Part shown: positions 1-64,000 of the stretch, piece after piece
Layout of the letters: every line of letters starts with the position of its first letter
How positions within the stretch are numbered: position 1 is the first letter of the stretch
Assembly: GCA_964535655.1 (NCBI GenBank)
Contig: CAZHTP010000004.1
Span: 139,108-203,107, forward strand
From: an uncultured Gammaproteobacteria bacterium
GTDB lineage: Bacteria > Patescibacteriota > Microgenomatia > JALYQM01
Length of the DNA: 64,000 nt
Direction: 5' to 3'
Notes under the pieces: generated by a model
Told to the model about the DNA's origin: nothing
What the model saw: the letters and a program-made list of their open reading frames with translations, nothing else
The model's database searches: none
Program-made: the position numbers and the translations under genes

Positions 1-368
1 ACTTTTTCATTCCAGTATTTTTTACCAAGCAAATAGATTAACACCACTGAACACGCCCCTGCTGCGCTTGTTATGGCACGAACCATCCACATTGAGGAAT
101 TACCGGTTATAGTAAAGAGAAAGGCTAAGACTAGAGGATGGAGTAATCCCCAGAAAAGGTCCATTCCTTTTAAGTCCCAAACACGTAAAAACCCTTGGTG
201 CAAACCAATTTCCTTTGTAAGATAGCCTATTTGCCAATGGTGGTACGAGTCGCCAAACCATCCTGCACCCGGGTTATCTGCATCTGTGGCAATTGTAAAA
301 AAGTAGAGTCGTAAAGAAATCGCTAGGACAAAGAGCGCTACGCAAATAAATAACGTTTTTTTGCTCAT
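1..368 (-). CDS. Partial CDS (3' end beyond window start): N-terminal part of a polytopic membrane protein, possibly a GT-C (ArnT/PMT-like) glycosyltransferase
   Basis: Hand translation of the minus strand from ATG at 368 is open to position 1 (MSKKTLFICVALFVLAISLRLYFF...GDSYHHWQIGYL...). It resembles the N-terminus of ORF 39902..41086. Not in the ORF track because it is truncated by the window edge. Confidence 0.4.
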   Translation of the reverse strand, partial: MSKKTLFICVALFVLAISLRLYFFTIATDADNPGAGWFGDSYHHWQIGYLTKEIGLHQGFLRVWDLKGMDLFWGLLHPLVLAFLFTITGNSSMWMVRAITSAAGACSVVLIYLLGKKYWNEK

Positions 369-495
369 CTTCTTTTTTACTACAGTAGGTTGTAGGAGGG
401 GTGTTTGAGAATCTTTAACCTCGTCATCTTCGTAGTAGCCGTCTTGGGTGGTTTTCATATTAGTATAATAAATGGTTTGGGGAATGAGGTAAAGG

Positions 496-1050
496 TTGTA
501 TAATGAGTTGGAAAGGAAAATTATGAATTTAATTTTGCTACCCGGAAATGACAAAAGTAATCGTGAATGGATTGACATGGTAGAAACTTCGCTTTCTCCG
601 TTATTTGATCATACGGCAGTTCATTATTATGATCATTGGTGGTCTGAAGGGGGAGAAATAGATTTAGAAGTTGAGCTTGATAAGTTGGCGGTGACTGTCT
701 CTCAGTTTGATACGTATGTGATTTTTGCTAAGTCTGCAGGAGTTTTACTTGCTTTGTATGGTATTTTTGAAGGGATTCTCGACCCGGAAGTTTGCATTTT
801 TGTAGGAAGTGCTTTTCCTTGGGGAAAAGCTCAAGGGTATGATTTAGATAATTGGTTAATAAACTATGCAGTGCCAACCCTTTTTATACAGAAAACAGAT
901 GACCCGGCATTATCTTTTGAAGGATTGAGGTTATTGCTTTTGGATCGAAATGTTTCTGGTAATATACTCAAAGAGATACCCGGAGATGGCCATGAGTATG
1001 AAAATATTGGACAATTACGTGAGTTAACGGAAGGATTTGTTGATTTGTGA
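496..1050 (+). CDS. alpha/beta-hydrolase-fold serine hydrolase (YdeN/RBBP9-like), tentative
   Basis: About 180 aa; nucleophile-elbow-like FAKSAG; Asp/His later in the sequence; size and order typical of small esterases. Confidence 0.4.
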   Translation: MYNELERKIMNLILLPGNDKSNREWIDMVETSLSPLFDHTAVHYYDHWWSEGGEIDLEVELDKLAVTVSQFDTYVIFAKSAGVLLALYGIFEGILDPEVCIFVGSAFPWGKAQGYDLDNWLINYAVPTLFIQKTDDPALSFEGLRLLLLDRNVSGNILKEIPGDGHEYENIGQLRELTEGFVDL

Positions 1051-1853
1051 CAATAGATTTTGATTATCAAAAGAAGGTGTGGGGGACTGCTGTTCCTTCT
1101 TGTTCTCCTTTTTCGCTGGCTGGACTTCGCTTCTATTATTTTCTTAAAAATATTCGAGGAATTTACGGTACGCTGTTGGAGATTGGATGTGGCGCCGGTG
1201 GAAATCTTCAAGCATTGCGCAAGTATCGTCCTTATCTTGAGCTGTATGGGGTAGATATCGGAAGAGCCGCTATAGAGTATGGACGCGAGCATTTTCCACT
1301 ATTACATTTACAGATTGCACCTGCGGAAGTTTTACCTTTTGAAAATGAAACTTTTGATATCGTTTGCTATTTTGATGTGCTTGAGCATGTACGTGACCCT
1401 TCCGCCTGTATAGATGAGTCCTATCGGGTACTAAAAAAAGGAGGGGTATTGCATGCGTATGTTCCTTGTGAGGGAGAGCTATTCTCGTTACATGGTATTT
1501 TAAACAAGGCTGGTCTTAATTTAAAAGAAAAGAGTGCCGGGCATATTCAAAAGTTAACGAAAAGGCAGTTAATTGCATTTTGTGAGTCAGCAGGCTTTGC
1601 TGTAACTGAGACGGCCTGGAGCTGCCATTTACTTAATCAGATTGGGGATATTGGTTATTATTTATGGCTTACCCTTAGTGGTAAAAAGTTAGAACAGTCA
1701 CTTGAAGGAAGCATAGATACTAAACCCCCTTTTATTCGAGGTTTTTTGTCCTTTAACAAAAGTTTAGCTAGCGCTATCTGGTATTGGGAATCACGCTTAC
1801 TGTGGAAAATACCTGGCGCAGGATTACATATTACTTGTAGGAAGTCATTATGA
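1047..1853 (+). CDS. class I SAM-dependent methyltransferase
   Basis: Motif I LEIGCGAGGNL; acidic motif II; VLEHV post-I region; VLKKGG motif. Confidence 0.75.
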   Translation: MTIDFDYQKKVWGTAVPSCSPFSLAGLRFYYFLKNIRGIYGTLLEIGCGAGGNLQALRKYRPYLELYGVDIGRAAIEYGREHFPLLHLQIAPAEVLPFENETFDIVCYFDVLEHVRDPSACIDESYRVLKKGGVLHAYVPCEGELFSLHGILNKAGLNLKEKSAGHIQKLTKRQLIAFCESAGFAVTETAWSCHLLNQIGDIGYYLWLTLSGKKLEQSLEGSIDTKPPFIRGFLSFNKSLASAIWYWESRLLWKIPGAGLHITCRKSL

Positions 1854-2938
1854 AAGTCGCACTCGTTCATGATTTTCTATTGCAGTATGGCGGTGCAGAA
1901 CGGGTGTTAGAAGAGTTTGTTGCCATGTTTCCTGGAGCAGTAATTTATACGTTATGTTTTGATGTCGTAGCCTTTCCAGAAAAGTGGAAAAAATTTACCA
2001 TCATTCCTGTTGCCAGAAGATTACCATTTATTGAACGATATCCTCAATTGTATGCGCCGTATCTTGTTGCACGAATGCATTCCATTGATTTTTCAGAATT
2101 TGATGTTGTAATTTCTTCTGATACTATTTTTGCTAAAATGATAATAAGAGGAGAAAAAACCAAACATATCTGTTATTCGTACTCTCCAGCGGATATGTTG
2201 TATCATTTTTTGCCTCAAAGGAAAAAGCGTTCAACTCTTCAAACAATATTCACAGGGATGCAAAAATCATTTTTACGTAGAGAAGATTATTTTTCTGCAC
2301 AGCTGCCTGACAAGATTATTGTTTTATCTTGCCATGTCGGAGCTCGGGTACAAAAATATTATCGAAGAGCATATGAAGTTATTTACCCCCCTGTCATTTT
2401 AAGCCAACAAACTGAGTATCTGTCTTCTCAAGGGGAGTATTATTTACTTGTATCACGATTAGTTCCTAATAAGCATATAGACTTAGCTGTAAAGTGTTGT
2501 ACTGAACATGGGATTCCATTGATTATTGTGGGTAAGGGTTCTGAACTTGCTACTTTACAGTCTTACGCAGGAATAACAGTTACTTTTGTGACCGATGCTG
2601 ATGATGCAAAACGAAATGAATTATATTGTCATTGCAGGGGAGTACTGCTTTGTAATGAAGAAGATTTTGGAATCACTCCGGTTGAGGGTATGAGTTATGG
2701 GAAAGGTGTTATTGGTTTGGGGATTGGAGGTATTCTTGAGACTGTCATCCCGCAAGTAACGGGTGTTTTCTTTGCCGAACAAAGTAGTGAAAGCTTATAC
2801 GGAGCGATTAAAGAATTTGAACGACTTTTGATCGATCCTTATGTGTGTCGAAAACAGGCAGAGAAGTTTTCTCGAACTACGTTTATTGCAGCAATTAAAC
2901 GAGTTATTGACGAAGTTAACGTAAAGCGTGTAGTCTAG
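1850..2938 (+). CDS. glycosyltransferase family 4 (GT-B)
   Basis: C-terminal E-x7-E region (GITPVEGMSYGKGVI); overall GT4 layout; start overlaps the upstream stop (operon). Confidence 0.7.
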   Translation: MKVALVHDFLLQYGGAERVLEEFVAMFPGAVIYTLCFDVVAFPEKWKKFTIIPVARRLPFIERYPQLYAPYLVARMHSIDFSEFDVVISSDTIFAKMIIRGEKTKHICYSYSPADMLYHFLPQRKKRSTLQTIFTGMQKSFLRREDYFSAQLPDKIIVLSCHVGARVQKYYRRAYEVIYPPVILSQQTEYLSSQGEYYLLVSRLVPNKHIDLAVKCCTEHGIPLIIVGKGSELATLQSYAGITVTFVTDADDAKRNELYCHCRGVLLCNEEDFGITPVEGMSYGKGVIGLGIGGILETVIPQVTGVFFAEQSSESLYGAIKEFERLLIDPYVCRKQAEKFSRTTFIAAIKRVIDEVNVKRVV

Positions 2939-2948
2939 TTCTACACCT

Positions 2949-3413
2949 ATGATAAAAGGATTAATTCCCTATATTTTATTGTTTTGTTTTTTGTGGTTTA
3001 TGCCTGATATTTTTGTGTTTTCTAAGAATATATCAAATTATATCTATAAGGAAGCCACTGTCAGTCAGTACTCTCGGGTAGAGATTAAGGTAGTAAAAAA
3101 ACTTCCCTACCTTCCTTTAAAATTTGGCGTACTGGCACCAGGTCAGAAAAATTTGCGAGTCGAATTCCTTGATACTACAAAAGATTATGCGATAAGCGCG
3201 CCAATTAATGAAGAAGGTGTTGCTGTAATCGAAGTGATGCCTCACGGAACATATAGGATGTTGGTTGCTCCTGAAGTAGCGTTGCCCCGAGCGGATATTC
3301 TTGAACTTGAGTCAGTTGGACAATCTGTTTTTGATCCTAATACTGTTTTACCGACTTCGGTTGATACGGTGACTGTAACATCGGATCTGTTTATTGCACC
3401 TGTTATTAAATAA
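2949..3413 (+). CDS. hypothetical membrane-anchored/secreted protein
   Basis: N-terminal hydrophobic helix; no recognisable motif; lies between the GT4 and CapA-like genes. Confidence 0.4.
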   Translation: MIKGLIPYILLFCFLWFMPDIFVFSKNISNYIYKEATVSQYSRVEIKVVKKLPYLPLKFGVLAPGQKNLRVEFLDTTKDYAISAPINEEGVAVIEVMPHGTYRMLVAPEVALPRADILELESVGQSVFDPNTVLPTSVDTVTVTSDLFIAPVIK

Positions 3414-4519
3414 TGAAGAAAGTTAGCTTATTTTTCTTGGGATTTATTGTTACCGTGTCGGTAGGTATTTCCTTGCTTTCATTTTTTGTTTCTTCAAAAA
3501 AGGCAGTAGTTCTTTCACCGTCTCTTATGGATGTTAATCCAGCTTCAGCTTCAGAATTAGGAACCTCGATACCTTCCCCTTATGTGGTTTACGAAGCTCT
3601 CTCGCTTGAGAGCATTTTTTCTGCTAATCGTTATAAAAAAACTGATGAAGATGTAACCATTGTTGCGACAGGAGACGTTATTCCTGCTCGAGTTACTAAT
3701 TCAAAAATTGTTGCAAAAGGTGTGGACTATCCGTTTGCGAAAATCGACTCTTTATTAAAAGGTAGTGATCTTTCGGTAATTAATTTAGAATCGCCACTTC
3801 TTAAAAATTGTCAGACCACTGTTGAAGGGATGAGCTTTTGTGGAGCGGCTGGATTTGCTGCTGCAATGAAGCGCCATGGGGTTGGCCTTGCAACACTGGA
3901 GAACAATCATATTGGTAATCAGGGAATTCAAGGAATTACCGAAACAAAAAACCAACTTGCCGCTCAAGGTATACCTTTTGCTCGTTATGATCAGCCTTTT
4001 ATAACTACGATAAAAGGAGAGAAATTTGGATTTTTGCCTGTTAATGGTGTTGGGATTGCAATAGATCGCGTATTATTGGCTTCGCGAATTAGTTTATTGC
4101 GCCCTAAAGTTGATGTGCTTATTGTTTGCGTACATTGGGGTAAAGAGTATACCTATGATCCAGTCGCTGCGCCGGGGATTGCTCCTGATGATCCTCAAGA
4201 AATTGCTCACATCATGATTGATAGTGGAGCCGATGTTGTATTGGGAAATCATCCTCATTGGGTGCAAGGGGTTGAACTGTATAAAGAGGGATTTATCTCT
4301 TATGCTCATGGGAATTTTATTTTTGACCAGGAATGGTCGCAGGAAACAAAAAAAGGCGTTGTGGGATCATATACTTTTGCGCATGGAAAACTCGTGGCAG
4401 TGCACTTTACTCCAATTATTATTGAAGATTATTCACAACCTCGTGAAGCTACACTTGAAGAGGGGAGTGCAATACTTGATTTAATGAGACAGAGTAGTAT
4501 ACGAATTGGAAATCGTTAG
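3413..4519 (+). CDS. CapA/PgsA-family metallophosphoesterase-like protein (poly-gamma-glutamate/capsule synthesis type)
   Basis: N-terminal TM helix; motifs VHWG..EY and GNHPHW are typical of CapA-family calcineurin-like phosphoesterases. Confidence 0.6.
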   Translation: MKKVSLFFLGFIVTVSVGISLLSFFVSSKKAVVLSPSLMDVNPASASELGTSIPSPYVVYEALSLESIFSANRYKKTDEDVTIVATGDVIPARVTNSKIVAKGVDYPFAKIDSLLKGSDLSVINLESPLLKNCQTTVEGMSFCGAAGFAAAMKRHGVGLATLENNHIGNQGIQGITETKNQLAAQGIPFARYDQPFITTIKGEKFGFLPVNGVGIAIDRVLLASRISLLRPKVDVLIVCVHWGKEYTYDPVAAPGIAPDDPQEIAHIMIDSGADVVLGNHPHWVQGVELYKEGFISYAHGNFIFDQEWSQETKKGVVGSYTFAHGKLVAVHFTPIIIEDYSQPREATLEEGSAILDLMRQSSIRIGNR

Positions 4520-4520
4520 A

Positions 4521-6803
4521 TTATTCAGCTTTTGGTACTGTGAAAATGAATTTTGCGCCTTTCCCTTCTTCCGATTCGACCCATATTTTACCACCGTGCA
4601 TTAGCACAATAGATTTAGAAATGTAGAGACCGAGCCCGTTTCCTTTTGATCCTTGTTCAAGTTTTCCTGAGACCCTAAAAAACTTCTCAAATAAGTGGTT
4701 TTGTGCCGATTTAGGTATTCCTTGGCCATTATCTGATACAGAGGTTTCTATCCATGTTCCATCGGCGCTGACGTGCGATTCAACAGTTACCCATCCACCT
4801 TCTTGGGTGTAATTAATTGCATTTGAAACTAAATTAGAAACGACTTCATTAATACGTAATTTATCGACAAAGGCAATTAATTTTGGATCGATTTCTTTAA
4901 CCGTGAGTGTGATATTTTTATTTTTTGCTCGCTCTTTAAATATCTCTACTACTTCAACAACATTTGGCCCCCACTGCTCATTTTTCGTATTAATTGAAAG
5001 TATTCCTTTTTCAATTTTGGTTACATTGAGCATGTTTTCTACTAGAGCGAGTAACTGTTCAGCACTAATTGAGATACGATCGACCAATCCTTTCCATTCG
5101 ATTAGCTGTTTGCTTGTGCTACCTTCCATTTCTTCTCCGAGTACGCTTGAGTAGCCTCGGATAGAGGTTATTGGTGTACGTAATTCGTGTGCTGCCATCG
5201 AGACGAAATCTAGCTTCATTTCTTCAAGTTGAGCCTCGCTCGTTACATCGTGTAAGGTAATAATTACTCCTAAATTTGCAAAATCACCTTCTCTAATTTT
5301 TCCTGTAATTATATTGACAGTAGCGCCTTTGCCGCTTACTGATTTTAATGTTAATTTATTTTTTTGATAAATTACTCCCTCAAAAATCTCAGCATTTTCT
5401 GGACAGTAATCGGAAACTGATAGTTTATTATCGTCATCAATGAATGTAATCAAGCTTTCAATTGGTTTACCCAAGGCATTGATTCCTGGAATGTTAGTTA
5501 ACTGTTGTGCTGCTTTGTTAAAAGTAACAATCTCATTCTGCTTATTTAAGGCTATAACCGCGTCAGTGATACCACTCATTACAATTTCGAGCATATTGCG
5601 TTCTGCCGAAATTGTTTCTTTCTCAGTATTTAGTTCAGTGTTAACTTTATTTAAATCATTGTCGCGCAATTTTAAATCAAAGATCACTTGCTTTAGTCTT
5701 TTTGCCATTTCTTTAAATGAATTTCCTAAATCTTCTATTTCGTCGTGTGTTTGAATATCTAACTTATAATCAAAATTGCCTTTACCAAGTTCACTTGCTC
5801 CAGCTTGCAACTTTCTAATTGGTAGTGTAATGGAGCGACTAACACGTAAAATACTGATTAAAACAAGTAATGTTAATCCTGCGGTGATCGCGATAATGGT
5901 TGTTCTTAAGCTATTGCTGACAGAAAATGCGTGGTCTTTAGCTTGCGCTACTACGAAGGTAAATACAAGATCATCTGTTTTTCTGCAGCGGAACGAACCG
6001 TATACGTCTACATTTTGATAGTCTTTCCAAAATAAGGCACTGCCTTCACGACCTGTAAGACAACTCTGATAGGGAAATGTATTTTTGGGGTTATTTGCTA
6101 TTTCGCCGTGGAGATTGGTAAGGGGAATGCCAGCTTCATCAAGTACATAGATTTCTCCTGAATCAATGTTGTCGCTGTTATTTATAGATTGAGTTGTGTA
6201 AAGATTTCCTTCAATTAGTGACTTGATAACGCTCGTGTTATATTCAACAACGAGTGTTGCCGCAAGTTTATTATCATTTCTTTTTAAAAATGGCGCTGTT
6301 AACGCTATTACTCTGACACCTGAGCTTAAGGTTTCGATAGATCGATAGTGAGGAGTCCGAATAAGGATATCTTTAATAGCCTCATCTTTATTGCGTATAG
6401 GCTTTCCTATATCATCTGTTGTTGTTGAAATTATGATTTCCCCTTTATTGTTGATGATGTAGATTTGCTCAATAAAAGGATTTTCGCGACGTATTGATAC
6501 CAATGAAGAAAAAATATCATCCTTATCGATATCCTCACCTATCGTATAGGCTTCCATTTGGGAAAGTAAGATGTCTTGCGCTGCTATACTTTTAATCCAG
6601 GCTTTATTGCTTTCGAGATAGTTAAGCAGGTTTCGTTCATGAAGCTCTACATTTTTATTGAAAAATGTGGCTAAGGTTTGCGTATATTGCTGTTGTACAG
6701 TTCTGTTCACAATAATTGTTACTATCGCCAGAGGGAGAATTGCGAATAAAAAGAACAGCAATAATAATTTTGTGCGAAAAGAATATCGCCATGCGTGCCA
6801 CAT
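4521..6803 (-). CDS. sensor histidine kinase (N-terminal TM + periplasmic Cache-like sensor, HAMP, PAS, HisKA, HATPase_c)
   Basis: H-box MAAHELRTPITSIRGY; N-box NLVSNAINYT; G-boxes DNGQGI and GLGLYISK; two TM helices bracket a roughly 270-aa extracytoplasmic domain. Confidence 0.85.
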   Translation of the reverse strand: MWHAWRYSFRTKLLLLFFLFAILPLAIVTIIVNRTVQQQYTQTLATFFNKNVELHERNLLNYLESNKAWIKSIAAQDILLSQMEAYTIGEDIDKDDIFSSLVSIRRENPFIEQIYIINNKGEIIISTTTDDIGKPIRNKDEAIKDILIRTPHYRSIETLSSGVRVIALTAPFLKRNDNKLAATLVVEYNTSVIKSLIEGNLYTTQSINNSDNIDSGEIYVLDEAGIPLTNLHGEIANNPKNTFPYQSCLTGREGSALFWKDYQNVDVYGSFRCRKTDDLVFTFVVAQAKDHAFSVSNSLRTTIIAITAGLTLLVLISILRVSRSITLPIRKLQAGASELGKGNFDYKLDIQTHDEIEDLGNSFKEMAKRLKQVIFDLKLRDNDLNKVNTELNTEKETISAERNMLEIVMSGITDAVIALNKQNEIVTFNKAAQQLTNIPGINALGKPIESLITFIDDDNKLSVSDYCPENAEIFEGVIYQKNKLTLKSVSGKGATVNIITGKIREGDFANLGVIITLHDVTSEAQLEEMKLDFVSMAAHELRTPITSIRGYSSVLGEEMEGSTSKQLIEWKGLVDRISISAEQLLALVENMLNVTKIEKGILSINTKNEQWGPNVVEVVEIFKERAKNKNITLTVKEIDPKLIAFVDKLRINEVVSNLVSNAINYTQEGGWVTVESHVSADGTWIETSVSDNGQGIPKSAQNHLFEKFFRVSGKLEQGSKGNGLGLYISKSIVLMHGGKIWVESEEGKGAKFIFTVPKAE

Positions 6804-6810
6804 GTTAGCC

Positions 6811-8103
6811 TTACTGTTGTACGGTATATGTTTCTATGAGCGAAACCTTTTTATCCTTAATTCTCTGGATCGCATAAGGCAGGGAGATGACATCTCCATT
6901 TCGATCGAAGGTAACTTTCCCTGATGCTCCATCGTAATTATTCTGAGTATAGAGATATTCGCCAATTTTGTCGGTATTGTTTGATCCAACTTTTTCGTAT
7001 GCTTCTTTATACATAAACACTAGATCATAGATCGCGACTAGGTCTGTAGGGTAGGTATTGTCTTTGCCATATTCTTCTTTATAGAGGTCGATTATATGTT
7101 TCCCTTTAGGGTTATTCTCATCGAAAAAGGTTTCAATTCCAACAACATCGTCAAGAACTTTACCTTGCTTAGGAATTTCATCACGAGTAAGTAGTACCTC
7201 GGCTGTTAACATCTTGGCGGTTGATCCGGAGTTTTTGAGACCTTGTACAATTAATACCCCAGGTGTAGGAGTTTGAGGAACCATATACACAACGTCAACT
7301 TTTTCTTTGTTTACTTTCTGGATAAATTCGGTAAATTTTGTTGACCCGGTTTCGTACTGTTCACTAAGCATTACTTTACCACCAGCTTTTTCAAATTCAT
7401 CTTTAAATATGCCAACTAGCGCGTTAGCGTAATTGGTATTTTCTCCAATTACAGCTGCTGTTTTTGCACTCATTTTGTTGATGGCGTATTGTGCAGCGGC
7501 TTTCCCTGCTAATGAGTCGGATGATATGTTACGAAAAACATATTTGCCTAATTTGCTGATTTCAGGACTGGTGGCAGAACCTGTGATTGTTATAATTTTT
7601 TTCTTTTGTGCTATCGGTGCTACAGCTAAGAACTCATCAGAGCATTCGCCACCGTGAATTAAATCTACTCCAATTTCATTTATCAACTTTTGTGCAGCAA
7701 TTGCGGCGTCTTGAGCTGTGCAGCGTCCATCTTCGAAAATAAATTTGACTGGGCGACCACCCATGCCACCTTGCTTATTAATTTCCTTTTCAATAACAAG
7801 TGAAGCCTGTTTTGCAGGAACCCCAAATGAGGCCCCATCACCTGTTAATGGTATAACTTCCCCTATGAGAAATGGCTTGTCTGAATTTGATGTTACAGGC
7901 GCGGTGTTACTTGTTGAACTTGCTGGTTGTTTGCTCTTAAGAAATAATCCTAATCCTCCTCCTAATGCTAATCCTGCGACAATGCAAATTGTGCCGAGGA
8001 TTATCACTTTAGAATTTGAATTTTTTATCTGTTCTGCTGTATTTGAATTTATCGTATCTTTGAGAGGAGCGGGTGACACAGTATTGTTTGTTTGATCATT
8101 CAT
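6811..8103 (-). CDS. ABC-transporter substrate-binding protein, periplasmic-binding-protein type I (Leu/Ile/Val-binding-like)
   Basis: N-terminal TM/signal anchor with a low-complexity linker; the PBP1 fold pattern recurs (IGVDLIHGG, VVY.VPQTPT). Confidence 0.65.
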   Translation of the reverse strand: MNDQTNNTVSPAPLKDTINSNTAEQIKNSNSKVIILGTICIVAGLALGGGLGLFLKSKQPASSTSNTAPVTSNSDKPFLIGEVIPLTGDGASFGVPAKQASLVIEKEINKQGGMGGRPVKFIFEDGRCTAQDAAIAAQKLINEIGVDLIHGGECSDEFLAVAPIAQKKKIITITGSATSPEISKLGKYVFRNISSDSLAGKAAAQYAINKMSAKTAAVIGENTNYANALVGIFKDEFEKAGGKVMLSEQYETGSTKFTEFIQKVNKEKVDVVYMVPQTPTPGVLIVQGLKNSGSTAKMLTAEVLLTRDEIPKQGKVLDDVVGIETFFDENNPKGKHIIDLYKEEYGKDNTYPTDLVAIYDLVFMYKEAYEKVGSNNTDKIGEYLYTQNNYDGASGKVTFDRNGDVISLPYAIQRIKDKKVSLIETYTVQQ

Positions 8104-8178
8104 ATGAGATTTTGGGTACTACTATATCTACTGTAGAAGAACCTAAAGGATGATGTCAACGGGAGCGTGTTTTGCTTG

Positions 8179-8251
8179 TCGGAGACGTGAGATTCGAACT
8201 CACGACCTCAGCGTCCCGAACGCTGCGCTCTACCAACTGAGCTAGTCCCCG
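8179..8251 (-). tRNA. tRNA-Pro (anticodon CGG)
   Basis: Hand-folded 73-nt cloverleaf on the minus strand: acceptor cggggac/gtctccg, D-arm gctc-agttggta-gagc, anticodon loop ttCGGga, T-loop ttcgaat. No encoded CCA. Confidence 0.8.
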
Positions 8252-8280
8252 ATATTTTACCTAAAAATTATACTAAATAG

Positions 8281-8351
8281 TGGACCTGAGGGGAATTGAA
8301 CCCCTGTCTGTGCATTGCGAACGCACTGTTCTACCCCTGAACCACAGGCCC
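8281..8351 (-). tRNA. tRNA-Ala (anticodon CGC)
   Basis: 71-nt cloverleaf; the G3:U70 pair in the acceptor is the Ala identity element; anticodon loop ttCGCaa; T-loop ttcaatt. Confidence 0.8.
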
Positions 8352-8391
8352 ATATTGTTTGTTCTCTGCGTGAGGTATTATACTCCTTATT

Positions 8392-8718
8392 ATGACTGAT
8401 TTGACTAAACAAAAATGTGTTCCCTGCGAAGAGGGAGTTGAGCCTTTAAAGCGTTCTGAATTTTCTCAGTACCTTGAACAGGTAAAAGAATGGACCGTTC
8501 TTAATGATCGCGAGTTACAGCGGGAATTTAAGTTTAAGAATTTTCAAGAAGCGCTCAATTTTATAAATAAAGTTGGTGCTATTGCCGAGGAAGAAGGTCA
8601 TCACCCAGATATCTATCTTTATGGATGGAATAAAGTTCGCTTTACCTTAATGACTCATGCGATTGGTGGGCTCTCAATTAATGACTTTGTTCTGGCTTCA
8701 AAAATTGATTTGCTTTAA
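8392..8718 (+). CDS. pterin-4a-carbinolamine dehydratase (PCD/DCoH family)
   Basis: Complete PCD signature EEEGHHPDIYLYGW-x9-H-x8-D. Confidence 0.85.
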   Translation: MTDLTKQKCVPCEEGVEPLKRSEFSQYLEQVKEWTVLNDRELQREFKFKNFQEALNFINKVGAIAEEEGHHPDIYLYGWNKVRFTLMTHAIGGLSINDFVLASKIDLL

Positions 8719-8892
8719 TATTTATTCTCTCTATTCAATTATTTTACGTTAGTTTTTGTTTTTTTAATAGACTTATTTCCCACTTGTATTTTGGGTATTA
8801 TTTGGGTAATGTAGGTTTATTACATGATAATATAACTCGTCAACTCTTTTATCATTTATTTTATTAAGTGGGGGCGAAGAAAGGCAAAGCGT

Positions 8893-10014
8893 ATGGCTAA
8901 GCAAACAGGAAAAGCAGATGTGCAAGTTGAGAACTTGCAAGGGGATTCTAATAAAGCTGCAAAATTGCAGGCACTGCAAACAGCAATGCAACAAATTCAA
9001 AAATCGTATGGTCAAGGTTCGATTATGAAACTTGGTGAACAACAAGCAATGCAAGTTGAAGTTGTTCCCACTGGTTCAATCGCTTTGGATTTAGCATTAG
9101 GAGTAGGTGGCATACCTAAAGGTCGTATTATTGAAATTTATGGTCCGGAAGCCTCAGGTAAAACGACTGTTTGTTTGCATATCATTGCGGAATCGCAAAA
9201 AGCAGGAGGGACCGCTGCTTTTATTGATGCTGAACATGCTTTGGATCCAGTTCGTGCTCAGACTATTGGTGTAGATTTAGATAATTTACTTATTTCTCAG
9301 CCAGATACAGGAGAGCAGGCTTTAGAGATTGCTGAGCAACTTATTCGCTCTGGTGCTGTGGATGTTCTTGTCATTGATTCCGTAGCGGCACTTGTACCAC
9401 GTAGTGAAATTGAAGGTGAAATGGGTGATGCAACGATGGGTGTGCAGGCTCGCTTGATGTCGCAGGCTTTACGAAAACTAACTGCGGTAATTAGTCGCTC
9501 TAAAACAATTGTTATTTTCACTAACCAATTGCGTCAGAAGATTGGTGTGATGTTTGGAAACCCTGAAACAACGACAGGAGGTATGGCACTTAAATTCTAC
9601 TCTTCTATTCGAATGGATATTCGGAAGATTGAAAATATTAAAGGCACAGGGGACAAGATTATTGGCTCCCGGCATCGAGTTAAAGTTGTTAAAAATAAAG
9701 TTGCACCACCTTTTAGAGTTGCTGAATTTGATATGGATGAAAAAGGAATCTCTTTTGCAGGTGGTTTGATTGATGTTGGAATTGAACTTAATGTACTGGT
9801 TAAAGCAGGATCCTTTATTAAACATGATGGTGCTTTATTGGGGCAAGGGCGGGAAGCTGCAAAGGATACCCTTAAGAGTGATCCAGCTTTAGCTCAGAAA
9901 ATTTATGCTGAGATTATGACCGAATGGAAGAAACAGGAAGGCAAGAGCGGTGCTGAACTAGTTGTAGGACAGGATAATGAAGCTATTGATAATGATTTAG
10001 ATATGGAGGGATAA
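8893..10014 (+). CDS. recA: recombinase RecA
   Basis: Walker [10 protein letters not shown]; [13 protein letters not shown]; L2 loop region; length and acidic C-tail. Confidence 0.95.
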
Positions 10015-10017
10015 CCT

Positions 10018-10482
10018 ATGTCGCCAGTTATTCCAATCTCCTCTCGATTTAAATTAATTGCTTCTGTTTATCTTTTTCTAATAAAAGAAAATGGACATAA
10101 CGGAAAAGAAATCTTGCTTTTAAGAAGAGCCAATACTGGTTATCAAGATGGTAAGTATGGTCTTCCCTCGGGACATTTAGATGGAGGCGAGCCACTTAGT
10201 GCCGGAATGAGTAGAGAAGCAAAAGAAGAGATTGGAATTACCATATATACTGATAACCTAAAATTGGTTCATATTATGCATCGTATGGATGAAGATGAAC
10301 GAATGGATTTTTTCTTTGATGCTCAGTTTTTTGAAGGTGAGATTGTTAATAACGAACCTGATAAATGTGATGACTTGTCTTGGTTTCCTGTTTCAAATCT
10401 TCCTGAGAATACCATTCCTTATATAAAGAGCGCGATTGAACATTATTTGAATGGAGACCTTTATTCAGAGTTTGGGTGGTAA
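10018..10482 (+). CDS. NUDIX hydrolase
   Basis: Nudix box GHLDGGEPLSAGMSREAKEEIGI (G-x5-E-x7-REUXEEXGU). Confidence 0.8.
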   Translation: MSPVIPISSRFKLIASVYLFLIKENGHNGKEILLLRRANTGYQDGKYGLPSGHLDGGEPLSAGMSREAKEEIGITIYTDNLKLVHIMHRMDEDERMDFFFDAQFFEGEIVNNEPDKCDDLSWFPVSNLPENTIPYIKSAIEHYLNGDLYSEFGW

Positions 10483-11467
10483 CAGTATGCTTATTCACGA
10501 TGCTATTTACGGAGACTTTGATATTACTGAGCCAGTGTTGCTTGAGCTTCTTGAAGATCCAACTGTTAAGCGAGCTGCTACGGTGATGCAGAGTGCTACC
10601 ACTGCACCGATTAATGGTTTTGAGGATTTCTCACGACTTGAACATTGTATTGGTGTAATGTTATTAATCCGATCTTTGGGAGGATTATTAGCCGAGCAAA
10701 TAGCTGGTCTTTTGCATGATATTTCTCATACTGCTTTTTCTCACGTAGTAGATGTTGTTTATAAAAAGAGCTTGTCCCAGAATTATCATGAGGAAATTAA
10801 GGAAGATTTGATATTAAAGTCCGGCATACCTCGTATCTTAGAGAAATATGGTTTTAAGACCGAAGAAATTCTTGATGATTCTAAATACGGATTGCTGGAG
10901 CGTTCTTCTCCTCAGCTTTGTGCCGATCGGCTTGATTACACTTTTCGTAATCTACTTTATTTCAAAGATAATTTGAAAAAAGCTATTTTATATTTTAAGC
11001 ATTTATCTGTATTTGATGGCCAAATTGTTTTTGATAACGTTGATGTTGCGCGAGAATTTGCCGAAGATTATTTAGAATTAGATCAATCATTATGGAGTGA
11101 TCCACGATGTCAGACAGCTTATTTTATTTTAGCCGATGCGTTACGTAAAGCTCTTGATGAGAGGATTCTCGTTGAGTCCGATCTTATGCGTTCTGATAGT
11201 GAACTATGGTCGGTTCTCGTAGCGCAACGTGGGAGTATCTCAGAGCTAATGAATAAGCTTACTCCGGGATTACAAGTCCAACTTGTCGATGAAAACCCTG
11301 AATATCTTATTCATACTAAAACTAGATTCGTTAATCCGCCAGTGTATATCAAAGAATCTTCCGAGTTAGTACGTGTATTTGATATCTTTCCTGAAGTAGC
11401 ATTACGAGTAACAGATCATCAAGTACGGTTTAGTAAGCCATTTGGTGTAAAAGTAATTACCTCTTAA
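10451..11467 (+). CDS. HD-domain phosphohydrolase
   Basis: H...HD motif LLHDISHTAFSH; downstream Asp; start overlaps the NUDIX gene end. Confidence 0.65.
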   Translation: METFIQSLGGNSMLIHDAIYGDFDITEPVLLELLEDPTVKRAATVMQSATTAPINGFEDFSRLEHCIGVMLLIRSLGGLLAEQIAGLLHDISHTAFSHVVDVVYKKSLSQNYHEEIKEDLILKSGIPRILEKYGFKTEEILDDSKYGLLERSSPQLCADRLDYTFRNLLYFKDNLKKAILYFKHLSVFDGQIVFDNVDVAREFAEDYLELDQSLWSDPRCQTAYFILADALRKALDERILVESDLMRSDSELWSVLVAQRGSISELMNKLTPGLQVQLVDENPEYLIHTKTRFVNPPVYIKESSELVRVFDIFPEVALRVTDHQVRFSKPFGVKVITS

Positions 11468-11472
11468 TATTT

Positions 11473-12042
11473 ATGTCTGAACTGCTCTTTAAAGAATTAT
11501 ATAAGAAATCCTTGCGCTTTTTAGGTGTTCGTTGGCGGAGTGAAAAAGAGATTCGAGATAAAGTTAGCGAGTGGATGAAGAAAGATAGCTGGGCTTATGG
11601 TAGAAATGAGATGGAATTGGGTAGTGATGATCAGATTAGAAATGAACTAATTGATCGAGTAGTGGTGCAACTGAAGAAGGATCGATTTTTGGATGACCGT
11701 CGATTTGCCGAAGAATGGGTTTCGAGCCGAATGCGAGTTAAACCTCGGGGAGAAGTTATTTTACGAATGGAGTTAGCTCAAAAAGGAATCGATCGTCATA
11801 TTATAGATGATGTCCTGGAAGAAATGCTACGTACTCGTTCAGGAGAATCTTCGGAGGAGAATGCGCTGCGAAGTATGGCTCTTAAAGTAGGACAAAAGTA
11901 TGTCCGCAAATTGAATAATGATGATGACCGAGCATTTAAATTCAAATTATCGCAGGCTTTGGCACGCAAAGGCTTTGATAGTTCCGTGATAAAGAGTGTC
12001 GTTGACGAGCTTTTAGGGACGAGATACAATACTGAGGACTAG
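11473..12042 (+). CDS. recX: RecX-like regulatory protein (tentative)
   Basis: About 190-aa basic, helical-repeat protein in the recA neighbourhood; pattern ...R.E.EL..KL..KG... resembles RecX repeats; weak. Confidence 0.45.
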   Translation: MSELLFKELYKKSLRFLGVRWRSEKEIRDKVSEWMKKDSWAYGRNEMELGSDDQIRNELIDRVVVQLKKDRFLDDRRFAEEWVSSRMRVKPRGEVILRMELAQKGIDRHIIDDVLEEMLRTRSGESSEENALRSMALKVGQKYVRKLNNDDDRAFKFKLSQALARKGFDSSVIKSVVDELLGTRYNTED

Positions 12043-12237
12043 GAAATTGTGAAATAGTCAATTATTACGTATTACATTAAACTAAAATTTTTAAGGAATC
12101 TCTCGAATTTCGCATGAAGATCTTACTCAAAATGATACAAATGAGCTCAGATTTAGCTTTGTTACCGTTATACTACTCTACCTTGACGTAGAGTCTTCTT
12201 GCATGTTTCGAGTGCCCTCCTTTTATGAAAGGATTAT

Positions 12238-13794
12238 ATGAATACCCAATCCCTGGTATTGCTTATCGGGTTGGTGGGTGTTATTGCCGTACTTGTTTAT
12301 CGTGAGTTACAACGAAAGAAGTCTCCTGAACAACCAGCTGAAATTACCCATCCGGCCAGTACTGTTGCTTTAAATGATCGAGAATTACTCGAATCTAAAC
12401 AGAAAGCTCGAGAAATTGTTCTTGAAGCTAAAGATGAGGCTTACAAGCTGAAGAAGAATGCAGAAGATGAAATTAGACAGGCTCGCAAGGATTTTCTCCA
12501 ATTAGAAACTAGAATTCAACAAAAAGAAGAAGGATTAGATCGTAAACTTACTCAGGTTGAGAATCGTGAAGCATCGTTAATTTCGCGCCAGACTGACCTT
12601 GATAATAAACTGGCAGAAGTAGAAAAAACTAAAGCTGAGACTCTTGCTAAGCTGGAAAGAGCAGCTCAACTTACCCGCGAGGAAGCTAAAGCACTTATTC
12701 TTGAAGCTACAGAGAAAACCTTAAAAGATGAGATTGCTAAAAAAGTCCGTGAGTCTGAACAGGAAGCAAAGCTGCAAGCCGAAGAAAAAGCTCGTGATAT
12801 TGTTGTTACTGCCATGCTTCATGGTGCAACTGATTACGTACCTGAATATACTTCAACTCGAGTTAAGCTAGTGGATGAGGATATGAAGGGAAGAATTATT
12901 GGTAAAGAAGGACGAAATATAAAGGCTTTTGAGATGGCTACGGGTGTCGATGTTGAAATAGATGAAACTCCAGGCGAAATCCTTCTTTCAAGCTTTGATT
13001 CCGTACGTCGAGCGATTGCAAAGAAAGCGCTTGAACGTTTGATGGCAGATGGACGAATACAGCCAATCAAGATTGAAGAGATTGTAGAGAAGACTCGTAA
13101 AGAAGAAGAGAAATTGATGCGTGAAGAAGGTGAAAAGTTATGTGCTGCGGTTGGTGTTTATAATTTACCTATCGACTTGGTAGAAATGCTTGGTCGGTTT
13201 AAACATCGATTTTCCTACGGTCAAAGTATGATTACCCATACTCTTGAGGAGACTAAGATTGGCGTGGCGATTGCTAAAGAGGTCGGTGCCGATGTGGATA
13301 TTGTAAAACTGGCGTGCTTGTTTCATGATATTGGAAAAATTATTCAGGATGAAGAAGGAACTCATATTGAGCTTGGTGTTAAATTGTTGAAGCAATATAA
13401 ATTTCCTGAGAAAGTTATACGCGCAGTAGCTGAACATCATGAAGATGAGCCATTTTCAAGTGCTGAATCAATGATTGTGTATATCGCTGATGCTATTTCT
13501 GGGTCACGTCCTGGGGCCCGTCATGAGAGCGTTCAAGAGTATATTGATCGCTTGCGTACAGAAGAAGATACCGTTTGGGAAATTGGTGGTCGAGATAAAG
13601 TTGATCGTGTCTTTGCTGTTCAGGCAGGTCGCGAGTTACGTGTTCTGGTAAAATCTTCCCATGTAGACGATGCTGAGGCAGTGATGCTTTCAAAGAAAAT
13701 TGCTAAGGAGCTTGAGTCTCGTTTGAAGAATTTCCCTGGGCAAATTAAAGTAACCGTCATTCGTGAAACAAGATCAGTTGCGACAGCTCGTTAA
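12238..13794 (+). CDS. rny: ribonuclease Y
   Basis: N-terminal TM helix; long coiled-coil; KH motif IIGKEGRNIK; HD domain (LFHDIGK ... AEHHED). Confidence 0.9.
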   Translation: MNTQSLVLLIGLVGVIAVLVYRELQRKKSPEQPAEITHPASTVALNDRELLESKQKAREIVLEAKDEAYKLKKNAEDEIRQARKDFLQLETRIQQKEEGLDRKLTQVENREASLISRQTDLDNKLAEVEKTKAETLAKLERAAQLTREEAKALILEATEKTLKDEIAKKVRESEQEAKLQAEEKARDIVVTAMLHGATDYVPEYTSTRVKLVDEDMKGRIIGKEGRNIKAFEMATGVDVEIDETPGEILLSSFDSVRRAIAKKALERLMADGRIQPIKIEEIVEKTRKEEEKLMREEGEKLCAAVGVYNLPIDLVEMLGRFKHRFSYGQSMITHTLEETKIGVAIAKEVGADVDIVKLACLFHDIGKIIQDEEGTHIELGVKLLKQYKFPEKVIRAVAEHHEDEPFSSAESMIVYIADAISGSRPGARHESVQEYIDRLRTEEDTVWEIGGRDKVDRVFAVQAGRELRVLVKSSHVDDAEAVMLSKKIAKELESRLKNFPGQIKVTVIRETRSVATAR

Positions 13795-13833
13795 CGCTGT
13801 TGCTATTGCCTTCTATTACTGTATTATAGAGGT

Positions 13834-14451
13834 ATGGTCTTGAAGCGTGAGCGAGGATTTTCTCTAATTGAATTGCTCATTGTGATTACTTTGATGTCGA
13901 TTATTTTCGGTGTAACGGTGCCATTTTACCGTCGTTACGTAGCCCAAACCGCATTGCGAAATGTATCACAAGATTTATATCTAAAGCTTGTTACTGCCCA
14001 TAATAATGCAATAAATGGAGTTTTGCCAAAAACCGCATCGGCTGCTAATCAGCGATATTGGTGGGTGGTTACTATGGTTAATGCTTCAGGATTATGGCAA
14101 TATGAAACAGGCGCCTGCCCACTGCAATCCATCCCTCCCGCTACACAAGCTCAATATGATAACCAGTTTTCTTTTTCTTTTTGTAATACTGAAGAATATA
14201 AGCTTTTTAAATTTCCAACGAGTTTTGCGGTAAGCCATCAGTATAGTGCTTCAAATTCAGCCATAGCAATTTATTTTGAGCCTATAAGTGGGCAAGTTAG
14301 AGTGTATGATGTCTCGGGGGCTCGCCTGGATGATCCGACAGACATGACTTCAAATGTGATTGATATTGTTGTCAGTTCTGTAGATTATCCACAATTGCAG
14401 GTTCGCTTTCATGTAAATAGACAGGGAACGATCTCTCAAGAATCTTCTTAA
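13834..14451 (+). CDS. type IV pilin/pseudopilin-like protein (prepilin N-terminal cleavage/methylation domain)
   Basis: N-terminus KRERGFSLIELLIVITLMSII is a class III signal (G|FSLIELL..). Confidence 0.75.
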   Translation: MVLKRERGFSLIELLIVITLMSIIFGVTVPFYRRYVAQTALRNVSQDLYLKLVTAHNNAINGVLPKTASAANQRYWWVVTMVNASGLWQYETGACPLQSIPPATQAQYDNQFSFSFCNTEEYKLFKFPTSFAVSHQYSASNSAIAIYFEPISGQVRVYDVSGARLDDPTDMTSNVIDIVVSSVDYPQLQVRFHVNRQGTISQESS

Positions 14452-14453
14452 CA

Positions 14454-16592
14454 TTACCATGTAATATCGTCTTGCAAAGAGTCTAGCTGATCGGCATAAA
14501 ACTGAATTTTGCTCTTGTAGTTGCCGCCACCAATTGCTCCTGACCTTCTGCCTGTTTGAGAGTACGCATTTTCAAACTTTATTAGTGCTTCAGGAATATC
14601 AGCGATAAAACGAGATACGACAGAGGTCTGATGAGAGCCGTATATCGTTCGATTTATTGTGTAGGTTAAGTATAAATCTTGCATTGCGCGAGTTATTCCA
14701 ACGTAGGCTAAGCGTCGTTCTTCTTCGAGTTCATTGTTGTCAAGCAGTGCACGAGAATGTGGAAAGAGTCCTTCTTCCCAGCCAACAATGAAAACATGTT
14801 TAAACTCAAGGCCTTTGGCGGCGTGTAATGTCATTAAGGTGACGGCGTTATATTCGGTTTCAGCCCTATGGCGTCCAGATATCGTTTCAGGGCCTTCAAG
14901 TAGGGAAATATTCTCAAGAAACTGATCTATGTTGGGATACTGAGCAGCGACTGTTTTTAATTCCTTAATGTTTTCAACTCGTTGCGTTCCCATTTCAGTA
15001 CCATCGTCAATGTATTCAATATAATCTGTGAGATCGACAATTTTTTCGAGCAATTCGAGTGTTGTATGGAGTCCTTCGGTTGTCGGAAGGGCAAATGATG
15101 TATCCGGGTTGAACGGTTCGTTGGGTGTTATTTCAGCTACTGGCTGGTCCTCGGCAAATGAAAATTTAAGCGTTTGCGGTTCGTTTTTTTTCTTGCTTTT
15201 TTTAGCCTCAGGCTCTAATTGCTTAATTCTTTGCACTGTTTCGTGATATTGTGCTTGGAATTCTAGAAATTTTTTTAGCTTGGTTTTTCCGATTTTGGTC
15301 ATTCTTTCGAGTGAAACATTGTCTTTAGGGTTGCGAAGATATCTTAAATAGGCAAGTAAATCTTTAATTTCTTTGCGATCATAAAAGCGCAAACCGCCGA
15401 TTAATTTATACGGAATGCTGTTTTTTATGAATGATTCTTCAAGAGAGCGGGATTGTGCGTTAGTGCGATAAAGGACGGCAACATCTTTATAGAGAAATTC
15501 GTTGTTAACAATTTGTTTTATTACATAATAGGATTCATCAATTTCGTTTTGAGCTTCATAAATGGTAATTGGTAGACCGGAAGGGTTTTTAGTAAAAAGT
15601 TTGAGTACTTTATGCCCAGTATTTTTACTAATTACAGCCGTGGCAGTGTCTAAAATATATTGAGTTGACCGATAGTTTTCTTCGAGCGAAAAAACTCTAG
15701 CAAGTGGATAATCTTTTTCGAATGCGATAATATTTCGGATATCTGCACCTCTAAATTTGTAGATTGACTGACTCATATCCCCCACAACACAGAGGTTTTG
15801 GTATTTTTTTGCGAGGAGTCTGGTAATCGTGTATTGAACATGATTAGTATCCTGGTATTCGTCGACCATTATATATTTAAAGAGTTCATGATATTTATCT
15901 AAAACAGAAGGAACCTGGCGAAATAATTCGATGCTTTGTGTCAGTAAATCGTCAAAGTCTAGCGCATCGATTTCGCGTAAGCGTTTTTCGTATGATTCAA
16001 ATACTTGAGCTACTACTTGTTGGTAGGGGCCTTTTGCCACTTGGGAATATTCACGGGCAGAAATATTTTCATTTTTACTTTGGGAAATAATGGAATGGAT
16101 GGCCGATGGATTAACTTTTTTAACATCGATATCCATTTCTTTAAGAATATTTCTAATTAATGTTTTTTGATCATCGGAGTCGTAGATAAGATAGTTAGGG
16201 GAAAGCCCAATATGACGGCCTTCAATGCGCAGTAGACGCGAGCAGAAAGAATGAAATGTCCCCATAAAAGGGAGGGTATATTTATTGACTTGAATATTTG
16301 ATCCTTCTTCACCTTCTAGCTGGGTCAATAACTTCCTAACGCGTTCTTTCATTTCTCCGGCAGCTTTATTGGTAAAAGTTACCATTAAAATATTATTTCC
16401 TGGGATTTTTTTTTCTGTCATTAAATATACCGTTCGATAAGTGAGGACGCGGGTTTTTCCTGAGCCAGCTCCAGCAAGAATTAATACTGGCCCGTCGGTT
16501 TGGGCTACGGCTTGTTGTTGCACGAGATTGAGATCAGAGAGGATCGATTTGGACATGGTATCATTAATACACTTGAGGATAAGATGAGTCAA
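14454..16592 (-). CDS. uvrD: ATP-dependent DNA helicase, UvrD/PcrA/Rep family (SF1)
   Basis: Walker A AGAGSGKTRVL; motifs II (VDEYQDTN), III, V, VI (VGITRA); about 710 aa. Confidence 0.9.
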   Translation of the reverse strand: MTHLILKCINDTMSKSILSDLNLVQQQAVAQTDGPVLILAGAGSGKTRVLTYRTVYLMTEKKIPGNNILMVTFTNKAAGEMKERVRKLLTQLEGEEGSNIQVNKYTLPFMGTFHSFCSRLLRIEGRHIGLSPNYLIYDSDDQKTLIRNILKEMDIDVKKVNPSAIHSIISQSKNENISAREYSQVAKGPYQQVVAQVFESYEKRLREIDALDFDDLLTQSIELFRQVPSVLDKYHELFKYIMVDEYQDTNHVQYTITRLLAKKYQNLCVVGDMSQSIYKFRGADIRNIIAFEKDYPLARVFSLEENYRSTQYILDTATAVISKNTGHKVLKLFTKNPSGLPITIYEAQNEIDESYYVIKQIVNNEFLYKDVAVLYRTNAQSRSLEESFIKNSIPYKLIGGLRFYDRKEIKDLLAYLRYLRNPKDNVSLERMTKIGKTKLKKFLEFQAQYHETVQRIKQLEPEAKKSKKKNEPQTLKFSFAEDQPVAEITPNEPFNPDTSFALPTTEGLHTTLELLEKIVDLTDYIEYIDDGTEMGTQRVENIKELKTVAAQYPNIDQFLENISLLEGPETISGRHRAETEYNAVTLMTLHAAKGLEFKHVFIVGWEEGLFPHSRALLDNNELEEERRLAYVGITRAMQDLYLTYTINRTIYGSHQTSVVSRFIADIPEALIKFENAYSQTGRRSGAIGGGNYKSKIQFYADQLDSLQDDITW

Positions 16593-16643
16593 GGATTACT
16601 GGTGTGTGGACACAATGATCGATATTTGTAATATAATCGGAGT

Positions 16644-17120
16644 ATGGAATCATCTGACCTGGAAGTTAATAAAGGAAATGATGTAGAGCAATTGCTTAGC
16701 GAGGTTAAAATGGCGGCACCAATCCAGAAAGAATATAAACTAAAACAAGGGGAAATAAGATTTATAACTATCCAATTACCACATGATTGTATTATAGCCG
16801 GCACAATAAGAAGGCAACATCCTTCGGAAATTAGAATAGATACATTCAGTGTTCACCCTAAATTACGACAAAACAAAATAGGAGTACGTTTAATGCAGAC
16901 AATGAGTAAGTTGGCAGTAGAAAACGGTATAACAGAATTGTCGGGAGTTATAACAAGTCGAGAAGCACTTATGGTTCGAGCAAAGGTGTTTGGGGAGAAC
17001 AACCTAGCTTTCTATGACACAGACTTTAATGGGAATCGTATTAAGTTAGATACGGATTATCGGAGTATTTTGGAGCAGACAGAGGGGGGGGCAGCATATC
17101 AGTGTTTTTGGTATTTCTGA
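16644..17120 (+). CDS. GNAT-like acetyltransferase (tentative)
   Basis: Motif-A-like LRQNKIGVRLMQ; weak; contains a G8 homopolymer near the 3' end. Confidence 0.3.
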   Translation: MESSDLEVNKGNDVEQLLSEVKMAAPIQKEYKLKQGEIRFITIQLPHDCIIAGTIRRQHPSEIRIDTFSVHPKLRQNKIGVRLMQTMSKLAVENGITELSGVITSREALMVRAKVFGENNLAFYDTDFNGNRIKLDTDYRSILEQTEGGAAYQCFWYF

Positions 17121-17268
17121 TTTGACCAAGGTAGATACTAGGGATTGGGAAATGCCTCTTAGCGAACCCTAAATCAGAAAACAAATATAACTGAGCTTAG
17201 TACTTGTCTTTAATGTTATAATTATTTGGTGTTTATTAGTTTATTAAGCGTAACCCAAAGGGGGATGT

Positions 17269-17532
17269 ATGGTTAAATTACTCGATTTCTATGCTGACTG
17301 GTGTGGACCATGTAAAATGATGGACCCAATACTCACTGAGCTTGAAAAAGAATGGAAGGATACGGTAGTTATTGAAAAAATTAATGTAGATGCACAAACA
17401 GACATTGCAAGTCAATATGGGGTTATGAGTATACCCACCTATGTGGTTGTAAAAAACGATGCAGAAGTTGGACGCATTGTTGGATATAAGCCAAAGGCAG
17501 ATTTTAAGAAACAGATTGAAAGCTATATATAA
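17269..17532 (+). CDS. trxA: thioredoxin
   Basis: WCGPCK active site; 87 aa. Confidence 0.9.
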   Translation: MVKLLDFYADWCGPCKMMDPILTELEKEWKDTVVIEKINVDAQTDIASQYGVMSIPTYVVVKNDAEVGRIVGYKPKADFKKQIESYI

Positions 17533-17533
17533 T

Positions 17534-18193
17534 ATGAAAAAGCTAGTTATCGCTAATTGGAAATGTTTTAAAACTATTGAAGAGGGTTTGCAGTGGATTA
17601 ACGCGGTTGGTTTGGTGATGCCTCAACTTGAAAATATTGATGTTGTTGTGTGCCCGTCTTTTATTGCTCTTGATGCGGTCTCTCGTTTGGTAAAAGAAAA
17701 AGGATATGCCTTAAAAGTTGGATCGCAAACACTCTCGTCTATCGAACAAGGAGCATTTACCGGTGAAGTGAGTGCAAAAATGCTTTCAGGTATAGCTGAC
17801 TTTGCTTTGGTTGGACATTCAGAACGTCGAAGTAATTTTGGCGAAACAAATGCCGATATGGAGAAGAAATTAGCTCTCGCAAAACAACACCGCATTGAGC
17901 CACTTCTGTTAGTTAGAAGTGAAGAAGATACGATTCCTAGAGGAACTACCTATTTTGCCTGGGAACCAGTAAAAGCAATTGGAAGCGGTAGTTCGATTGA
18001 TGCTAAAACAGCTGATGATATGGTTGTACATCTTGCCAAGGGGCGCCAGGGTCTGTATGGTATGTATGGCGGTAGTGTAACTCCCGATAACGTTAATACA
18101 TACATACAATCTTCACATCTTTATGGTGTGGTGGTTGGATCCGCATCGCTTGATTCAAGTAAGTTTTTGGAGATGCTTAATGCGCTACGTTAA
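17534..18193 (+). CDS. tpiA: triosephosphate isomerase
   Basis: ANWK start motif; active-site VGHSERR; the track ORF begins at 17459 overlapping trxA, so the ATG at 17534 (MKKLVIANWK) is preferred. C-terminal region is atypical (short). Confidence 0.8.
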   Translation: MKKLVIANWKCFKTIEEGLQWINAVGLVMPQLENIDVVVCPSFIALDAVSRLVKEKGYALKVGSQTLSSIEQGAFTGEVSAKMLSGIADFALVGHSERRSNFGETNADMEKKLALAKQHRIEPLLLVRSEEDTIPRGTTYFAWEPVKAIGSGSSIDAKTADDMVVHLAKGRQGLYGMYGGSVTPDNVNTYIQSSHLYGVVVGSASLDSSKFLEMLNALR

Positions 18194-19439
18194 TTTTGAT
18201 GATGCCTCGCAGAAAAAAGAGCAAACTAATCCTCGTGTCGCTGTGGGCGTTATCCGGTTTAATTGGGCACTCGTTGTGGGGGGGGGAATTGCTTTTTTTG
18301 TGGTACTTATGGGGTATTATGCGTGGTCTTTTTTATCTGGCTTAAAAGTAAAGGGCGAAGATTTACTTAAAGCGCCTAACGCAATCGTTACGTATGTTGC
18401 AAATAAAGATCCTCAAGTAAAGAATACTGACGGACGCGCTAATATTGCTTTGCTGGGGATTGGAGGAAAGGGCCATGATGGTCCGTATTTATCTGACACA
18501 ATGATTGTTGCTAGTATCGATATTAAAACAGGGAAGGCTGTTTTAATATCTTTGCCACGCGATATTTGGGTATCAGGGACTCGTTCTAAGCTGAACGCTG
18601 TTTATGCGTACGGATTTGAAAAAGGCGATAAAAAAGGATTGGTTCAAGCCAAAGATGAGTACGGAAAAATTGTTGGTTTACCAATTCACTATGCTGTCCG
18701 CATTGATTTTGGTGGTTTCGAGAAAGCAATTGATCTTTTAGGCGGTATTGATGTTACTGTTGACACCGCTTTTTCGGATCCCGAATATCCAATTGAAGGT
18801 CGGGAAAATGATTTATGCGGAAATAAGGAAGTTGAAGTTACACAAGCTACTGATGGGGGAGAAATAAAAACTAAAAAGTTAGTAGATGCGAATGGAAATG
18901 ATATTCCTGATTCAGTAAATCCTTACGCTTGTCGATATGAGCGGTTGTCATTTAAAAAGGGTGAGACTCAGCTTGATGGCAAAACTGCATTGAAATTTGT
19001 TCGATCACGCCATGGAACTAATAATGAAGGCAGTGATTTCGCCCGGTCACGTCGGCAGGAAAAAGTCATCACTGCCGTAAAAGAAAAAGTATTTTCATCA
19101 GAAACATTACTTAATCCTGGAAAGGTCAGTTCATTGCTTAACACCTTTGGAGAAAGTATTGAAATGGATATTGATCCAGGTGAATATGGTGAATTCTTTA
19201 AGTTATTTCAAAGAACAAAAGATTCTAAACTGGAGTCGCATGGAGTTTCTGCGGAAGGTGCGGATGCTTTACTAAAAGTAGGAGATCCGTTACTGTATGG
19301 AGGTGCGTATGTGCTTGCTCCTGTTGTCGGGAAAGATAATTGGAGCGCTGTTCAGATACAAGTAAAGCAATGGATTGAAGATAGTGTTCATCCGCCATCT
19401 CCTACACCTGAAGCTACAAAGTCTGCTCAATTAAAGTAA
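18123..19439 (+). CDS. LytR-CpsA-Psr (LCP) family cell-envelope polymer transferase
   Basis: N-terminal TM; LCP core (ALLGIGGK..LSDTMIVASID, R-rich FVRSRHG..GSDFAR). The start may be the ATG at 18180; contains a G9 homopolymer at 18278-18286. Confidence 0.8.
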   Translation: MVWWLDPHRLIQVSFWRCLMRYVNFDDASQKKEQTNPRVAVGVIRFNWALVVGGGIAFFVVLMGYYAWSFLSGLKVKGEDLLKAPNAIVTYVANKDPQVKNTDGRANIALLGIGGKGHDGPYLSDTMIVASIDIKTGKAVLISLPRDIWVSGTRSKLNAVYAYGFEKGDKKGLVQAKDEYGKIVGLPIHYAVRIDFGGFEKAIDLLGGIDVTVDTAFSDPEYPIEGRENDLCGNKEVEVTQATDGGEIKTKKLVDANGNDIPDSVNPYACRYERLSFKKGETQLDGKTALKFVRSRHGTNNEGSDFARSRRQEKVITAVKEKVFSSETLLNPGKVSSLLNTFGESIEMDIDPGEYGEFFKLFQRTKDSKLESHGVSAEGADALLKVGDPLLYGGAYVLAPVVGKDNWSAVQIQVKQWIEDSVHPPSPTPEATKSAQLK

Positions 19440-19496
19440 TAGCGGTTATGCGATTGTTTACTAACACGGAGAGATGATTTAGACTTATTTTCAGAA

Positions 19497-20159
19497 GTGA
19501 TTTATTTAATTCATGGTAATGATGTTGTTTCTAGTCGTAAGAAGTTAGCTGAGATTCGCTGCGGATACGAGCCAGCTTCGATTTCGGCTTTGAGTGCAAA
19601 GGAGATTGATTATTCTCAATTCCCTTTGCTTTTTTCGAACATGTCGATGTTTGATGAGAAACGGCTCGTGATGGTTGAGGAGCGGCCAGATCAAAAGCAA
19701 ATAGATTTTGTTTCCATCGCACGTTCAGATGTTGATTTAGTGATATGGATTGGAGGCGTTCTTCGGTCAAACGATGCACTTATAGGTGCTATAATCAAAG
19801 CTCAAGGCCAGATATCTTTGTTTGAAGAAAAACCAGATTTAAGTGTTTTTCCTTTTCTTGATGCAGTGGCAAGTAGGAGAAGATCACTTGCTTTGCGGGA
19901 ATATCTTAAGCTTCGAGCAGAGGGGAATGATCCGATTTATTTCACAACTATGCTCGTATGGCAGTTTAGGCAAATACTTATACCTGAGTTGGCCAGTGGT
20001 TTTGTGAAGAAGAAGGTGGATGGATTTACTGCACACTTTTCGTTTGATGAACTGCGTTGTATTTATTATCTTTTATTACAGATGGATGTTCAATTGAAGA
20101 CGGGAGAAGGGGTGCCTGAAGTTTTGGTGGAGCAGTTTATTTTTAAAGTTACGAGATAA
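19497..20159 (+). CDS. DNA polymerase III delta subunit-like (HolA-like, short)
   Basis: N-terminus IYLIHGND and general delta-like pattern; short for HolA; weak. Confidence 0.4.
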   Translation: MIYLIHGNDVVSSRKKLAEIRCGYEPASISALSAKEIDYSQFPLLFSNMSMFDEKRLVMVEERPDQKQIDFVSIARSDVDLVIWIGGVLRSNDALIGAIIKAQGQISLFEEKPDLSVFPFLDAVASRRRSLALREYLKLRAEGNDPIYFTTMLVWQFRQILIPELASGFVKKKVDGFTAHFSFDELRCIYYLLLQMDVQLKTGEGVPEVLVEQFIFKVTR

Positions 20160-20350
20160 TTTTTCATGGTCTGTTCGTTGAGTTTTTGCTACTCGGAAAT
20201 TTGAAGTTTAAGTTAATCTATCCTAATGGATATTTGCTCACATGTGCTTTTTAGCTTTATAGTCGTCCAAGGGCAGATGCAAATCATTGATAAATTATAC
20301 TTTTCGTTGTACATTCTACTGGTTATAAATACTAATACTAAGGAGTTACT

Positions 20351-21292
20351 ATGATTAAAATTGGCGTTGTTGGTGCAGGAATGGTAGGGGCTTCATTTGC
20401 CTACTCACTGATGCAGCGTGGGCTTGCTTCAGAGATGGTTTTGATTGATGCCAATCATGATCGTGCCGTAGGTGAAGCAATGGACTTGAACCATGGTTTG
20501 GCATTTGTAAAACCGGTAAGGATTTATGCAGGTGAATATAAAAACTTAGCAGGTTGTGCTGTTACTGTAATCACGGCAGGTGCTGCGCAAAAACCTGGAG
20601 AAACGAGATTGCAGCTTTTAGAGAAGAATGCCGGAATATTAGGATCAATAATCCCTGAGGTTGTAAAGGCTAATCCAGATGGATTAATTGTTTTAGCTTC
20701 CAATCCCGTGGATATACTTACCTACCTCTCGCACGAAATGAGTGGCCTTCCTGCGAATAAGATAATAGGATCGGGTACCATTTTAGATACGGCTCGTTTG
20801 CGATTTTTCTTAAGCGAGAGATATCAAGTAGATCCACGTAGTGTGCATGCGTATATGCTTGGTGAACATGGAGATAGCGAATTTCCTTGGTGGAGTGGTG
20901 CGCTAATTGGTGGTATTCCAGTTAAAGAGTTTGTGTCGGCATCGGGAGTAGGTTTTGATCAAGCTGCTTTGGATGAGATATTTAATAAAACCAAGAATGC
21001 AGCGTATGAAATTATTCAAAAGAAAATGGCGACCTATTACGCGATAGGGCTTGGGTTATTGGATTTGGTTGAATCTATTGTCCGTGATCAACATACAGTA
21101 TTACCGGTATCAAGTATGATGAATGGTCAGTTTGGCGTTTCTGATATTTGTGTAAGCTTGCCGACGGTGGTTGGTGCTAAAGGGATTGAGAAGGTTTTGG
21201 ATATTCAGTTAACGGCGCAAGAGCAGGAGTTGTTTCAGAAGTCTGCACAGATGTTGAAAGAGAGAGTTGCGGAGTTACGCCGACACGTTTAA
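20351..21292 (+). CDS. ldh: L-lactate dehydrogenase
   Basis: Rossmann IGVVGAGMVGAS; L-LDH signature LGEHGDS; strong SD (aaggag) 7 nt upstream. Confidence 0.85.
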   Translation: MIKIGVVGAGMVGASFAYSLMQRGLASEMVLIDANHDRAVGEAMDLNHGLAFVKPVRIYAGEYKNLAGCAVTVITAGAAQKPGETRLQLLEKNAGILGSIIPEVVKANPDGLIVLASNPVDILTYLSHEMSGLPANKIIGSGTILDTARLRFFLSERYQVDPRSVHAYMLGEHGDSEFPWWSGALIGGIPVKEFVSASGVGFDQAALDEIFNKTKNAAYEIIQKKMATYYAIGLGLLDLVESIVRDQHTVLPVSSMMNGQFGVSDICVSLPTVVGAKGIEKVLDIQLTAQEQELFQKSAQMLKERVAELRRHV

Positions 21293-21404
21293 TTCCTCGC
21301 TTTGCTCGAGATTTAAAGCTCTGCTTTTTCATTAGAGGTTTGAAAAAGAAGATCGGCTTAAGTATCTTAGCTTCGAAAGTAGTTTCTGTTTCTATTTAGA
21401 TACG

Positions 21405-21434
21405 AAAAAAGATCCCGGTAAGGGATCTTTTTTT
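21405..21434. terminator. bidirectional rho-independent terminator between ldh (+) and rpsT (-)
   Basis: aaaaaa-GATCCC-ggtaa-GGGATC-ttttttt: a 6-bp GC stem flanked by an A-run and a T-run. Confidence 0.7.
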
Positions 21435-21454
21435 AGTTTCGTTTATTGATAGCA

Positions 21455-21799
21455 CTAGGCTGGCTTTACCGTCTTTTTGGTTGTAGACTTCTTTGTTGCT
21501 GTCTTTTTAGTAGTCTTTTTTGCTGCTTTAGGCTTTGCTGCGCCGATGGCATCAACAGTTCGGGCGATAGCTTTTGCCAGGCGGGACTTAAGACGATTTG
21601 CTTTGCCTTTATGGATTAGATGAGACTTAGCAGCTTTGTCTAATGAGCTGAAAGCAGTGTTAAGTGCCTCAGGAGTTTTAAGTGTTAACGCATGTTTTAA
21701 CATGGTTCGCATGTGTGAGCGTTGAGCTTTATTATGGTCCTCGCGCTTGGCATCCTGGCGCATTTTTTTAATTGCGTTTTTCAATATTGGCATATGCAA
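21455..21799 (-). CDS. rpsT: 30S ribosomal protein S20 with Lys/Thr/Ala-rich C-terminal extension
   Basis: MPILKNAIKKMRQDAKR... matches the S20 N-terminus; about 28-aa KKTTKKTATKK tail. Confidence 0.85.
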   Translation of the reverse strand: MHMPILKNAIKKMRQDAKREDHNKAQRSHMRTMLKHALTLKTPEALNTAFSSLDKAAKSHLIHKGKANRLKSRLAKAIARTVDAIGAAKPKAAKKTTKKTATKKSTTKKTVKPA

Positions 21800-21853
21800 G
21801 AGATGATATCATAGTCTGTAATTTTAAGCAACAGGATGGTATAGTGGGCCTTA

Positions 21854-23512
21854 ATGGTCAATAGAATTCTTAAAAGTGGTAAGGATCTGTTTTTGTCTCG
21901 TCAAAGCACTATTCTTGGTGCTGCGACTATTCTTATGGCGACTGTTGCGGCTTCACGCATTCTCGGGTTGGTTCGTACTCGATTGCTTGCAGCTTACTTC
22001 ACTCCCGATCAAACAGGTATCTATATCGCCGCCTTCCGCCTTCCCGACATGATCTATAATTTACTCATTTTCGGGGCTTTGTCTGTCGCTTTTATTCCTG
22101 TTTTTTCGGATATTATGGCAAAGCAGGGAAGAGCGAAAGCTTTCTCATTTGCTTCAAGTTTGCTTTCTGTGGGAGTTGCTATTTTTGGAATAGTGTCTCT
22201 TCTGGCTGTTGTTTTTGTGCGGCCAATTAGCATGTTGATTGCAATAGGTTTTAATGATCAAGAACTCACATTGATGAGCTCATTGTCCCAGATACTTTTT
22301 ATATCCCAGTTTGTTTTTGTTATTGGAGCGCTTTTTACTAGCCTTTTGCAAAGTTTTAAACATTTTTTTATCCCGGCGATTGCTGGAGTTTTATATAATG
22401 TTGGAATTATTATCGGCATTATCGCGTTTACCCCTATTGCAGGTATTTATGGTCCCGTTTATGGTGTTCTTTTAGGCTCATTTTTATACTTGCTTATTCA
22501 TTTGCCACTCATAAAATCTATTGGTTATTCATTTAAATTTAACTTTGACTATAAACAGCCTGGTGTTCGTCGCGTGTTTAGGTTAATGGGCCCTCGGACT
22601 CTTGCTATTGCGGGAGATCAGTTACGCACAACGTTTAATCTCTCAATCGCTTCATCAATCTCGGCAAGTAGTGTTACCTATTTAAATTTTGCGCAACAGT
22701 TATATTTAGTTCCTGTGGGATTATTTATTGCTACTATGGCACAAGCAGCTTTGCCGGTCCTTTCGGAAGAACAGGCATTAAAGCAGAAGGACTCATTTGT
22801 TAAAACTTTAATAACATCATTGCATCAGGTTCTTTTTTTAACTCTGCCGGCGGCTGCTATTTTAATTATTTTAAGAATTCCCGTGGTTCGACTGGTTTTT
22901 GGTGCATCGCAATTTACCTGGGAAGCTACTGTGCTGACTGGAAAAACAGTTGCCTGGTTAGCGCTTGGGTTGGTAGCTGAATCTATTGTCATGTTATTTG
23001 TTCGTGCTTATTATGCTTTGCATGATACTAAAACGCCAGTTAAAGTAGCTTTGTCTTCGCTGCTGGTGGATATATTGTTTAGTATAACGACTATTTTTGT
23101 ATTTAAAATGCCCGTGTGGAGTTTAGGATTATCTGCCACTCTAGGTGGATACATCTCTGCTATTGTTCTGTTTATTTTACTGAATAGAAGAGTAGGAAAC
23201 CTCTTCACTGAGGCTTTTTTCTCTCCATTTTTGCGAATGTCACTTGCTGCTTTTGTAATGGCGGTGAGCTTATATATTCCAATAAAAGTGCTTGACCAAG
23301 TGGTCTTTGATACGACCAGAACGGTCAATTTGCTTGTCCTGACCGGAATTGCTTCGATTTGTGGTATGATTATGTATCTTTTCCTTACGTGGCTTCTAAA
23401 AGTTAAAGAAGCTTTTATGATTTTGAATTACTTAAAAGGACTTGTTGTTAAGGGGAAGAATTTACAGGTTGTGTTAGGTGCTCCGGAAGAGGAACTTACG
23501 GGGAAGAGCTGA
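21854..23512 (+). CDS. murJ: lipid II flippase MurJ/MviN
   Basis: About 14 TM helices, 552 aa, with MurJ-type conserved Arg/Asp positions near the N-terminus (LGLVRTRLLAAYF). Confidence 0.8.
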   Translation: MVNRILKSGKDLFLSRQSTILGAATILMATVAASRILGLVRTRLLAAYFTPDQTGIYIAAFRLPDMIYNLLIFGALSVAFIPVFSDIMAKQGRAKAFSFASSLLSVGVAIFGIVSLLAVVFVRPISMLIAIGFNDQELTLMSSLSQILFISQFVFVIGALFTSLLQSFKHFFIPAIAGVLYNVGIIIGIIAFTPIAGIYGPVYGVLLGSFLYLLIHLPLIKSIGYSFKFNFDYKQPGVRRVFRLMGPRTLAIAGDQLRTTFNLSIASSISASSVTYLNFAQQLYLVPVGLFIATMAQAALPVLSEEQALKQKDSFVKTLITSLHQVLFLTLPAAAILIILRIPVVRLVFGASQFTWEATVLTGKTVAWLALGLVAESIVMLFVRAYYALHDTKTPVKVALSSLLVDILFSITTIFVFKMPVWSLGLSATLGGYISAIVLFILLNRRVGNLFTEAFFSPFLRMSLAAFVMAVSLYIPIKVLDQVVFDTTRTVNLLVLTGIASICGMIMYLFLTWLLKVKEAFMILNYLKGLVVKGKNLQVVLGAPEEELTGKS

Positions 23513-23627
23513 TTTGAATGTGAAACCTTTTTTTTGTGTTTTTCTAGCCCCGGGCTTTGGTGTCCTCGCTGCGAAAAACACACTGCAACGGTTTCCCTAA
23601 TAAATAAATATCGGGTTCATATAAATT

Positions 23628-25421
23628 ATGAAAAATATTAGAAATTTCTGTATTATTGCCCATATTGATCATGGTAAGTCTACACTTGCTGATCGCCTGC
23701 TTGAGTATACGGGTACGGTGCAAAAGCGGGATATGCAAGAGCAGCTCCTTGATTCTATGGATATTGAACGCGAGCGGGGAATTACGGTAAAGCTTACGCC
23801 TGTTCGTATGAAGTGGCGCCGGGATGATGGAGACTATATTCTCGATCTTATTGATACTCCTGGGCATGTCGATTTTTCTTATGAAGTTTCTCGTTCGCTT
23901 GTTTCGTGTGAAGGTGCCGTTTTGCTTGTTGATGCGACACAAGGAATTCAAGCACAAACACTTTCTCATTTAACTCAAGCAATGGAACTTGGATTAACTA
24001 TTATTCCTGTGCTTAATAAAATAGATTTGCCTGCTGCAGAGCCTGAGCGAGTAGCTAAAGAGTTGTGCGATACTTTTGGCTTTATAGAATCGGAGATGAT
24101 TTATGCTTCGGGTAAGACAGGTGTTGGCGTTGATAATATAATTGATGCTGTAATTGATCGAGTACCGGCACCTAAAGTTTCGACAGTCCCGTACTGTCGT
24201 GCACTAGTATTTGATTCCTTTTATGATTCATATAAAGGGGTTGTATGTTCAGTTAAAGTGTTTGACGGTGAGTTTAAAGCGAGTGATTATGTACGATTTT
24301 TTGCTACGGAAGCTGGAGTAAGTATTCTTGAACTGGGCTATTTTGGACCTAAAATGACTAAATCTGATTCAATTAAGGCGGGTGAAGTAGGGTATATCGC
24401 TACTGGTTTAAAAGACGTAGGGCTTTGTCGCGTTGGAGATACCATTATTGCTGGTATAACTGATGAAATGGATATGCATGACCTGAATTGGAAGAGTAAG
24501 GTTCATCAACTTGAAGGTTACAAAGAGATGAAACCGATGGTTTTTACCGGTTTGTACCCCATCTCTTCAGATGATTTTCCTGATTTAAAAGATGCTTTGT
24601 ATAAGTTGAAATTAAATGACTCTTCGTTGGACTTTGTTGAAGAGTCTTCACAGGCGTTGGGACATGGGTTTAGATGTGGGTTTTTGGGGTTACTCCATGC
24701 GGAAATTACCCATGATCGATTATCTCGAGAGTATGGTATTGACGTTATCGTGACAACGCCTAGTGTTGGGTATCTGTATAATGGAGAAGAGATAAAAAAC
24801 CCATCCGATATTCCTTCACAGGCTAATGTCTTAGAACCTTGGACACGAGTGTCACTCATTTGCCCTGTTCACTATGTAGGAACCGTGATGCAATTATGCC
24901 AGGAGCATAGAGGTACTTTGATTGATCAAACATATCTTGCACATCAATCTAAATTGATTTATGAAATGCCTTTAGTAGAACTTGTAGTTGGGTTTTACGA
25001 CAAACTGAAATCTTCTACGTCAGGATATGCTTCAATGGATTATGATTTAATTGGACATCGGGATGTTGAAGTAGTTCGATTGGATATTATGGTAGCAGGA
25101 GAGATTGTGGATGCTCTTTCTTATGTTATGGTAAAAACTAAATCGGAGAGCTTTGGACGTAGTTTAGTAGAAAAACTAAAGGAGGTTTTGCCTCGGCAAA
25201 ACTTTGCGGTAGCTATTCAAGCTGCCATTGGTGGAAAAATTATTGCTCGGGAAACAATTTCTCCTTTTAGAAAAGACGTTACTGCTAAATTGTATGGAGG
25301 AGATGTGACACGAAAAAATAAACTCCTTGATAAGCAAAAAAAGGGAAAAGAAAAAATGAAAGATATTGGTCGAGTAAGTATCCCGCAGGAGGCGTTTTTA
25401 GAAGTATTAAAAGTGGGATAA
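23628..25421 (+). CDS. lepA: translation elongation factor 4 (LepA)
   Basis: G-domain motifs AHIDHGKST, DTPGH, NKID; LepA C-terminal domain; 597 aa. Confidence 0.95.
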   Translation: MKNIRNFCIIAHIDHGKSTLADRLLEYTGTVQKRDMQEQLLDSMDIERERGITVKLTPVRMKWRRDDGDYILDLIDTPGHVDFSYEVSRSLVSCEGAVLLVDATQGIQAQTLSHLTQAMELGLTIIPVLNKIDLPAAEPERVAKELCDTFGFIESEMIYASGKTGVGVDNIIDAVIDRVPAPKVSTVPYCRALVFDSFYDSYKGVVCSVKVFDGEFKASDYVRFFATEAGVSILELGYFGPKMTKSDSIKAGEVGYIATGLKDVGLCRVGDTIIAGITDEMDMHDLNWKSKVHQLEGYKEMKPMVFTGLYPISSDDFPDLKDALYKLKLNDSSLDFVEESSQALGHGFRCGFLGLLHAEITHDRLSREYGIDVIVTTPSVGYLYNGEEIKNPSDIPSQANVLEPWTRVSLICPVHYVGTVMQLCQEHRGTLIDQTYLAHQSKLIYEMPLVELVVGFYDKLKSSTSGYASMDYDLIGHRDVEVVRLDIMVAGEIVDALSYVMVKTKSESFGRSLVEKLKEVLPRQNFAVAIQAAIGGKIIARETISPFRKDVTAKLYGGDVTRKNKLLDKQKKGKEKMKDIGRVSIPQEAFLEVLKVG

Positions 25422-25424
25422 GTT

Positions 25425-25844
25425 ATGAAGAAACAATTGTTTAGATCGTTGCGGCCCAATGTGCGAACACCTATTATTACGGTTAATCAATACCAATTTA
25501 ATGACCGTATTTCTAACGCCTGTTTTGGTGTTGGCTTATTACTTACGGTGATTTGTTTTATCCTTGTCTGGATCAATTTCTCTTCCTTACCTCCTCAAGT
25601 TCCCTTATTTTTGCAAAGGCCATGGGGAGAAGAGCAATTAGTTCCAAAATCGTGGCTTTGGTTACAACCGGGGTTGCTGTTACTTTTTTTCCTTGTTAAC
25701 TACGCTATTTCGCTTTTGACTATGAAAAATGAGCCATTAACAGCACGAATTTTAGGTGGTACTGTACTAATATGCTCAGTAATGAGTATTATTTCTTTAT
25801 GGAATATAATGAACTTAGTTGTTAGTGTCCGTATTTGGTTCTAA
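25425..25844 (+). CDS. hypothetical small membrane protein
   Basis: Three predicted TM helices; no motif. Confidence 0.4.
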   Translation: MKKQLFRSLRPNVRTPIITVNQYQFNDRISNACFGVGLLLTVICFILVWINFSSLPPQVPLFLQRPWGEEQLVPKSWLWLQPGLLLLFFLVNYAISLLTMKNEPLTARILGGTVLICSVMSIISLWNIMNLVVSVRIWF

Positions 25845-26926
25845 GTTTCATGATTTACCTTATTGGGTTTGCACTGTCTTTTTTGCTTTCAGTTGTATTT
25901 ACTAAGCTCACTATTCGTTGGGCTACTAAATATGGTTTTGTAGATAATCCTAACCGTTTACACAGCGCGATTCTTCATGATCGCCCTATTCCTAGAGCAG
26001 GTGGGATTCCCGTATATTTTGCATCGTTTGTTGCGGTGTTGTTGTTTTCCACACAATTTCTTCAGGGATTTGATGCAAATTTAAAGCATTTGATTGGAAT
26101 TTTTATTGCTGGACTTGGAATTGTAATCATGGGTACTCTTGATGATAAATATGATTTATCGCCTAATTTGCGCCTTGTTTTTATGTTTATTTTTGCTCTT
26201 GTAGTGGTTGGTTTTGGTATAGGTATAAATTATGTTACCAATCCCATGGGTGGTGTTTTGCACCTTGATGAACTTGTGTATGGTTTTAGGTTTTTTGGTT
26301 CACTACATACGATTGTTGTCTTTGCTGATTTGTTGGCGATTTTTTGGATTGTTTCATTAATGAACGTAGTAAACTGGTCTTCGGGGTTGGATGGTCAGAA
26401 TGCGGGGATAGCAATGATCGCATTAGCAATTTTAGGATTTTCTGCACTTCGCTATAATCAGACTTCCGAGCCGGCTGCTTTGTTAGCTTTTATTACATCG
26501 GGTGCCTATGCAGGATTCCTAGTTTTTTCTGCGTATCCGCAGAAAATTATGCCTGGCTTTGGAGGATCTACTTTTTCTGGATTTATGATTGCGGTTCTGG
26601 CAATCCTTTCGGGAGCTAAACTCGCAACAGCGCTGATTGTACTTGCTATTCCAATTCTTGATGCCGTTTGGGTTGTACTTAGGAGAATAGTAAACAAGCA
26701 GAATCCTATGAAAAATACTCGTACTCATTTGCATCATTACCTGTTGGATGTTGGCTGGTCAAAACGAAGGATAGCTTTTTTTTATTGGCTTATTTGTGCA
26801 ATTTTGGGTATACTAGTATTGCAGATAAACAGCCAGACTAAATTCTTTGTGTTTTTAGTACTGCTTATTTTATTTTTAGCAGGGGCGCTATGGTTACAAC
26901 GCTTATTGCGATCGTCAAAACAGTAA
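25835..26926 (+). CDS. polyprenyl-phosphate sugar-1-phosphate transferase, MraY/WecA family (glycosyltransferase family 4)
   Basis: Polytopic; D-D motif region (LDDKYDL); NxxNxxDGxDG-like VVNWSSGLDGQNAG. Confidence 0.7.
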   Translation: MVLSFMIYLIGFALSFLLSVVFTKLTIRWATKYGFVDNPNRLHSAILHDRPIPRAGGIPVYFASFVAVLLFSTQFLQGFDANLKHLIGIFIAGLGIVIMGTLDDKYDLSPNLRLVFMFIFALVVVGFGIGINYVTNPMGGVLHLDELVYGFRFFGSLHTIVVFADLLAIFWIVSLMNVVNWSSGLDGQNAGIAMIALAILGFSALRYNQTSEPAALLAFITSGAYAGFLVFSAYPQKIMPGFGGSTFSGFMIAVLAILSGAKLATALIVLAIPILDAVWVVLRRIVNKQNPMKNTRTHLHHYLLDVGWSKRRIAFFYWLICAILGILVLQINSQTKFFVFLVLLILFLAGALWLQRLLRSSKQ

Positions 26927-27834
26927 GACCGCGGCAGTGGCTCAAAAATCTAACTCTTTTTGCTGGAATAATTTTTAGTCATCGCTTATTCTATCCTAAC
27001 GATTTTTATATGGTTGTACTGGCTGTATTGGATTTCAGCTTGGCTACATCGGCAATCTACATCTTTAATGATATTGTTGATGCTCCACATGATCGGTTAC
27101 ATCCTTTTAAGAAAAAGCGACCAATTGCTTCCGGAGCACTTCCTGTTTCTTGGGCAGTTTTTCTTGCTTCTAGCTTATTAGTACTGTCGTTTACTTTTTC
27201 TTTTATTCTTTCGCAGCGATTTTTCTTAGCGGTTGTAACATATATTTTGCTGCAAACACTGTATATGTATTATTTAAAGCATATTATTATCCTTGATGTT
27301 TTAACTATTGCGAGCGGATTTTTGCTTAGGATTTATGCTGGCGTGTGGGTTATTGGAACTCATGTTAACATCTGGTTTTTGCTGTGTATGGTTTCTTTTG
27401 CGTTATTTATTGCTGTTGGGAAACGGCGTGCAGAGGCAACTCTTTTGAGTGGTTATACCATTGCTTCAGATATTAAACGGGTTCGACCGACTTTAGGTCA
27501 CTATCCCGAATCGTTATTGCAATCCTATACGACGATGTTTGCTACAGCGACTTGGTTAACCTATGCGTTGTTTGCTTTTCAGCAGCCTGCTATTACGCCT
27601 AATACGTTTTTCCAGCCACTTTTTTATAATCTTACTCCTCGGGTAAGCGATGTTAAGTGGTTAATGGTAACTATTCCATTTGTTATCTTTGGAGTTATGC
27701 GTTATCTGTATTTGATTTTTGAGCGAAAGGAAGGAGAATCTCCTGAGCGTATTTTGCTTTCAGATAAGCCACTTTTGACCTGTGTCATAATTTGGGGGCT
27801 GCTTGTTTTTGCTGTCTTGTATGTTGTCTCTTAA
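26890..27834 (+). CDS. UbiA-family prenyl/phosphoribosyl transferase (DPPR-synthase-like)
   Basis: Polytopic; Asp-rich motif NDIVDAPHDRLHP; second motif region. Confidence 0.65.
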   Translation: MVTTLIAIVKTVRPRQWLKNLTLFAGIIFSHRLFYPNDFYMVVLAVLDFSLATSAIYIFNDIVDAPHDRLHPFKKKRPIASGALPVSWAVFLASSLLVLSFTFSFILSQRFFLAVVTYILLQTLYMYYLKHIIILDVLTIASGFLLRIYAGVWVIGTHVNIWFLLCMVSFALFIAVGKRRAEATLLSGYTIASDIKRVRPTLGHYPESLLQSYTTMFATATWLTYALFAFQQPAITPNTFFQPLFYNLTPRVSDVKWLMVTIPFVIFGVMRYLYLIFERKEGESPERILLSDKPLLTCVIIWGLLVFAVLYVVS

Positions 27835-28578
27835 ATCTATTTTTATTGCATAATTATTAAAACCTGAAGGATAGGTAACAACGTGATAATGTAGGTTCTT
27901 GAAATGTGTGTTTAGATACGCTAGAAAATCTATCGTATGACTGCGAGTTTTTTTTACATGAGCCGGGCTATTAAAAAGTATCATACTGTCTGGCTTTGCT
28001 AACTTGCATAGTTGTGAGATAAAGGCATCAGTGCCATTTTGATACTGCAATTGATTTTGTTCTCCAGTTAAAATATCTACAATAATTACATCAAACCTAT
28101 TAAAGTATTCTTCCTGCTGGATCACTTTATATGCATCATCATGTACTAAGGTGTAGTTGGTTAGCGAGTCTAAATCAAAATACTTCTTGCAGGCGTCAAT
28201 GATTACCTCGTCGATTTCAACGATGGTCTGATGAATTTTGGGATTTTGCTTATTGATTAAGAGTGACTCAGTATTTGCTCCGAGGCCAAGAAGTAGAATT
28301 TTCGGATCGACTCTGTTTTGGCAGAAATCTAATGTACTTTTGGCAAATTCATACCAGTAGGTTTTTTCTATATTTTTATCGGTAATAGCGATACCTTGTG
28401 TACAAAGATTAATAAACATGCGCTTTTCTCCCGTATAAATCTGCTTTATTTCAACGACTCCTGAATACTTGGAAATATATTTTTTGATCCGTTTAAGGCG
28501 AATTCGCCACACAAAAATTAAGAGAGCGGTAACCAGGAAGATATCTGCAACGATTACGAGGTAAATATTGTTGAACAT
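27760..28578 (-). CDS. spermidine-synthase-like (PABS fold) protein
   Basis: ILLLGLGANTES...TIVEIDEVIIDACKKYF matches the PABS glycine-rich/EID motif; N-terminal TM; convergent overlap with the preceding gene. Confidence 0.5.
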   Translation of the reverse strand: MFNNIYLVIVADIFLVTALLIFVWRIRLKRIKKYISKYSGVVEIKQIYTGEKRMFINLCTQGIAITDKNIEKTYWYEFAKSTLDFCQNRVDPKILLLGLGANTESLLINKQNPKIHQTIVEIDEVIIDACKKYFDLDSLTNYTLVHDDAYKVIQQEEYFNRFDVIIVDILTGEQNQLQYQNGTDAFISQLCKLAKPDSMILFNSPAHVKKTRSHTIDFLAYLNTHFKNLHYHVVTYPSGFNNYAIKIDLRDNIQDSKNKQPPNYDTGQKWLI

Positions 28579-29570
28579 AGATATAACAGCTTATATGGTA
28601 CATTATATATTTTTATCCAGGTTGAAGGAAACTCGATTATGTCACCATGGAAACGTTTTTTAAATTCTGTAAAGCCTTTCCATTTTTTTTGGTCATTGCG
28701 ATAGCGTGTATCATACAGTGCTTCGAAATCAAACACTTTCATTTGTAACTGTTGACCTTGCTTAAGGCCTTCCCAGACAAGGAGATAATTTGCCATCGTG
28801 TCATACCCTTCTTCCGTAATTCCGGTGTGTAGGTAGGCGAGTGTTTGTTCAAAATAGGCATACCAGACGGCTGCAATAGGTTCGGTTTTACCAGGGGCAT
28901 AGGCAAAAGACAGAAGGGAATTTCCTTTGAACGCATTTATTTTATCGAGCATTTCTTCGTACGGAGGGATGTAGAATTTTTTTATATGGCTGACATTTTG
29001 CATTAAAGTAAAGAATTCGTTAAAGTGGGGAAGTTCTGATTGACCTTGATAATAAATATGTTTGACGGTTATGTTCTTGCTGAGTGCTTTTTTAATATTG
29101 CGCTTGGCATTTTCGGAAAAAGAATTAAGTAATGATTCCTCGCTTTGGGCTAAATCGATCAGGATAGTTGAACTATGTCCGGTTTTTTGCTTTGATTTTT
29201 TAAAACTGTGGTTTGCGATATAACTTTCATCATAATTTTGTGGATGTGGTTCAAGGAGAATGAATAGGGCATTATGTTTTTTGGCAATGGTTTCGAATTC
29301 ATCCAAAGGGAGAGGGCCTTTAGGATGCTGAATTTTGATGATAGTGTGCTTAAACGGTTTTACTTGTCTTATAAATATGTTTATTCCATTAGCTTTTTCG
29401 ACTATCCAGCCGATTTTTTGCATGTAGGTTGCCCACTGGGGGGTTTGTCTGGCATCGGTCGCTATTTCGGTGAGCTTGCTCATTGGTTGATTGTAATACA
29501 TTGCGGTTGGGGATGATATAATATGTTGCGTAGATGTTTCAGAAAAATTAGTTTCCACGATCCCACGCAA
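28554..29570 (-). CDS. FemAB-family peptidoglycan interpeptide-bridge transferase-like protein (tentative)
   Basis: Size and pattern reminiscent of FemX/FemAB (GNAT-fold tandem); no decisive motif. Confidence 0.4.
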   Translation of the reverse strand: MRGIVETNFSETSTQHIISSPTAMYYNQPMSKLTEIATDARQTPQWATYMQKIGWIVEKANGINIFIRQVKPFKHTIIKIQHPKGPLPLDEFETIAKKHNALFILLEPHPQNYDESYIANHSFKKSKQKTGHSSTILIDLAQSEESLLNSFSENAKRNIKKALSKNITVKHIYYQGQSELPHFNEFFTLMQNVSHIKKFYIPPYEEMLDKINAFKGNSLLSFAYAPGKTEPIAAVWYAYFEQTLAYLHTGITEEGYDTMANYLLVWEGLKQGQQLQMKVFDFEALYDTRYRNDQKKWKGFTEFKKRFHGDIIEFPSTWIKIYNVPYKLLYLCSTIFTS

Positions 29571-29619
29571 TTTATGCGTGGGACCTCAGCAATATTGGTA
29601 TAGTTACATTAAGGAGCTT

Positions 29620-29693
29620 CGGGGTGTAGCTCAGTTGGTAGAGCGCGCGGATGGGGTCCGTGAGGTCGCAAGTTCGACTCTTGTCACTCCGAC
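29620..29693 (+). tRNA. tRNA-Pro (anticodon GGG)
   Basis: Hand fold: acceptor cggggtg/cactccg, D-arm gctc-agttggta-gagc, anticodon stem cgcgg/ccgtg with loop atGGGgt, T-loop ttcgact. No CCA. Confidence 0.7.
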
Positions 29694-30123
29694 AATTACA
29701 AAAGGGGCAAATTTATGGTAGCTGCACTGGAAAAAACACCGGTTTACATTTAGCCGTTTCTACGGGAAGTTTTCTCGATTTTTCGCGGGGAAAAGATATT
29801 GCCAAAGGCGCTTTAACCCGAAAACCAGAATGGGCGATTTGCACCGGAAAAATTGCTGAATCACTCAATGCGATGGTTGATGCCTATGGTTTCCGTCGGT
29901 TACGCTGGATTCATTTTTCGGCAAATACTCCGTATCCACATAGGAGAGCTCCCAGTACTTGGCTGGGAGGTTCCTTGCCGCTATCATTTGTGGTATAAGG
30001 AAACTGATCGTAAGGCGAAAGAAGCGGGCGGACAACGGGTTTGAGGAATCGAAGCCACTATGGATGGATTAATGCATGGAATAATTGAGGGTGGTAGCCG
30101 CAGCTATCCGAATCGACCAACTA

Positions 30124-31302
30124 TTACTTTGCAGTCGTAGTTAATTTCTGGATTACTGTGTTACCGATTTTTTCACCCATTTTAAATCCTTCTTCATTGT
30201 CGATAGGAAAGTGAATACCTGCCCAGAGGCGGGAATTGCGGGCTTCGTTGGCCATAGCAAACCACTCATTTTTGTTTTCTGGAAAATAATGAGAAAGAAT
30301 TGTCGCGGCGGCGGCTGAAAGCGTTGAATGTCCTGACGTATAACTAGGAAAATTGGGGTTTTGAATAACGGTTTTAATACTTGCATCGCGCATATCTGGG
30401 CGGTCAGTTTGATACGTATATTTGGTATTCCAGCAGGAGATCATGGCATCCTCGAGTGTTGTTGCAAGCACCGCATTTACTTCAATGTTTTTATCAAAAG
30501 GTATATCATGAGCATTCATGTATTCGTTTGCGATGGTAAGCCATATACCTGCCGGTGTTACCGTATTTGATCCACCTGCCCAATATTTTATTTTCGCTAA
30601 TCTTTCTGGGGTATTTTCTTTAACAGCGGTTTTGACTGCTTCAATCTGATTTTTATCCTGTTGAGATCCAAGTTTAGGTGGTGGTGGAGGAAGATATTCA
30701 TTTGGTGAGCCGATATACCAGGTTTTCCAAGCGCCAGCTTCGGGAGTAATAACATCCAGATGGTACCATTTATCGGCCATTGGTTTCATTGTTTTGACAT
30801 ACTCAGCGGTTTGTTTATCATTTTGGGCAATTCGGTTAGTAATTTTTTTAGTAACGATATCCGCAATGATTTTATCTGTTGAAAATGATGTATCGGGAGC
30901 TGTGCATTCACTTGGAAAGAATACACAGTTTACCTGATGTGTTGTTTTGGTAATTGCATCTACTTCACGATCCGCATTTTTTGCTACTTTAAATGCCTCA
31001 CTTTGGGCTAATAACAAATTAGCATAGTATTTTGCTGCAAGTGTAGGTTGGGTATTTTGAAACTTAATAATATCGAACATATGGGAGTGTGTACTATTCA
31101 AGCTATCAAGGGAAAAGGTACTAAATTCTTTTTCTGATTCATTAATACGGTTCATTTCATCTGCTGAATACGTAAAATATGTGTTATATTTTGCTTCTTG
31201 GGGAGTGACAGTATTTTTGCTGTGCATAGCAAAAATTATCACTGCTGCAGTTGTGATAAGCAGGACAGAGGTGGCAGAAATTGTTACATGTTTGGCTTTC
31301 AT
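30124..31302 (-). CDS. secreted PAP2-superfamily phosphatase / vanadium-haloperoxidase-like protein
   Basis: All three PAP2 motifs are present: K-x6-RP (KYTYQTDRPD), PSGH (PSYTSGHS) and SR-x5-H-x3-D (SRLWAGIHFPID). N-terminal signal anchor. Confidence 0.8.
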   Translation of the reverse strand: MKAKHVTISATSVLLITTAAVIIFAMHSKNTVTPQEAKYNTYFTYSADEMNRINESEKEFSTFSLDSLNSTHSHMFDIIKFQNTQPTLAAKYYANLLLAQSEAFKVAKNADREVDAITKTTHQVNCVFFPSECTAPDTSFSTDKIIADIVTKKITNRIAQNDKQTAEYVKTMKPMADKWYHLDVITPEAGAWKTWYIGSPNEYLPPPPPKLGSQQDKNQIEAVKTAVKENTPERLAKIKYWAGGSNTVTPAGIWLTIANEYMNAHDIPFDKNIEVNAVLATTLEDAMISCWNTKYTYQTDRPDMRDASIKTVIQNPNFPSYTSGHSTLSAAAATILSHYFPENKNEWFAMANEARNSRLWAGIHFPIDNEEGFKMGEKIGNTVIQKLTTTAK

Positions 31303-31305
31303 AGT

Positions 31306-32988
31306 CTAAATACCGTTTGTTAGTGTGCTAAAGGGCAGCACATTATTTTCGTATACACCGATTGGTCGCCCTTTGGTAACGACTGGTAGATAGGAGGGAT
31401 CGCGGTAGTGTGCATAGGCTAATTCCCACCATGAATGAACGGCTGTTCCCGCTCCAGAGGCCCACGGCCAGGCAGAAGGATTAAGAACATATTTAGACAT
31501 ATAGTCGATTGATACTTTCATTCGTCCATAACTCCATAAATCCAATCCCCGGCGTTCCATTACTTTTGCGGCGACAACTCTAAAGCCAATTGCGCCGGAA
31601 GAATAGGTAATACCTCCGGTGCCCCGGCGGGTTTCTTCAGGGATATGTCCATCGGAGGCGACTAAATCGACCTGTGATTTAAATTTTGCAATTCCTGCGT
31701 TGAGGCTTCCTGAATCACCGATATAATCTGATACAACAATTTTCATTTGTAATCCGGCATCACCCCAGTTGTTGTTACGAGTTGAAGCTGAAGGGAGTAT
31801 AACGGTGCGTAACCAGTTTTTAAACACTGCGTCGTCTGCTACAGAGAAGGCCCCGGACGGTTTAATGTGATCAGCGGCAAAAACAAAGCTTGGTGTCATA
31901 CGGCTCGTAATCAATGCCGTTTGGCAGCCACCTCCGTCAGGGCAGGCATTGGTTAGAGATTTTGTTGTATTTACCCAAGCCATAATATATTCGCGTGCTT
32001 TAGTGGCGTATTTAATATCACCGGTTAAGCCATAGGCAATTCCTAGAACATTAACGGCATTAGCATCATCAACAAATGGACCGGTTGTGCCAGGTATATT
32101 TAAGGGATTTTGCGGATTAGGATTGCGGCCAAGTGCGTTATTAGCATAACTTAACGCTGCTCCTGCTTCAGGCCTAGACTTGCGTTGTGCCAGTTCAGCA
32201 TTGGTGACGACGTATCCTTTTTGTTCGCCTGGTGGCCCTGTTGGAACTGGAGTTCCGTTTGGTGGTTGAGTAGGAGTGATGGATTGGGTTGGGTTTGCAG
32301 TACTTGAAGGAGAACCGGTAGCTTTTAACGCGACAATATACATTGAATAGGCTGCATGTTGTGCGTCTGCTGCTGGCCCTAATTGTGCTGTTCCAGCGTT
32401 AATGTTTTTTGAGTAAATATCATAGAGCCCAATTAATCCTTGTTCATTTTTCCGTTTAAAGAATTGATTTATTTGGGAAAAATCGTCGTTGGTTTGTTTA
32501 CTAAATCCACTCGTTATCCAACTCGGTGGGGAAAGATTGGGGATTTTTCGGGGCAAAATATACAATGTAGCGGCTTTGTTCGTTGTGATCGACCAGGAAA
32601 GATTGGTGTCATCTTTTATTTCGGAATTAGGTGTTGTTATATATGTTGCTTCAGTAAAGGTGTCTGGGAGAAAGAATAGAAAACGAGTATCTGTTGAATA
32701 AATTGGACTATTTGCTGCGACACAGGCTTTACCGAAACTTTTTCCGGAAGGAGAGTTGACGGTAATAAAAGAGGTATCACATGCGGCAAGTGAGCGTTCC
32801 ACCTTTCTACTGGCGCCAAAAAAGCTCATGGCAATTTTTTGTATTTGTTCGATAGAAATAAAGGTGATAAACAATCCTACTAACATGACGCAAAGTGCGC
32901 CAATGGCAATAAAGATGAATGTTGGTATTACGCTTTCCTCCTCATTTTTCATAGCTTCAGCATAATTGTAATTAGCCTTGTGTGTCAA
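31306..32988 (-). CDS. secreted protein: shared N-terminal module + Pro/Thr linker + alginate-lyase-like (alpha/alpha-toroid) C-terminal domain
   Basis: Signal anchor; the N-module is paralogous to ORFs 45377 and 60101; PT-rich linker; C-terminal NNNWGDAGL resembles the AlgL NNHSYW region. Confidence 0.5.
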   Translation of the reverse strand: MTHKANYNYAEAMKNEEESVIPTFIFIAIGALCVMLVGLFITFISIEQIQKIAMSFFGASRKVERSLAACDTSFITVNSPSGKSFGKACVAANSPIYSTDTRFLFFLPDTFTEATYITTPNSEIKDDTNLSWSITTNKAATLYILPRKIPNLSPPSWITSGFSKQTNDDFSQINQFFKRKNEQGLIGLYDIYSKNINAGTAQLGPAADAQHAAYSMYIVALKATGSPSSTANPTQSITPTQPPNGTPVPTGPPGEQKGYVVTNAELAQRKSRPEAGAALSYANNALGRNPNPQNPLNIPGTTGPFVDDANAVNVLGIAYGLTGDIKYATKAREYIMAWVNTTKSLTNACPDGGGCQTALITSRMTPSFVFAADHIKPSGAFSVADDAVFKNWLRTVILPSASTRNNNWGDAGLQMKIVVSDYIGDSGSLNAGIAKFKSQVDLVASDGHIPEETRRGTGGITYSSGAIGFRVVAAKVMERRGLDLWSYGRMKVSIDYMSKYVLNPSAWPWASGAGTAVHSWWELAYAHYRDPSYLPVVTKGRPIGVYENNVLPFSTLTNGI

Positions 32989-32994
32989 TGATAG

Positions 32995-33648
32995 TTGCTA
33001 TATACTGCGATTGATAATTCTTTTATGGCAGCACCAATCACGCATATTGCTCTTGCTGACTTGATTTTCGATACCTATTTTGAAGGTACAAGCAAGCGAC
33101 TCTTTACGATCGGTACGCTTTTCCCGAGTATTGAATATCTGCGTGTTTTATCTCGAGATCGTTCGCATTTTCATACGGTTCATTTAAAAGAACTTATTGG
33201 CATTAACGCATTTACTGCAGGATTTAAATTTCATTCGCTTGTTGATCAAGTGCGAGATGAATATTTAGAATCCCAAAAAGCGTACTATTCTTTTCCTAAG
33301 ACAAATTTATCTGTTCGAGCATTGAAATTTTTGGAAGATGAGATTTTGTATGATGAGGTAACTAACTGGGGAGAGTATTGCTCGTATTTTGGATCGATAA
33401 CTGAAGATGAAAAGCGCTTCGGTATTGAAGGCGATGAAATTATGCATTGGCATAAGGCGGTAGAGCAGTATTGCTGTAAAAAACCGACAGACGAAGTGCG
33501 CATAGATTTTGTTCAATGGTTAGGGTTTTCGCAAGAAGTTGCAGAGGAAACAAATGATGCCTTAAAAGAGATGCGCAATGACCCTGCGGTGGTGGAGATG
33601 ATTAAGGGATTGTATAAGAATTTTAAGTATTTGATAGATAGGGAATGA
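32995..33648 (+). CDS. hypothetical protein
   Basis: No confident motif (HIALADL at the N-terminus); first gene of the co-directional block leading into the DUF2726/DUF2075 genes. Confidence 0.4.
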   Translation: MLYTAIDNSFMAAPITHIALADLIFDTYFEGTSKRLFTIGTLFPSIEYLRVLSRDRSHFHTVHLKELIGINAFTAGFKFHSLVDQVRDEYLESQKAYYSFPKTNLSVRALKFLEDEILYDEVTNWGEYCSYFGSITEDEKRFGIEGDEIMHWHKAVEQYCCKKPTDEVRIDFVQWLGFSQEVAEETNDALKEMRNDPAVVEMIKGLYKNFKYLIDRE

Positions 33649-33649
33649 T

Positions 33650-33901
33650 ATGAGTGATGTAATATTATCTGAAAAAGCGAAGAGTTTGAAGTTGGGGAGA
33701 TATAGGCATTATAAGGATAAGTATTATCAAGTGATTGGGGTGGCGGTGCATAGTGAGATACAGGAAGAATTAGTGGTGTATTCGCCGGGATATGATACTC
33801 CGGTGAAATTATGGGTGCGCCCGCTGGAGATGTTTATGGGTGAGGTGGAAGTGGATGGGGTAGTGAGGAAGAGGTTTGAACTCGTGGAGGAGGAAGCCTA
33901 A
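33650..33901 (+). CDS. DUF1653-like small protein
   Basis: GRYRHYKDKYYQVIGVAVHSEIQEELVVY...LWVRPLEMF pattern recalled as DUF1653. Confidence 0.5.
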   Translation: MSDVILSEKAKSLKLGRYRHYKDKYYQVIGVAVHSEIQEELVVYSPGYDTPVKLWVRPLEMFMGEVEVDGVVRKRFELVEEEA

Positions 33902-34385
33902 TATGTATTCGTTACAGTATTTAGCGATTGCTGTCATCATAGTTTTATTTGTTGGAGTATTTCTATTTGTTACTCTTAAAAAATCTCCTCGAAAATTCAA
34001 GGCTAAAGGGCCATATTTACTGAGCATGGGAGAAACGCGTTTTTTTAATGTACTCGTCCAAGCGATTAGTAGTACTGAATATGTTTGTCCAAAAGTCAGA
34101 ATTGCGGATTTGGTGGAAGTTGATTTGCCAAAAGATGATACAGAATATTGGTCAAATTTTAATAAAATAAGTCAAAAACATGTGGACTTTGTAATTGTAA
34201 ACAGATTGGATTTTGCGCCAAAATTAATTGTTGAGCTTGATGGTGGATCACATAATAATCCAGATAGATTAGAGAGAGATGAGTTTGTGGACTCAGTGTT
34301 AAAATCAGCGAAGATACCGATTGTGCATATTGCAGTGCAGGGGAATTATTCTGTTGAGCAGTTGAAGAGTGAGTTGAAAATATAG
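33876..34385 (+). CDS. DUF2726-like PD-(D/E)xK-fold protein with N-terminal TM helix
   Basis: TM helix, then FFNVL...HVDFVIVN...KLIVELDGGSH...RDEFVDSVLKSAKIPIVHI, matching the DUF2726 / restriction-endonuclease-like core (D..ExD/K). Confidence 0.6.
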   Translation: MNSWRRKPNMYSLQYLAIAVIIVLFVGVFLFVTLKKSPRKFKAKGPYLLSMGETRFFNVLVQAISSTEYVCPKVRIADLVEVDLPKDDTEYWSNFNKISQKHVDFVIVNRLDFAPKLIVELDGGSHNNPDRLERDEFVDSVLKSAKIPIVHIAVQGNYSVEQLKSELKI

Positions 34386-34419
34386 TTATTGCAATTGTTG
34401 TTTAAAAGTATATATTTGT

Positions 34420-36291
34420 TTGATACTTATGATCCTTTATGAAGGAACGGCAAAGGAATATAGTGAAGCCGTTGATACTAATAAACTAATTGAACAGCTA
34501 GAACTCGCATTTAAACAAAAATTAGGACGAAAACTTCCTCCGAATGAAGTGGGAGCTTATAATAATTCGCTCTCTTTTATGGAACGTGTTATTAGAAGAT
34601 CTGGCGTTTCCGATGATTGTGCTATTCTGATCGAATATATTATCCCCCTTACTTCAAATAGAATTGATTTCCTCATAGCCGGAGAAGATGATTTTGGAAA
34701 TAAGAATTTTGTTATAGTTGAATTAAAGCAGTGGCAAAAAGCAAGTCCAACTGAAAGTGATGCTGTCGTAAGGACTTTCTTAAATGGTGGAGATCGTGAA
34801 ACCACTCATCCTAGTTATCAAGCAAATTCATACAAATTGTTTCTATCGGATTTTAATGAAGAAATTTCAAGTGGAAAGATAAAAGCTTCAGCTTGTGCTT
34901 ATTTACATAACTATCATAAGCATTTTCCAGAGCCTTTGGAAAATTATCCTTATGATGAAATTATCAAAGAAGCACCGATCTACTTTAGTGAGGATCAAGA
35001 AAAATTAGAGAAGTTCATTGCGAAGAATGTAAAATACGGAAAAGGAAAAGAAATCCTCTATGCTATTGAACATGGAGAAATTAAACCTACGAAGAAATTA
35101 ATAGATTATGTCTCAGATTTATTTATAGGGAATAATAAATTTATTTTTCTGGATAATCAAAAAGTAGCTTTTGAAAAGGCTCGTTCAGCTGTCAAAGATT
35201 CTAATAAAAAGACGGTGGTCATTGTTCAGGGCGGTCCTGGAACAGGGAAATCTGTTATCTCTGTAAACTTGTTGGGGCAGTTTCTTAAGGATAAATTAAA
35301 TACTTTATTCGTTGCTCCGAATGCTTCATTCAGAAATGTTCTTATTAAGACATTAGCTCGAGAATTTCCCTCTAATCGTTTGCAGAATTTATTTAAAGGT
35401 TCGAGTAGTTTTGTCGATACAGACCCGAATACATATGATGTATTAATTATTGACGAAGCTCATAGGCTAAAAGACCGTCGTGCTTATATGTACACAGGTA
35501 AGAATCAAGTGGAGGATGTAATAAAGGCGGCTCGAACAACTATTTTTTTCATAGATGATGATCAAGTTATTCGGCCCGAGGATATAGGATCAGTTAAGGA
35601 AATCAATAGAATAGCTCATGAATATGAAGCTGAAGTTTATACAATCGAACTAGAATCTCAATTTCGTTGTGCAGGAGCGGATGGTTATATTAACTGGCTT
35701 AATGATGTCTGGCAGTTGAAAATGACTGCGAATTATGATGGTTGGGAGGAAAAAGATTTCGAGTTTAGAATTTTTGATGATCCTAACGAGATGAGAAAAG
35801 CAATTAAGTCAAAACATGAACAAAATTACGATGCTCGAATTCTTGCCGGTTATGCTTGGTCTTGGACCTCTGGCGAAAAGGGTAATGCAGATGCTCAAAT
35901 TGAAGATGTTCAAATCCCAGAATTTGAATTTAGTATGCCTTGGAATTCTCGGAAAGTAGGAACTACATGGTCCGTAGATCAAGAAGGTATTGATCAAGTG
36001 GGTTGCATTCATACTTCCCAGGGTATTGATTTTGATTATGTGGGGGTAATAGTTGGTAAAGATATAACGTTTAATCAAAATTTACTCGAATTTAGCACTG
36101 AGTATAATGCCTATAAAGATTTTCAAGGTAAGCTGGGTTTGAAAGAGAAGCCCGAAGAACTTAATCTGTTAGTAAGACGCATTTATAAAATATTAATGTC
36201 TAGGCCGAGATATGGTTGTTATGTCTACTTTTGTGATCCGGCATTGAAGGAATATTTTCAGAGAAGATTAACGGGAAGTATCAGAAGATAG
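34420..36291 (+). CDS. DUF2075-like nuclease-helicase: N-terminal PD-(D/E)xK-like domain + SF1-type P-loop ATPase/helicase core
   Basis: N-terminus ILIEY..RIDFLIAGED..FVIVELKQW (E/D/ExK); Walker A VQGGPGTGKSVIS; Walker B/DEAH LIIDEAHRL; C-terminal helicase motif TSQGIDFDYVGVIV. Confidence 0.7.
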   Translation: MILMILYEGTAKEYSEAVDTNKLIEQLELAFKQKLGRKLPPNEVGAYNNSLSFMERVIRRSGVSDDCAILIEYIIPLTSNRIDFLIAGEDDFGNKNFVIVELKQWQKASPTESDAVVRTFLNGGDRETTHPSYQANSYKLFLSDFNEEISSGKIKASACAYLHNYHKHFPEPLENYPYDEIIKEAPIYFSEDQEKLEKFIAKNVKYGKGKEILYAIEHGEIKPTKKLIDYVSDLFIGNNKFIFLDNQKVAFEKARSAVKDSNKKTVVIVQGGPGTGKSVISVNLLGQFLKDKLNTLFVAPNASFRNVLIKTLAREFPSNRLQNLFKGSSSFVDTDPNTYDVLIIDEAHRLKDRRAYMYTGKNQVEDVIKAARTTIFFIDDDQVIRPEDIGSVKEINRIAHEYEAEVYTIELESQFRCAGADGYINWLNDVWQLKMTANYDGWEEKDFEFRIFDDPNEMRKAIKSKHEQNYDARILAGYAWSWTSGEKGNADAQIEDVQIPEFEFSMPWNSRKVGTTWSVDQEGIDQVGCIHTSQGIDFDYVGVIVGKDITFNQNLLEFSTEYNAYKDFQGKLGLKEKPEELNLLVRRIYKILMSRPRYGCYVYFCDPALKEYFQRRLTGSIRR

Positions 36292-36338
36292 AATAGTAAC
36301 TTCATAATTTTTACCAAAGTGCTATAATGTAGCCACAT

Positions 36339-36788
36339 ATGGCTACTTCACGTTTATATCGATCATCTGATAATAAGGTTATTGCCGGTGTGTGTGGAGG
36401 GTTAGGAGAATACTTTGATATTGACCCCATGATTATTCGTGCGCTGTTTGTTTTGGCCTTTTTTATGAGTGGAACAGGGGTTCTACTGTATATTGTTTTG
36501 TGGCTTATTATTCCTGAAAACCCTACGTATGCAACATTTTCTCGCGATAATATTCGTAATACGGTTAATGAGATGAAGGCGAAGGCGGTTGATGTGGTAG
36601 ATGAATTGCGGGGTATCAAGGAAGCGCGGACGGAAAATAGACAATCGTGGTTAGCTATTTTGATTGTGACAATCGGTGTTATGCTGTTACTGCGCAATTT
36701 TAATATGCTCGCTGTCTTTGATTTTGAACGATTATGGCCGCTCCTTTTAATTGTTGTAGGCTTTGCAATTATGTTTAAAAAGCGTTAA
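36339..36788 (+). CDS. PspC-domain membrane protein
   Basis: LYRSSDNKVIAGVCGGLGEYFDIDPMIIRALFV is a canonical PspC domain, followed by TM helices. Confidence 0.75.
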   Translation: MATSRLYRSSDNKVIAGVCGGLGEYFDIDPMIIRALFVLAFFMSGTGVLLYIVLWLIIPENPTYATFSRDNIRNTVNEMKAKAVDVVDELRGIKEARTENRQSWLAILIVTIGVMLLLRNFNMLAVFDFERLWPLLLIVVGFAIMFKKR

Positions 36789-36799
36789 GCGAACGTTCG

Positions 36800-36910
36800 C
36801 GTGATCGGATCGTCCTGTATGGTGCTGAAGCGTTATCTGCTGCGGAGCTTCGACCGGTTGTACTCAAACCGGGAGATGCGTATTCCATCGCATACTCATC
36901 CACTGGGTGA
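36800..36910 (+). pseudogene. remnant of a radC-like (UPF0758) gene: N-terminal HhH segment only
   Basis: Frame translation RDRIVLYGAEALSAAELRPVVLKPG matches the RadC N-terminus (RERLL.HGAEALSDAELLAILLRTG). No start codon; stop after 36 codons. Confidence 0.35.
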
Positions 36911-37341
36911 CTGTACCCCATCGAATGAAGATATTGAGATTACTCAGTGACTAATGGAAGTGGGACATATTTTAGGAATTGAAGTGCTTAGTATGAAAGA
37001 TCATGGAGTCGTGTAGCACTTGCAAAATACTTTTTGGCGTGTCTATCATGGATTATGATTAAAACGTTGGCACGCCATCGTCGCGAAACAATGCATAGTT
37101 ACAAACGAGCGACTATGGAACAGAAGATTATTATCTGGACCGTGTGGGCTTGGGTATTTGTCTTCTTCTGTATTATGCTGGCATTTGTTGTCGGCAAATT
37201 GTTTTACCTATACTAATATTTTTCTACGGTATATTTTCCTTCTTTAAAGAGTAGGTTAGGGCCATAAATTCTCCAGCGCAATTTTCTGCCAAACAGACAA
37301 AGAAAAACTTATCCTCTAAAATTTCGCCTGCGGCCGTACTA

Positions 37342-37626
37342 TTGGATTATGAAATACTAAATATCATTCGCGCTGGGGTAGTTTCAAACCGATTGCGGTT
37401 AGAACATAAAGATATTCTAGTAAATTTGTATCAGGATTTAGCTATTCAGACTTTACCTATTAACTACCTTGAAGTTCTGAATGTTGCACTCATTAAAAAA
37501 CTGAGCATTTATGATGCAAGTTACTTTTGGCTAGCGGATAAAATGGATATACCCTTACTAACCTTGGATGCTGCTTTAAAAAATAACTTCTGTCTTTTTT
37601 CTTTCATTGTGTTATTATCTATTCTT
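37342..37626 (+). pseudogene. PIN-domain (VapC-like) remnant, open in-frame into the downstream decarboxylase ORF
   Basis: LLDYEIL...LSIYDASYFWLADKMDIPLLTLDAALKNNF matches the C-terminal half of PIN (YDASY..., LLTLD). Only about 85 aa; TTG at the ORF start; no canonical ATG. Confidence 0.45.
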
Positions 37627-39189
37627 ATGTTTTACAGTGAATATTTGCGTGAATCGTTGGCTGGTTCGGCCTTTGCAGATGCTCTTTCGTTTGATTCTGA
37701 GGGGGAAATGTGGATGAACGGAATCTGTTTGATGGATTTAGTCCGTCGGTATGGTTCGCCCCTTGATGTTTCGGATACACGGATGTTTTCAAAACGAGGA
37801 AATTGGTGGAAAAAGTTAACTTCTCGTATCGCACAGGATGTAGGATTTTGCGGCGGTTTTGATTATTTCTATGCATCAAAAGCTAACATGTCTTTGGCAC
37901 TTACTAAAACCGCGTATAATAGTGGATGGATGGCTGAAACAAGTTCTTCCCAAGATTTGGAGCATATAAAATGGATGTATTCGCAAGGGGAGGTTGACCG
38001 GTCGTTGCGCATTATTTGTAATGGGTATAAGGTATCTGAATTTGAACAAAATACATTAGAAGAAAAAATTAAGACACAAAATATTACTCTAGCTTTGCCT
38101 CCTTCGGTTGAGAAAGAGATATTATATGCAGATAACATTCTGTTACTGCACTCTTTGGGATTTGATATCACGCCAATTTTTGATACCGACGAATTGCACT
38201 ACTTTAATCATGCACCGCTGCGTCGCGACATGAATGTTGGCTTGCGATTAAAATTTGGTAAAGTTGAGGATGATTATGATTTGTCCCACTATGTATCAAG
38301 GCATGGCATGATGTGGGAGGAATTATTGGACAATGCGGCTGTTATTGAACGAAGCGAGCACCTTGTATTGACTATGCTTCATGCGATGGTTGGGGCTGCT
38401 GAAACAATTGATGTAGATACATTTGTACAATCGTTACTTTTTGCTACTGAAAAGTATTTTCATTTAAAAAAGTTTTATCCTTCTCTTCGTTATTTAAATA
38501 TTGGAGGTGGAATTCCGCCAATTTATAGTGGATATGACTATGATACTTTTTTGCGCAAGTTCCTGAGCGGAGTTGTTGCGTTAAGTAAAAAATATTGTAT
38601 GGAAATGCCGTGCTTGGTATATGAGCTTGGTAGTTTTCTTGCCGATGATTGCGGTATGCGGATTTATAAAATATTGCAAAAAAAAGTAAACCATGTAAGC
38701 GAATCGGGGAACCCAGAGGTATGGTGTACTGTTGATGGCGGTTTGATGTCTGCTTTACCGGATATATTTATTATGAATAAGTCTTTTCAAGTCGTAGCAC
38801 TGAATAATGGAAACTCGTCTCTGTGCCAAGGGCGGCTTGGGGATTTATCCTGTGATAGTGATGGTCGTTATCCTCGCAAAGGAATGTCTCCTGACACGTT
38901 GGTGCTTCCCTTAACGGCTTTGGAAACATTTATTGGCATACTTCCTGTTGGTGCGTATCAAAAGATGCTTTCGGGGGTTGGGGGTGCACATCATTGTGGT
39001 GTGCTTGAAGCAGGTCAAGTGATTATTGAGGAAGATGCTTATGGTGTTTTGTGTGGATTTATTCCCTCGCAAACAAGTGTTGAGTACCAGCGATTACTGG
39101 GCTATTCCAAAGACGCTCATTTACCTAAGCACTCTGCCGAAATTAAGGGTCTAGTAAATTCGCTTGATAGTTCTATAATTTCTTCATGA
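37627..39189 (+). CDS. PLP-dependent Orn/DAP/Arg decarboxylase (fold III), biosynthetic arginine decarboxylase (SpeA)-like
   Basis: PLP-lysine region FYASKAN; GWMAETSSSQDLE (compare GLEAGSKPEL of SpeA); the ORF is open from 37342, and the ATG at 37627 is the preferred start. Confidence 0.6.
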   Translation: MFYSEYLRESLAGSAFADALSFDSEGEMWMNGICLMDLVRRYGSPLDVSDTRMFSKRGNWWKKLTSRIAQDVGFCGGFDYFYASKANMSLALTKTAYNSGWMAETSSSQDLEHIKWMYSQGEVDRSLRIICNGYKVSEFEQNTLEEKIKTQNITLALPPSVEKEILYADNILLLHSLGFDITPIFDTDELHYFNHAPLRRDMNVGLRLKFGKVEDDYDLSHYVSRHGMMWEELLDNAAVIERSEHLVLTMLHAMVGAAETIDVDTFVQSLLFATEKYFHLKKFYPSLRYLNIGGGIPPIYSGYDYDTFLRKFLSGVVALSKKYCMEMPCLVYELGSFLADDCGMRIYKILQKKVNHVSESGNPEVWCTVDGGLMSALPDIFIMNKSFQVVALNNGNSSLCQGRLGDLSCDSDGRYPRKGMSPDTLVLPLTALETFIGILPVGAYQKMLSGVGGAHHCGVLEAGQVIIEEDAYGVLCGFIPSQTSVEYQRLLGYSKDAHLPKHSAEIKGLVNSLDSSIISS

Positions 39190-39596
39190 ACCCTTCCTTG
39201 TTTGAACCAAGAAAAGTTGTTTTTGCTGCTATGAGTAAAAAAAGCTTTTACTTGCGCGAACATATTATTAAATATGTGTTAGAGCAGGGTTTTACGCCAA
39301 TGTGTGCGTTTATGATGTTTTCCTACTTTTTGCTGGACACTGTTGATCGGTTTTCTTTGATCCAATCCAATAATGAGCTGATCCGAAGAAGCGATGAATT
39401 GTGGGTGTTTGGACCGATTTCTGATGGTGTAGCGGCAGAAATTGCTTTTGCCAAGGAGTTAAAGCAGCCGATTAAGTTCTTTACCCCTAACCGAGATAAC
39501 ACCTTATTTACGGAAATATCTCAGGAAAAAGTAGAGTACGAACCTTTTTCTGAGCCTGTTTCGTTGTCAGTATCGACAAAAATGGGCGTAGTGTAA
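39186..39596 (+). CDS. nucleoside 2-deoxyribosyltransferase-like protein (tentative)
   Basis: C-terminal GVAAEIAFAKELKQPIKFF resembles the E.G.A...gKPV motif of the family; weak. Confidence 0.3.
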   Translation: MNPSLFEPRKVVFAAMSKKSFYLREHIIKYVLEQGFTPMCAFMMFSYFLLDTVDRFSLIQSNNELIRRSDELWVFGPISDGVAAEIAFAKELKQPIKFFTPNRDNTLFTEISQEKVEYEPFSEPVSLSVSTKMGVV

Positions 39597-39616
39597 TATA
39601 ATCTATGACAGTGTTT

Positions 39617-39690
39617 GGGCGATTAGCTCAGGTGGTTAGAGCGCGGTCCTGATAAGACCGAGGTCGATGGTTCGAGTCCATCATTGCCCA
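39617..39690 (+). tRNA. tRNA-Ile (anticodon GAU)
   Basis: 74-nt cloverleaf: acceptor gggcgat/attgccc, anticodon stem cggtc/gaccg with loop ctGATaa, T-loop ttcgagt. No CCA. Confidence 0.85.
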
Positions 39691-39901
39691 CAACGATTTG
39701 AGACCGTTTCAAAACGGTCACCTAGGTATCAAATAAAAGGCGAAAAATTTCTCACTAGAGTAGAACTTTCTTGCAATGATGTTTTTCCATTTAAATATTT
39801 AAATTTACCCTTACAGTCAGTAAGTGGTCGTGCTTTTCTCCTAAGGAAATACCCATTTAACCAGAGGTCATCGTGCTCAAATGATTTAAATCCTCGTAGT
39901 A

Positions 39902-41086
39902 TTGTATACTTTTGCTATGAAAAATAAAATTTGGGGGCACAAATTCATTTTTATTTTACTATTGATTATCTTTGTATCTGCTGTTTTTGTTCGACTGTTT
40001 CACTTTTCTTCAACATGGTTTTTTGGCTATGAGCAAGGTCGAGATGCGCTGGTGGCTCAGAGTATTTTACTTGGACGGGACCTTAAACTAGTAGGACCCA
40101 AGACGGATATAGATAATATTTATCACGGGGGAGGATTTTACTACGTATTGGCGCTTATGTATGCTTTGGCTGTGGGGAATCCATTGTATGTCGGTGTGCT
40201 TGCAATTATTCTTCAATCGAGTGTTGTATTTATAATTTATTACGCGGCATTTATTTTGACTGGTAGTAAAAAGCTTTCATTTATTGCACCACTGCTTTAC
40301 GCCTTTTCAACAGGGGCATTATTGTCGGCGCGGTGGTTATCTAATGCAACACTTGACTTACCCTTGATTGCTTTATTTTTCCTTATTGTAATTATATTAG
40401 TACAAACGAAAGACTCTCGTTATTGGGTACCGGTGGGAATACTAACTGGGCTACTCTATCATTTTCAGATTCTGCATTTGCTGTATGCCGGGTGGCTATT
40501 AATTTTGTTGCTTATCGCATTTAGAGTTCCTTTTCGTTCGCGCTATTTTGTCTTTGCTATTGTGTGTGGAATGACTATTGTTTCCACTTTTCTTATTTTT
40601 GAAAGTAAATTCCATTTTGTACAAACACAGGCTATACTTGGGCATATTCATGAAATGAAGGCACAGACTAATATTTTTTCTCGCATCGGTATTTTTGCGC
40701 ATGAGTGGCTGTATGAGGTGCAATATACGTTGTTACCTCAATTTGGAGTGGTAATGTTTGTACTAATCGTGGGGTTGTTGGGTGTGGTAATAGTAAAGGC
40801 ACGCAAGATAGATAGCAATTTATGGTTACTGTTGCTCTTTTCTTTGTGGGCTTTCCCAGCTTTCTTTTTGTATTCCAAAGACGGGCTGCATCAAATTTAT
40901 ATTGGAACATCAATTGGAGTTATTTTGTTGTGTACGTATTTGATTGCGCAATTAGAAAAGAGTTTGCGAGTGGGGGTATGGATAATCCCTATACTCCTTA
41001 TTAGTTGTAACGTAGCTTATTTGTATCGGTTTTTTAGCGAGAATAGTACTGTTTATTATAATTCTTTTGAGCCACATTTAGAATAG
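39902..41086 (+). CDS. polytopic membrane protein, GT-C-type glycosyltransferase-like (ArnT/PMT-like)
   Basis: About 11 TM helices; N-terminal architecture shared with the partial ORF at 1..368. Confidence 0.45.
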   Translation: MYTFAMKNKIWGHKFIFILLLIIFVSAVFVRLFHFSSTWFFGYEQGRDALVAQSILLGRDLKLVGPKTDIDNIYHGGGFYYVLALMYALAVGNPLYVGVLAIILQSSVVFIIYYAAFILTGSKKLSFIAPLLYAFSTGALLSARWLSNATLDLPLIALFFLIVIILVQTKDSRYWVPVGILTGLLYHFQILHLLYAGWLLILLLIAFRVPFRSRYFVFAIVCGMTIVSTFLIFESKFHFVQTQAILGHIHEMKAQTNIFSRIGIFAHEWLYEVQYTLLPQFGVVMFVLIVGLLGVVIVKARKIDSNLWLLLLFSLWAFPAFFLYSKDGLHQIYIGTSIGVILLCTYLIAQLEKSLRVGVWIIPILLISCNVAYLYRFFSENSTVYYNSFEPHLE

Positions 41087-41130
41087 GCCAGTATATATTG
41101 GAAGAGCGAAAGAAAATAGCAAATTAAAAC

Positions 41131-41865
41131 TTGTTGGGTGTTGCCGGCTTTGTGTACCATATGTCTATGGAGCAACAATCTGAAGGTAGCCGGTTATTTA
41201 AGTCTCGAATTGAATCTACAAATAGTAAGGTACAGGTGGATATAGACTCTGCTGTGTCGGATCGGGCTAAAGAGCTGGGAATAACTGAAGAGTCAATTGA
41301 ACAATCTACTCAGTTTGCGATCAAAACAGTATGTGAATTATTTGGGGTGCTTGAAGAGGATTTACAATTTAAAGGCGTTGAAGTAATTGACTTTAATGCT
41401 CCTAAAAGTAGACTTGAAAAGTTGAAGCATACAATAGGAATCAAAAATAAGTATGTTGATCATAAAGGAATGGCTTATCACATGCGTACTCAGAAGATTG
41501 GGATAAACCTTCCCGAGATAGATCCAAAAAACGATCCTAATGGGGATGAAGGACAAGACTTAGAAAGTTATATTCGGCGCGGGCTTACCCACGAGTTTGG
41601 CCATATTGCATCTAAAGTTTTTGTTCGGGGCGGTAATAAAATTGATACTATTCAAGTTGAAGAGCTTTCGGCGAGGGTTTATCTTAAAGAATTGCCAGCG
41701 CTTGCAGCTGAGCATTTGGTTGCAAACACTTTTTTAAAGACCGGGGAAAAAACTATTGAGAAAATTCTAGAAGACCCGGTTAATCGTATAACCTATTGCA
41801 AGGGCGGGAATACCGCACCATTGATGCCGCATTTACAGATATTTATGGTAAGAGCCAAAGTATAG
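41131..41865 (+). CDS. hypothetical protein with HExxH zinc-metallopeptidase motif
   Basis: LTHEFGHIASK. Confidence 0.35.
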   Translation: MLGVAGFVYHMSMEQQSEGSRLFKSRIESTNSKVQVDIDSAVSDRAKELGITEESIEQSTQFAIKTVCELFGVLEEDLQFKGVEVIDFNAPKSRLEKLKHTIGIKNKYVDHKGMAYHMRTQKIGINLPEIDPKNDPNGDEGQDLESYIRRGLTHEFGHIASKVFVRGGNKIDTIQVEELSARVYLKELPALAAEHLVANTFLKTGEKTIEKILEDPVNRITYCKGGNTAPLMPHLQIFMVRAKV

Positions 41866-42248
41866 TTGTAGAAGAGTTCATGCGTGAACATTTGGATGAG
41901 TCTGATTTAGATCAGGTAAAATGGTTAGTTCAAGAAGAGAAAAATTGGGACCAATCGAAAAATACCTGGAGAAGGCCTTCAAATGGTATCCGCACACTTG
42001 CTCCTAGGTTTATTGCTATTAGTTCGTTTGATCACCCAGAAGATCCTGAGTGGGTACGAATTTTAAAGCAAGAACATCCGTATTTATCTTTTAATGCTGT
42101 TAGGTGGAACAACGATAGATATGGAGTTGTTTTAGCTTCAGATGTACAGAAAATATTTGTAGGTAAAATGAATAAGGATGAACAGCAAGCGCAGGGAAAT
42201 CCTCAAGAAATTAACTCAATCGATCAGATACCAATAGCCTTAAACTAG
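41796..42248 (+). CDS. hypothetical protein
   Basis: ORF only; overlaps the preceding gene by 70 nt. Confidence 0.3.
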   Translation: MQGREYRTIDAAFTDIYGKSQSIVVEEFMREHLDESDLDQVKWLVQEEKNWDQSKNTWRRPSNGIRTLAPRFIAISSFDHPEDPEWVRILKQEHPYLSFNAVRWNNDRYGVVLASDVQKIFVGKMNKDEQQAQGNPQEINSIDQIPIALN

Positions 42249-42254
42249 TTATTA

Positions 42255-42518
42255 CTAATAACTATTCTGCATTGGAGCTTGAGTTCCTTTACCTGTTTTG
42301 CCAGATTTGGTGGCTTCGCGTGCAGTTACTGCATCGTCTGAAATATCTATTTGACCAGACATTGGAGTATCAATTTGATTTACGGGTGCTGGTGAATGTG
42401 TAAAGAGTGGGGTAGTGATTTTAGCTTCGTTGCTGCAACCCGCCAAGAATAAAAGAGACGCTCCAATAGCAGCTACGGTGATGATGTTCTTTTTCATAGA
42501 TTTCCTTTTTGTATGCAA
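42255..42518 (-). CDS. small lipoprotein
   Basis: Signal peptide + lipobox LAGC. Confidence 0.4.
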   Translation of the reverse strand: MHTKRKSMKKNIITVAAIGASLLFLAGCSNEAKITTPLFTHSPAPVNQIDTPMSGQIDISDDAVTAREATKSGKTGKGTQAPMQNSY

Positions 42519-42566
42519 CTTGTACTAATTACTGTAGTGGTATTTGCCATTGTGGTCAAGAGGATT

Positions 42567-44324
42567 TTATTTTACCGTCACGGATTTTGCGAGATTACGT
42601 GGTCGATCAGGATTGTTGCCCCGAAAGACTGCTAAGTAATAGGCGATAAGCTGAATAACGGGTGTGTTAAGAATTGGAGATGTTTCAGGAATATCTGGTG
42701 TTTGAATAAACTCATCGAAGACTTCATTATATTGTGGGCCGATGCCAATGATATGTCCGCCACGGGCTTTAATTTCCATAGCACTTCCCAGTGCATATGC
42801 TTTATCTTCATCGTTAGCAAAAACTACAATGCAGGGCGATCCTTTTTCTATTAACGCTATAACTCCGTGTTTTAATTCACCTGCTGCGAATCCTTCGGCA
42901 TGGATATAACTGGCTTCTTTAATCTTTAATGCTGATTCAAGCGCGATTGGATAGTTTTGTCCTTTACCGATGCAATAAATATGCTGGGTGTTTTTTAATT
43001 TAGAGGCAATCTGTTTAATATTTGCCAATACTGTTGGGTTGAGCATTTTATTGAGTTCTTCGGACGTTTTTTCCAGTAATTCTTTGCCTTCTTCATACTT
43101 TCCGGCAGATGCATAGGCGAGTAAAAAGAGAACGGACATCTGAGATATGAAGGCTTTGGTTGACACAACAGCTATTTCGGGACCGGCATGGGAAAGAAAA
43201 GAAATATCTACATTGCGCATTAAGGTTGATCCCATTACATTAACGATTGCTGCGGTTTTGGCATTTTTACTTTGGGCTTCTTCAATTGCCATAAGGGTAT
43301 CTGCCGTTTCGCCGCTTTGGGATACGGCAATGATTAAGCTTTTATCGGTAATAAACTTTTGGCAGATTTCAAATTCTGATCCAACTGAATGATTTAAATG
43401 GCGATTAGCGATCCGAGCAAAAGCGTATGTTCCGTACAGTGCTGCATAGCTGGCGGTTCCACAGGCGACGATATATGTGCCGTAAGCCTTTTTTATACTA
43501 TTGGCAAATTCGATAATATCTTTTTTATTCTGTGATGACGCTGCATAGACTGTTTTAGCCTGTTCCATTATTTCTTTGAGCATGAAATGATCGTATTCAC
43601 CTTTTTGTGCCTGATCGATGCTCCAGTTGATGGTTTGCACTTTGGGCTTAAATGTTTTGTTTTTTTCTATGTCAAAACAGGTGTAACCAGTTTCTGTTAA
43701 TACGACGCCTTGATTGTCTTCAAGAAAAACGACATCTTGCGTGTAGGGGAGGAAAGCTGAAATATCTGAAGAAATGTAATATTCTTGTTCGCCGATGCCT
43801 ATTAGCATTGGGGAGCCATTCCTGATTCCAATAATTTTTCGTTCAAATTTATGCAAAATTACAAACCCATTGCGTCCTTTAATTTCTTTAAATGCGTTTT
43901 TGACAGCTTCTTCAAATCCTTCGGCACTATATTCTTCTACCAGATGGGCAAAAACTTCAGTGTCGGTTTGGGATTTAAATTTATGTCCTAGTTCCTGCAG
44001 CCGATCGCGGAGTTCTTGGTAGTTTTCAATTATTCCGTTGTGTACAACCGCAATAGTGTTGGTGCAATCTACGTGCGGATGCGCGTTTTCTTCAGTAACA
44101 CCGCCGTGGGTTGCCCAACGGTTATGGCCAATTGCGATTGTTGCTTTGCCAAACTCTGGAGGATTCACTATTTTCCCAACTGCTTTGTGCGTTTTTAGTA
44201 GTGAGTTGGAAAGATAGGCAATTCCCCAGGAATCATAACCGCGATACTCCAGATGTTTTAGTCCTTCAAGTACTGTACCTGCTGCTGTATCTTTTTTCCC
44301 TACGTAGCTAAATATTCCGCACAT
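42567..44324 (-). CDS. glmS: glutamine--fructose-6-phosphate aminotransferase
   Basis: N-terminal MCGIF (Ntn Cys); two SIS domains; 585 aa. Confidence 0.95.
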   Translation of the reverse strand: MCGIFSYVGKKDTAAGTVLEGLKHLEYRGYDSWGIAYLSNSLLKTHKAVGKIVNPPEFGKATIAIGHNRWATHGGVTEENAHPHVDCTNTIAVVHNGIIENYQELRDRLQELGHKFKSQTDTEVFAHLVEEYSAEGFEEAVKNAFKEIKGRNGFVILHKFERKIIGIRNGSPMLIGIGEQEYYISSDISAFLPYTQDVVFLEDNQGVVLTETGYTCFDIEKNKTFKPKVQTINWSIDQAQKGEYDHFMLKEIMEQAKTVYAASSQNKKDIIEFANSIKKAYGTYIVACGTASYAALYGTYAFARIANRHLNHSVGSEFEICQKFITDKSLIIAVSQSGETADTLMAIEEAQSKNAKTAAIVNVMGSTLMRNVDISFLSHAGPEIAVVSTKAFISQMSVLFLLAYASAGKYEEGKELLEKTSEELNKMLNPTVLANIKQIASKLKNTQHIYCIGKGQNYPIALESALKIKEASYIHAEGFAAGELKHGVIALIEKGSPCIVVFANDEDKAYALGSAMEIKARGGHIIGIGPQYNEVFDEFIQTPDIPETSPILNTPVIQLIAYYLAVFRGNNPDRPRNLAKSVTVK

Positions 44325-44390
44325 GTGGTTAGTATAGAAGATTGAAGAGAATTTAGGAAGACATGTGAAGGGCAGTTCTTATTAAAGTTT

Positions 44391-45077
44391 TTACTGAATT
44401 GGTTTATCTTCGCTGTAGATGGTCATAATTAAATGGAAAATATCTGGTTGATCAGTAGGGAGATATAACACAAATCCGTTGCCAACTATATCGTTACTTC
44501 GATTATTGCTTGTGGCGACTGTTCCACCTTTTTTTCTTGTATCGCTGCCGTTGGAATAAATACTCCAGCCTGGAAAATTGACGAACATTGCTGTTCCAAT
44601 AGTTTCTGCTTTAAGCTGCTCGCCTTTAAAAGTGAAACTTGCTGCATATACATAGGTGGTTCTTGCTGCAAATTTACTACTTCGTTTCATATCATAGTAT
44701 TGGTATGTTTGAACTTCATTAAGTGTAATATCTTGAGATGCTGATTTACCCAAGGGGAGGCGGGCAAGTATGGGCCAATCTTTGGGATAGGCAATAGTGG
44801 CATTGGGAACAGCTATATCTTTAAGCATTTCGACGTTTATTGCATTACGATACTCTGGGGAACTGACTAGTTCAGTTAATGAGTTAGGGTTGGAAATCTG
44901 TGGAGTAGTTTTTTGCGTAGTAACTTGGTGAATACGAGAATACCGTGGAATGGCTGTTGCTAAAGGATCATTCGTAGTTTTATTTCCAGAGCGAGAACTA
45001 TTCATGATGAAAAGGATAAGAATTACTGGTATGACTAAGCAAACTGCGATTATGCGAGGAGTATTGGGTTGATTCAT
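44391..45077 (-). CDS. hypothetical membrane-anchored secreted protein
   Basis: N-terminal TM; no motif. Confidence 0.4.
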   Translation of the reverse strand: MNQPNTPRIIAVCLVIPVILILFIMNSSRSGNKTTNDPLATAIPRYSRIHQVTTQKTTPQISNPNSLTELVSSPEYRNAINVEMLKDIAVPNATIAYPKDWPILARLPLGKSASQDITLNEVQTYQYYDMKRSSKFAARTTYVYAASFTFKGEQLKAETIGTAMFVNFPGWSIYSNGSDTRKKGGTVATSNNRSNDIVGNGFVLYLPTDQPDIFHLIMTIYSEDKPIQ

Positions 45078-45133
45078 ACTGCTATTTAATTAATTCAGTA
45101 TGATACTTTGTATAAATAATTTCAATTACTTTG

Positions 45134-45206
45134 TGGAGCTACTAGGACTCGAACCTAGGACCAACGAGGTATAAGCTCGTCGCTCTACCAACTGAGCTAT
45201 AGCTCC
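45134..45206 (-). tRNA. tRNA with anticodon UAU (putative tRNA-Ile reading AUA)
   Basis: 73-nt cloverleaf on the minus strand: acceptor ggagcta/tagctcc, D-arm gctc-agttggta-gagc, anticodon stem acgag/ctcgt with loop ctTATac, T-loop ttcgagt. Confidence 0.65.
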
Positions 45207-45376
45207 GACTTAAGGAAATCCTGTTTCGGGATGACCGTCTGTGTTTAAATAACACATCCAGTCAATTATACTTTTGCTTGGGCTAAACGGCAAGAAGTGG
45301 GTTTTGTACTTATAATCGCTATGATTGTGATGTAAGTACTTGACTGCTATCTGGAATATTTTGATACACTTTATAT

Positions 45377-46882
45377 ATGACTAAGCCAGTAAAAGAACTA
45401 TTTGTTGTTTCACTCGTGACGCTATTGGGGTTGAGTGTTTTCGGGGTAGTGGGATCTAAGACTTTAAATGTGGCTTTTCTTCAAACATATCCTCGGGTAG
45501 AAGCCGCTTGCGATACCAGTTTTTTTACTGTAAATGCGCCCAAAGGATGCATTACGGCTAATGCGGTAATGTACAGTGATGACTCGAGGTTTGTATTCTT
45601 TAACCCTGCTCCCCCATACGTTAATTTGCCGTATATACAATTAGGAAATGTCGGCGTAAAAGATGCGCCAAACTTTGATTGGGGACTTGCTTTACAGAAG
45701 TCGGCAACGGTATATATCTTTACACGGCATATTCCAGGGATTGGAGTTCCTTCATGGATTTCTCAAACGTATACGCGTAAGACAACAGATGATCTCTCTA
45801 CTATTAATCAATATTTATTACGAAAAAATGATCAAGGCTTGATAGGTTTATACGATATTTGGTCAAAGAATTATGTGGCAGGAACTAATGTTCAGTTCCA
45901 TGCGGCAGGAGATGCACAGAATCCAGCGTATTCGATGTACCTTGTGGCTTTGGCTGGGATTGGTTCTTCTGTGAGCTCAACTCCTTCTCCAACTTCGACA
46001 CCATTGCCTCCTTCAACGCCGATAGCCGGGGGTAGTTGTTCTGGCGCGTCTGTTTCGCCTGGACAATCTTTGAGCGCAGCAATTAGTAGCTTAGGCTCAG
46101 GGCAAACTCTGTGTGTCCATGGGGGAGTTTATGGAAAACTCAGTGTTACGATTCCCTCGGGGGCAACGGTTAAAGCGTATCCTGGAGAAAAGCCTTGGGT
46201 AGAAGGTATCTCTTCTATTACTGGATCTAGTGGATCGATATTGGATGGAATTAACTTTAGATGGGGAAGCGATTCTAATGGTCCACATATGGTAAGTATG
46301 AAAGGGAGCGGATGGACATATATTAATGGCGAAGTAGGTCCATCCCATGGATATGCAAATATGTTGATATCTGGTGGTGCGTCTAATTGGCGAATAGCAA
46401 ACTGTTATATGCATGATAATACTGATGGTGGGCACACCGCAGTTCAGGATCATTTAATTTATGCGAGCGAAACAAGTAATGGCATTATTGAACGATGTAT
46501 ATTTGCCAATAGCCCGCGTGGTCGGGGCGTAAAAATGGGACCGCCAAGTGGTTCGGGTGGACCTAAAAATATTACTGTTCGTTATAATACGTTCTTTAAT
46601 AACCTCGGTCCATCCAATATGCAAGTGTCTGGGGATACGTCTGGTGTTAAAATGTACCGAAATATCCTGGTTAAATCTGGTGCTTCGACTAACATTACTG
46701 ATGCAACAAATGGAGGATCGAGTAATAGTGCGTATGAGAATGTAGGTGATGGTTCAGGAGGGGTTGCTGCTTCTTCTTTGAACAATGGTGGAGGGCCAAA
46801 TATTAAACTGGATCCACAACTTGGATCAGATTTCCGTCCAGGTAATCCAGCTGCAGCTGCGTACGGAAGATATGCTCCGTAA
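45377..46882 (+). CDS. secreted protein: shared N-terminal module + Pro/Ser/Thr linker + right-handed parallel beta-helix (pectate-lyase-like) domain
   Basis: Signal anchor; N-module paralogous to 31306 and 60101; C-terminal Gly/Asn-rich repeats (NxxDGGH, GxxNG). Confidence 0.5.
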   Translation: MTKPVKELFVVSLVTLLGLSVFGVVGSKTLNVAFLQTYPRVEAACDTSFFTVNAPKGCITANAVMYSDDSRFVFFNPAPPYVNLPYIQLGNVGVKDAPNFDWGLALQKSATVYIFTRHIPGIGVPSWISQTYTRKTTDDLSTINQYLLRKNDQGLIGLYDIWSKNYVAGTNVQFHAAGDAQNPAYSMYLVALAGIGSSVSSTPSPTSTPLPPSTPIAGGSCSGASVSPGQSLSAAISSLGSGQTLCVHGGVYGKLSVTIPSGATVKAYPGEKPWVEGISSITGSSGSILDGINFRWGSDSNGPHMVSMKGSGWTYINGEVGPSHGYANMLISGGASNWRIANCYMHDNTDGGHTAVQDHLIYASETSNGIIERCIFANSPRGRGVKMGPPSGSGGPKNITVRYNTFFNNLGPSNMQVSGDTSGVKMYRNILVKSGASTNITDATNGGSSNSAYENVGDGSGGVAASSLNNGGGPNIKLDPQLGSDFRPGNPAAAAYGRYAP

Positions 46883-46893
46883 TGTGTTCAGTA

Positions 46894-46924
46894 GACTGCA
46901 GTCCCGCGTTGCGGGACTGCAGTC
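46894..46924. terminator. perfect 14-bp inverted repeat (GC-rich hairpin) between convergent genes; probable bidirectional terminator or site
   Basis: gactgcagtcccgc-gtt-gcgggactgcagtc, followed by a second short IR (tcgaac...gttcga) and a weak T-tract. Confidence 0.45.
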
Positions 46925-46988
46925 GGTCGAACTTTTATAGGTTCGATCTCCTTTGCCCTAAAGGACAGCTTCGGATTATTGATAAGAC

Positions 46989-49334
46989 TTATAAATTGGA
47001 CCTTCGCTGCATATCCACTTCGATGGTTTGGCGTTCTTGACCAAACTTAAGACGAGATAATTCCTTAATCATCTCTGCAAGTTCTGGGCTCATCAAGGCT
47101 TTTTCGACAGAAATGTCTTTTGTAGTATCAAGAGAAAACGCTGGTGTTGGTTCACCATTTACTAATGTTTTTACGTAGGCGTTAAAGCGTTCAACATTGA
47201 TTAAATCCTGCTCGTTGAATGTTGGTTGGAATTCATGCTGTAGGTAATTAGCATCGGTTACGCCTACACGGAAAGAAACAATTGTACCAACGTTACCAAA
47301 GATCGCATTTTTAATATTTTCTTCCATTTGGCCAATAAATTGGTTGGCTACCACGAGGTTAAGTTTGAATTTACGAGCTTCGGAAAGAATGTCTGCAAAA
47401 GTAGACGTCGCAAAGTTTTGAAACTCGTCAACATATAGATAAAAGTCTGGAAAGGAAATATTTTTAGCGATGGCATCAGAGCGAGACATAGCCGCCACTA
47501 GAATGCGGGGTACGAGTACGAGTCCTAAAAAGTTAGAGTTTTCTTCACCAATTTCACCCTTGGCTAGATTAACCAGTAATATTTTCTTTTCATCCATGAT
47601 TTTGCGGAAGTCGAAAGCGGATTTATTTTGTCCAATAATGTTACGCATCATTTTGTTGGTTACGAATCGACCGAACTTAGAAACGATATAGTCGAGCACT
47701 TCGGATTTGTGGAAGTCTGACGTTTGGGCGATTTGGTCCGTCCAATAGCGGCGAACCATTGGATCTTCAACGTGTGGCAGAAGTTCCTGCATATATTTAG
47801 AATCGGTAAGTACGCGAACAACTTCAATAAATGTATTCCCCGGAACCGACATAACGGTAAGCATCGCGTTACGAATGGCGTGCTCGAATCGGGGACCGAT
47901 GATACCTGTTTGGTGCGGGTCGTATAGTTTGTACATCAATCCAATAATGGAGTTAACCATGAAATGTTTCTGCTCTTCGGTTTCGGCTTCAAGTAAATTA
48001 AGACCAAGAGGGAAATCCAAATCCGAAGGATTGAAGTAAATGACGTCTTCAGCTCGTTCGGGTGGAATGAGTTGCAAGATATCTGTTATAGCGGTTCCGT
48101 GAGGATCCATAAAACAAAGGCCTTTGCCATCGTTAATATCCTGCATTGCCATCTGTTTTAAAAATTCAGATTTACCCGTGCCGGTTTTACCAATAATATA
48201 CATGTGTCGACGACGATCGTCGTCGCCGATAAAAATTGGACGAGTAGTACCACGAAAGACGCTTTGTCCCAAATACAATCCTTTGGGGGGGATGTTGGCT
48301 GGTGCTGCGGCCCGTTTTGCATTGAGCCAGGTAATGTATGGTGTTTCGATCGCTTTATTTGGGAAGTGATAAATGGATGCTAACTCTTCCGAATTTAAAA
48401 TGCTTGATCGAACAAAGATTGGCGTATACCGATAAATGAAATTGGTAAGAAATACTTTTTTTGACCAGATCTTTTTTGTCTTGAACCCATTATATGCACC
48501 ATTAAACTGTTCAAACCCTGCTCGAATGTTGTTCAAATGTGTTTTTGCCATTTCCTTAGTTTCTGCACAAACAACAATGCGGATAGCTGTTTCAAATCCT
48601 GGCTTTGCAACTTTTTGTTCAACGGCTTCAAGTTGTTTGGCGTCGGCTGGCTTGGGTTTATCTCCAGATGATTCTTGAGAACGCTGACCCTTTACAAAAC
48701 CATACCCTTTTTTTGACCAGGCGCCACCTGCAGGCGAGATAATCATTTGAATTACCGCACCTTCGCCCTCGCGCATTTTAGCCATGGCAGATGTTAATGC
48801 AGAGAGTGGATCGGTAGCTAAATCTTTGTATGTTTTTATGGGTTGATAATTGGCTGATTTGAGTCGTAAGGAGACGAATTGTACTTTCCCAGATTTAGTG
48901 AAGATGTTGTATTCATTTACGATCTTAATTTCGGCGCCTGAATATGCGGCATGAATTTGCTTTTCAACTAAATCCTGAAGATCTTCCGGGACGTTAATAT
49001 AGAATTTGATAGATTCTGGCTGGGCAACAATTTCAAAACTTATTGACGGTTGATGCTTGAGCATGGGAATGAGTGCGGAACGATAAATTCCAGTGAATGA
49101 GCTAAACATTTGTTCGGCAGCATCAATTTTAACTTCGTTGTCGCGCGGAATCGTAATCTGTAACAGTCGTGACTTTAACGATTCTTCTTCCCGCTCTTTA
49201 TATACAGAGAATCGTATGATTAACGCTCCTGCTATGAGAAGTAGTCCACCTACAACTAAAATGGTTAGAATAATTGTAAGGACAATTAAACCTATAAACG
49301 GTAAGGAACTCGATAAATCTGATGTAAGGAACAT
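46989..49334 (-). CDS. membrane-anchored P-loop NTPase of the TraG/TraD/VirD4 (type IV coupling protein)-like family
   Basis: N-terminal TM helices; Walker A IIGKTGTGKSEF; Walker B LYVDEFQNF; LVVANQ; a TraG-D_C-like C-terminal region; 781 aa. Confidence 0.5.
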   Translation of the reverse strand: MFLTSDLSSSLPFIGLIVLTIILTILVVGGLLLIAGALIIRFSVYKEREEESLKSRLLQITIPRDNEVKIDAAEQMFSSFTGIYRSALIPMLKHQPSISFEIVAQPESIKFYINVPEDLQDLVEKQIHAAYSGAEIKIVNEYNIFTKSGKVQFVSLRLKSANYQPIKTYKDLATDPLSALTSAMAKMREGEGAVIQMIISPAGGAWSKKGYGFVKGQRSQESSGDKPKPADAKQLEAVEQKVAKPGFETAIRIVVCAETKEMAKTHLNNIRAGFEQFNGAYNGFKTKKIWSKKVFLTNFIYRYTPIFVRSSILNSEELASIYHFPNKAIETPYITWLNAKRAAAPANIPPKGLYLGQSVFRGTTRPIFIGDDDRRRHMYIIGKTGTGKSEFLKQMAMQDINDGKGLCFMDPHGTAITDILQLIPPERAEDVIYFNPSDLDFPLGLNLLEAETEEQKHFMVNSIIGLMYKLYDPHQTGIIGPRFEHAIRNAMLTVMSVPGNTFIEVVRVLTDSKYMQELLPHVEDPMVRRYWTDQIAQTSDFHKSEVLDYIVSKFGRFVTNKMMRNIIGQNKSAFDFRKIMDEKKILLVNLAKGEIGEENSNFLGLVLVPRILVAAMSRSDAIAKNISFPDFYLYVDEFQNFATSTFADILSEARKFKLNLVVANQFIGQMEENIKNAIFGNVGTIVSFRVGVTDANYLQHEFQPTFNEQDLINVERFNAYVKTLVNGEPTPAFSLDTTKDISVEKALMSPELAEMIKELSRLKFGQERQTIEVDMQRRSNL

Positions 49335-49351
49335 ACTATTACTGTACCAAA

Positions 49352-49765
49352 TTATTGCTTATTTTTAAATTGAATTTCTTTTAGTTGCCTTAAGCACCAT
49401 TCGGCAAGCCAACGAATTGCGATATATACATCCGTTTTCATTTCCTTTTCAATTTCCAACTCTTGGAGTGGTAAGGAGGGCATATTTACCGGTTGGATAT
49501 TCATTTGGGGAGTAGTTACTGGTGTTAGAGGAATCTGTGGTGGTGGAACAAATTTAATGTTTGTAGGTTGCATATGCTGCTGCATTTCTATATTAAGTTC
49601 TGGCTCAACATATTCCTGAATGGGTGAATATTCACTAGGATTGGTTGTGAAGGCTTCCGTTTCTAAGCCAGGACCTTTCATAGGTGGCTGAGTAGTATGA
49701 GGTGGAGCAGTAATGGGCTGGTAATGTTGAACAAAATAATTAACTTTTTTATCTGGCATATGCAA
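49352..49765 (-). CDS. hypothetical Pro-rich protein
   Basis: ORF between the T4CP-like gene and the lipoprotein, same strand. Confidence 0.3.
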   Translation of the reverse strand: MHMPDKKVNYFVQHYQPITAPPHTTQPPMKGPGLETEAFTTNPSEYSPIQEYVEPELNIEMQQHMQPTNIKFVPPPQIPLTPVTTPQMNIQPVNMPSLPLQELEIEKEMKTDVYIAIRWLAEWCLRQLKEIQFKNKQ

Positions 49766-49808
49766 GACAATTGTCTCATGTTCTGCCGCTGGTGTCTATT
49801 ATATGGCC

Positions 49809-50744
49809 TTATTTATTTACTTTAACGTATTTGCTGGCAACATATCCTTTGGTACCATCACTCAGTACAATTTGGGTCCAACCTGAATCTAGTTGCTCAA
49901 TATAGGGATATGATTCTCCCGTATTAACCTTAGCTACTTCTTCACCATCGGTACCAGGTTTACTACGTACTCGTAGCCAGCCAGTTGGAGTTGAGAGTAT
50001 AGTTACTGTTTTTTCGCCAATTGTTGCGCTTGCTGACGCAGTGGTTGAAGCTGAGGCTTTAGGAGTAGCGGTTGGTTTAAGTGTCGGTGTTGCCTTTGGT
50101 GTCGTAGTGGCTTTGCCAGTGCTTGAAGGTGTTGCCGCGCTGGACGCTGTTGGTGAAGGCTCTGGTGAGATGAGTATGTCACTCTTTAATTGTGCCTCTA
50201 CTACGATTTTATAGCCATCAAACGCTTTTACTTTGACCTTTCGGGACTGATATCCTTCCTTGCTTAATTCTATTTCATGGATTCCTGTAGAAACAGAAGG
50301 GATAAGATAGGGTGAATTGCCTTGCTTTTGGCCGTCTAAACTGATTTCAACCTGTAATGGCGTTGTAACGATTGTTATTCCTTTACCTTTTTCTAAACTT
50401 ACATTTTCTCCTGCTTGTTCGTCGGGACTTTTAGCAAGTTCACGGTTGATATGGAAAATGGTGTTTTCGTTGATGCGGATTTTGCCTGAATTCCAGGTGC
50501 CTTGATCTGATTCTAATTTAATACTGTATTCTCCGGCAGTCATTTTCGAGTTTTGATATGGTGTTGAGCCCATTTCTTTGTCGTTAACAAAAACTTTAGC
50601 AGCAGATGCAGATTTTACTTCAATGCCTGCATTAGCTCTATTGGTGGTACATCCTGCAAGCAAGATAGAAATCCCAGCAATAAGAAGTATTTTTTTATTC
50701 ATAAGGTATGTGCCTATTCTATTTTTTTTAGTTAGATTATGCAA
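49809..50744 (-). CDS. lipoprotein with PEGA-like domains, Pro/Thr/Ala-rich linker and C-terminal bacterial SH3 (SH3b) domain
   Basis: Lipobox LLAGC; PEGA-like VFVNDKEMGSTPY; C-terminus GWLRVRSKPG...GYVASKYV. Confidence 0.55.
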   Translation of the reverse strand: MHNLTKKNRIGTYLMNKKILLIAGISILLAGCTTNRANAGIEVKSASAAKVFVNDKEMGSTPYQNSKMTAGEYSIKLESDQGTWNSGKIRINENTIFHINRELAKSPDEQAGENVSLEKGKGITIVTTPLQVEISLDGQKQGNSPYLIPSVSTGIHEIELSKEGYQSRKVKVKAFDGYKIVVEAQLKSDILISPEPSPTASSAATPSSTGKATTTPKATPTLKPTATPKASASTTASASATIGEKTVTILSTPTGWLRVRSKPGTDGEEVAKVNTGESYPYIEQLDSGWTQIVLSDGTKGYVASKYVKVNK

Positions 50745-50803
50745 GAGAAGAAAGATTTTGCCCTTGACGGCTTTCTCAGTGAGCTTTTATAATCAACCCA
50801 CTT

Positions 50804-51325
50804 ATGCTTTATAATGATCAGAATTATAGTGGTGGTAACGGAAACGGGCAACAGCCGGGTTATGTTCCGCCCCAACAACCTCAAGCTTATTATCCACCGC
50901 AGCACCCTGTCCAGCCACCCGTTCATTCTGGGTATGGTGCTCAAAACGCGACGCCTGTTCAGCCAGTGCAGCCCTTTTATCCGGATGTTTCTAAGCCTAA
51001 GGTTTCAGATAAAATTCCTGATAGAAAAAGCGTTGCTACCAAAATGATTGAGTTAGTTTACCTATTACTGATAATTCTTGAATCTATACTTGCTCTTCGA
51101 TTTATTTTTAAGTTGCTTGGAGCCAGCGAAGATAACGTCTTTATTACCTTCCTTTATTCTATGACAGCAGTGTTTGTCGTTCCATTCCAAGGACTGTTTG
51201 GATCATCATTGCAGAACTCCATTAGAGTTTCGTTGTACGATTTAGAATTCACTACACTTGTTGCAATGGGTGTATATGCATTACTTGCATATATTGTAGT
51301 TCGAATTATAGATATTTTTAGATAA
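50804..51325 (+). CDS. YggT-family integral membrane protein with Pro/Gln-rich N-terminus (tentative)
   Basis: Two TM helices with a YggT-like pattern (LLIILESILALRFIFKLLG). Confidence 0.4.
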   Translation: MLYNDQNYSGGNGNGQQPGYVPPQQPQAYYPPQHPVQPPVHSGYGAQNATPVQPVQPFYPDVSKPKVSDKIPDRKSVATKMIELVYLLLIILESILALRFIFKLLGASEDNVFITFLYSMTAVFVVPFQGLFGSSLQNSIRVSLYDLEFTTLVAMGVYALLAYIVVRIIDIFR

Positions 51326-51340
51326 TCTATTTTAAATTTA

Positions 51341-51377
51341 TACAAGAAAACTTCGCATTAAGCGGAGTTTTCTTGTA
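51341..51377. terminator. long stem-loop (about 16 bp) bidirectional terminator between convergent genes
   Basis: tacaagaaaacttcgc-atta-gcggagttttcttgta, flanked by A/T-rich runs. Confidence 0.55.
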
Positions 51378-51389
51378 TAAGCTGTATCT

Positions 51390-52433
51390 TTATTCACCAA
51401 AATAGATACCAATTGATTTAGCTGTTTTTATTAATTCGTGGTTTTTTGGTACAAATCTTGTTTCAGAGGAGGCTTTTTCTAAGGGAAGGGGAGTTAGGGT
51501 ATCATTCTGGATTGAAACGTAGAAGGAATGCTTTCCGTTTAAAAGTAGTGAAGCGGCTTTTTCGCCAAGTCGAGTCCCGAGAATTTTATCGAAAGTGGTT
51601 GGCTCTCCACCCCTTTGAATATATCCAAGTACAGAGAGTCGAGCTTCAAGGCTTGTAACTTCTTCAATTTTTTTTGTTAAGTTTGCTCCAGTAAGTGGAT
51701 GCATCGTTGGCTCGCCAATTGGATGGGCTCCCTCTGCAACAACAATTATAATTGCTTTATATTCGGTTCTTTCATTGAGATATTTAACCAAGTTTTCAAT
51801 ATCATACGGAATTTCAGGAATAAGAATACAATCTGCAGCTCCGGCAATTCCCGACTCAAGAGCAATCCATCCAGCATCACGTCCCATTACTTCAATAACC
51901 ATCGCGCGATGATGTGACCTTGCGGAATCATGAATTTTACCAATAGCTTCGGTAGCTGTGGTGATCGCGGTATTGAAACCCAATGTTATTTCGGTATTGG
52001 AAAGGTCGTTATCGATGGTTTTGGGAATACCGATGATATTTATCCCAGTTTGTTGTCCGATCCAATAGGCAATGCGTAAGGAGCCATCACCACCTGAAAC
52101 AATAAGGCCATCAAGTTTTAGTTTCTCTTTTGTCGCTTTAATTTTTTCAATAGTTGCTAACGCTTTTTCTGATGGCGCTTTGAGTAGTCCAACTTCACCA
52201 AAATCTCCCTTGTTGGATGTTCCAAGAATTGTTCCTCCTGTGCGTTCGATGTTTTCGACATCACGAAGTTCTAGTTCAGTATATCCGTCAGGCACATATA
52301 GACCCGGAAATCCATCATGAAATCCATAAACCTTATTTTGAGGATTGTTATTTTTTACGGTGAGCACGACAGCCCGTATAACTGCGTTTAAGCCTGGGCA
52401 GTCGCCCCCGGCGGTTAATATACCTATGTTCAT
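51390..52433 (-). CDS. pfkA: 6-phosphofructokinase
   Basis: GGDCPGLNAVIR; GGDGS; PFK fold; 347 aa. Confidence 0.9.
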   Translation of the reverse strand: MNIGILTAGGDCPGLNAVIRAVVLTVKNNNPQNKVYGFHDGFPGLYVPDGYTELELRDVENIERTGGTILGTSNKGDFGEVGLLKAPSEKALATIEKIKATKEKLKLDGLIVSGGDGSLRIAYWIGQQTGINIIGIPKTIDNDLSNTEITLGFNTAITTATEAIGKIHDSARSHHRAMVIEVMGRDAGWIALESGIAGAADCILIPEIPYDIENLVKYLNERTEYKAIIIVVAEGAHPIGEPTMHPLTGANLTKKIEEVTSLEARLSVLGYIQRGGEPTTFDKILGTRLGEKAASLLLNGKHSFYVSIQNDTLTPLPLEKASSETRFVPKNHELIKTAKSIGIYFGE

Positions 52434-52492
52434 ATTCCCTTATTCTATTCCGGTAACTTTTATGCGTAAAGAGGGTATGTTACAATCATTTT

Positions 52493-53209
52493 ATGGTTGG
52501 TGAAATGCATTGTCATACGCGTTTATCCCGAGCGAAATGGGTTCATCGTGAGTTACCTACTCCTTTTGAACTTATTGATCATGCACTGGCTGCGGGTTTA
52601 GATTTTATCGCTATTACCGATCATGATTCGCAAGAAGCGTATCCAATGGTAGCTGCGTATGCTAAAGAAAAAGGAATTGTACTTATTCCTAGTGTTGAAG
52701 TAACGACGCGTTCTAATCGATTGTCTCGACGTCGCACCCATATTTTAGCGTATGGAGTAGAGAAAAAGATTCCGTCGCGAAGATCTGTTAAAGAGACTAT
52801 TGCAGCGATTCATGCGCAGGGTGGTATTGCGGCTGTTGCTCACCCTTTTTGTAGTAGGTATGGTAAGGTTCTTTATATAGGTCACCAGGTGGGTGATTAT
52901 TCTTTTGATGCAGTTGAGGTATTTAATAGTGATGAACTTCCTTTGGATAATATGCGGGCTCAAGCGTTGGCTTTGGTTTTGGATTTGCCGGGTATAGGGG
53001 GAAGTGATGCACATTGTTTAGAAAATATTGGTAACACGTGTGTATCTGTTGATATTCCAAAGACTGATGACTGGCGAGATATTTTGCAGGCCATTAAAGA
53101 GAGAAAGCATTCAGTGGTGAATAAGCAATATAATTTGGCGGAATTGCGCCAAAGTACGGTAAAGCTTCTTAAAAATACGTTTATTCCGATTCATTTGCAT
53201 AAGGACTAA
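52493..53209 (+). CDS. PHP-domain metal-dependent phosphoesterase
   Basis: HCHT at the N-terminus; ITDHD; conserved His/Asp ladder. Confidence 0.7.
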   Translation: MVGEMHCHTRLSRAKWVHRELPTPFELIDHALAAGLDFIAITDHDSQEAYPMVAAYAKEKGIVLIPSVEVTTRSNRLSRRRTHILAYGVEKKIPSRRSVKETIAAIHAQGGIAAVAHPFCSRYGKVLYIGHQVGDYSFDAVEVFNSDELPLDNMRAQALALVLDLPGIGGSDAHCLENIGNTCVSVDIPKTDDWRDILQAIKERKHSVVNKQYNLAELRQSTVKLLKNTFIPIHLHKD

Positions 53210-53415
53210 AATAATTCTCTTTATATTACTCGTAAGACTTATTCTTTGCTGCGGAAGCAGAGGTTGCCTACCTTAACCTTATTTTTTGGTCGCTTATTGA
53301 GTACTTTGCTCCCTCCAGCTAAATGTCCTCGCTGCAGAATAAGTCATTACTTCGTAATCTTTAGGCAGTAAATTCTTCTCTTGACCAATTTATTAGATGC
53401 GCTAGTATTGCTCTT

Positions 53416-54144
53416 ATGGCTGACGATTTTATCGAAAAAGTTTTGCTTATAGATGATGAAGAAGTTCCGTATCGACTTGAGCGAAGTGCTCGTTCGTCGC
53501 GGATGAGAATTGTTGCAGAGACAATTGCCGGTATCCGGTTGTTATTGCCGATTCGGGCGAGCGAGCGGGATGGTGAGCGGTTTTTGGAAAGTAATGCAGA
53601 GTGGGTATACGCAGAATGGAAACGGATTGCCAAAGCACGGGAGAAGCAGAGTCATTTATTTGAGCCATTTCTTGAAAAAAATTCGATTGTGTATCTTGGT
53701 AAAAAATACCAGTTAGTTATTGATGTTGGGAAGCGGGTGTTACCGCCAGTTGTGGTTGAAGATGATGTGATAGTTGTGCAGTGTGTTAAAGCGGAGTTGG
53801 CGGAGAAGATTCTTGAACGCTGGTATCGTCAACAGGCAAAAGCTGTGATAAGTGGTTCGCTTGAGTTTTACCGTGCCAAAATGAATTTGCAATACAACGA
53901 ATTAACAATTAAGGATCAGAAAACTCGCTGGGGGAGTTGCTCTTCGCAAGGAAATTTGAATTTTAGCTGGAGATTGATATTAGCCCCTAAGGATGTTTTG
54001 GATTATGTAGTGGTGCATGAACTTGCTCATTTGGTAGAAATGAATCACTCTAGCCGGTTCTGGCATGTTGTTGAGACGCATTTTGCGGATCATAAGAAGC
54101 AGGTCAAATGGTTGCGGGAAAATGGGGTTGGACTACGAATATGA
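53416..54144 (+). CDS. YgjP/DUF45-family zinc metallohydrolase (SprT/WLM-like)
   Basis: C-terminal HELAHLVEMNHS (HExxH...H) is typical of DUF45. Confidence 0.7.
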   Translation: MADDFIEKVLLIDDEEVPYRLERSARSSRMRIVAETIAGIRLLLPIRASERDGERFLESNAEWVYAEWKRIAKAREKQSHLFEPFLEKNSIVYLGKKYQLVIDVGKRVLPPVVVEDDVIVVQCVKAELAEKILERWYRQQAKAVISGSLEFYRAKMNLQYNELTIKDQKTRWGSCSSQGNLNFSWRLILAPKDVLDYVVVHELAHLVEMNHSSRFWHVVETHFADHKKQVKWLRENGVGLRI

Positions 54145-54156
54145 TAAAATGGATGT

Positions 54157-55107
54157 ATGTTTATAGATACGCATTGTCATTTAGATTGGGATAGTTACCA
54201 AGAGGATTTTGACGCTTTAATGCAGAAAAATCGTGAATCCGGCATAGCTAAGATTGTTACAATCGGAGTAGATGAAGCTTCTAATGAGCGGACTCGATCT
54301 ATTGTTGCTAAGAATCCTGATGTTTTTCGCTGTGTTGGTTATCATCCGGAAATTGTTACTCAACCTGGATTTAATCAGGAAGAGATTAACCGGCTGATGA
54401 AGAAATTGGATGATGAATTGTTAATCAAAAAAACGGTAGGAATAGGTGAATGTGGTTTAGATTACTTCGCTTTTGTCCGTCCTGAGAATGAATCTCCTCG
54501 AACCCAGCGAGAGATCAAGCATTTAAAAGAGTTGCAAATTGATCTTTTTGAAAGACAAGTATTATTCGCCGTTCAGCGCGGATTACCTCTTTCGTTACAT
54601 GTTCGCGATGAAGCGGGCCCTGAAGCTTATTTAGATGTATTGGCTACGTTAAGTGAATACTTTGGTGAAGGGCGAGGATTTTTAGAGCAGGAACTGGCTT
54701 TTTCGATTGCTTCACTGGAAAAAAATTATTTTGAAGGTAGTTCGGAATTCGTCTCTGTTGCAGCAAACGCTAAAAAGGAAAAAGTTGTTGGGGTTTTGCA
54801 TTGCGTAAGCGGCCCGCTTGAGTATATAGAAGCCTGTTTAGAGATGGGATTTATGGTTTCTTTTGCAGGGAATGTTACGTATAAAAATGCAACTCATATA
54901 CAGGAAATTGCTAAAATTGTCCCGCTAGAAAAAATTGTGCTTGAGACCGATGGACCATTTCTTTCTCCTATACCGTATAGAGGAAAGCGAAATGAAAGTA
55001 ATTATATGATTGAAACTGCCAAGAAAATTGCTGAGATTAAAAATGTGTCAGTTGAAGAAGTTGCCCGACAATCAACGGAGAATGCTCAGTTACTTTTCAG
55101 TCTTTAA
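54157..55107 (+). CDS. tatD: TatD-family metal-dependent DNase/hydrolase
   Basis: MFIDTHCHLD start; TIM-barrel His/Glu/Asp pattern. Confidence 0.85.
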   Translation: MFIDTHCHLDWDSYQEDFDALMQKNRESGIAKIVTIGVDEASNERTRSIVAKNPDVFRCVGYHPEIVTQPGFNQEEINRLMKKLDDELLIKKTVGIGECGLDYFAFVRPENESPRTQREIKHLKELQIDLFERQVLFAVQRGLPLSLHVRDEAGPEAYLDVLATLSEYFGEGRGFLEQELAFSIASLEKNYFEGSSEFVSVAANAKKEKVVGVLHCVSGPLEYIEACLEMGFMVSFAGNVTYKNATHIQEIAKIVPLEKIVLETDGPFLSPIPYRGKRNESNYMIETAKKIAEIKNVSVEEVARQSTENAQLLFSL

Positions 55108-55169
55108 TTCTACTATTAATACTGTTATATTTTGCCTAGCATTATTTTTAACTCGTTAAAGGAGCTCAT

Positions 55170-55466
55170 ATGGTTGTATCAATAGAAGCCCGTAATTTTG
55201 AACTCACTGATGCCATCAAGTCACGTGTTGAGAAAATGATACTGAGTCCATTAAAAGTACACGAAGAACATATTACCAAAGTTACAACGATACTTGACTA
55301 TCTGCATCATCGTAAGGGGGGGCAGCCCAACGCGGATGTTCGCATCGTTGTTGAAATTCGAGGTCCGGATTTAGTTGCCAAAAATGAACATGATGATTTA
55401 TATGAAGCAGTGGATGGTGCGCTTGATAAAATCGTTGATCAGATTCAAAAGCGCAGAGAAAAATAA
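55170..55466 (+). CDS. hpf: ribosome hibernation promoting factor / RaiA (YfiA family)
   Basis: IEARNFELTDAIKSRVEKM... is the YfiA/HPF signature region; 98 aa. Confidence 0.8.
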   Translation: MVVSIEARNFELTDAIKSRVEKMILSPLKVHEEHITKVTTILDYLHHRKGGQPNADVRIVVEIRGPDLVAKNEHDDLYEAVDGALDKIVDQIQKRREK

Positions 55467-55542
55467 TCTTAATTTTAGGAAATTTAATTAATTCGACGAA
55501 GTGTTGGTGATGCTATTGGTGGGCTGATCTGTTACACTTTAC

Positions 55543-56508
55543 TTGATGAGGAAACTGCTTGTAATTGTCTGGAGTCTTTGTTTTTTGCTGGTAAGTTATT
55601 GTGTTGGAATTAGTTTTTTCTTGGGTGGAGTTTCAGCTTTTGCCGAATATGTTGCTCTTTTCCCTCAAGTCGCTTATTTTGTCTTTTATATTGTTCTCTT
55701 GATTTCAGGGTACTACTTATTTGAAAAAAAAATGTGTGTACCTTTAGTTTTTCCCGTACTTGGCTTATTGGTTGCAACAATCTGGATTTCTGATATATCC
55801 TTATTGTACTTTCCATCTTACACTCAATTTGACTCTGCTCATTTAATAAAAGTTGTGAATTGGAATACCCGTGTATGGGATATTTCTCGAGAAGAGTCAT
55901 TCTACTTGGAAATGAAGAAAGTAAATGCAGATGTTTATCTTTTGCAAGAAGTGGTGAAAGCAAAAAATCCAGGGTTAAGTAGTCGACTTCATCTTACATT
56001 TCCCGAGTATTCAATTTCGCATGATGGCGAATTTTTAACACTTTCCCGGTTCCCTATAATCTATAATACTTTTTCTTCTTCAAAAGGGTATTCACGCCAT
56101 GATGTTTATCTCAACAACCACTTAGTCTCCTTTTATAACGTTCATATTCGTGTTCCTATATATGGAGACACTGTCGAGAAAAATAATTTGTATGATTTTA
56201 GGCTGCGTCGAGATCAGTTTGAAGATTTAAGTCGGGATTTATATGGAAACACAAATAGTATCTTTTTAGGAGGAGATTTTAACTCGACGCGCAATTATTC
56301 GCCTATTCGATTACTTGAACGTCAATTTAAGCTTAATCAGCCGAGTGGAGTACTTTTGTTTCCTAAAACGTATAGCACTACCTTGCCGGCAATTCGGATA
56401 GATTATCAGTTTACCTCAATGAAAAATGTATTTGTTAAATACAATACTTTTGGTGGTACAATAAGTGATCACTTTGGAATATATGGAGAGTTTTATGATA
56501 ACTATTGA
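55543..56508 (+). CDS. membrane-anchored endonuclease/exonuclease/phosphatase (EEP) family protein
   Basis: TM helices, then an EEP domain (LLQEV, GGDFNST, SDHFGIY). Confidence 0.6.
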   Translation: MMRKLLVIVWSLCFLLVSYCVGISFFLGGVSAFAEYVALFPQVAYFVFYIVLLISGYYLFEKKMCVPLVFPVLGLLVATIWISDISLLYFPSYTQFDSAHLIKVVNWNTRVWDISREESFYLEMKKVNADVYLLQEVVKAKNPGLSSRLHLTFPEYSISHDGEFLTLSRFPIIYNTFSSSKGYSRHDVYLNNHLVSFYNVHIRVPIYGDTVEKNNLYDFRLRRDQFEDLSRDLYGNTNSIFLGGDFNSTRNYSPIRLLERQFKLNQPSGVLLFPKTYSTTLPAIRIDYQFTSMKNVFVKYNTFGGTISDHFGIYGEFYDNY

Positions 56509-57385
56509 TTTACCGTATCCAACGCATTGGAAAGAATATGCGTTGCTTGATACCGGAGACGGTGAGCGACTGGAGCGCTTTGGCAAATATGTTTTTCGCC
56601 GTCCAGACCCTCAAATACTGTGGAAAAAATCTCTTTCAGAGTCAAACTGGGACCGTGCTCATGGGCAGTATATCCGCATGTTTGAGGATAAAGGAGAGTG
56701 GAAATTTGCTACGACAATTCCTGATCGGTGGTTAGTACACTATGACGATTTCCAATTATGGGTTGAGCCAACTCCATTTAAGCATTTGGGTGTTTTTCCG
56801 GAGCAGGCTACACACTGGGATTGGATGCGAAAAATAATACAGGATGCCCAGATGAAGCCAGGTGAGAAACCACAAATCCTGAACTTATTTGGCTATACTG
56901 GGGGTTCGAGTATCGCTTGTGCTAAAGCTGGTGCGTTTATAACACATGTTGATGCTTCCAGATCATCTATTGCGTGGGCTAAAGAGAACCAGAAGGTAAG
57001 TGGCCTTCCTGAAGATTCGATTCGATGGATACTTGATGATGTTTTAGCATTTGTTCGACGTGAAGTTCGTCGAGGTAAAAAGTACGATGCAATTCTTATG
57101 GATCCGCCTAGTTTTGGACATGGCGCAAAAGGTGAAGTATGGAAATTTCATACTCATTTTCCGTTATTGCTTGAAGAATGCGCAGCACTTTTATCAGATA
57201 CGCCGCTTTTTGTCGTGATAAATGCCTATGCTGTCAGTGTTTCTTCGTTACTATTATTTACGATGCTAGATGAAACATTTACCAAACGCCCAGGTGAATC
57301 AAGCTGTGGAGAGTTACTCCTCAAACAAGAAAATTCATCACGACTTCTTTCTACCGGAATTTTTGGTCGGCGCTCTTTCAGGTAA
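56465..57385 (+). CDS. class I SAM-dependent rRNA methyltransferase, RlmI/RlmK-like
   Basis: Motif IV MDPPSFG; glycine-rich LFGYTGGSS; the start is likely the ATG at about 56498. Confidence 0.6.
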   Translation: MITLEYMESFMITIDLPYPTHWKEYALLDTGDGERLERFGKYVFRRPDPQILWKKSLSESNWDRAHGQYIRMFEDKGEWKFATTIPDRWLVHYDDFQLWVEPTPFKHLGVFPEQATHWDWMRKIIQDAQMKPGEKPQILNLFGYTGGSSIACAKAGAFITHVDASRSSIAWAKENQKVSGLPEDSIRWILDDVLAFVRREVRRGKKYDAILMDPPSFGHGAKGEVWKFHTHFPLLLEECAALLSDTPLFVVINAYAVSVSSLLLFTMLDETFTKRPGESSCGELLLKQENSSRLLSTGIFGRRSFR

Positions 57386-57443
57386 TCTCAAATTTTGATA
57401 TAGTGTAGCTTGTTACCGTATTGTTTATAGGAGACTTTGCTGT

Positions 57444-57884
57444 ATGAAAAAAACTATTATGAGTGTGTTGTTTGCTTCGACAATTTTATTACTTTCCGCT
57501 TGTACTGCACAAAGTACACCTTCACAGTCGCCTAGTGCACAAGCTCCTACAGGAACAATTAGCCCTGATCAAATTGATCAAGGTGAAGACTCTTCTCCCA
57601 GCGCCGCTATGACTGAACGCGAAATAAAGATTGAAGCTTTTAGTTATGGGTTTACTCCTAAGACAATTGAAGTTGCTAAGGGTGAAAAAGTGAAATTTGT
57701 TATCACTAATAAGGGTGGATTTCATGATTTTACTATCAAAGATTTTGATGTTTCAAAAGGATTATCAACGAATGCTCCAACCGAAGTAGCATTTACTTCT
57801 GATAAAACTGGATCTTTCGAATTTATATGTTCAGTCGGTAATCATGCTGCTCAAGGTATGAAAGGTACTATCGTGGTGAAATAA
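57444..57884 (+). CDS. cupredoxin (type-1 blue copper) lipoprotein
   Basis: Lipobox LLSAC; copper ligands H (GGFHDF) and C-x4-H-x4-M (CSVGNHAAQGM). Confidence 0.65.
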   Translation: MKKTIMSVLFASTILLLSACTAQSTPSQSPSAQAPTGTISPDQIDQGEDSSPSAAMTEREIKIEAFSYGFTPKTIEVAKGEKVKFVITNKGGFHDFTIKDFDVSKGLSTNAPTEVAFTSDKTGSFEFICSVGNHAAQGMKGTIVVK

Positions 57885-57885
57885 T

Positions 57886-58467
57886 ATGACATCAACTGAA
57901 GCTCGAAAATTATTGTATGAATGGGTTACATCGGCTAGTTTACGCAAGCACTGCGAGTCGGTTGCTGCCTCGATGGGACATTTAGCGTTAAAGTTTGGCG
58001 AGAATGCAGATTTGTGGGAAGCAGTTGGGCTTTTGCATGATTTTGATTATGAAAAGCATCCAACTTTAGAAGCGCATCCGATGAATGGTGTTAGGCATCT
58101 GCGCGAAATTGGCGTTGATGAAATAATTTGCCGGGCGATTTTATCACACGGTAATCATACTGGAGTAAAACGGGAAACACCCATGGAAAAATCATTATTT
58201 GCAGTAGATGAACTTTCAGGCTTCGTTACTGCGTGTACCCTAGTAAAACCGTCAAAAAATATTGCTGATGTTGAAGTTTCTTCTGTAAAAAAGAAAATGA
58301 AGGATAAAGCGTTTGCCCGGCAAGTTTCGCGTGAAGATATTATACAGGGAGCAGAAGGACTTGGCTTTGATCTTGATATACTAATAGGCGATGTAATCGA
58401 GGCTTTAAAAGGAAAAGCTGAGTTACTCGAACTTGATGGAAGGATGGCGGCCGGTAAGGTTTTTTAA
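57886..58467 (+). CDS. HD-domain protein
   Basis: H...HD motif (LLHDFDYEKHP). Confidence 0.55.
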   Translation: MTSTEARKLLYEWVTSASLRKHCESVAASMGHLALKFGENADLWEAVGLLHDFDYEKHPTLEAHPMNGVRHLREIGVDEIICRAILSHGNHTGVKRETPMEKSLFAVDELSGFVTACTLVKPSKNIADVEVSSVKKKMKDKAFARQVSREDIIQGAEGLGFDLDILIGDVIEALKGKAELLELDGRMAAGKVF

Positions 58468-58469
58468 TT

Positions 58470-59324
58470 ATGAATAATTTTCCGATAATTGGTGCACATG
58501 TTTCAACCGCGGGTGGCCTTGATAAAGGTATTGATCGTGCTGTAGAGCTTGGTGCTGACGCTATGCAAATTTTCGTTTCTGCACCGCAATCATATCGATT
58601 TACCGCGCCCGATGAAGCGATGGTTAAACTTTTTAATGAAAAATATGAACGATCAGCATTACATGGACTTTTTTTCCACTCTATTTATTTAATGAATTTA
58701 GCCTCTCAGGAAGGTGCGAAAAATCATCTTGCGAAGCAATCACTGGTGGATTATTTAAATACCGCTGCTTTATTACATGCTGACGGAGTAGTTACTCATA
58801 TTGGTTCATCGACCGGGACAACGTATGAGCAAGCAATAGAAACTATTCAAAAAAGTATTAACTGGGTGTTAAGTAAAACGCCTGCTGAGACGACATTAAT
58901 ACTTGAGGTTACTGCTGGGGCAGGGAATACTATTGGTTCTCAATACGAACACTTACGCGACATTCGCCAAGGTATTAACGATGTTCATCGGGTAAAAACC
59001 TGTTGGGATACACAGCATACCTTTGCATCGGGGTATGATATTCATACAGATTTAGATGGGGTATTAAAAAAATACGATGAACTAGTGGGGATTGATACCC
59101 TTAAAGTAATTCATTGCAATGATTCGAAAACCGAATTTAATTCACATAAGGATCGACACGAAAATATTGGTAAGGGCCTTATTGGTGATGAAGTATTTCG
59201 GCATTTGTTGCACGAAGAGCGACTTAAAAAACTTCCTTTTGTGCTTGAAGTTCCTGGGATGGATGAGAAAAGTGGACCAGACAAAGAAAACATTGACCAC
59301 TTACGTGAGCTTGGAAAGGAGTAG
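58470..59324 (+). CDS. nfo: endonuclease IV (AP endonuclease family 2)
   Basis: TIM-barrel metal-ligand pattern (HxxY..., CWDTQH, HCNDS); 284 aa. Confidence 0.85.
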   Translation: MNNFPIIGAHVSTAGGLDKGIDRAVELGADAMQIFVSAPQSYRFTAPDEAMVKLFNEKYERSALHGLFFHSIYLMNLASQEGAKNHLAKQSLVDYLNTAALLHADGVVTHIGSSTGTTYEQAIETIQKSINWVLSKTPAETTLILEVTAGAGNTIGSQYEHLRDIRQGINDVHRVKTCWDTQHTFASGYDIHTDLDGVLKKYDELVGIDTLKVIHCNDSKTEFNSHKDRHENIGKGLIGDEVFRHLLHEERLKKLPFVLEVPGMDEKSGPDKENIDHLRELGKE

Positions 59325-59544
59325 CTATGGAGGATGGATCAGAAATTTCTAAGGTACTTTCCACTTTCCCCGTGTTCGCTCTATCGTAGGGAACTACTAG
59401 CCCAGAAATGGCTGCTCAAGTTAAAGTGTTGTTCCCCGAGTCTGAGATGACGCCGATATACGGTACAAGGAGAAACGTACCTTTAACATCGATTCGCATA
59501 CCTATGTCATCGTATAAAAAGCCTTAAGTCATTGTGCCATTAGA

Positions 59545-60099
59545 TTAAAAAATAAAGTGAAGAAGGTCGTGAAAAGAGGCAGAACTAAAGATATCAAATA
59601 TTTCGGTAAAGTTTACAAGATTTGGAATTAGTAGTGGTTTTGAAATAATATCACTAATTGCGTAACTGCCAGAGACATTCCGGATAAAGAAGAACATCAG
59701 TAGTACGGCATAGAAAAAATACGCTGTGGCAAAATAGAATAGTTTACGTTGTTTCTTTTTATATATCTTTTTATTTAAATAATAGGCCGTTGGAATAGGA
59801 AGTAAGGGGATTGCTGCAAAGAAAAGCATTAGGACTAGAACAATAGGGTTATAGAGTATTGGTATTGATTCAAGTATGCTTACATAGCCGCGTAGTTTAA
59901 AATAAAGATGTGATAGCGCAGAAGTTAATAAGAATGAATATACTGCGATGACAAAAAAATGAGTTAGATATTTTTTATCTGGTCTTTTTTCGTAAAATAA
60001 GTAAGCAGTTACAATGAGCGATTGAGGAATTATATAGAAAAATGGGATTACGATTCCAGCATGATATATCCCTAAAATAATGTAGCCGACAATACGCAT
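59545..60099 (-). CDS. hypothetical polytopic membrane protein (last gene of the 61096->59545 operon)
   Basis: 4-5 TM helices; abuts the stop of ORF 60101..61096. Confidence 0.35.
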   Translation of the reverse strand: MRIVGYIILGIYHAGIVIPFFYIIPQSLIVTAYLFYEKRPDKKYLTHFFVIAVYSFLLTSALSHLYFKLRGYVSILESIPILYNPIVLVLMLFFAAIPLLPIPTAYYLNKKIYKKKQRKLFYFATAYFFYAVLLMFFFIRNVSGSYAISDIISKPLLIPNLVNFTEIFDIFSSASFHDLLHFIF

Positions 60100-60100
60100 A

Positions 60101-61096
60101 TTAGAACCCTGGAACTTGCAGTGTTTTTAATTTATTCATGGCGCTTGATTTAGTGATGTGCACTTTGTCTCCGTGACCGGATACACCCATGGTTTTTGCC
60201 CCTTTGTTGAAAACTTCAGTCATATCTTTACCGCATGCCCATGTCAAATCATCGTCGCCACCTGGATGTTGCTTTACGACTTTAGTTCCAATAGTTACCG
60301 AATAGTAATCGGATAAATTATATAGATGCCATCCGTCGGTTGCATGATGATAAATAGTCCAGCAGTCAGTAGGTGGATGCACATGTTGCTGGGCAATAGC
60401 TACAAGATTAGCAGGGGGTGTGCTTCCACTTGGGCCAGGAGTAGCTGATGTTTTTGGTGTCGTTGTGGGGCTTCCAACAGCTCCAGTGGGAACTAATGCT
60501 ACAACATACATTGAATAGGCAGGATGTTGTGCGTCAGATGCTCCTGATAAGGTAACTGTTCCTGCAGGGACTGTCCTAGTGAAAATGTCGTATAAACCGA
60601 TTAATCCTTGGTCATTTTTTCTCTTCATAAATTGAGTAATTTGAGATAAGTCGTCGTTTGTCTGGCGCGTGTAATTACTGGTTATCCATGTCGGCGCACT
60701 AAATCCGGGAATATGTCGCGGCATAATATATATGTTGGCTGCAGTGTTGAGCGTTATTGACCATGACAATGAAGCACTATCTTTAATATCTGAATTTGAT
60801 GTTTGTACAAAGGCAGCATTATTTACTGCTGTGGACGGTTGAAAAAAGAAAAATCTGGAATCTGTTGAATAGATCTTGGTGTTATCTAAAAGACAACCTT
60901 TTGTAAATGTTAAGCCACTCGGGTTGTTAATAGTGAAAAACGATGAATTGCAGGCAGCTTGGGCCGCTGATTTATCTATTTGATTAAGTGATACATTTTG
61001 ATTACGTACTACGTTGATAGCACTGTAAAATAATAATGTAACCAGTACTGTAACAATTATTATGGCTAAATTCTGTTTTAACAATTTTGTTTGCAT
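60101..61096 (-). CDS. membrane-anchored protein: shared N-terminal module + Pro/Thr linker + cytochrome-b5-like heme-binding domain
   Basis: Signal anchor; N-module paralogous to 31306 and 45377; C-terminal DCW...LYNLSDY...HPGG...CGKDMTEVF...SGHG fits the cyt-b5 heme-ligand pattern. Confidence 0.55.
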   Translation of the reverse strand: MQTKLLKQNLAIIIVTVLVTLLFYSAINVVRNQNVSLNQIDKSAAQAACNSSFFTINNPSGLTFTKGCLLDNTKIYSTDSRFFFFQPSTAVNNAAFVQTSNSDIKDSASLSWSITLNTAANIYIMPRHIPGFSAPTWITSNYTRQTNDDLSQITQFMKRKNDQGLIGLYDIFTRTVPAGTVTLSGASDAQHPAYSMYVVALVPTGAVGSPTTTPKTSATPGPSGSTPPANLVAIAQQHVHPPTDCWTIYHHATDGWHLYNLSDYYSVTIGTKVVKQHPGGDDDLTWACGKDMTEVFNKGAKTMGVSGHGDKVHITKSSAMNKLKTLQVPGF

Positions 61097-61264
61097 ATCT
61101 TATTTACTATACTATTATTAAACTAATTGTATGAAAATTTCAAAGGTTATTACAACTACCTTAGTGGTAATTTTTGCTCTTGTCTTACTTGCACTCACCC
61201 TTGGCATTATTTATTTGGCTGCGAGTCGGTTGTGGCCGCTGTTTCAATAGACTATTATTACTCT

Positions 61265-62554
61265 ATGTATAAAGCATTGGGATATACGATACTTGTATTG
61301 TGTTGTGCAAATACGATTGCCTTTTGGTTATTAGGAAAAGAGGACTTGTCGACTATTATTTCGCAACCATTACTTGCGACCAGCCAGGCACTTTCGCTAC
61401 TGGGTTTAATTTTAACCGCAATTGCGCTATTATTTTCCACTCGTGTAGCAATTCTTGAAGATATCTTTGGTGGACTTGACTCTGATTATTTTTTGCATCA
61501 TATTCTGGGTGGAGTTGCGTTCTTATGTCTTATCAATCATCCACTTTTTCTGGTTGTACACTATCTTCCGTTTTATAAACTGGCACTTTTCTATGTAATT
61601 CCAGGAAGCGATTTTTCGTATAATCTTGGGCTTGCTGCGCTTTACACTATGATATTTTCTTTCGTGTTTATCGGATTTGTAAAAATATCATATAGTGCAT
61701 GGCTGTGGTCGCATCGATTACTCGTTGTGAGTTTTCTGCTTGGCGCGCTCCATACAATGTATGTGACAAGCGATGTCTCACATAATATTTTATTGCGTGT
61801 ATGGACGTATGTTTTTATTGTAATTGGAATGTTAAGCTCGATATATATCCTTTTCCTGTATAAAAAATTTGGTCCACGTTATAAATATATTGTTGAACTT
61901 GTGACACGAACGAGTGATGTTTTTAGTATTTACTTACGGCCTGTTGACCGTGCCATGCAGTTTATACCGGGGCAATTTATTTATGTGCGTTTTGATAACC
62001 AAAAACTTGGTAATGAACTCCATCCTTTTTCGTTCTCATCCGCACCTTGGGAAAACCAGATCCGGGTAAGTGCAAAAATCCTGGGAGATTATACAAAGAA
62101 GTTATCCGAGCTACAGGTTGGGGATACAGCTCATATATTTGGGCCGTATGGCCGGTTTGGTACATCCTTTATGGAAGGTGAACGGGATTTGCTATTTATT
62201 GGCGGAGGTATTGGAATTACGCCTTTTTTGAGTATGCTACGCTTTGAATCTGTATACCCTAAAAATAGAAAAATTTATGTTATTTATTCATATAAAAACC
62301 ATAGCGAGGCAGTTTTTTATGACGAAATTATGACATTGATGTCGTATAATAATACAGTCCAGTTTATTCCATGGGCATCGCACGAACGAGGTAGATTGAC
62401 TGGAGATCAGGTCTGGAAATCTGTAGGAAGCCTTCAAGGATTAACCATTTTGATGTGTGGACCAAGTGGTATGATGATGAATTTGCAAAAGCAATTTATT
62501 CGTAATGGAGTTGATGAGCAGAATATTATTTTTGAAGATTTTAATGTTTTGTAA
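61265..62554 (+). CDS. ferric-reductase/NOX-like transmembrane flavocytochrome (bis-heme TM domain + FAD-binding + NAD(P)H-binding)
   Basis: His pairs 13 residues apart in two helices (HHILGGVAFLCLINH; HRLLVVSFLLGALH); HPFS FAD motif; GGGIGITPF NAD motif; CGP near the C-terminus. The track ORF starts at 61127; a later ATG at 61265 is more plausible. Confidence 0.65.
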   Translation: MYKALGYTILVLCCANTIAFWLLGKEDLSTIISQPLLATSQALSLLGLILTAIALLFSTRVAILEDIFGGLDSDYFLHHILGGVAFLCLINHPLFLVVHYLPFYKLALFYVIPGSDFSYNLGLAALYTMIFSFVFIGFVKISYSAWLWSHRLLVVSFLLGALHTMYVTSDVSHNILLRVWTYVFIVIGMLSSIYILFLYKKFGPRYKYIVELVTRTSDVFSIYLRPVDRAMQFIPGQFIYVRFDNQKLGNELHPFSFSSAPWENQIRVSAKILGDYTKKLSELQVGDTAHIFGPYGRFGTSFMEGERDLLFIGGGIGITPFLSMLRFESVYPKNRKIYVIYSYKNHSEAVFYDEIMTLMSYNNTVQFIPWASHERGRLTGDQVWKSVGSLQGLTILMCGPSGMMMNLQKQFIRNGVDEQNIIFEDFNVL

Positions 62555-62556
62555 TT

Positions 62557-63201
62557 ATGAAATCGTACCTTCTTATTCTCATTCGTATTGGAATGATTAA
62601 TTTTTTGTGTATATTGCTTGTGATGGTGTATATATCACGTCGTCCTGTTGTAGCTAATTCGACAAAAAAGCCAATAGTAGCCAATGGTCCTGGTGCGACA
62701 AGAGTTGTTACTTTGCCGGAAACGACCCCATCACCGAGTGCCACTGATGTTCCCTATGTGATTGAAACAGCAACTCCAACTGCATCTCCGTCACCAACAC
62801 CTACTCGGACTCCTGTTCCTACCACTTCTGCTTCGGCAACAGCTCGAGCTTCTTCTACTAGTGCTGCTACCGCATCGCCGACACCTCAACCCACTCAGCA
62901 GCCAACAGCTCAGCCGACGCAAGCACCTACGGCTTCGCCTACTCCACAACCTACCGCTCCTCCTAACCCCTTACTGGTAAAAGTAGCACCGCATAATACG
63001 GAAACTGATTGTTGGATGGTAATTGATTCGCATATTTATAATGTTTCCGACTATATGAAGTTACACCCAGGCGGTAAGGATCCTCTGGTCATTTATTGTG
63101 GTAAAGATGGGACAACTGGTTATCACACTAAAGATAAAAACCCACCTGTTGATCATACTCCCACCTCTAATTCGATGCTTGAATTATTCCTTGTGGAGTG
63201 A
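62557..63201 (+). CDS. membrane-anchored Pro/Thr/Ala-rich protein with C-terminal cytochrome-b5-like heme-binding domain
   Basis: TM helix; 70-aa PT linker; DCWMVIDSHIYNVSDY..HPGG..CGKDGTTGYH. Starts 3 nt after the preceding stop. Confidence 0.55.
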   Translation: MKSYLLILIRIGMINFLCILLVMVYISRRPVVANSTKKPIVANGPGATRVVTLPETTPSPSATDVPYVIETATPTASPSPTPTRTPVPTTSASATARASSTSAATASPTPQPTQQPTAQPTQAPTASPTPQPTAPPNPLLVKVAPHNTETDCWMVIDSHIYNVSDYMKLHPGGKDPLVIYCGKDGTTGYHTKDKNPPVDHTPTSNSMLELFLVE

Positions 63202-63981
63202 TGGTTTTCTTTTCTTAACTATTATAAGTAGAGAAATTCCTGCCAGTATAAGTAGTAGCGCTACATATTGCGGGATTCGTAGTAATCCAATTTTACTGTC
63301 TGAATCAGGGTCAAGCTTAACTAATTCAACGATAGATCGTATAATTCCGTAGTTAATTAAATACAAAGAGGAGATTACTCCTGTTTTGGGATGATATTTA
63401 TTGTCTATAAATCTTAATACTATGAAATTAAGTAAAGAGAATAGTGATTCATACAAGAACACCGGATGAAAGGTTGAAAATTGTTTTACTGAATTTAATC
63501 TGTTTTGTGGGTCTATATGTACAGCCCAAGGAAGGGAGGTCGGTTTTCCATATAATTCCTGATTAACATAGTTTCCCCAGCGACCAATTGACTGTCCAAG
63601 GGCAAGTAAGGGAGCCAAAAAATCTGTAATTTGTAGAAAAGGGCGTTTGGATTTTTTACTGAGGTAATAGAGAATTGCGATTCCTCCTAGTATTGCTCCC
63701 AGAATTCCTAACCCGCCATTCCAAACGGCAAAAATTAGTAACGGATTTTTGGCGTAATAACTCCAATTTGTACTAACGTGGTAGAGTCGAGCAAAAACTA
63801 ATGAAAGAGGAATTACGGTAAAAAAATAATTGTCTACTTCATTTGAGGAAATTTTTTTTTCTTTTGCAATTTTTAGTGCAAGGATATACGATGTGGTTAT
63901 CGCGAGCGCAATGATAATTCCATAAAAATGTATCGTGAGCGGTCCAATATGGACCGCATTTAGTGGTGGAGAGGGTATCAT
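63184..63981 (-). CDS. lgt: prolipoprotein diacylglyceryl transferase
   Basis: N-terminus ...IGPLTIHFYGIIIALAI; Lgt signature GRWGNYVNQELYG; polytopic. Confidence 0.9.
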   Translation of the reverse strand: MIPSPPLNAVHIGPLTIHFYGIIIALAITTSYILALKIAKEKKISSNEVDNYFFTVIPLSLVFARLYHVSTNWSYYAKNPLLIFAVWNGGLGILGAILGGIAILYYLSKKSKRPFLQITDFLAPLLALGQSIGRWGNYVNQELYGKPTSLPWAVHIDPQNRLNSVKQFSTFHPVFLYESLFSLLNFIVLRFIDNKYHPKTGVISSLYLINYGIIRSIVELVKLDPDSDSKIGLLRIPQYVALLLILAGISLLIIVKKRKPSLHKE

Positions 63982-64000
63982 TGCTTTAGTTTATCACAGG

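Follow-up and report, generated by a model that had tools for sequence, protein, structure and literature searches.

Three open reading frames in the 64,000-nucleotide stretch of DNA analysed here (the window) encode proteins that start with a hydrophobic helix, end in unlike effector domains and share a block of sequence in between. The question raised by this locus is whether that block is a true protein module and, if it is, what it could do for the secreted proteins that carry it.

Three copies of one old module

The original prediction had placed a homologous block in ORFs 31306..32988 (-), 45377..46882 (+) and 60101..61096 (-), here called W1, W2 and W3. All three exist as described, and homology between them is clear: the common block spans 153-158 aa at 51-60% identity, and BLASTP between the three copies gives E values of 1e-54 to 1e-71. 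When each module was searched against the whole window with tblastn, true copies scored E 1e-47 to 1e-63 and the remaining matches E > 0.6; the window holds exactly three copies (Table 1), whose limits differ by a few codons from the predicted 32316-32811, 45494-45977 and 60484-60964. When all three copies are aligned, 65 columns are invariant, and the predicted motifs recur among them (AAC..SF.T.N, Y(S/D)xDxRF.FF.P, PxWI, RKN(D/E)QGLIGLYDI and AYSMY.VAL). Low complexity, the weakness that the original prediction had itself foreseen, is not the source of the similarity, and the E values and invariant columns together refute chance similarity.

At the DNA level, the copies are 67-73% identical and can be aligned only over the best-conserved 150-175 nt, about a third of the module. 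This identity identifies them as old paralogues and rules out recent duplication or gene conversion among them. The first hairpin of copy 2 is shortened by a deletion of 6-7 aa.

Table 1. Positions of the modules, leaders, linkers and effector domains of W1, W2 and W3 in the window
Feature	Position	Strand	Basis
W1 leader: single hydrophobic helix, residues 23-41 (from TTG start), spacer ending ...RSLA	32794..32988	-	hydrophobicity 2.77
W1 module copy 1 (residues 66-222), predicted beta-sandwich with Cys pair	32323..32793	-	tblastn, BLASTP, alignments, HMM envelope
W1 Pro/Thr/Ser-rich linker, 33 aa, ATGSPSSTANPTQSITPTQPPNGTPVPTGPPGE	32224..32322	-	composition
W1 effector, alginate-lyase-like (PF05426), including stop codon	31306..32223	-	E 4e-23, residues 295-507
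W2 leader: hydrophobic helix, residues 8-26, spacer ending ...RVEA	45377..45496	+	hydrophobicity
W2 module copy 2 (residues 41-193), Cys pair kept	45497..45955	+	tblastn, BLASTP, alignments
W2 Pro/Thr/Ser-rich linker, 32 aa	45956..46051	+	composition
W2 effector, probable right-handed beta-helix (pectate-lyase-like), including stop codon	46052..46882	+	weak PF22842; orthologue L005; all-beta model
W3 leader: hydrophobic helix, residues 12-30, spacer ending ...SAAQA	60965..61096	-	hydrophobicity
W3 module copy 3 (residues 45-202), copy used for AlphaFold2 model	60491..60964	-	tblastn, BLASTP, AlphaFold2, Foldseek
W3 Pro/Thr/Ser-rich linker, 38 aa	60377..60490	-	composition
W3 effector, cytochrome-b5-like haem/steroid-binding domain, HPGG motif, including stop codon	60101..60376	-	PF00173 E 4.4e-5

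Leaders, linkers and effector domains

Signals for an extracytoplasmic location are present in all three proteins. Each has one hydrophobic N-terminal segment (mean Kyte-Doolittle 2.4-2.8), as expected from the signal-anchor helix that had been proposed, and W1 probably starts at the ATG at 32952 (M13, 'MKNEEES'). The anticipated linker, a Pro/Thr/Ser-rich stretch of 32-38 aa, follows the module every time. A small-x-small motif (AQA, AQT or QAA) directly precedes modules in the N-terminal position; where the module is C-terminal, the motif follows the leader. We rejected the idea that the conserved first Cys marks a lipoprotein lipobox: this residue lies 12-25 residues past the hydrophobic helix, position -3 is not Leu-like, and the same Cys occurs in C-terminal module copies.

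The effector domains of W1 and W3 are those that had been predicted, an alginate lyase (sharing 88% identity with the effector in cluster representative P0137) and a cytochrome-b5-like domain. The Cyt-b5 score of W3 is just over the gathering score. In this domain, W3 shares 39-42% identity with five further cluster representatives that combine the module with Cyt-b5, and 33% with a sixth. An extracellular Cyt-b5 protein adjoins a ferric-reductase-type (NOX-like) membrane protein. For W2, the proposed parallel beta-helix stands less firmly. A Pfam search of the window protein gave no match; in its favour are a faint precomputed match to Pel9A-like_beta_helix (PF22842) and a Beta_helix match (E 0.0025) in the orthologue L005, whose effector is 89% identical. 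A single-sequence AlphaFold model of the W2 effector is all-beta, and it is too poor (pLDDT 54) for a fold search.

A predicted beta-sandwich with a paired cysteine

The AlphaFold model of module copy 3 is confident (pLDDT 86.3, pTM 0.83) and gives the fold class, an all-beta sandwich of about 11 strands. Two conserved Cys had been read as a disulfide, and their pairwise co-occurrence agrees: of 58 family members, 54 have both, two have neither and two apparently have only one. We propose Cys5-Cys24 (module numbering) as the predicted bond. Across 19 modules from Patescibacteria (CPR), the invariant positions are Y32, R37, N57, K61, W93 and S151-M152-Y153. The module is neutral on average, with a median pI of 7.9, and thus offers no electrostatic pointer to an anionic ligand; we set charge aside as a hint.

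Sequence databases give the module no name. Searched singly against Pfam-A, none of the 19 modules had a match even at E<=10, and full-length proteins had none within the module; NCBIfam was likewise without a match. Within those two databases, an existing carbohydrate-binding module (CBM) family is thereby excluded by sequence, and Pfam found no wall-anchoring module (SLH, LysM, SH3b, CWB, PG_binding) in the module or in the whole proteins. Whole proteins, single modules and profiles built from 3 and from 19 copies gave no meaningful match for the module in Pfam, NCBIfam or PDB sequences. The sole near-threshold match, to a domain of the S-layer protein Sap (E 0.04), covers 54 residues, a third of the module, and is not significant. 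A literature search found no description of the matched domains of 6hpd or GH138 discussed below, of a CPR-specific module or of its Cyt-b5 fusions.

A mobile module confined to one CPR lineage

For the family census, 1.84 billion representatives were searched exhaustively with an HMM; the search returned about 52 close clusters, and every cluster that could be placed belongs to a single deep CPR lineage. The family has expanded within that lineage to at least 9-10 copies per genome of about 1.5 Mb, always with one copy per protein and never in tandem. The module has been described as N-terminal, and this is not an intrinsic property: about three quarters of relatives carry it N-terminally, about a quarter at the extreme C-terminus, where it ends 2-4 residues short of the stop, and it can also stand without any partner domain, for example in P0002 (209 aa, module at residues 47-206). 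Where a partner is present, a P/T/S linker always lies between the two. The N-terminal majority rules out a C-terminal sorting domain (T9SS CTD, PEP-CTERM, LPXTG), and neither Por_Secre_tail nor PEP-CTERM matches inside the module; distant relatives bear such signals besides the domain.

Purifying selection acts on the module. Between orthologues from genomes whose LepA proteins are 89% identical, modules are 65-78% identical, linkers 33-48% with indels and leaders 15-25%; conservation of the module equals that of the catalytic domains. A pro-domain for export or folding, idle in the mature protein, could be suspected from the frequent position right behind the leader, and nothing favours a chance or compositional artefact; either reading is scarcely credible in the face of E values of 1e-54 or better with 65 invariant columns, the confident AlphaFold model, modules at the extreme C-terminus or alone, and conservation at the level of catalytic domains. 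Sequence and model together support a genuine, mobile module that is predicted to fold autonomously.

A divergent branch of a wider superfamily

Sequence profiles place the CPR module as a divergent branch of a broader, unnamed beta-sandwich superfamily in which one structure has been solved: the C-terminal domain of the GH2 beta-glucuronidase in PDB entry 6hpd, an ulvan-utilisation enzyme of Formosa agariphila. The exhaustive profile search reached distant matches in multi-repeat surface proteins (whole-library E 4e-10 to 1e-3). Aligning the close and distant families with hhalign gave a probability of 99.1% (E 4.7e-19, 125 columns), and the distant profile in turn matches 6hpd_A residues 861-988 at E 5.8e-21; the direct comparison of the CPR profile with the 6hpd sequence is weak (hhalign E 0.002, probability 14%). 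Foldseek, started from the AlphaFold model, also ranks 6hpd first in the PDB (E 4e-6, probability 1.00, TMq 0.66, 163 columns), a match that presumably covers residues 861-988, judging from the sequence match. Homology to this domain means that a structure for the superfamily already exists. The suggestion of an undescribed module therefore holds for Pfam-A and NCBIfam, but not for the superfamily, and 'lineage-specific' holds for the CPR subfamily but not for the widespread surface-protein repeat and the 6hpd domain to which it is homologous.

The distant domain occurs as tandem repeats in large surface or secreted proteins of many bacteria (Bacteroidota, Nitrospirota and others), with the consensus YTDRSYTF..VP..L.GA.YIQTANDDK...VYVAYD.R...P.WL...LY.K.F.AG.VTLGGN...SMY.V.V. 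Its neighbours are GH28, Sde182, malectin, PKD, Ig and fn3 domains and T9SS or PEP-CTERM sorting signals, which are extracellular glycan-processing or adhesion contexts. The CPR modules bear its signature (Y-x-D-R, T-x-N-x-D/K-K, P-x-W and SMY in the last strand), and their invariant positions align with Y32, D34/R35, T54/N56/D58, P89/W91 and SMY of the distant family. Shared polar and aromatic invariants of this kind (YxDR, TxNxDK, PxW) form the pattern expected of a conserved site, not of a hydrophobic core alone. In both branches the domain is carried by extracellular enzymes or surface proteins, and both are without a Pfam or NCBIfam model. They differ in that CPR modules have a conserved Cys pair flanking the first hairpin, missing from 12 aligned distant domains, and an invariant insert of about 10 residues, RKN(D/E)QGLIG; moreover, the CPR module is single-copy, restricted to one lineage, massively paralogous and joined to haem-binding and phosphatase partners.

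The second Foldseek match was the GH138 alpha-galacturonidase BP0997 (6hzf/6hze; E 4e-5 to 1e-4, TMq 0.52-0.58). Here, too, an appended domain of a uronic-acid-targeting glycosidase is matched, at entry level and over about 157 aligned columns, but identity is 10-11% and neither family profile has a sequence-profile link to it. The best neighbours are accessory beta-sandwich domains of glycosidases, followed by weaker galactose-binding-like CBM folds. These low-ranking matches (CBM32, CBM47 and the galactose-oxidase N-terminal domain) had a probability <=0.15 and TM <0.25, and we rejected a galactose-binding-domain-like fold (CBM32, CBM47, F5/8 type C) because none superposed confidently. The glycosidase neighbours also bear on the idea of a protein-protein docking or oligomerisation module, akin to a cohesin or S-layer domain, that would join different exoproteins to one another or to a scaffold. 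The presence of a beta-sandwich about as large as a cohesin on many kinds of enzyme would suit it, as would the marginal Sap match were it significant and longer than a third of the module. We consider this reading improbable, given those structural neighbours and given that no scaffold with a complementary repeat is seen in the window or the loci.

Partner domains and the nature of the ligand

Among 45 cluster representatives, the commonest Pfam partner is Cyt-b5 (seven), followed by phytase, metallophosphoesterase and beta-helix (three each) and PL7 (two); PF05426 lyase, GH5, GH31, GH39, GH88 and DUF4832/DUF4874 occur once each. Phytases and metallophosphoesterases together (6/45) are about as frequent as any single carbohydrate-active class, and about 14 representatives have a carbohydrate-active or beta-helix match. 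Nearly half of the recognisable partners, Cyt-b5 and the phosphatases, are therefore not carbohydrate-active, which makes a classical substrate-targeting CBM unlikely. In other respects it shares the layout of beta-sandwich or galactose-binding-like CBMs (for example CBM6/35, CBM32, CBM47 and the malectin family CBM57): about 150 aa, an all-beta sandwich, putatively non-catalytic, at either terminus and with a P/T-rich linker, and the module also sits on polysaccharide lyases and glycosidases. It differs in that neither the 19 modules nor the full-length proteins match a Pfam CBM model there. Of the CBM-like or surface-targeting reading first put forward, the fold class, linkers and unrelated partners bear out the general layout; a strict substrate-targeting CBM fits poorly.

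A more specific form of that reading would have the module bind uronic-acid polysaccharides (alginate, pectin, ulvan or glucuronan-like EPS) and concentrate the enzyme on its polymer. In its favour, uronate polymers are the substrates of several partners (PF05426 and PL7 alginate lyases, GH88 and PL9-like beta-helices). The homologue of known structure belongs to a beta-glucuronidase, GH138, a structural neighbour, acts on pectin rhamnogalacturonan II, and a distant relative carries GH28. We nonetheless regard this as rather unlikely, since there is no polysaccharide substrate where the module is fused to Cyt-b5, phytase or metallophosphoesterase or stands alone, it carries no net basic charge, and no CBM family in Pfam matches it.

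A proposed shared handle for secreted proteins

What we favour is a disulfide-braced, non-catalytic accessory module by which the secreted proteins of this lineage are probably bound or retained, a handle common to them all; binding itself and the nature of the ligand are what we infer. On this view, the CPR branch gained the disulfide-flanked first hairpin and the RKN(D/E)QGLIG insert of about 10 residues before it grew to at least 9-10 genes per genome of about 1.5 Mb. Each protein would be exported by a Sec-dependent route via its single N-terminal hydrophobic helix, and the module would fold outside the cytoplasm, braced by one disulfide (Cys5-Cys24). A flexible Pro/Thr/Ser tether of 25-40 residues would join it to a lyase or hydrolase, a phytase or phosphoesterase, or a cytochrome-b5-like domain. 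All copies would bind the same target, probably a glycan in a cell envelope or an extracellular matrix (the cell's own wall, a host surface or EPS), where the scavenging exoproteins would thereby be kept at high concentration. If the leader of N-terminal-type proteins is an uncleaved anchor, however, the module adjoins the membrane and a separate retention role becomes redundant.

A special case of this handle, with the ligand specified, is a self-envelope anchor that binds the cell's own wall polymer or S-layer and holds leader-cleaved exoproteins on the producer cell. By proposed functional analogy, it would resemble SLH, CWB2, LysM and SH3b, each of which is found, at one end or the other, on a wide range of unrelated exoproteins. 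The range of partners resembles that of a general 'secretome tag' rather than one matched to substrates, the module sits at either end, and many copies occur in a small wall-building genome with MurJ, FemAB and GlmS. The small-x-small motif is compatible with leader removal, which would leave the module as the only possible retention device. The putative cleavage motif lies 12-25 residues past the helix, far for signal peptidase I. Known wall anchors are unrelated to the module in sequence and fold, with no similarity to wall-binding families found in Pfam, and they tend to come as two or three copies in tandem, unlike this single-copy module. Moreover, Gram-negative Bacteroidota and PEP-CTERM proteins, where envelopes are quite different, also contain distant relatives. 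We therefore see the self-envelope anchor as possible but doubtful.

Implications for CPR bacteria and the wider family

An unannotated domain family gains a definition and a structural prototype (6hpd residues 861-988), and annotation becomes possible for about 50 CPR protein clusters and for many 'hypothetical' large surface proteins of Bacteroidota, Nitrospirota and others. Because the module sits on at least 9-10 exported proteins per genome of about 1.5 Mb, it is a ready marker of the extracellular toolkit. Hypotheses about the substrates that these cells scavenge can be drawn from the partner domains: alginate, pectate and glucuronyl enzymes, phytases, and extracellular Cyt-b5 next to a ferric-reductase-type membrane protein.

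Speculatively, and at low confidence, the module could be the universal attachment device of an ultra-small CPR lineage, a new surface-display or host-adhesion system that pins down its whole scavenging exoproteome. If so, one disulfide-braced beta-sandwich with its lineage-specific RKN(D/E)QGLIG loop would fasten these proteins to a specific host or matrix glycan or to the cell's own envelope. The pinned proteins would include uronate lyases, phosphatases and extracellular cytochrome-b5 proteins partnering a NOX-like ferric reductase. Such a system would be a new functional counterpart of SLH or cohesin-dockerin display and would offer a handle on the host or ligand of uncultured bacteria. 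Should its ligand prove to be a glycan of a host or a matrix, a labelled module could be used to trace the partner or niche of an uncultured bacterium of episymbiont type.

A module shared by three exported proteins

Three window proteins, W1, W2 and W3, share a block of about 155 residues, here called the module. With each module as query, tblastn found exactly three copies in the 64 kb window (51–60% identity over 153–158 residues, E 1e-47 to 1e-63) and no fourth, all remaining matches having E>0.6. BLASTP among the copies gave E 1e-54 to 1e-71 and their alignment has 65 invariant columns, bearing out the homology proposed from the sequence alone; the composition is ordinary, and the similarity is not one of low complexity. 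At the DNA level only the most conserved 150–175 nt can be aligned, at 67–73% identity, so the three modules are old paralogues.

Coordinates of features in the window
Feature	Position	Strand	Remark
W1	31306..32988	-	560 aa
W2	45377..46882	+	501 aa
W3	60101..61096	-	331 aa
Module copy in W1	32323..32793	-	tblastn
Module copy in W2	45497..45955	+	tblastn
Module copy in W3	60491..60964	-	tblastn
Leader region, W1	32794..32988		
Leader region, W2	45377..45496		
Leader region, W3	60965..61096		
Alternative W1 starts	32952..32988		TTG at 32988; ATG at M13
PAP2-like phosphatase	30124..31302	-	3-base gap to W1
ORF beyond W1	32995..33648		
DUF2726 protein, then helicase	33876..36291	+	
VirD4/TrwB/HerA-like ATPase	46989..49334	-	781 aa
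W3 locus	59545..63201		four genes, including W3
Membrane protein gene	59545..60099	-	1-base gap to W3
Divergent gene, W3 locus	61127..62554	+	
Divergent gene, W3 locus	62557..63201	+	

As had also been noticed, each protein has a single strongly hydrophobic segment at its N terminus, ahead of the module, and a Pro/Thr/Ser linker of 32–38 residues behind it. The C-terminal domains had been described as alginate-lyase-like, cyt-b5-like and beta-helical. Pfam confirmed the first two, in W1 (Alginate_lyase PF05426, E 4e-23) and W3 (Cyt-b5 PF00173, E 4.4e-5, with the HPGG motif). The W2 domain itself has no Pfam match and is a probable right-handed beta-helix: there is a faint precomputed Pel9A-like match, an orthologue whose effector domain is 89% identical (L005) matches Beta_helix at E 0.0025, and AlphaFold from the single sequence gave an all-beta model of low confidence. 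A sequence identical to W2, P0126, is present in a 50% representative library. In two further W2 orthologues, L016 (JALYQM010000014.1, in JALYQM01) and one from a JGI metagenome (P0001/P0003), a frameshift within the module or directly behind it leaves module and beta-helix as two ORFs, the first short, through pseudogenization or assembly error.

The TTG taken mechanically as the start of W1 probably lies too far upstream: read from an ATG 12 codons further in (M13, 'MKNEEESVIPTF...'), the leader has the form found in other family members. Exported proteins of this lineage have an unusual leader, with one hydrophobic helix, a polar spacer of 12–25 residues and a small-x-small motif (AQA, AQT, AQS or QAA). 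This motif directly precedes the first module cysteine where the module is N-terminal, is also found behind the leader where it is C-terminal, and may be a processing site unusually distant from the membrane helix.

A family expanded within one lineage

Window LepA and its counterpart in CAYOFQ010000001.1 (GCA_964403585.1; a 1.57 Mb single-contig MAG) are 89% identical; beyond this genome identity falls to 80%, 69% and ~59%, the first named relatives being Candidatus Daviesbacteria (~59%), followed by other groups of the candidate phyla radiation (CPR). Because these relatives are CPR, and in view of the window's genes for RNase Y, MurJ, FemAB and GlmS, we treat its source as a deep-branching, Microgenomates-like lineage of Patescibacteria. 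CAYOFQ010000001.1 (loci L001–L005, L010, L013, L015 and L019) is titled 'uncultured Gammaproteobacteria bacterium', which looks like a wrong taxonomic label.

When 185,579 species-representative genomes were scanned with a sequence pattern, 16 module loci came up, confined to two genomes, CAYOFQ01 and JALYQM01 'MDV bin63', with eight in each. If copies that adjoin these or escaped the pattern are included (P0002, and a second copy in each of L006 and L007), each genome has at least 9–10 module genes. Searched exhaustively with HMMER, 1.84 billion cluster representatives yielded 74 matches, ~52 of them close family (E<1e-12). A separate homologue search with two short domain queries returned only proteins of up to ~270 aa and missed W2, so that its counts (5 and 60) badly understate both families. 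The original prediction of an N-terminal module holds for about three-quarters of the close family, in which it directly follows the leader; in about one-quarter it comes at the very C terminus, behind a Pro/Thr/Ser linker and with the stop 2–4 residues after it. P0002 (209 aa), which two assemblies carry in identical form, is a stand-alone module.

Among 45 module-bearing representatives, about half have no recognizable partner. Cyt-b5 is the commonest Pfam partner (7), followed by phytase, metallophosphoesterase and beta-helix (3 each) and PL7 alginate lyase (2); PF05426 lyase, GH5, GH31, GH39, GH88 and DUF4832/DUF4874 occur once each. Between the window genome and CAYOFQ01, orthologous modules are 65–78% and effectors 70–89% identical, against 33–48%, with indels, for linkers and 15–25% for leaders, which indicates purifying selection on the module as a folded unit. 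The two conserved cysteines from which a disulfide had been suggested are both present in 54 of 58 members, both absent from two and apparently single in two; in one of the last two a long insertion separates the pair. This conservation as a pair supports a predicted disulfide and an extracytoplasmic location.

A branch of an unnamed superfamily

Whole proteins, profiles and 19 single modules (E<=10) had no match in Pfam-A, NCBIfam or PDB sequences. An AlphaFold2 model from an eight-sequence alignment is a confident all-beta sandwich (pLDDT 86.3, pTM 0.83). Its best Foldseek match in the PDB is the GH2 beta-glucuronidase 6hpd (E 4e-6, TMq 0.66), then GH138 BP0997 (E 4e-5 to 1e-4, TMq 0.52–0.58), with weak matches to GH87 and galactose-binding-like CBM folds. 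Chance, low complexity and a pro-domain are effectively excluded by the E-values, the confident model, orthologue conservation and C-terminal placement.

The tail of the HMMER search held large multi-domain proteins, named 'hypothetical protein' in their source databases, in which a distant domain of ~140 aa is repeated 2–6 times (consensus ...YTDRSYTF..VP..L.GA.YIQTANDDK...VYVAYD.R...P.WL...LY.K.F.AG.VTLGGN...SMY.V.V). We found no Pfam or NCBIfam model for it. A profile of 19 CPR modules matched a profile of 12 distant domains with 99.1% probability (E 4.7e-19, 125 columns); the latter profile had a sole PDB match, 6hpd_A residues 861–988 (E 5.8e-21), which the CPR profile matched directly only weakly (E 0.002) but in the same register. 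Judged by these profile links, the CPR module is no orphan: it belongs to an unnamed superfamily that already has a crystal structure, as a divergent branch expanded in this lineage. It is very probably an accessory module of the 6hpd type, the C-terminal domain of 6hpd being the nearest known object.

Polar and aromatic positions Y32, R37, N57, K61 and W93 are conserved across the superfamily. The CPR branch differs in its cysteine pair, which flanks the first hairpin and which none of the 12 aligned distant domains has, and in an insert of ~10 residues with RKN(D/E)QGLIG, the most invariant motif of the CPR family. Distant domains adjoin GH28, Sde182, malectin, PKD, Big_7, fn3 and InlB-B-repeat domains in proteins with T9SS or PEP-CTERM sorting signals, and all their contexts are extracellular or surface.

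Genomic neighbourhoods

The multi-pass membrane protein gene after W3 is probably co-transcribed with it. Divergent to both are a ferric-reductase gene of the NOX/FRE type (Ferric_reduct + FAD_binding_8 + NAD_binding_1) and one for a second exported PT-linker Cyt-b5 protein, without the module. CAYOFQ01 keeps the order of W3, membrane protein and reductase (70% identical). Possibly the locus is a unit that serves this CPR bacterium in extracellular electron transfer or in acquiring iron or haem.

Directly downstream of W1, on the same strand, is an exported PAP2 / vanadium-haloperoxidase-like phosphatase with a hydrophobic leader and no module; taken with the modules fused elsewhere to phytase and metallophosphoesterase, it suggests extracellular phosphate scavenging. 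On the other side of W1, past the ORF at 32995..33648, DUF2726 (E 1e-28) and Schlafen-group-3-like helicase (E 2e-92) genes may form a defence-type pair. Adjoining W2, the ATPase, with an N-terminal membrane helix, recurs beside the W2 orthologues of both other genomes (L005, L016) at 91–93% identity, far above W2 conservation.

A putative binding handle

Several features lead us to propose a putative non-catalytic binding handle for one common target, probably a glycan: an export signal, an independently folding beta-sandwich, strong conservation, paralogous expansion, a flexible tether that joins the module, at either terminus, to a wide range of unrelated domains, and both homology to and a structural resemblance with accessory domains from secreted glycosidases and from surface proteins. 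This target could be part of the cell's own envelope, of the surface of a host or of the matrix around the cell. We somewhat favour such a role in binding or retention, although the module is charge-neutral, which counts against binding; any one specific ligand class would be unlikely.

The fold and tether suit the CBM-like or surface-targeting module originally envisaged, and beta-sandwich CBMs on P/T linkers are similar by function class; tested against Pfam, the module fell in no existing CBM family. A uronate-specific CBM would account for the associations with PL5-like, PL7, GH88, beta-helix, GH2-glucuronidase and GH138, but as a strict substrate-targeting CBM fits less well with the Cyt-b5 and phosphatase partners. 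Because haem-binding and phosphatase domains are as frequent as carbohydrate-active enzymes, a general localization or retention device fits better. The module could also anchor proteins to the producer's own wall, in line with the secretome-tag pattern of partners and the possible leader-processing motif, yet it is single-copy in its proteins and has relatives in Gram-negative bacteria. For protein docking, the one point in favour is an insignificant Sap match.

Overall, this is an unannotated accessory-module family with unusual lineage-wide deployment. Unless the surface-display or host-adhesion reading is true, it is mechanistically unsurprising; its use lies in annotation and, possibly, in probing an uncultured CPR lineage for its ligand or host.

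Follow-up and report, generated by a model that had tools for sequence, protein, structure and literature searches.

The window, by which we mean the whole stretch of 64,000 nucleotides that was analysed, contains four co-directional ORFs on the plus strand: ORF1, a DUF1653 gene, a gene for a transmembrane (TM) DUF2726 protein, and a nuclease-DUF2075 gene. The features of this locus are as follows.

33025..33648, plus strand: ORF1, 207 aa, all-alpha, conserved His and Asp residues, distantly resembling zinc phospholipase C
33650..33901, plus strand: DUF1653 gene, 83 aa (PF07866, 84.7 bits)
33862..36316, no strand: lineage-specific indel of 2.45 kb, containing the DUF2726 and DUF2075 genes only
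33903..34385, plus strand: membrane-anchored DUF2726 protein, 160 aa (PF10881, 100.1 bits)
34389..34416, plus strand: promoter-like site TTGCAA-16-TATATT, in the 43-nt gap 5′ of the DUF2075 gene
34429..36291, plus strand: predicted nuclease-helicase, 620 aa (PF09848, 310.5 bits)
36339..36788, plus strand: PspC/LiaF-like membrane protein (PF04024, 94.6 bits)

The original prediction described a candidate defence locus of four genes lying between a secreted-enzyme block and a PspC gene. As a description of the layout this is accurate, with alginate lyase and PAP2 genes on the minus strand upstream and the PspC gene downstream, and the starts of three of the four genes were revised. ORF1 begins with ATG at 33025 instead of TTG at 32995, and the DUF2726 gene with ATG at 33903 instead of TTG at 33876; the former codon lies behind GGAGGAGG, one base past the DUF1653 stop. 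The start of the DUF2075 gene was refined to the ATG at 34429, giving a product identical to a database protein of 620 residues (P0001). Single nucleotides separate ORF1, DUF1653 and DUF2726 from one another, and 43 nt separate DUF2726 from DUF2075. The promoter-like site in the latter gap matches the consensus at 9 of 12 positions in a consensus scan, a score that is not significant alone, and the scan for promoters and terminators does not decide whether the two genes are co-transcribed. A conserved sequence, GTGCTATAAT, is located 5′ of the PspC gene at approximately 36320-36329.

A related CPR genome (locus L174) has alginate lyase, ORF1, DUF1653 and PspC in the same arrangement at the corresponding site but neither the DUF2726 nor the DUF2075 gene, and we therefore regard the 2.45 kb as a lineage-specific indel. 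In blastn comparisons L174 5001-5841 aligns to window positions 33025-33861 and L174 5871-6344 to 36317-36790, such that this genome carries just 29 bp in place of the segment. DUF1653 lies directly upstream of PspC in L174 and L175. ORF1 and DUF1653 belong, along with PspC, to the chromosomal backbone outside the insertion, while DUF2726 and DUF2075 make up an accessory segment between DUF1653 and PspC. The proposal of one four-gene defence locus does not survive this comparison, ORF1 and DUF1653 being syntenic with PspC in a genome that has neither of the other two genes. The original prediction had also allowed that the genes might be housekeeping functions conserved at syntenic core positions; since the nuclease-helicase gene is missing from the syntenic site of the relative, this does not apply to it. 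The segment is kept in a second sample of the window's own lineage (L168) at 92.5% nucleotide identity.

The base composition, which had been proposed as a check, was compared with that of the window. The GC contents of the DUF2726 and DUF2075 genes are 0.353 and 0.352, about 1.6 sd under the window mean of 0.393 (sd 0.026); the segment as a whole (approximately 33862-36316) has a GC content of 0.35 versus 0.39. The GC3 of the DUF1653 gene is 0.53. A search of the indel boundaries revealed neither flanking repeats nor att-like sites, and an 18-nt pair at 34375/36368, which lies off these boundaries, was taken as chance. A prophage origin was dropped because viral contigs contain few members of either family, namely 2-3 full-length relatives of DUF2075 and 16 of DUF2726. 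The segment illustrates well how a small accessory "islet" with defined boundaries can occur in a reduced CPR genome. Its surroundings are housekeeping in nature: the 20 kb on either side encode phosphofructokinase (PFK), a UvrD/PcrA helicase, MurJ, LepA, RNase Y and LDH, among others, with no defence island, and the sole PADLOC matches in this interval come from the UvrD-type helicase.

All four genes might instead form an operon for nucleic acid degradation and salvage in a CPR bacterium unable to make nucleotides, with a PLC/P1-nuclease-like ORF1, a membrane nuclease and the nuclease-helicase as its components. The source is indeed a CPR organism, the first three genes are closely packed, and hydrolase- or nuclease-like features occur in three of the four proteins. 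We nevertheless hold this to be very improbable, as the relative has ORF1 and DUF1653 without the other two genes, no two of the four families co-occur elsewhere, and the DUF2075 family reaches well past the CPR. The likeness of ORF1 to PLC is, moreover, weak, and at the nearly invariant Asp35 position the window copy carries Ser. DUF1653 is a secure assignment (84.7 bits against a gathering cut-off of 23.5), and its homologues in other genomes have unrelated neighbours. Neither ORF1 nor DUF1653 was found near any of the 98 DUF2075-family and 100 DUF2726 loci searched. ORF1 and a 235-aa gene found upstream of the MazG-like gene in relatives were also considered as possible shared components; they are unrelated, the 235-aa gene encoding an HNH protein that is missing from the window.

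The DUF2726 protein matches PF10881 with 100.1 bits (cut-off 24.7) and DUF559 weakly. It possesses an N-terminal TM helix, LAIAVIIVLFVGVFLFVTL (33921-33977), and a Vsr/DUF559-type PD-(D/E)xK core with HVDF at 34179-34190 and ELDGGSH at 34233-34253. The family keeps D95, E111, D113, S116 and H117 without exception, and DUF2726 has been classed as PD-(D/E)xK (Steczkiewicz et al. 2012, PMC3424549). The D...ExD..SH signature is shared with the Vsr/DUF559/DUF2726 group; the 160-aa protein differs in carrying a TM anchor at its N-terminus and in lacking a mismatch-repair context. The single N-terminal helix is predicted to tether the protein's nuclease-fold domain on the cytoplasmic side. Such a tether had been thought unusual, and yet 33 of the 34 members of this DUF2726 subfamily have a TM helix.

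The 620-aa product of the DUF2075 gene covers the whole of PF09848 (formerly DUF2075, now SLFN-g3_helicase; profile positions 1-354 of 354), scoring 310.5 bits where the cut-off is 24. All three Pfam assignments of the original prediction (DUF1653, DUF2726 and DUF2075) thus score over their cut-offs, and every motif that it quoted is present. In the N-terminal domain these are E69 (34633-34635), D80 (34666-34668) and ELK (E98-L-K100; 34720-34728); residues E69, D80, E98 and K100 are invariant both in 25 and in 39 diverse homologues. The helicase motifs comprise GGPGTGKS (Walker A; 35230-35253) and DEAH (35452-35463), both invariant across the DUF2075 family, as well as a C-terminal motif, QGIDFDYVGVIV, at 36019-36054.

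The AlphaFold2 model of the N-terminal domain is of high confidence, with the order helix-strand-strand-strand-helix-strand, and E69, D80 and E98-x-K100 fall on its first three strands; the model is poor in the C-terminal half of the protein. The top Foldseek matches of the helicase core are SLFN11, Dda, RecD2 and Dna2. With the full-length model Foldseek returns helicase and P-loop matches only, which thereby do not probe the nuclease domain. The latter domain has no significant match by sequence in Pfam or the PDB, and no useful match came from PDB sequence searches, whether the query was the full-length protein, the profile of the family or of the N-terminal domain, or the DUF2726 profile. 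Two homologues of the nuclease-helicase yielded weak NERD matches. An hhalign comparison of the N-terminal domain with DUF2726 places RIDF/VELK in register with HVDF/VELD, at a probability of just 12%. We infer from the motifs and the fold that the protein combines an N-terminal PD-(D/E)xK-type nuclease with an SF1B-like DUF2075 (Schlafen-group-3) helicase.

The DUF2075 family is large, strongly conserved and horizontally spread. It ranges over the CPR, Bacillota, Bacteroidota, Pseudomonadota, archaea and plasmids. Relatives that match over their full length, at 39-70% identity, come from CPR, Paenibacillus, Bacillaceae, Halomonas, Bacteroidales, Clostridia and archaea, as well as from plasmids, with bacterial and archaeal members still approximately 40% identical. 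The usual partner, not present in this window, is a MazG-like gene, which adjoins about 54 of 80 loci and went undetected in 24 of the 80 fetched loci, in both cases among the matches listed. About one third of the members end in a LexA-like S24 peptidase domain, and genes for nucleotide sanitation, MazG-like and NUDIX, often lie nearby. In other genomes the surrounding genes vary, with many for restriction, Abi and toxin-antitoxin functions, including Type IV and Type I restriction, PLD nucleases, AbiEi and McrB; a Priestia plasmid island is one example of such a defence context. Genes next to DUF2075 loci gave matches to 265 PADLOC models, several of these being matched 3-4 times, and genes next to DUF2726 loci to 62 models, once each. 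In the literature searched we found neither a description of the MazG-like/DUF2075 pairing nor a tested member of this DUF2075 family.

The degree of conservation in the family is unusually high for a defence gene, which speaks against a defence reading, and the S24/LexA-like and MazG/NUDIX links could point to DNA-damage biology. The DUF2075 protein might therefore be a nuclease-helicase for repair under DNA damage or replication stress, like Dna2 or AddAB, with no role in immunity. This would agree with the presence of Dna2 and RecD2 among the structural matches and with the housekeeping genes that surround the locus. A repair enzyme would, however, be expected at conserved positions across most of a clade, and this gene is missing at the syntenic site of a related genome, is patchily distributed over phyla and plasmids, and keeps the variable, defence-rich company noted above. 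On this evidence a repair function seems unlikely.

We next consider the suggestion that DUF2726 and DUF2075 recur as a pair. Profile HMM searches over the 98 DUF2075-family and 100 DUF2726 loci, about 200 in all, found the two together only in L001 and L168, both of the window's own lineage. Of the 96 outside DUF2075 loci, 87 include at least 1 kb of upstream sequence, where the MazG-like gene is usually situated, and 41 DUF2726 loci include at least 2 kb of downstream sequence. Two long ORFs resembling fusions with DUF2726 were discarded, one (L156) as an antisense artefact of ORF calling and the other (L149) having no PDB match. The DUF2726 gene is probably an independent passenger, drawn from a separate, widespread and stand-alone family, rather than an obligate partner of the nuclease-helicase. 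The two genes may have been acquired as a unit, because they share one indel and are nearly identical in GC content.

Joint acquisition might go together with a new two-gene system, in which the membrane-tethered DUF2726 protein replaces the MazG-like partner, acting for instance as sensor or effector where phage DNA enters the cell. The genes constitute one clean indel, are co-directional and only 43 nt apart, scarcely differ in GC content, and are retained jointly in the second sample; moreover, DUF2726 sits where relatives have the MazG-like gene. Against this, the pair was not found beyond the window's own lineage in the 98 and 100 loci searched, every one of the nearest helicase homologues from outside that lineage (65-70% identity) is instead preceded by a MazG-like gene, and the closest DUF2726 relatives lie among unrelated neighbours. 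The frequent lack of a detectable MazG-like gene in the DUF2075 family and the promoter-like site between the two genes also count against a fixed two-component arrangement, and we find it improbable. Its corollary, that the MazG-like gene and the nuclease-DUF2075 gene (with or without the S24 peptidase, with or without HNH) form an undescribed widespread defence system of which the window holds a variant, is improbable to the same degree.

The fusion of a nuclease to DUF2075 was rightly recognised as an anti-phage type of architecture, and it has already been named. Nhi of Staphylococcus epidermidis (SERP2475) has the single-polypeptide organisation predicted for the window protein, in which an SF1B-like helicase overlapping DUF2075 comes after an N-terminal nuclease of the PD-(D/E)xK type; it needs both its nuclease and its helicase residues and limits the accumulation of phage DNA (Bari et al., bioRxiv 10.1101/776245). 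Both Nhi and the family in the window are horizontally spread, occur on plasmids and lie near other defence genes. [quoted passage not shown] PF09848 also appears on Pfam lists of Abi and defence families (PMC10121019).

The PADLOC comparison, which had been proposed as a check, gave partial matches to Nhi, AbiO and PDC-S41 and no full-length match to the Nhi profile of the Bari et al. family. The Nhi model (PDLC02372) aligns residues 254-482 with model positions 190-389 of 470 (51.8 bits, E 1.3e-14), which is the first helicase half only, about 42% of the model, with no detectable similarity at the N-terminus. As these matches are partial, membership in Nhi proper is not established. The window protein also differs from Nhi in having no C-terminal glyoxalase/bleomycin-resistance-like domain, and its family has partners of its own, the MazG-like gene and the S24 fusions. 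PDC-S41 (a model of 657 positions) matches residues 10-317, from the nuclease domain through Walker A, with 41.5 bits, and AbiO the helicase core, again only its first half, with 49.4 bits; these alignments are partial and low-scoring, and neither name is warranted for the protein. The Schlafen group 3 proteins SLFN11, SLFN5, SLFN13 and SLFN14 have PF09848 in common with it, and SLFN11 is its top structural match; these are eukaryotic proteins with a Schlafen RNase core at the N-terminus, whereas the window protein is prokaryotic and carries a predicted PD-(D/E)xK core there.

We consider it fairly likely that the locus consists of a chromosomal backbone interrupted by an accessory segment, which carries a stand-alone nuclease-helicase of the Nhi type together with DUF2726 as a passenger. 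The 620-aa protein is itself probably a stand-alone defence enzyme, to judge from its invariant E/D/ExK residues, the partial PADLOC matches, its accessory status and the neighbours of its relatives. In this respect the proposed defence role remains probable, and the four-gene system is not supported: the locus is reduced to one plausible single-gene defence enzyme and a passenger, and is better not counted as a new system. The nuclease-helicase would act alone, its helicase motor loading onto and unwinding foreign or replicating DNA at the expense of ATP and its nuclease domain cutting the unwound DNA, such that less phage or plasmid DNA would accumulate. Here it would function without the MazG-like NTP pyrophosphohydrolase and the S24 domain that many of its relatives possess. 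Beyond the window, a more useful lead is offered by the large and very conserved DUF2075 family with its usual MazG-like companion, where this coupling and the frequent fusion to LexA-type S24 domains hint at regulation by DNA damage or nucleotide pools.

The flagged region contains four co-directional genes, all on the + strand; three start codons were refined by reading the DNA and by matching to database gene calls.

Genes of the flagged region
33025-33648, + strand: ORF1, 207 aa
33650-33901, + strand: DUF1653 gene, 83 aa; DUF1653 domain, 84.7 bits
33903-34385, + strand: TM-DUF2726 protein, 160 aa; DUF2726 domain, 100.1 bits
34429-36291, + strand: nuclease-helicase, 620 aa; PF09848 (the old DUF2075, currently named "Schlafen group 3 helicase"), 310.5 bits

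The three domains named in the original prediction (DUF1653, DUF2726 and DUF2075) are all well over their Pfam thresholds, and the motifs that it quoted were all located in the sequence. The ATG of the TM-DUF2726 gene lies one base past the DUF1653 stop codon and is preceded by GGAGGAGG, and the nuclease-helicase read from 34429-36291 is identical to a database protein (P0001). The best outside matches are proteins of Gottesmanbacteria, Saccharibacteria, Parcubacteria and Woesebacteria; the source organism is a Candidate Phyla Radiation (CPR) bacterium.

The four genes had been taken to form one candidate defence locus, and synteny is decisive against this. In the related genome GCA_964403585.1 (L174), ORF1 is 74% identical to that of the window; one strand carries FemAB, PAP2 and alginate lyase in this order and the opposite strand ORF1, DUF1653 and PspC, and the DUF2726 and DUF2075 genes are absent from this site. 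At the DNA level L174 5001-5841 aligns to window 33025-33861 and L174 5871-6344 to window 36317-36790, and GTGCTATAAT is conserved upstream of PspC in both; window positions ~33862-36316 therefore represent a 2.45-kb indel, which holds exactly the DUF2726 and DUF2075 genes. The GC content of these two genes is 0.353 and 0.352, versus a mean of 0.393 (sd 0.026) for the genes of the window, and no flanking repeats were found at the indel boundaries. A contig from another sample (L168; 92.5% nucleotide identity) retains DUF1653-DUF2726-DUF2075, which shows that within this narrow lineage the insertion is fixed. ORF1 and DUF1653 belong to the backbone, and DUF1653 homologues elsewhere have unrelated neighbours, such as topA in Halopseudomonas. 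That all four genes make up a salvage operon is thus highly improbable. What we consider probable is a Nhi-like nuclease-helicase that stands alone and came in on the 2.45-kb insertion alongside a membrane-anchored DUF2726 gene to which it is unrelated.

No gene of the window deviates more in codon usage than the DUF1653 gene (GC3 0.53; window mean 0.31). Most of its homologues come from Pseudomonadota, where they lie just upstream of topA. Gene content also differs 3′ of PspC, where window 36791-39196 carries a PLP-decarboxylase-like gene and L174:6345-10185 carries RadC, NUDIX and Wzy-like genes, synteny picking up again at a DUF7768 gene. The neighbourhood is a variable spot.

ORF1 is a real, conserved gene without a tie to the other three. 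It belongs to an unannotated family (641 clusters) of ~205-aa all-alpha proteins with invariant residues H7, H48, H70 and D74; in the window protein Ser, Glu and Ser replace the nearly invariant Asp35, Arg37 and Thr47. The model is very confident (pLDDT 96.6) and gave no Foldseek match in the PDB. Weak matches to zinc phospholipase C in 27 of 46 family members hint at a relationship with that enzyme.

Pairing of the two inserted genes was assessed by tblastn, and by searching every six-frame ORF with profile HMMs, in 80 genome loci of the helicase family and 80 metagenome loci of the DUF2726 subfamily, plus viral, plasmid and look-up loci. Among 98 helicase-family and 100 DUF2726 loci the two occur together only in L001 and L168, both of the window's own lineage, and so do not form a recurring pair. 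Flanks extended at least 1 kb upstream in 87/96 outside helicase loci, and at least 2 kb downstream in 41 DUF2726 loci. The DUF2726 neighbours are heterogeneous and mainly housekeeping genes. A genuine two-gene DUF2726-DUF2075 system is in our judgement unlikely. DUF2726 is an established PD-(D/E)xK group, placed with Vsr and DUF559 (PMC3424549). The membrane tether had been called unusual, yet 33 of 34 subfamily members have an N-terminal TM helix, which makes such a tether the norm. Fusions to topoisomerase-I zinc ribbons (PF01396) occur in some DUF2726 relatives.

The helicase family is large (>7,800 clusters scored; at least 542 genome loci) and strikingly conserved along its whole length: CPR members are 58-70% identical to one another, and for proteins of Paenibacillus, Bacillaceae, Halomonas, Bacteroidales, Clostridia, Methanobacteriaceae and Woesearchaeota the identity is 39-54%. 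Plasmids of bacteria and archaea carry members too. In two Gracilibacteria loci (L005, L006), in-frame TGA codons (genetic code 25) make table-11 ORF calls and translations unreliable. Among the invariant features are E69, D80, E98-L-K100-Q-W, the Walker A motif GGPGTGKS and DEAH. Residues 1-230 of the AlphaFold2 model are confident. A helix is followed there by three strands, which bear E69, D80 and ExK, and then by a second helix and a further strand, the canonical PD-(D/E)xK layout. SLFN11, Dda, RecD2 and Dna2 are structural matches of the helicase core. The nuclease fold has weak direct statistical support: NERD matched in two homologues (E 0.006-0.03), the PADLOC model PDC-S41 matched residues 10-317, hhalign with DUF2726 set the nuclease motifs in register at a probability of only 12%, and a PDB sequence search for the fold gave no match.

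Nhi and Nhi-like proteins consist of a nuclease domain followed by DUF2075, the architecture seen here. In Nhi both nuclease and helicase residues are required, and phage DNA accumulation is limited (10.1101/776245); Nhi-like took its name from this domain organisation alone (10.1101/2022.05.11.491447). PF09848 is already in use as an Abi/defence marker (PMC10121019), and an earlier paper noted DUF2075 genes beside Type IV enzymes (PMC6765204). The PADLOC Nhi and AbiO models match just part of the window helicase; the protein resembles Nhi in build rather than being a demonstrated member of the Nhi sequence family. We surmise that the predicted nuclease-helicase, built like Nhi, would also work like it. 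A defence role is reasonable for this one gene; neither the four-gene locus nor the gene pair is supported.

Many other members of the family have partners that the window protein lacks.

Partners and fused domains in the helicase family
MazG-like gene beside nuclease-DUF2075: L167:6612-7004, L205:5648-5998, L002:7738-8004, L005:7643-7999; ~50 more loci among L007-L086
S24-bearing member: L008:6001-8277, S24 at residues 638-747; others in L026, L028, L049
~235-aa HNH protein: L167:5950-6654, L205:4930-5640, L007:7833-8549, L008:8247-8965; L002:13056-13841 (minus strand)

A MazG-like gene (PF12643; NTP pyrophosphohydrolase type) adjoins the helicase gene in ~54/80 loci across many phyla, either just downstream or immediately upstream, then frequently with a 4-nt overlap. 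Every close outside homologue looked up has this partner, of which we found no description in the literature. A search of the window revealed no MazG-like gene, and the window resembles the 24/80 loci where none was detected. In CPR loci the pair is often linked to a ~235-aa protein that carries an HNH motif at its C terminus (78% identity between two loci), possibly a restriction-type partner. Roughly a third of the family has a Peptidase_S24 (LexA-like) domain at the C terminus, suggestive of regulation through self-cleavage of the RecA/DNA-damage type; this domain is missing from the window protein. For the DUF2075 protein a role in DNA-damage repair seems unlikely. The remaining neighbours vary and are rich in Type IV/Type I restriction, PLD nucleases, AbiEi, McrB-type ATPases and toxin-antitoxin pairs. 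Taken as a whole, neighbours of helicase loci matched 265 PADLOC models, several 3-4 times, versus 62, once each, for DUF2726 neighbours, a rough control that is qualitative only because the two locus sets differ in origin.

Within the window the nuclease-helicase stands in an isolated islet. A defence island was rejected: the genes within 20 kb on either side are housekeeping (PFK, UvrD/PcrA helicase, MurJ, TatD, LepA, LDH, RNase Y, pol III delta), and the only PADLOC matches there come from the UvrD-type helicase. A 430-nt non-coding stretch (29694-30123; GC ~0.47) lies 3′ of tRNA-Pro(GGG) (29620-29693); it has no Rfam match and no blastn match in L174, and its + strand folds somewhat better than shuffled sequences (z = -1.98).

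Follow-up and report, generated by a model that had tools for sequence, protein, structure and literature searches.

The window analysed here (the whole stretch of 64,000 nucleotides) belongs to a CPR bacterium with a tiny genome and carries a locus organised as two divergent transcription units. The forward unit encodes a 429 aa SpNOX-type flavocytochrome of the FRD-FAD-NAD architecture (61265..62554, + strand), followed by a 214 aa membrane-anchored cytochrome b5 (62557..63201, +). The reverse unit encodes a membrane-anchored 331 aa protein with a divergent b5 domain (60101..61096, −) and, 1 nt downstream of its gene on the same strand, a 184 aa polytopic membrane protein (59545..60099, −). 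An earlier note on this DNA had reported these four open reading frames, and all four lie where it placed them. Between the two units is an AT-rich intergenic region of 168 bp (61097..61264, no strand), which presumably houses their promoters; promoter-like hexamers are not enriched in it (19 as against 14.7 ± 4.4 expected in shuffles).

The reductase was characterised by means of Pfam profiles, phmmer searches, an AF2 model and Foldseek comparisons, residue 1 being the ATG codon at 61265. Translation from an upstream TTG (61127) would yield a protein of 475 aa, the ATG being the likelier start because orthologs are 429–435 aa long. The protein comprises a transmembrane domain (aa 1–202, 61265–61870, +) and a dehydrogenase domain (aa 203–429, 61871–62551, +), and scores above the curated Pfam cut-offs for Ferric_reduct (33.9 bits), FAD_binding_8 (37.1 bits) and NAD_binding_6 (27.0 bits), three of the four families for which the earlier note had suggested a profile search, as well as for NAD_binding_1 (37.0 bits). 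Its best PDB match is SpNOX (8qt6; phmmer, full length, E=3.7e-32), and its AF2 model (pLDDT 92.1) superimposes on the same structure with a TM-score of 0.83/0.89 and an rmsd of 3.0 (Foldseek). The transmembrane histidines are H78/H79, H92, H150 and H163, and conservation together with the SpNOX alignment places the heme-ligand codons at 61496..61753 (+). Going by the phmmer alignment and the Dubach et al. preprint, the predicted inner-heme ligands H78 (61496–61498, +) and H150 (61712–61714, +) correspond to SpNOX H69/H129, and the predicted outer-heme ligands H92 (61538–61540, +) and H163 (61751–61753, +) to SpNOX H83/H142. A spacing of 13 residues had been given for both pairs; this is true of the TM5 pair (H150/H163), whereas the TM3 pair (H78/H92) is spaced by 14.

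Across 34 homologs, three of the four ligands (H78, H92 and H163) never vary, and the fourth, H150, shows conservation of at least 90%. The motifs HPFS, GGIGITPF and CGP (aa 398–400, 62456–62464, +) are likewise kept in this set. Within the FAD-binding HPFS (aa 253–256, 62021..62032, +), recognised by motif match and conservation, P254 is invariant and H253 and F255 are at least 90% conserved; the NAD(P)H-binding GIGITP (aa 315–320, 62207..62224, +) matches a regular expression of the Hajjar et al. 2017 motif and falls in invariant columns. Taken together, the Pfam scores, the SpNOX match and the three motifs bear out the ferric-reductase-domain architecture that had been read from the letters.

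SpNOX (PDB 8qt6, 8qq7), the NADPH oxidase of Streptococcus pneumoniae and a member of the NOX-like family of prokaryotes reported by Hajjar et al. 2017, is the closest relative of the locus reductase with a solved structure. The two have in common a full-length fold with six TM helices, two b hemes, the TM3/TM5 His spacings of 14 and 13, a C-terminal FAD/NAD(P)H domain and short outer loops (about 11, 16 and 8 residues in our model). However, they are only about 24–29% identical, and the FAD motif of the locus reductase reads HPFSF, with F at its fifth position where the motif of Hajjar et al. 2017 has L/I/M/V. According to the SpNOX literature, its outer heme is exposed and it reduces cytochrome c directly under anaerobic conditions. 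The streptococcal loci that we retrieved have no adjacent b5 gene, whereas the FRD gene of our locus is translationally coupled to an exported b5.

The 214 aa protein, identified by Pfam, PDB matches and ligand columns, consists of a signal anchor (aa 4–26, 62566–62634, +), a linker of 109 aa that is 71% P/T/S/A (aa 27–135, 62635–62961, +) and a b5 domain (aa 136–214, 62962–63198, +) with C152, H170 (of HPGG), C181 and H200. It scores 53.8 bits against Pfam Cyt-b5, and its PDB alignments (4b8n, E=9e-12; 1cxy, E=1.5e-10) fall at the C-terminus. The 331 aa protein, characterised with Pfam, a custom b5 HMM and alignment, displays a signal anchor (aa 10–30, 61007–61069, −), a beta-rich N-module of ~170 aa with invariant C49/C68 (aa ~45–205, 60482–60964, −), a P/T linker (aa 206–232, 60401–60481, −) and a divergent b5 domain (aa 233–331, 60104–60400, −) with C245, H277 (of HPGG), C288 and H308/H313. 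Its Pfam Cyt-b5 score is 23.9 bits against a cut-off of 23.7, the family-specific b5 HMM matches it with E=2e-17, and its second His sits two columns off the family position. Both proteins contain the DCW...HPGG...CGKD...H pattern that had been taken to signify cytochrome b5, an assignment with which these scores agree. Signal-anchor helices are predicted in both, and the proposed layout of anchor and Pro/Thr linker is found in each, although the beta-rich module lying between the two in the 331 aa protein had been overlooked.

Among 31 FRD-linked b5 domains, the HPGG His and the Cys pair are present in all 31 and the second His in 28. The Cys pair is missing from eukaryotic b5, as represented by rat b5. 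It recurs at the same positions in Ectothiorhodospira vacuolata cytochrome b558 (1cxy), a soluble periplasmic bacterial cytochrome b5 which also shares the b5 fold signature and the HPG(G) His; an insertion precedes the second His, with a His spacing of 28 residues in 1cxy, 30 in the locus b5 and 24 in rat b5. The two cysteines of b558 reportedly form a disulfide, and we know of no electron donor for this protein. In contrast to b558, the locus b5 hangs from the membrane on a P/T-rich linker of ~110 aa, and its gene is coupled to that of a reductase. Proteobacterial orthologs have a cleavable Sec signal peptide directly N-terminal of the domain. The charges around the anchor of the 214 aa protein (one positive on the N side, three on the C side) are ambiguous and slightly favour C-in; nevertheless, its b5 domain is probably outside, on account of the homology, the Cys pair and the linker. 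Judging from sequence, the b5 domains at the locus look to be of the exported bacterial type and appear heme-competent.

The remaining components are lineage-specific. The AF2 model of the 331 aa protein has a pLDDT of 57, the N-module core alone being moderately confident; this module is common to an alginate-lyase protein and another protein in the window, and to a metallophosphoesterase elsewhere. The 184 aa protein has 4 predicted TM helices, in keeping with its description as a small polytopic membrane protein, but its partnership with the FRD is unsupported: it matches no Pfam or NCBIfam family above threshold, has no relatives among 1.84 billion representatives, and is an orphan with a sole ortholog in one related locus (L001). 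The copper lipoprotein noted at 57444..57884 is indeed a cupredoxin (Cupredoxin_1, 54.3 bits; lipobox LSAC; ligand-like H94/C129/H134/M139), but the link that had been drawn between it and the module gains no support: cupredoxin, 184 aa protein and N-module accompany the FRD in one close relative only and are missing from 84 other loci, and module membership is not supported for any of the three.

In contrast, the FRD→b5 pair is conserved and translationally coupled, beyond chance. We surveyed the flanks of 86 related loci (896 kb in total), with 74 genome loci evaluable for adjacency. A b5 gene lies directly adjacent to the FRD on the same strand in 20/74 of these, drawn from CPR, DPANN and Proteobacteria, and no b5-domain match in the 896 kb is more than about 3 kb away from the FRD gene. 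At our locus 2 nt separate the FRD stop from the start of the 214 aa b5 gene, and in relatives the two genes are at most 5 nt apart or overlap by up to 4 nt. The nearest relatives (L002, L004 and L007) also encode a response regulator and a histidine kinase. Other lineages show tandem double-b5 proteins, or a b5 domain tipping ~820-aa anchored proteins with PKD/Ig repeats; these fit a relay extending away from the membrane. In the CPR loci, the conserved module contains no gene for an electron acceptor.

A cluster of this kind is already on record: Tamarit et al. (bioRxiv 10.1101/2021.11.17.468889) described a CPR cluster of cytb5MY, pFre, cytb5-like proteins (CBLA, CBLB) and a two-component system, without assigned function. 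Both that cluster and our locus reside in CPR hosts and feature membrane proteins with cytochrome b5 domains flanking a PF01794 reductase. However, our locus has no two-component system adjoining the FRD and b5 genes and no Tyr-ligated cytb5MY, is split into two divergent units, has one b5 fused to a lineage-specific surface module and includes an extra orphan membrane protein. A CPR-specific pairing, as in the preprint, is contradicted by the FRD-b5 loci of DPANN and Proteobacteria. Since the host is a CPR bacterium and the cluster was already described in CPR, the earlier note overstated the matter in calling such a system unexpected in this organism. What is new relative to the preprint is the extension of the pair to DPANN archaea and Proteobacteria, its occurrence in an operon with Mtr-type genes (see below), and the recognition of the reductase as a NOX homolog whose distal heme is uncapped, going by our model; the preprint did not connect pFre with NOX, FAD or an outside location.

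Some of these distant relatives lead to the MtrCAB/PioAB/MtoAB conduits. In a gammaproteobacterium of the Porticoccaceae (L067), FRD, b5, a decaheme MtrA-like cytochrome (10 CXXCH) and an MtrB/PioB porin form one operon, in which the FRD, b5 and cytochrome genes overlap by 4 nt at each junction and the porin gene follows 3 nt later. The gene order in another locus (L079) is decaheme-MtrB-FRD, and in Geobacteraceae and Rhizobium multiheme cytochromes c adjoin the FRD. He et al. 2017 (PMC5566968) reported 2xHX13H FRD-like inner-membrane proteins in the porin-cytochrome clusters PCC3/PCC4. The Mtr linkage is seen in two proteobacterial loci only, with distant FRDs about 30% identical to ours, and our window has neither a porin nor a c-type cytochrome, CXXCH being absent from every ORF of at least 60 aa. 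Moreover, in known Mtr systems quinol is the electron source and CymA-type proteins are the entry point, rather than NAD(P)H and a NOX-like protein.

Against this background, we propose, with a probability of roughly 0.65, that the locus encodes a short electron-export chain. The reductase would be embedded in the cytoplasmic membrane, its dehydrogenase domain, which holds the FAD and NAD(P)H sites, facing the cytoplasm. Hydride from NAD(P)H would pass to the FAD, and single electrons from there to the inner heme b (H78/H150) and then the outer heme b (H92/H163). As the latter is predicted to have no long-loop cap, a protein should be able to dock there, and the electrons may then be taken up by the heme domains of the two b5 proteins, which would be anchored via their N-terminal helices and kept extracellular on flexible Pro/Thr-rich tethers. 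The 331 aa protein would add a beta-rich surface module of the kind that the host uses on secreted enzymes. Reduced b5 might finally hand electrons to an acceptor beyond the cell, for which O2, Fe(III)/Mn(IV), Cu(II), quinone-like compounds and a host-cell surface component are candidates. A path from NAD(P)H via FAD and two hemes to tethered b5 proteins, as the earlier note had sketched, gains support from the fold, the ligands, the export signals, the gene order and the MtrA/MtrB operon; from these we infer cofactor loading, direct FRD-to-b5 transfer, the direction of flow and the physiological role. ROS handling, another use that the earlier note had suggested, may also occur but gains no support of its own. 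Besides the ambiguous anchor charges, the offset second His and borderline Pfam score of the 331 aa protein, the lack of an encoded acceptor in the CPR module and the restriction of the Mtr linkage to two loci with distant FRDs, the following count against the export reading: (i) 54/74 evaluable FRD loci are without an adjacent b5; (ii) to our knowledge, CPR bacteria are generally thought incapable of heme synthesis, which poses a problem of cofactor supply; (iii) export of electrons from NAD(P)H, being electrogenic, would run down the membrane potential rather than build it.

Several alternatives draw on the same evidence. It is rather unlikely that the locus encodes an assimilatory metal reductase that reduces extracellular Fe(III) chelates or Cu(II) for uptake like yeast FRE: the superfamily does include eukaryotic FRE (Zhang et al. 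2013), a copper protein is nearby in the genome, and the two-component regulator adjoining in the nearest clades fits nutrient-responsive induction, but no iron or copper transporter occurs in the loci with annotated or Pfam-scanned neighbours, and conservation of the module does not extend to the cupredoxin. This alternative overlaps with electron export and differs from it solely in the purpose of the reduction.

A genuine NADPH oxidase, in which the outer heme reduces O2 to superoxide/H2O2 for signalling, competition or O2 scavenging, with the b5 proteins as accessories (e.g., regulators or scavengers of electrons or ROS), we regard as unlikely. SpNOX, the closest solved relative, does consume O2 and make superoxide in vitro (Hajjar et al. 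2017), but structural studies of SpNOX revealed no canonical site for O2 binding and question whether O2 is the physiological acceptor. Further, O2 reduction alone leaves the coupled, conserved b5 partner and the MtrAB fusion unexplained. The frequent provenance of the CPR and DPANN hosts of the pair from groundwater or anoxic settings also counts against it.

Quite improbable is the supply of reductant to an extracytoplasmic repair or biosynthetic enzyme by the b5, on the model of MsrQ and MsrP. MsrPQ (E. coli MsrQ/YedZ and MsrP, plus Fre) is the sole prokaryotic FRD system of known role, and in it too the exposed outer heme of a di-heme FRD-superfamily protein, on which the partner docks, feeds a dedicated extracytoplasmic partner; some unlinked FRD loci also adjoin dioxygenase-like, cytochrome b561 or other small redox or enzyme proteins. 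However, MsrQ lacks a fused dehydrogenase domain and has a molybdoenzyme for a partner in place of a cytochrome. There is no MsrP-like gene at our locus, a scan of window proteins turned up neither an MsrP nor a molybdoenzyme domain, and no candidate enzyme is conserved beside FRD-b5 in the CPR loci.

Heme handling, with the b5-like domains capturing and releasing scavenged heme and the reductase reducing heme iron to control binding, is very improbable. In its favour, CPR bacteria probably depend on heme import, and Tamarit et al. (bioRxiv 10.1101/2021.11.17.468889) speculated on such a role for the Tyr-ligated cytb5MY proteins; but both b5 domains at the locus are of the His/His (HPGG) type known from the electron carriers b5 and b558, as opposed to the Tyr-ligated MAPR type, and the Mtr linkage indicates electron transfer. 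Finally, cytoplasmic b5 domains reduced by the dehydrogenase domain as in eukaryotic NADH-cytochrome b5 reductase/b5, the TM hemes being irrelevant, might accord with the charges around the 214 aa protein's anchor and a distant relationship of that domain to b5 reductases, but are scarcely credible given the cleavable signal peptides of orthologs, the invariant Cys pair shared with periplasmic b558, the long P/T-rich linkers, the N-module common to alginate lyase and, in L067, a b5 partner placed between FRD and a periplasmic decaheme cytochrome.

To return to electron export, the NOX identity of the reductase, the wider distribution of its pairing with b5 and the Mtr linkage speak for extracellular electron transfer powered by NAD(P)H. 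For a CPR bacterium that lacks a respiratory chain, this would amount to re-oxidising NAD(P)H through the disposal of electrons outside the cell, and not to conserving energy.

The four ORFs that an earlier note on this DNA had delineated are all present exactly where it placed them: a reductase (61265-62554, + strand, 429 aa; FRD, a label that we also apply to its homologs), a 214-aa cytochrome b5-like protein (62557-63201, +), a 331-aa protein with a second b5-like domain (60101-61096, -) and a 184-aa membrane protein (59545-60099, -). The FRD matches four Pfam families, each above its curated cut-off (Ferric_reduct, 33.9 bits; FAD_binding_8, 37.1; NAD_binding_1, 37.0; NAD_binding_6, 27.0), and, numbered from the ATG at 61265, displays the motifs HPFS (253-256), GIGITP (315-320) and CGP (398-400). 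Since its orthologs span 429-435 aa, translation more likely starts at 61265. In the public gene call (P0001) the reductase begins at an upstream TTG and is 475 aa long, and the 46-residue extension thus added (61127-61264) is probably a gene-caller artefact that is not translated.

An AlphaFold (AF2) model of the FRD, computed from a 34-sequence alignment (pLDDT 92.1, pTM 0.85), contains six transmembrane helices (2-23, 35-57, 71-100, 117-138, 143-166 and 175-202), with which a hydropathy scan is concordant. The closest solved structure is that of the Streptococcus pneumoniae NADPH oxidase SpNOX (8qt6; E=3.7e-32, aligned over the whole length); the model superimposes on it with a TM-score of 0.83/0.89 and an rmsd of 3.0 Angstrom, and on human NOX2 with a TM-score of about 0.70-0.73. 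The candidate heme ligands are H78/H92 on TM3 and H150/H163 on TM5, the counterparts of H69/H83 and H129/H142 in SpNOX; the alignment of 34 homologs shows no variation at H78, H92 and H163 and at least 90% conservation at H150. The spacing of 13 that the earlier note gave for both histidine pairs holds for TM5 alone: the TM3 pair is spaced by 14, a slip attributable to the HH doublet at 78-79, and both spacings are identical to those of SpNOX. The outer loops of the model are short (about 11, 16 and 8 residues), and therefore the distal heme is predicted to be uncapped, as in SpNOX. When set against the sequence criteria of Hajjar et al. 2017 for prokaryotic NOX-like (SpNOX-type) enzymes, the GIGITP at 315-320 agrees with the NAD(P)H motif, while the FAD motif, H[PSA]F[TS][LIMV], is represented by its HPFS core with F in position five, which the strict pattern does not match. 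This HPFSF form is common to 8 of the 34 family members, the FAD_binding_8 score (37.1 bits) lies above the threshold of 22, and the modeled dehydrogenase fold matches that of SpNOX; we read HPFSF as a conservative variant of the FAD motif.

The gene for the 214-aa protein starts 2 nt past the FRD stop codon. Its product begins with a hydrophobic anchor, continues with a linker of 109 residues (71% P/T/S/A) and ends in a Cyt-b5 domain; the 331-aa protein combines an anchor, a beta-rich module of about 170 residues with an invariant Cys pair (henceforth the N-module), a short P/T linker and a divergent b5 domain. Pfam Cyt-b5 (PF00173) detects the former with 53.8 bits and the latter with 23.9, a borderline score given the threshold of 23.7; with an HMM trained on FRD-linked b5 domains the E-values are 1.9e-27 and 2.2e-17, respectively. 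The structures closest to the b5 domain of the 214-aa protein, with an alignment reaching its C-terminus, are 4b8n and 1cxy, the latter being the periplasmic cytochrome b558 of Ectothiorhodospira vacuolata. Across 31 non-identical FRD-linked b5 domains from the window and related loci, the His of the HPGG motif is present in all and the second His in 28; both cysteines (DCW and xCG) are likewise found in 31/31 and also in 1cxy, and in microsomal b5 of rat these two positions are occupied by Thr and Ala. H170 and H200 of the 214-aa protein align with the axial ligands of rat b5 and 1cxy. The 331-aa protein has H277 in register, but its second His (H313 or H308) lies at least 2 columns off, so that the heme binding predicted for this protein is less secure. 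The two cysteines of b558 are reportedly disulfide-bonded, and b558 is also said to carry an insertion ahead of the sixth ligand, which would fit the distance between the two His, 28 residues in 1cxy and 30 in the 214-aa protein as against 24 in rat b5; our literature search returned nothing usable on the b558 disulfide, nor a review of bacterial periplasmic b5 proteins. The last 18 nt of the 214-aa b5 gene (63184-63201) are shared with the 3' end of the convergent lgt (63184-63981), which scores 224 bits on Pfam LGT. Between the two genes there is no terminator-like site, and promoter and terminator scans of 59300-63400 gave no enrichment over shuffles.

The side of the membrane on which the b5 domains sit decides the mechanism. 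While the charge bias around the 214-aa protein's own anchor is ambiguous, four lines of evidence point outside. First, the proteobacterial b5 orthologs bear a textbook Sec signal peptide directly ahead of the b5 domain (e.g., MKKAAFAAFVAFWSSIATLLAINALA). Second, there is the conserved Cys pair. Third, the linkers of the b5 proteins are long and P/T-rich. Fourth, the N-module of the 331-aa protein (60482-60964, -), placed behind a signal anchor and ahead of a linker, recurs in the same arrangement in two further proteins of the window: an alginate-lyase protein (31306-32988, -) and a 501-aa protein with an unassigned 300-aa region (45377-46882, +). With only 8 homologs among 5.8 billion proteins, and database fusions to alginate lyase and metallophosphoesterase, it resembles a lineage-restricted cassette for surface display. 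Its AF2 model is poor (pLDDT 57), and the one weak match in a Foldseek search was a GH2 accessory beta-sandwich (E=1e-4), the rest being CBM-like noise; a carbohydrate-binding-like fold is thus a hint and not a result.

Metagenomes contain hundreds of homologs of the reductase. In a relative at 74% identity, on a 1.57-Mb contig, the entire neighborhood is syntenic, and in relatives at 38-43% identity the gene of the divergent-b5 protein precedes FRD and b5, after which come genes for an OmpR-type response regulator and a histidine kinase. When one genome per species is considered, the nearest named genomes belong to WS6/Dojkabacteria, Paceibacterota, Saccharibacteria, Pacearchaeota, Woesearchaeota and Thermoplasmatota, and the streptococcal SpNOX loci stand at about 29% identity. 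We fetched 86 loci around FRD homologs (labeled L001 and onward) and searched all six-frame ORFs of these 896 kb with the b5 HMM: no match is farther than about 3 kb from the reductase gene. Where the flank is sufficient, a b5 gene adjoins the FRD on the same strand in 20 of 74 loci, the genes mostly overlapping. Such pairs occur in CPR groups, Elulimicrobium among them; in DPANN archaea of 27-31% GC (Pacearchaeota, L011 and L013; Woesearchaeota, L033), in one case on a 486-kb contig; and in high-GC Proteobacteria (56-61% GC), namely Marinimicrobium, Porticoccaceae, Cellvibrionaceae and a betaproteobacterium. No adjacent b5 was found in the Streptococcus or Rhodobacterales loci of the set. A rough neighbor-joining tree of the reductases, in which phylogenetic confounding is evident, groups the b5-linked forms into one large clade and a Cellvibrionales clade.

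Other neighbors might have been taken for the defining partners of the reductase. No single common alternative partner emerged at the b5-less loci, where the neighbors are heterogeneous (cytochrome b561, dioxygenase-like and glyoxalase-like proteins, and unknowns). Linkage to a two-component system was also considered as a defining feature, and such genes stand beside the FRD in some relatives; they are, however, confined to L002-L007. No response regulator or kinase adjoins the FRD-b5 locus of the window, where the sole histidine kinase identified among the scanned proteins is encoded at 4521-6803. Another candidate is the type-1-copper-like lipoprotein (57444-57884, +; Cupredoxin_1, 54 bits), with a lipobox LSAC, ligand-like H94/C129/H134/M139 and a weak resemblance to CopI, for which a role as electron acceptor is thermodynamically plausible. 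An HD-domain gene and an AP-endonuclease gene stand between it and the FRD-b5 locus, and L001, a close relative, is alone in having it together with the FRD, 84 other loci lacking it, so that we do not regard it as a demonstrated component. The N-module and the 184-aa membrane protein likewise recur with the FRD in L001 only, and owing to this limited distribution none of the three is counted as part of the conserved machine; the 184-aa protein has no Pfam or NCBIfam family and no relative among 1.84 billion representatives. Farther away in the window, a 623-aa protein (34420-36291, +) combines a Schlafen group-3 helicase domain (310 bits) with a ResIII fragment; GC is lower around its gene (0.351 for 34001-36000), which may be defence-related or mobile. 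The 781-aa product of 46989-49334 (-) and the 615-aa product of 37342-39189 (+) gave no Pfam match at E<=1e-5.

The neighborhoods of FRD homologs in other lineages throw light on where the electrons might go. In a Porticoccaceae MAG (L067, PABE01000135.1), the FRD (5806-7152) is followed within one operon by an exported b5 (7149-7511), a 288-aa decaheme MtrA/PioA-like cytochrome (7508-8374; ten CXXCH; Paired_CXXCH_1, 117 bits) and an MtrB/PioB porin (8378-10411; 280 bits), with 4-nt overlaps between the FRD, b5 and decaheme genes and a 3-nt gap ahead of the porin gene. In a gammaproteobacterial MAG (L079, JAFIFL010000128.1; 2646-7131), a decaheme gene, MtrB (421 bits) and an FRD precede the contig end, the reductase being sister to those of L067 and L080. 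The b5 partners are themselves variable: two saccharibacterial loci (L018, 8503-10983; L021, 3135-5621) place the b5 domain at the C-terminal tip of anchored proteins of about 820 aa with PKD/Ig-like repeats, and, among CPR, tandem double-b5 partners (Pfam Cyt-b5 twice, 134-148 bits) occur at L023 (7236-8333), L037 (7233-8366) and L007 (4671-5582). Judging from these gene contexts, what these lineages share is a NOX-like reductase in the membrane that is predicted to feed extracytoplasmic heme proteins that lead off the membrane. Heme proteins were also observed beside b5-less FRDs: an octaheme cytochrome c (8 CXXCH) upstream in a Geobacteraceae MAG (L024, 3668-5248), proteins of about 1100 aa with 4 CXXCH each directly downstream in two Rhizobium genomes (L061, 7037-10525; L083, 7118-10396), and a prokaryotic cytochrome b561 downstream in a Saprospiraceae MAG (L035, 7152-7709).

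As judged from its sequence, the organism is a CPR bacterium; its LepA has the nearest named relatives, 54-59% identical, in Candidatus Daviesbacteria and further CPR. The closest published counterpart of the locus is the cluster of cytb5MY, pFre (their name for the PF01794 reductase) and cytb5-like genes, often with a two-component system, described in CPR by Tamarit et al. (bioRxiv 10.1101/2021.11.17.468889), who count 185 of 1427 pFre-bearing CPR genomes in which a PF00173 gene lies no more than 10 kb from pFre. They give the function of the cluster as unknown and the pairing as not seen beyond CPR, and mention neither NOX nor FAD nor a location in the periplasm or outside the cell; our literature search found no follow-up. 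Like that cluster, the present locus unites a PF01794 reductase with PF00173 genes within 10 kb in a CPR genome, here with two b5 genes flanking it directly. Unlike it, no two-component system adjoins the locus and no Tyr-ligated, MAPR-like cytb5MY is present, the only two b5 domains detected in the window both being of the HPGG/His type; hence, the locus falls among the PF00173-linked pFre genomes that Tamarit et al. count apart from the cytb5MY set. It is thus a member, with lineage-specific decorations, of a bioinformatically described gene cluster and not a new kind of system. The DPANN pairs, on the other hand, contradict the CPR-specific pairing reported in this only published description.

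Other systems resemble the locus more distantly. MsrQ consists of the FRD domain only and has a molybdopterin protein, MsrP, as its partner, whereas the reductase of the window has a fused dehydrogenase domain, and an MsrP-like domain is absent from the locus genes and the other window proteins scanned; MsrPQ is an analogy only. Unlike Mtr/Pio, the porin-cytochrome electron conduits, the window encodes neither a decaheme MtrA-type cytochrome nor an MtrB/PioB porin, nor is there a CXXCH, the mark of c-type cytochromes, in any of its 260 ORFs; such genes do adjoin the homologous FRD(-b5) in L067 and L079, a resemblance of functional context only. FRD-like di-heme membrane proteins have been noted in the PCC3/PCC4 porin-cytochrome clusters (He et al. 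2017, PMC5566968), and the literature searched yielded neither a NOX-like, NAD(P)H-fed entrance to a porin-cytochrome conduit nor a NOX-like reductase combined with b5 and MtrAB. As for SpNOX itself, the papers on it (including Hajjar et al. 2017) describe its physiological role as unknown, its outer heme as exposed and directly reducing cytochrome c, and O2 as possibly not the physiological acceptor, and they allow for a protein in that role. What our analysis adds to the account of Tamarit et al. is the link to SpNOX, the pair outside CPR and the Mtr operon context, which together lead to a specific and testable hypothesis of extracellular electron transfer.

Briefly, we advance the following mechanism. 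Electrons would pass from NAD(P)H to FAD, then to the inner heme (H78/H150), the outer heme (H92/H163), the tethered b5 and finally an external acceptor. The core of this path, from NAD(P)H via FAD and two hemes to tethered b5 proteins, was already proposed in the earlier note, and the observed architecture, fold, ligands and gene coupling, together with the export signals of the orthologs, support it. We further infer that the cofactors would be loaded, that the FRD would transfer electrons directly to b5 and that the flow would be outward, the direction that makes thermodynamic sense for electrons from NAD(P)H. The likely benefit to a CPR bacterium would be the regeneration of NAD(P)+ via an external electron sink. 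More broadly, with a probability that we put at about one in three, SpNOX-type "NADPH oxidases" might generally be not oxidases but NAD(P)H-driven exporters of electrons to extracytoplasmic cytochromes, with the FRD-b5 pair as a minimal two-component version of extracellular electron transfer in CPR and DPANN, whose b5 domains, on long tethers or Ig-like stalks, would convey electrons through the envelope to minerals, O2 or even the host cell surface.

CPR bacteria and DPANN archaea are regarded as strict fermenters without electron-transport chains. The exported b5, conserved and translationally coupled to the FRD, is a candidate for the natural acceptor in a large branch of the bacterial NOX homologs and offers, for a large clade, a concrete and easily testable answer to the question of what prokaryotic NOX enzymes do; in a single lineage the FRD-b5 pair continues into MtrA/MtrB. 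If the broader reading is true, CPR and DPANN symbionts would gain an external electron sink. If the chain works as proposed, the pathways of extracellular electron transfer would acquire an NAD(P)H-fed, quinone-independent entry, these organisms could dispose of reducing equivalents outside the cell, and the models of their "purely fermentative" metabolism and of their dependence on hosts would change.
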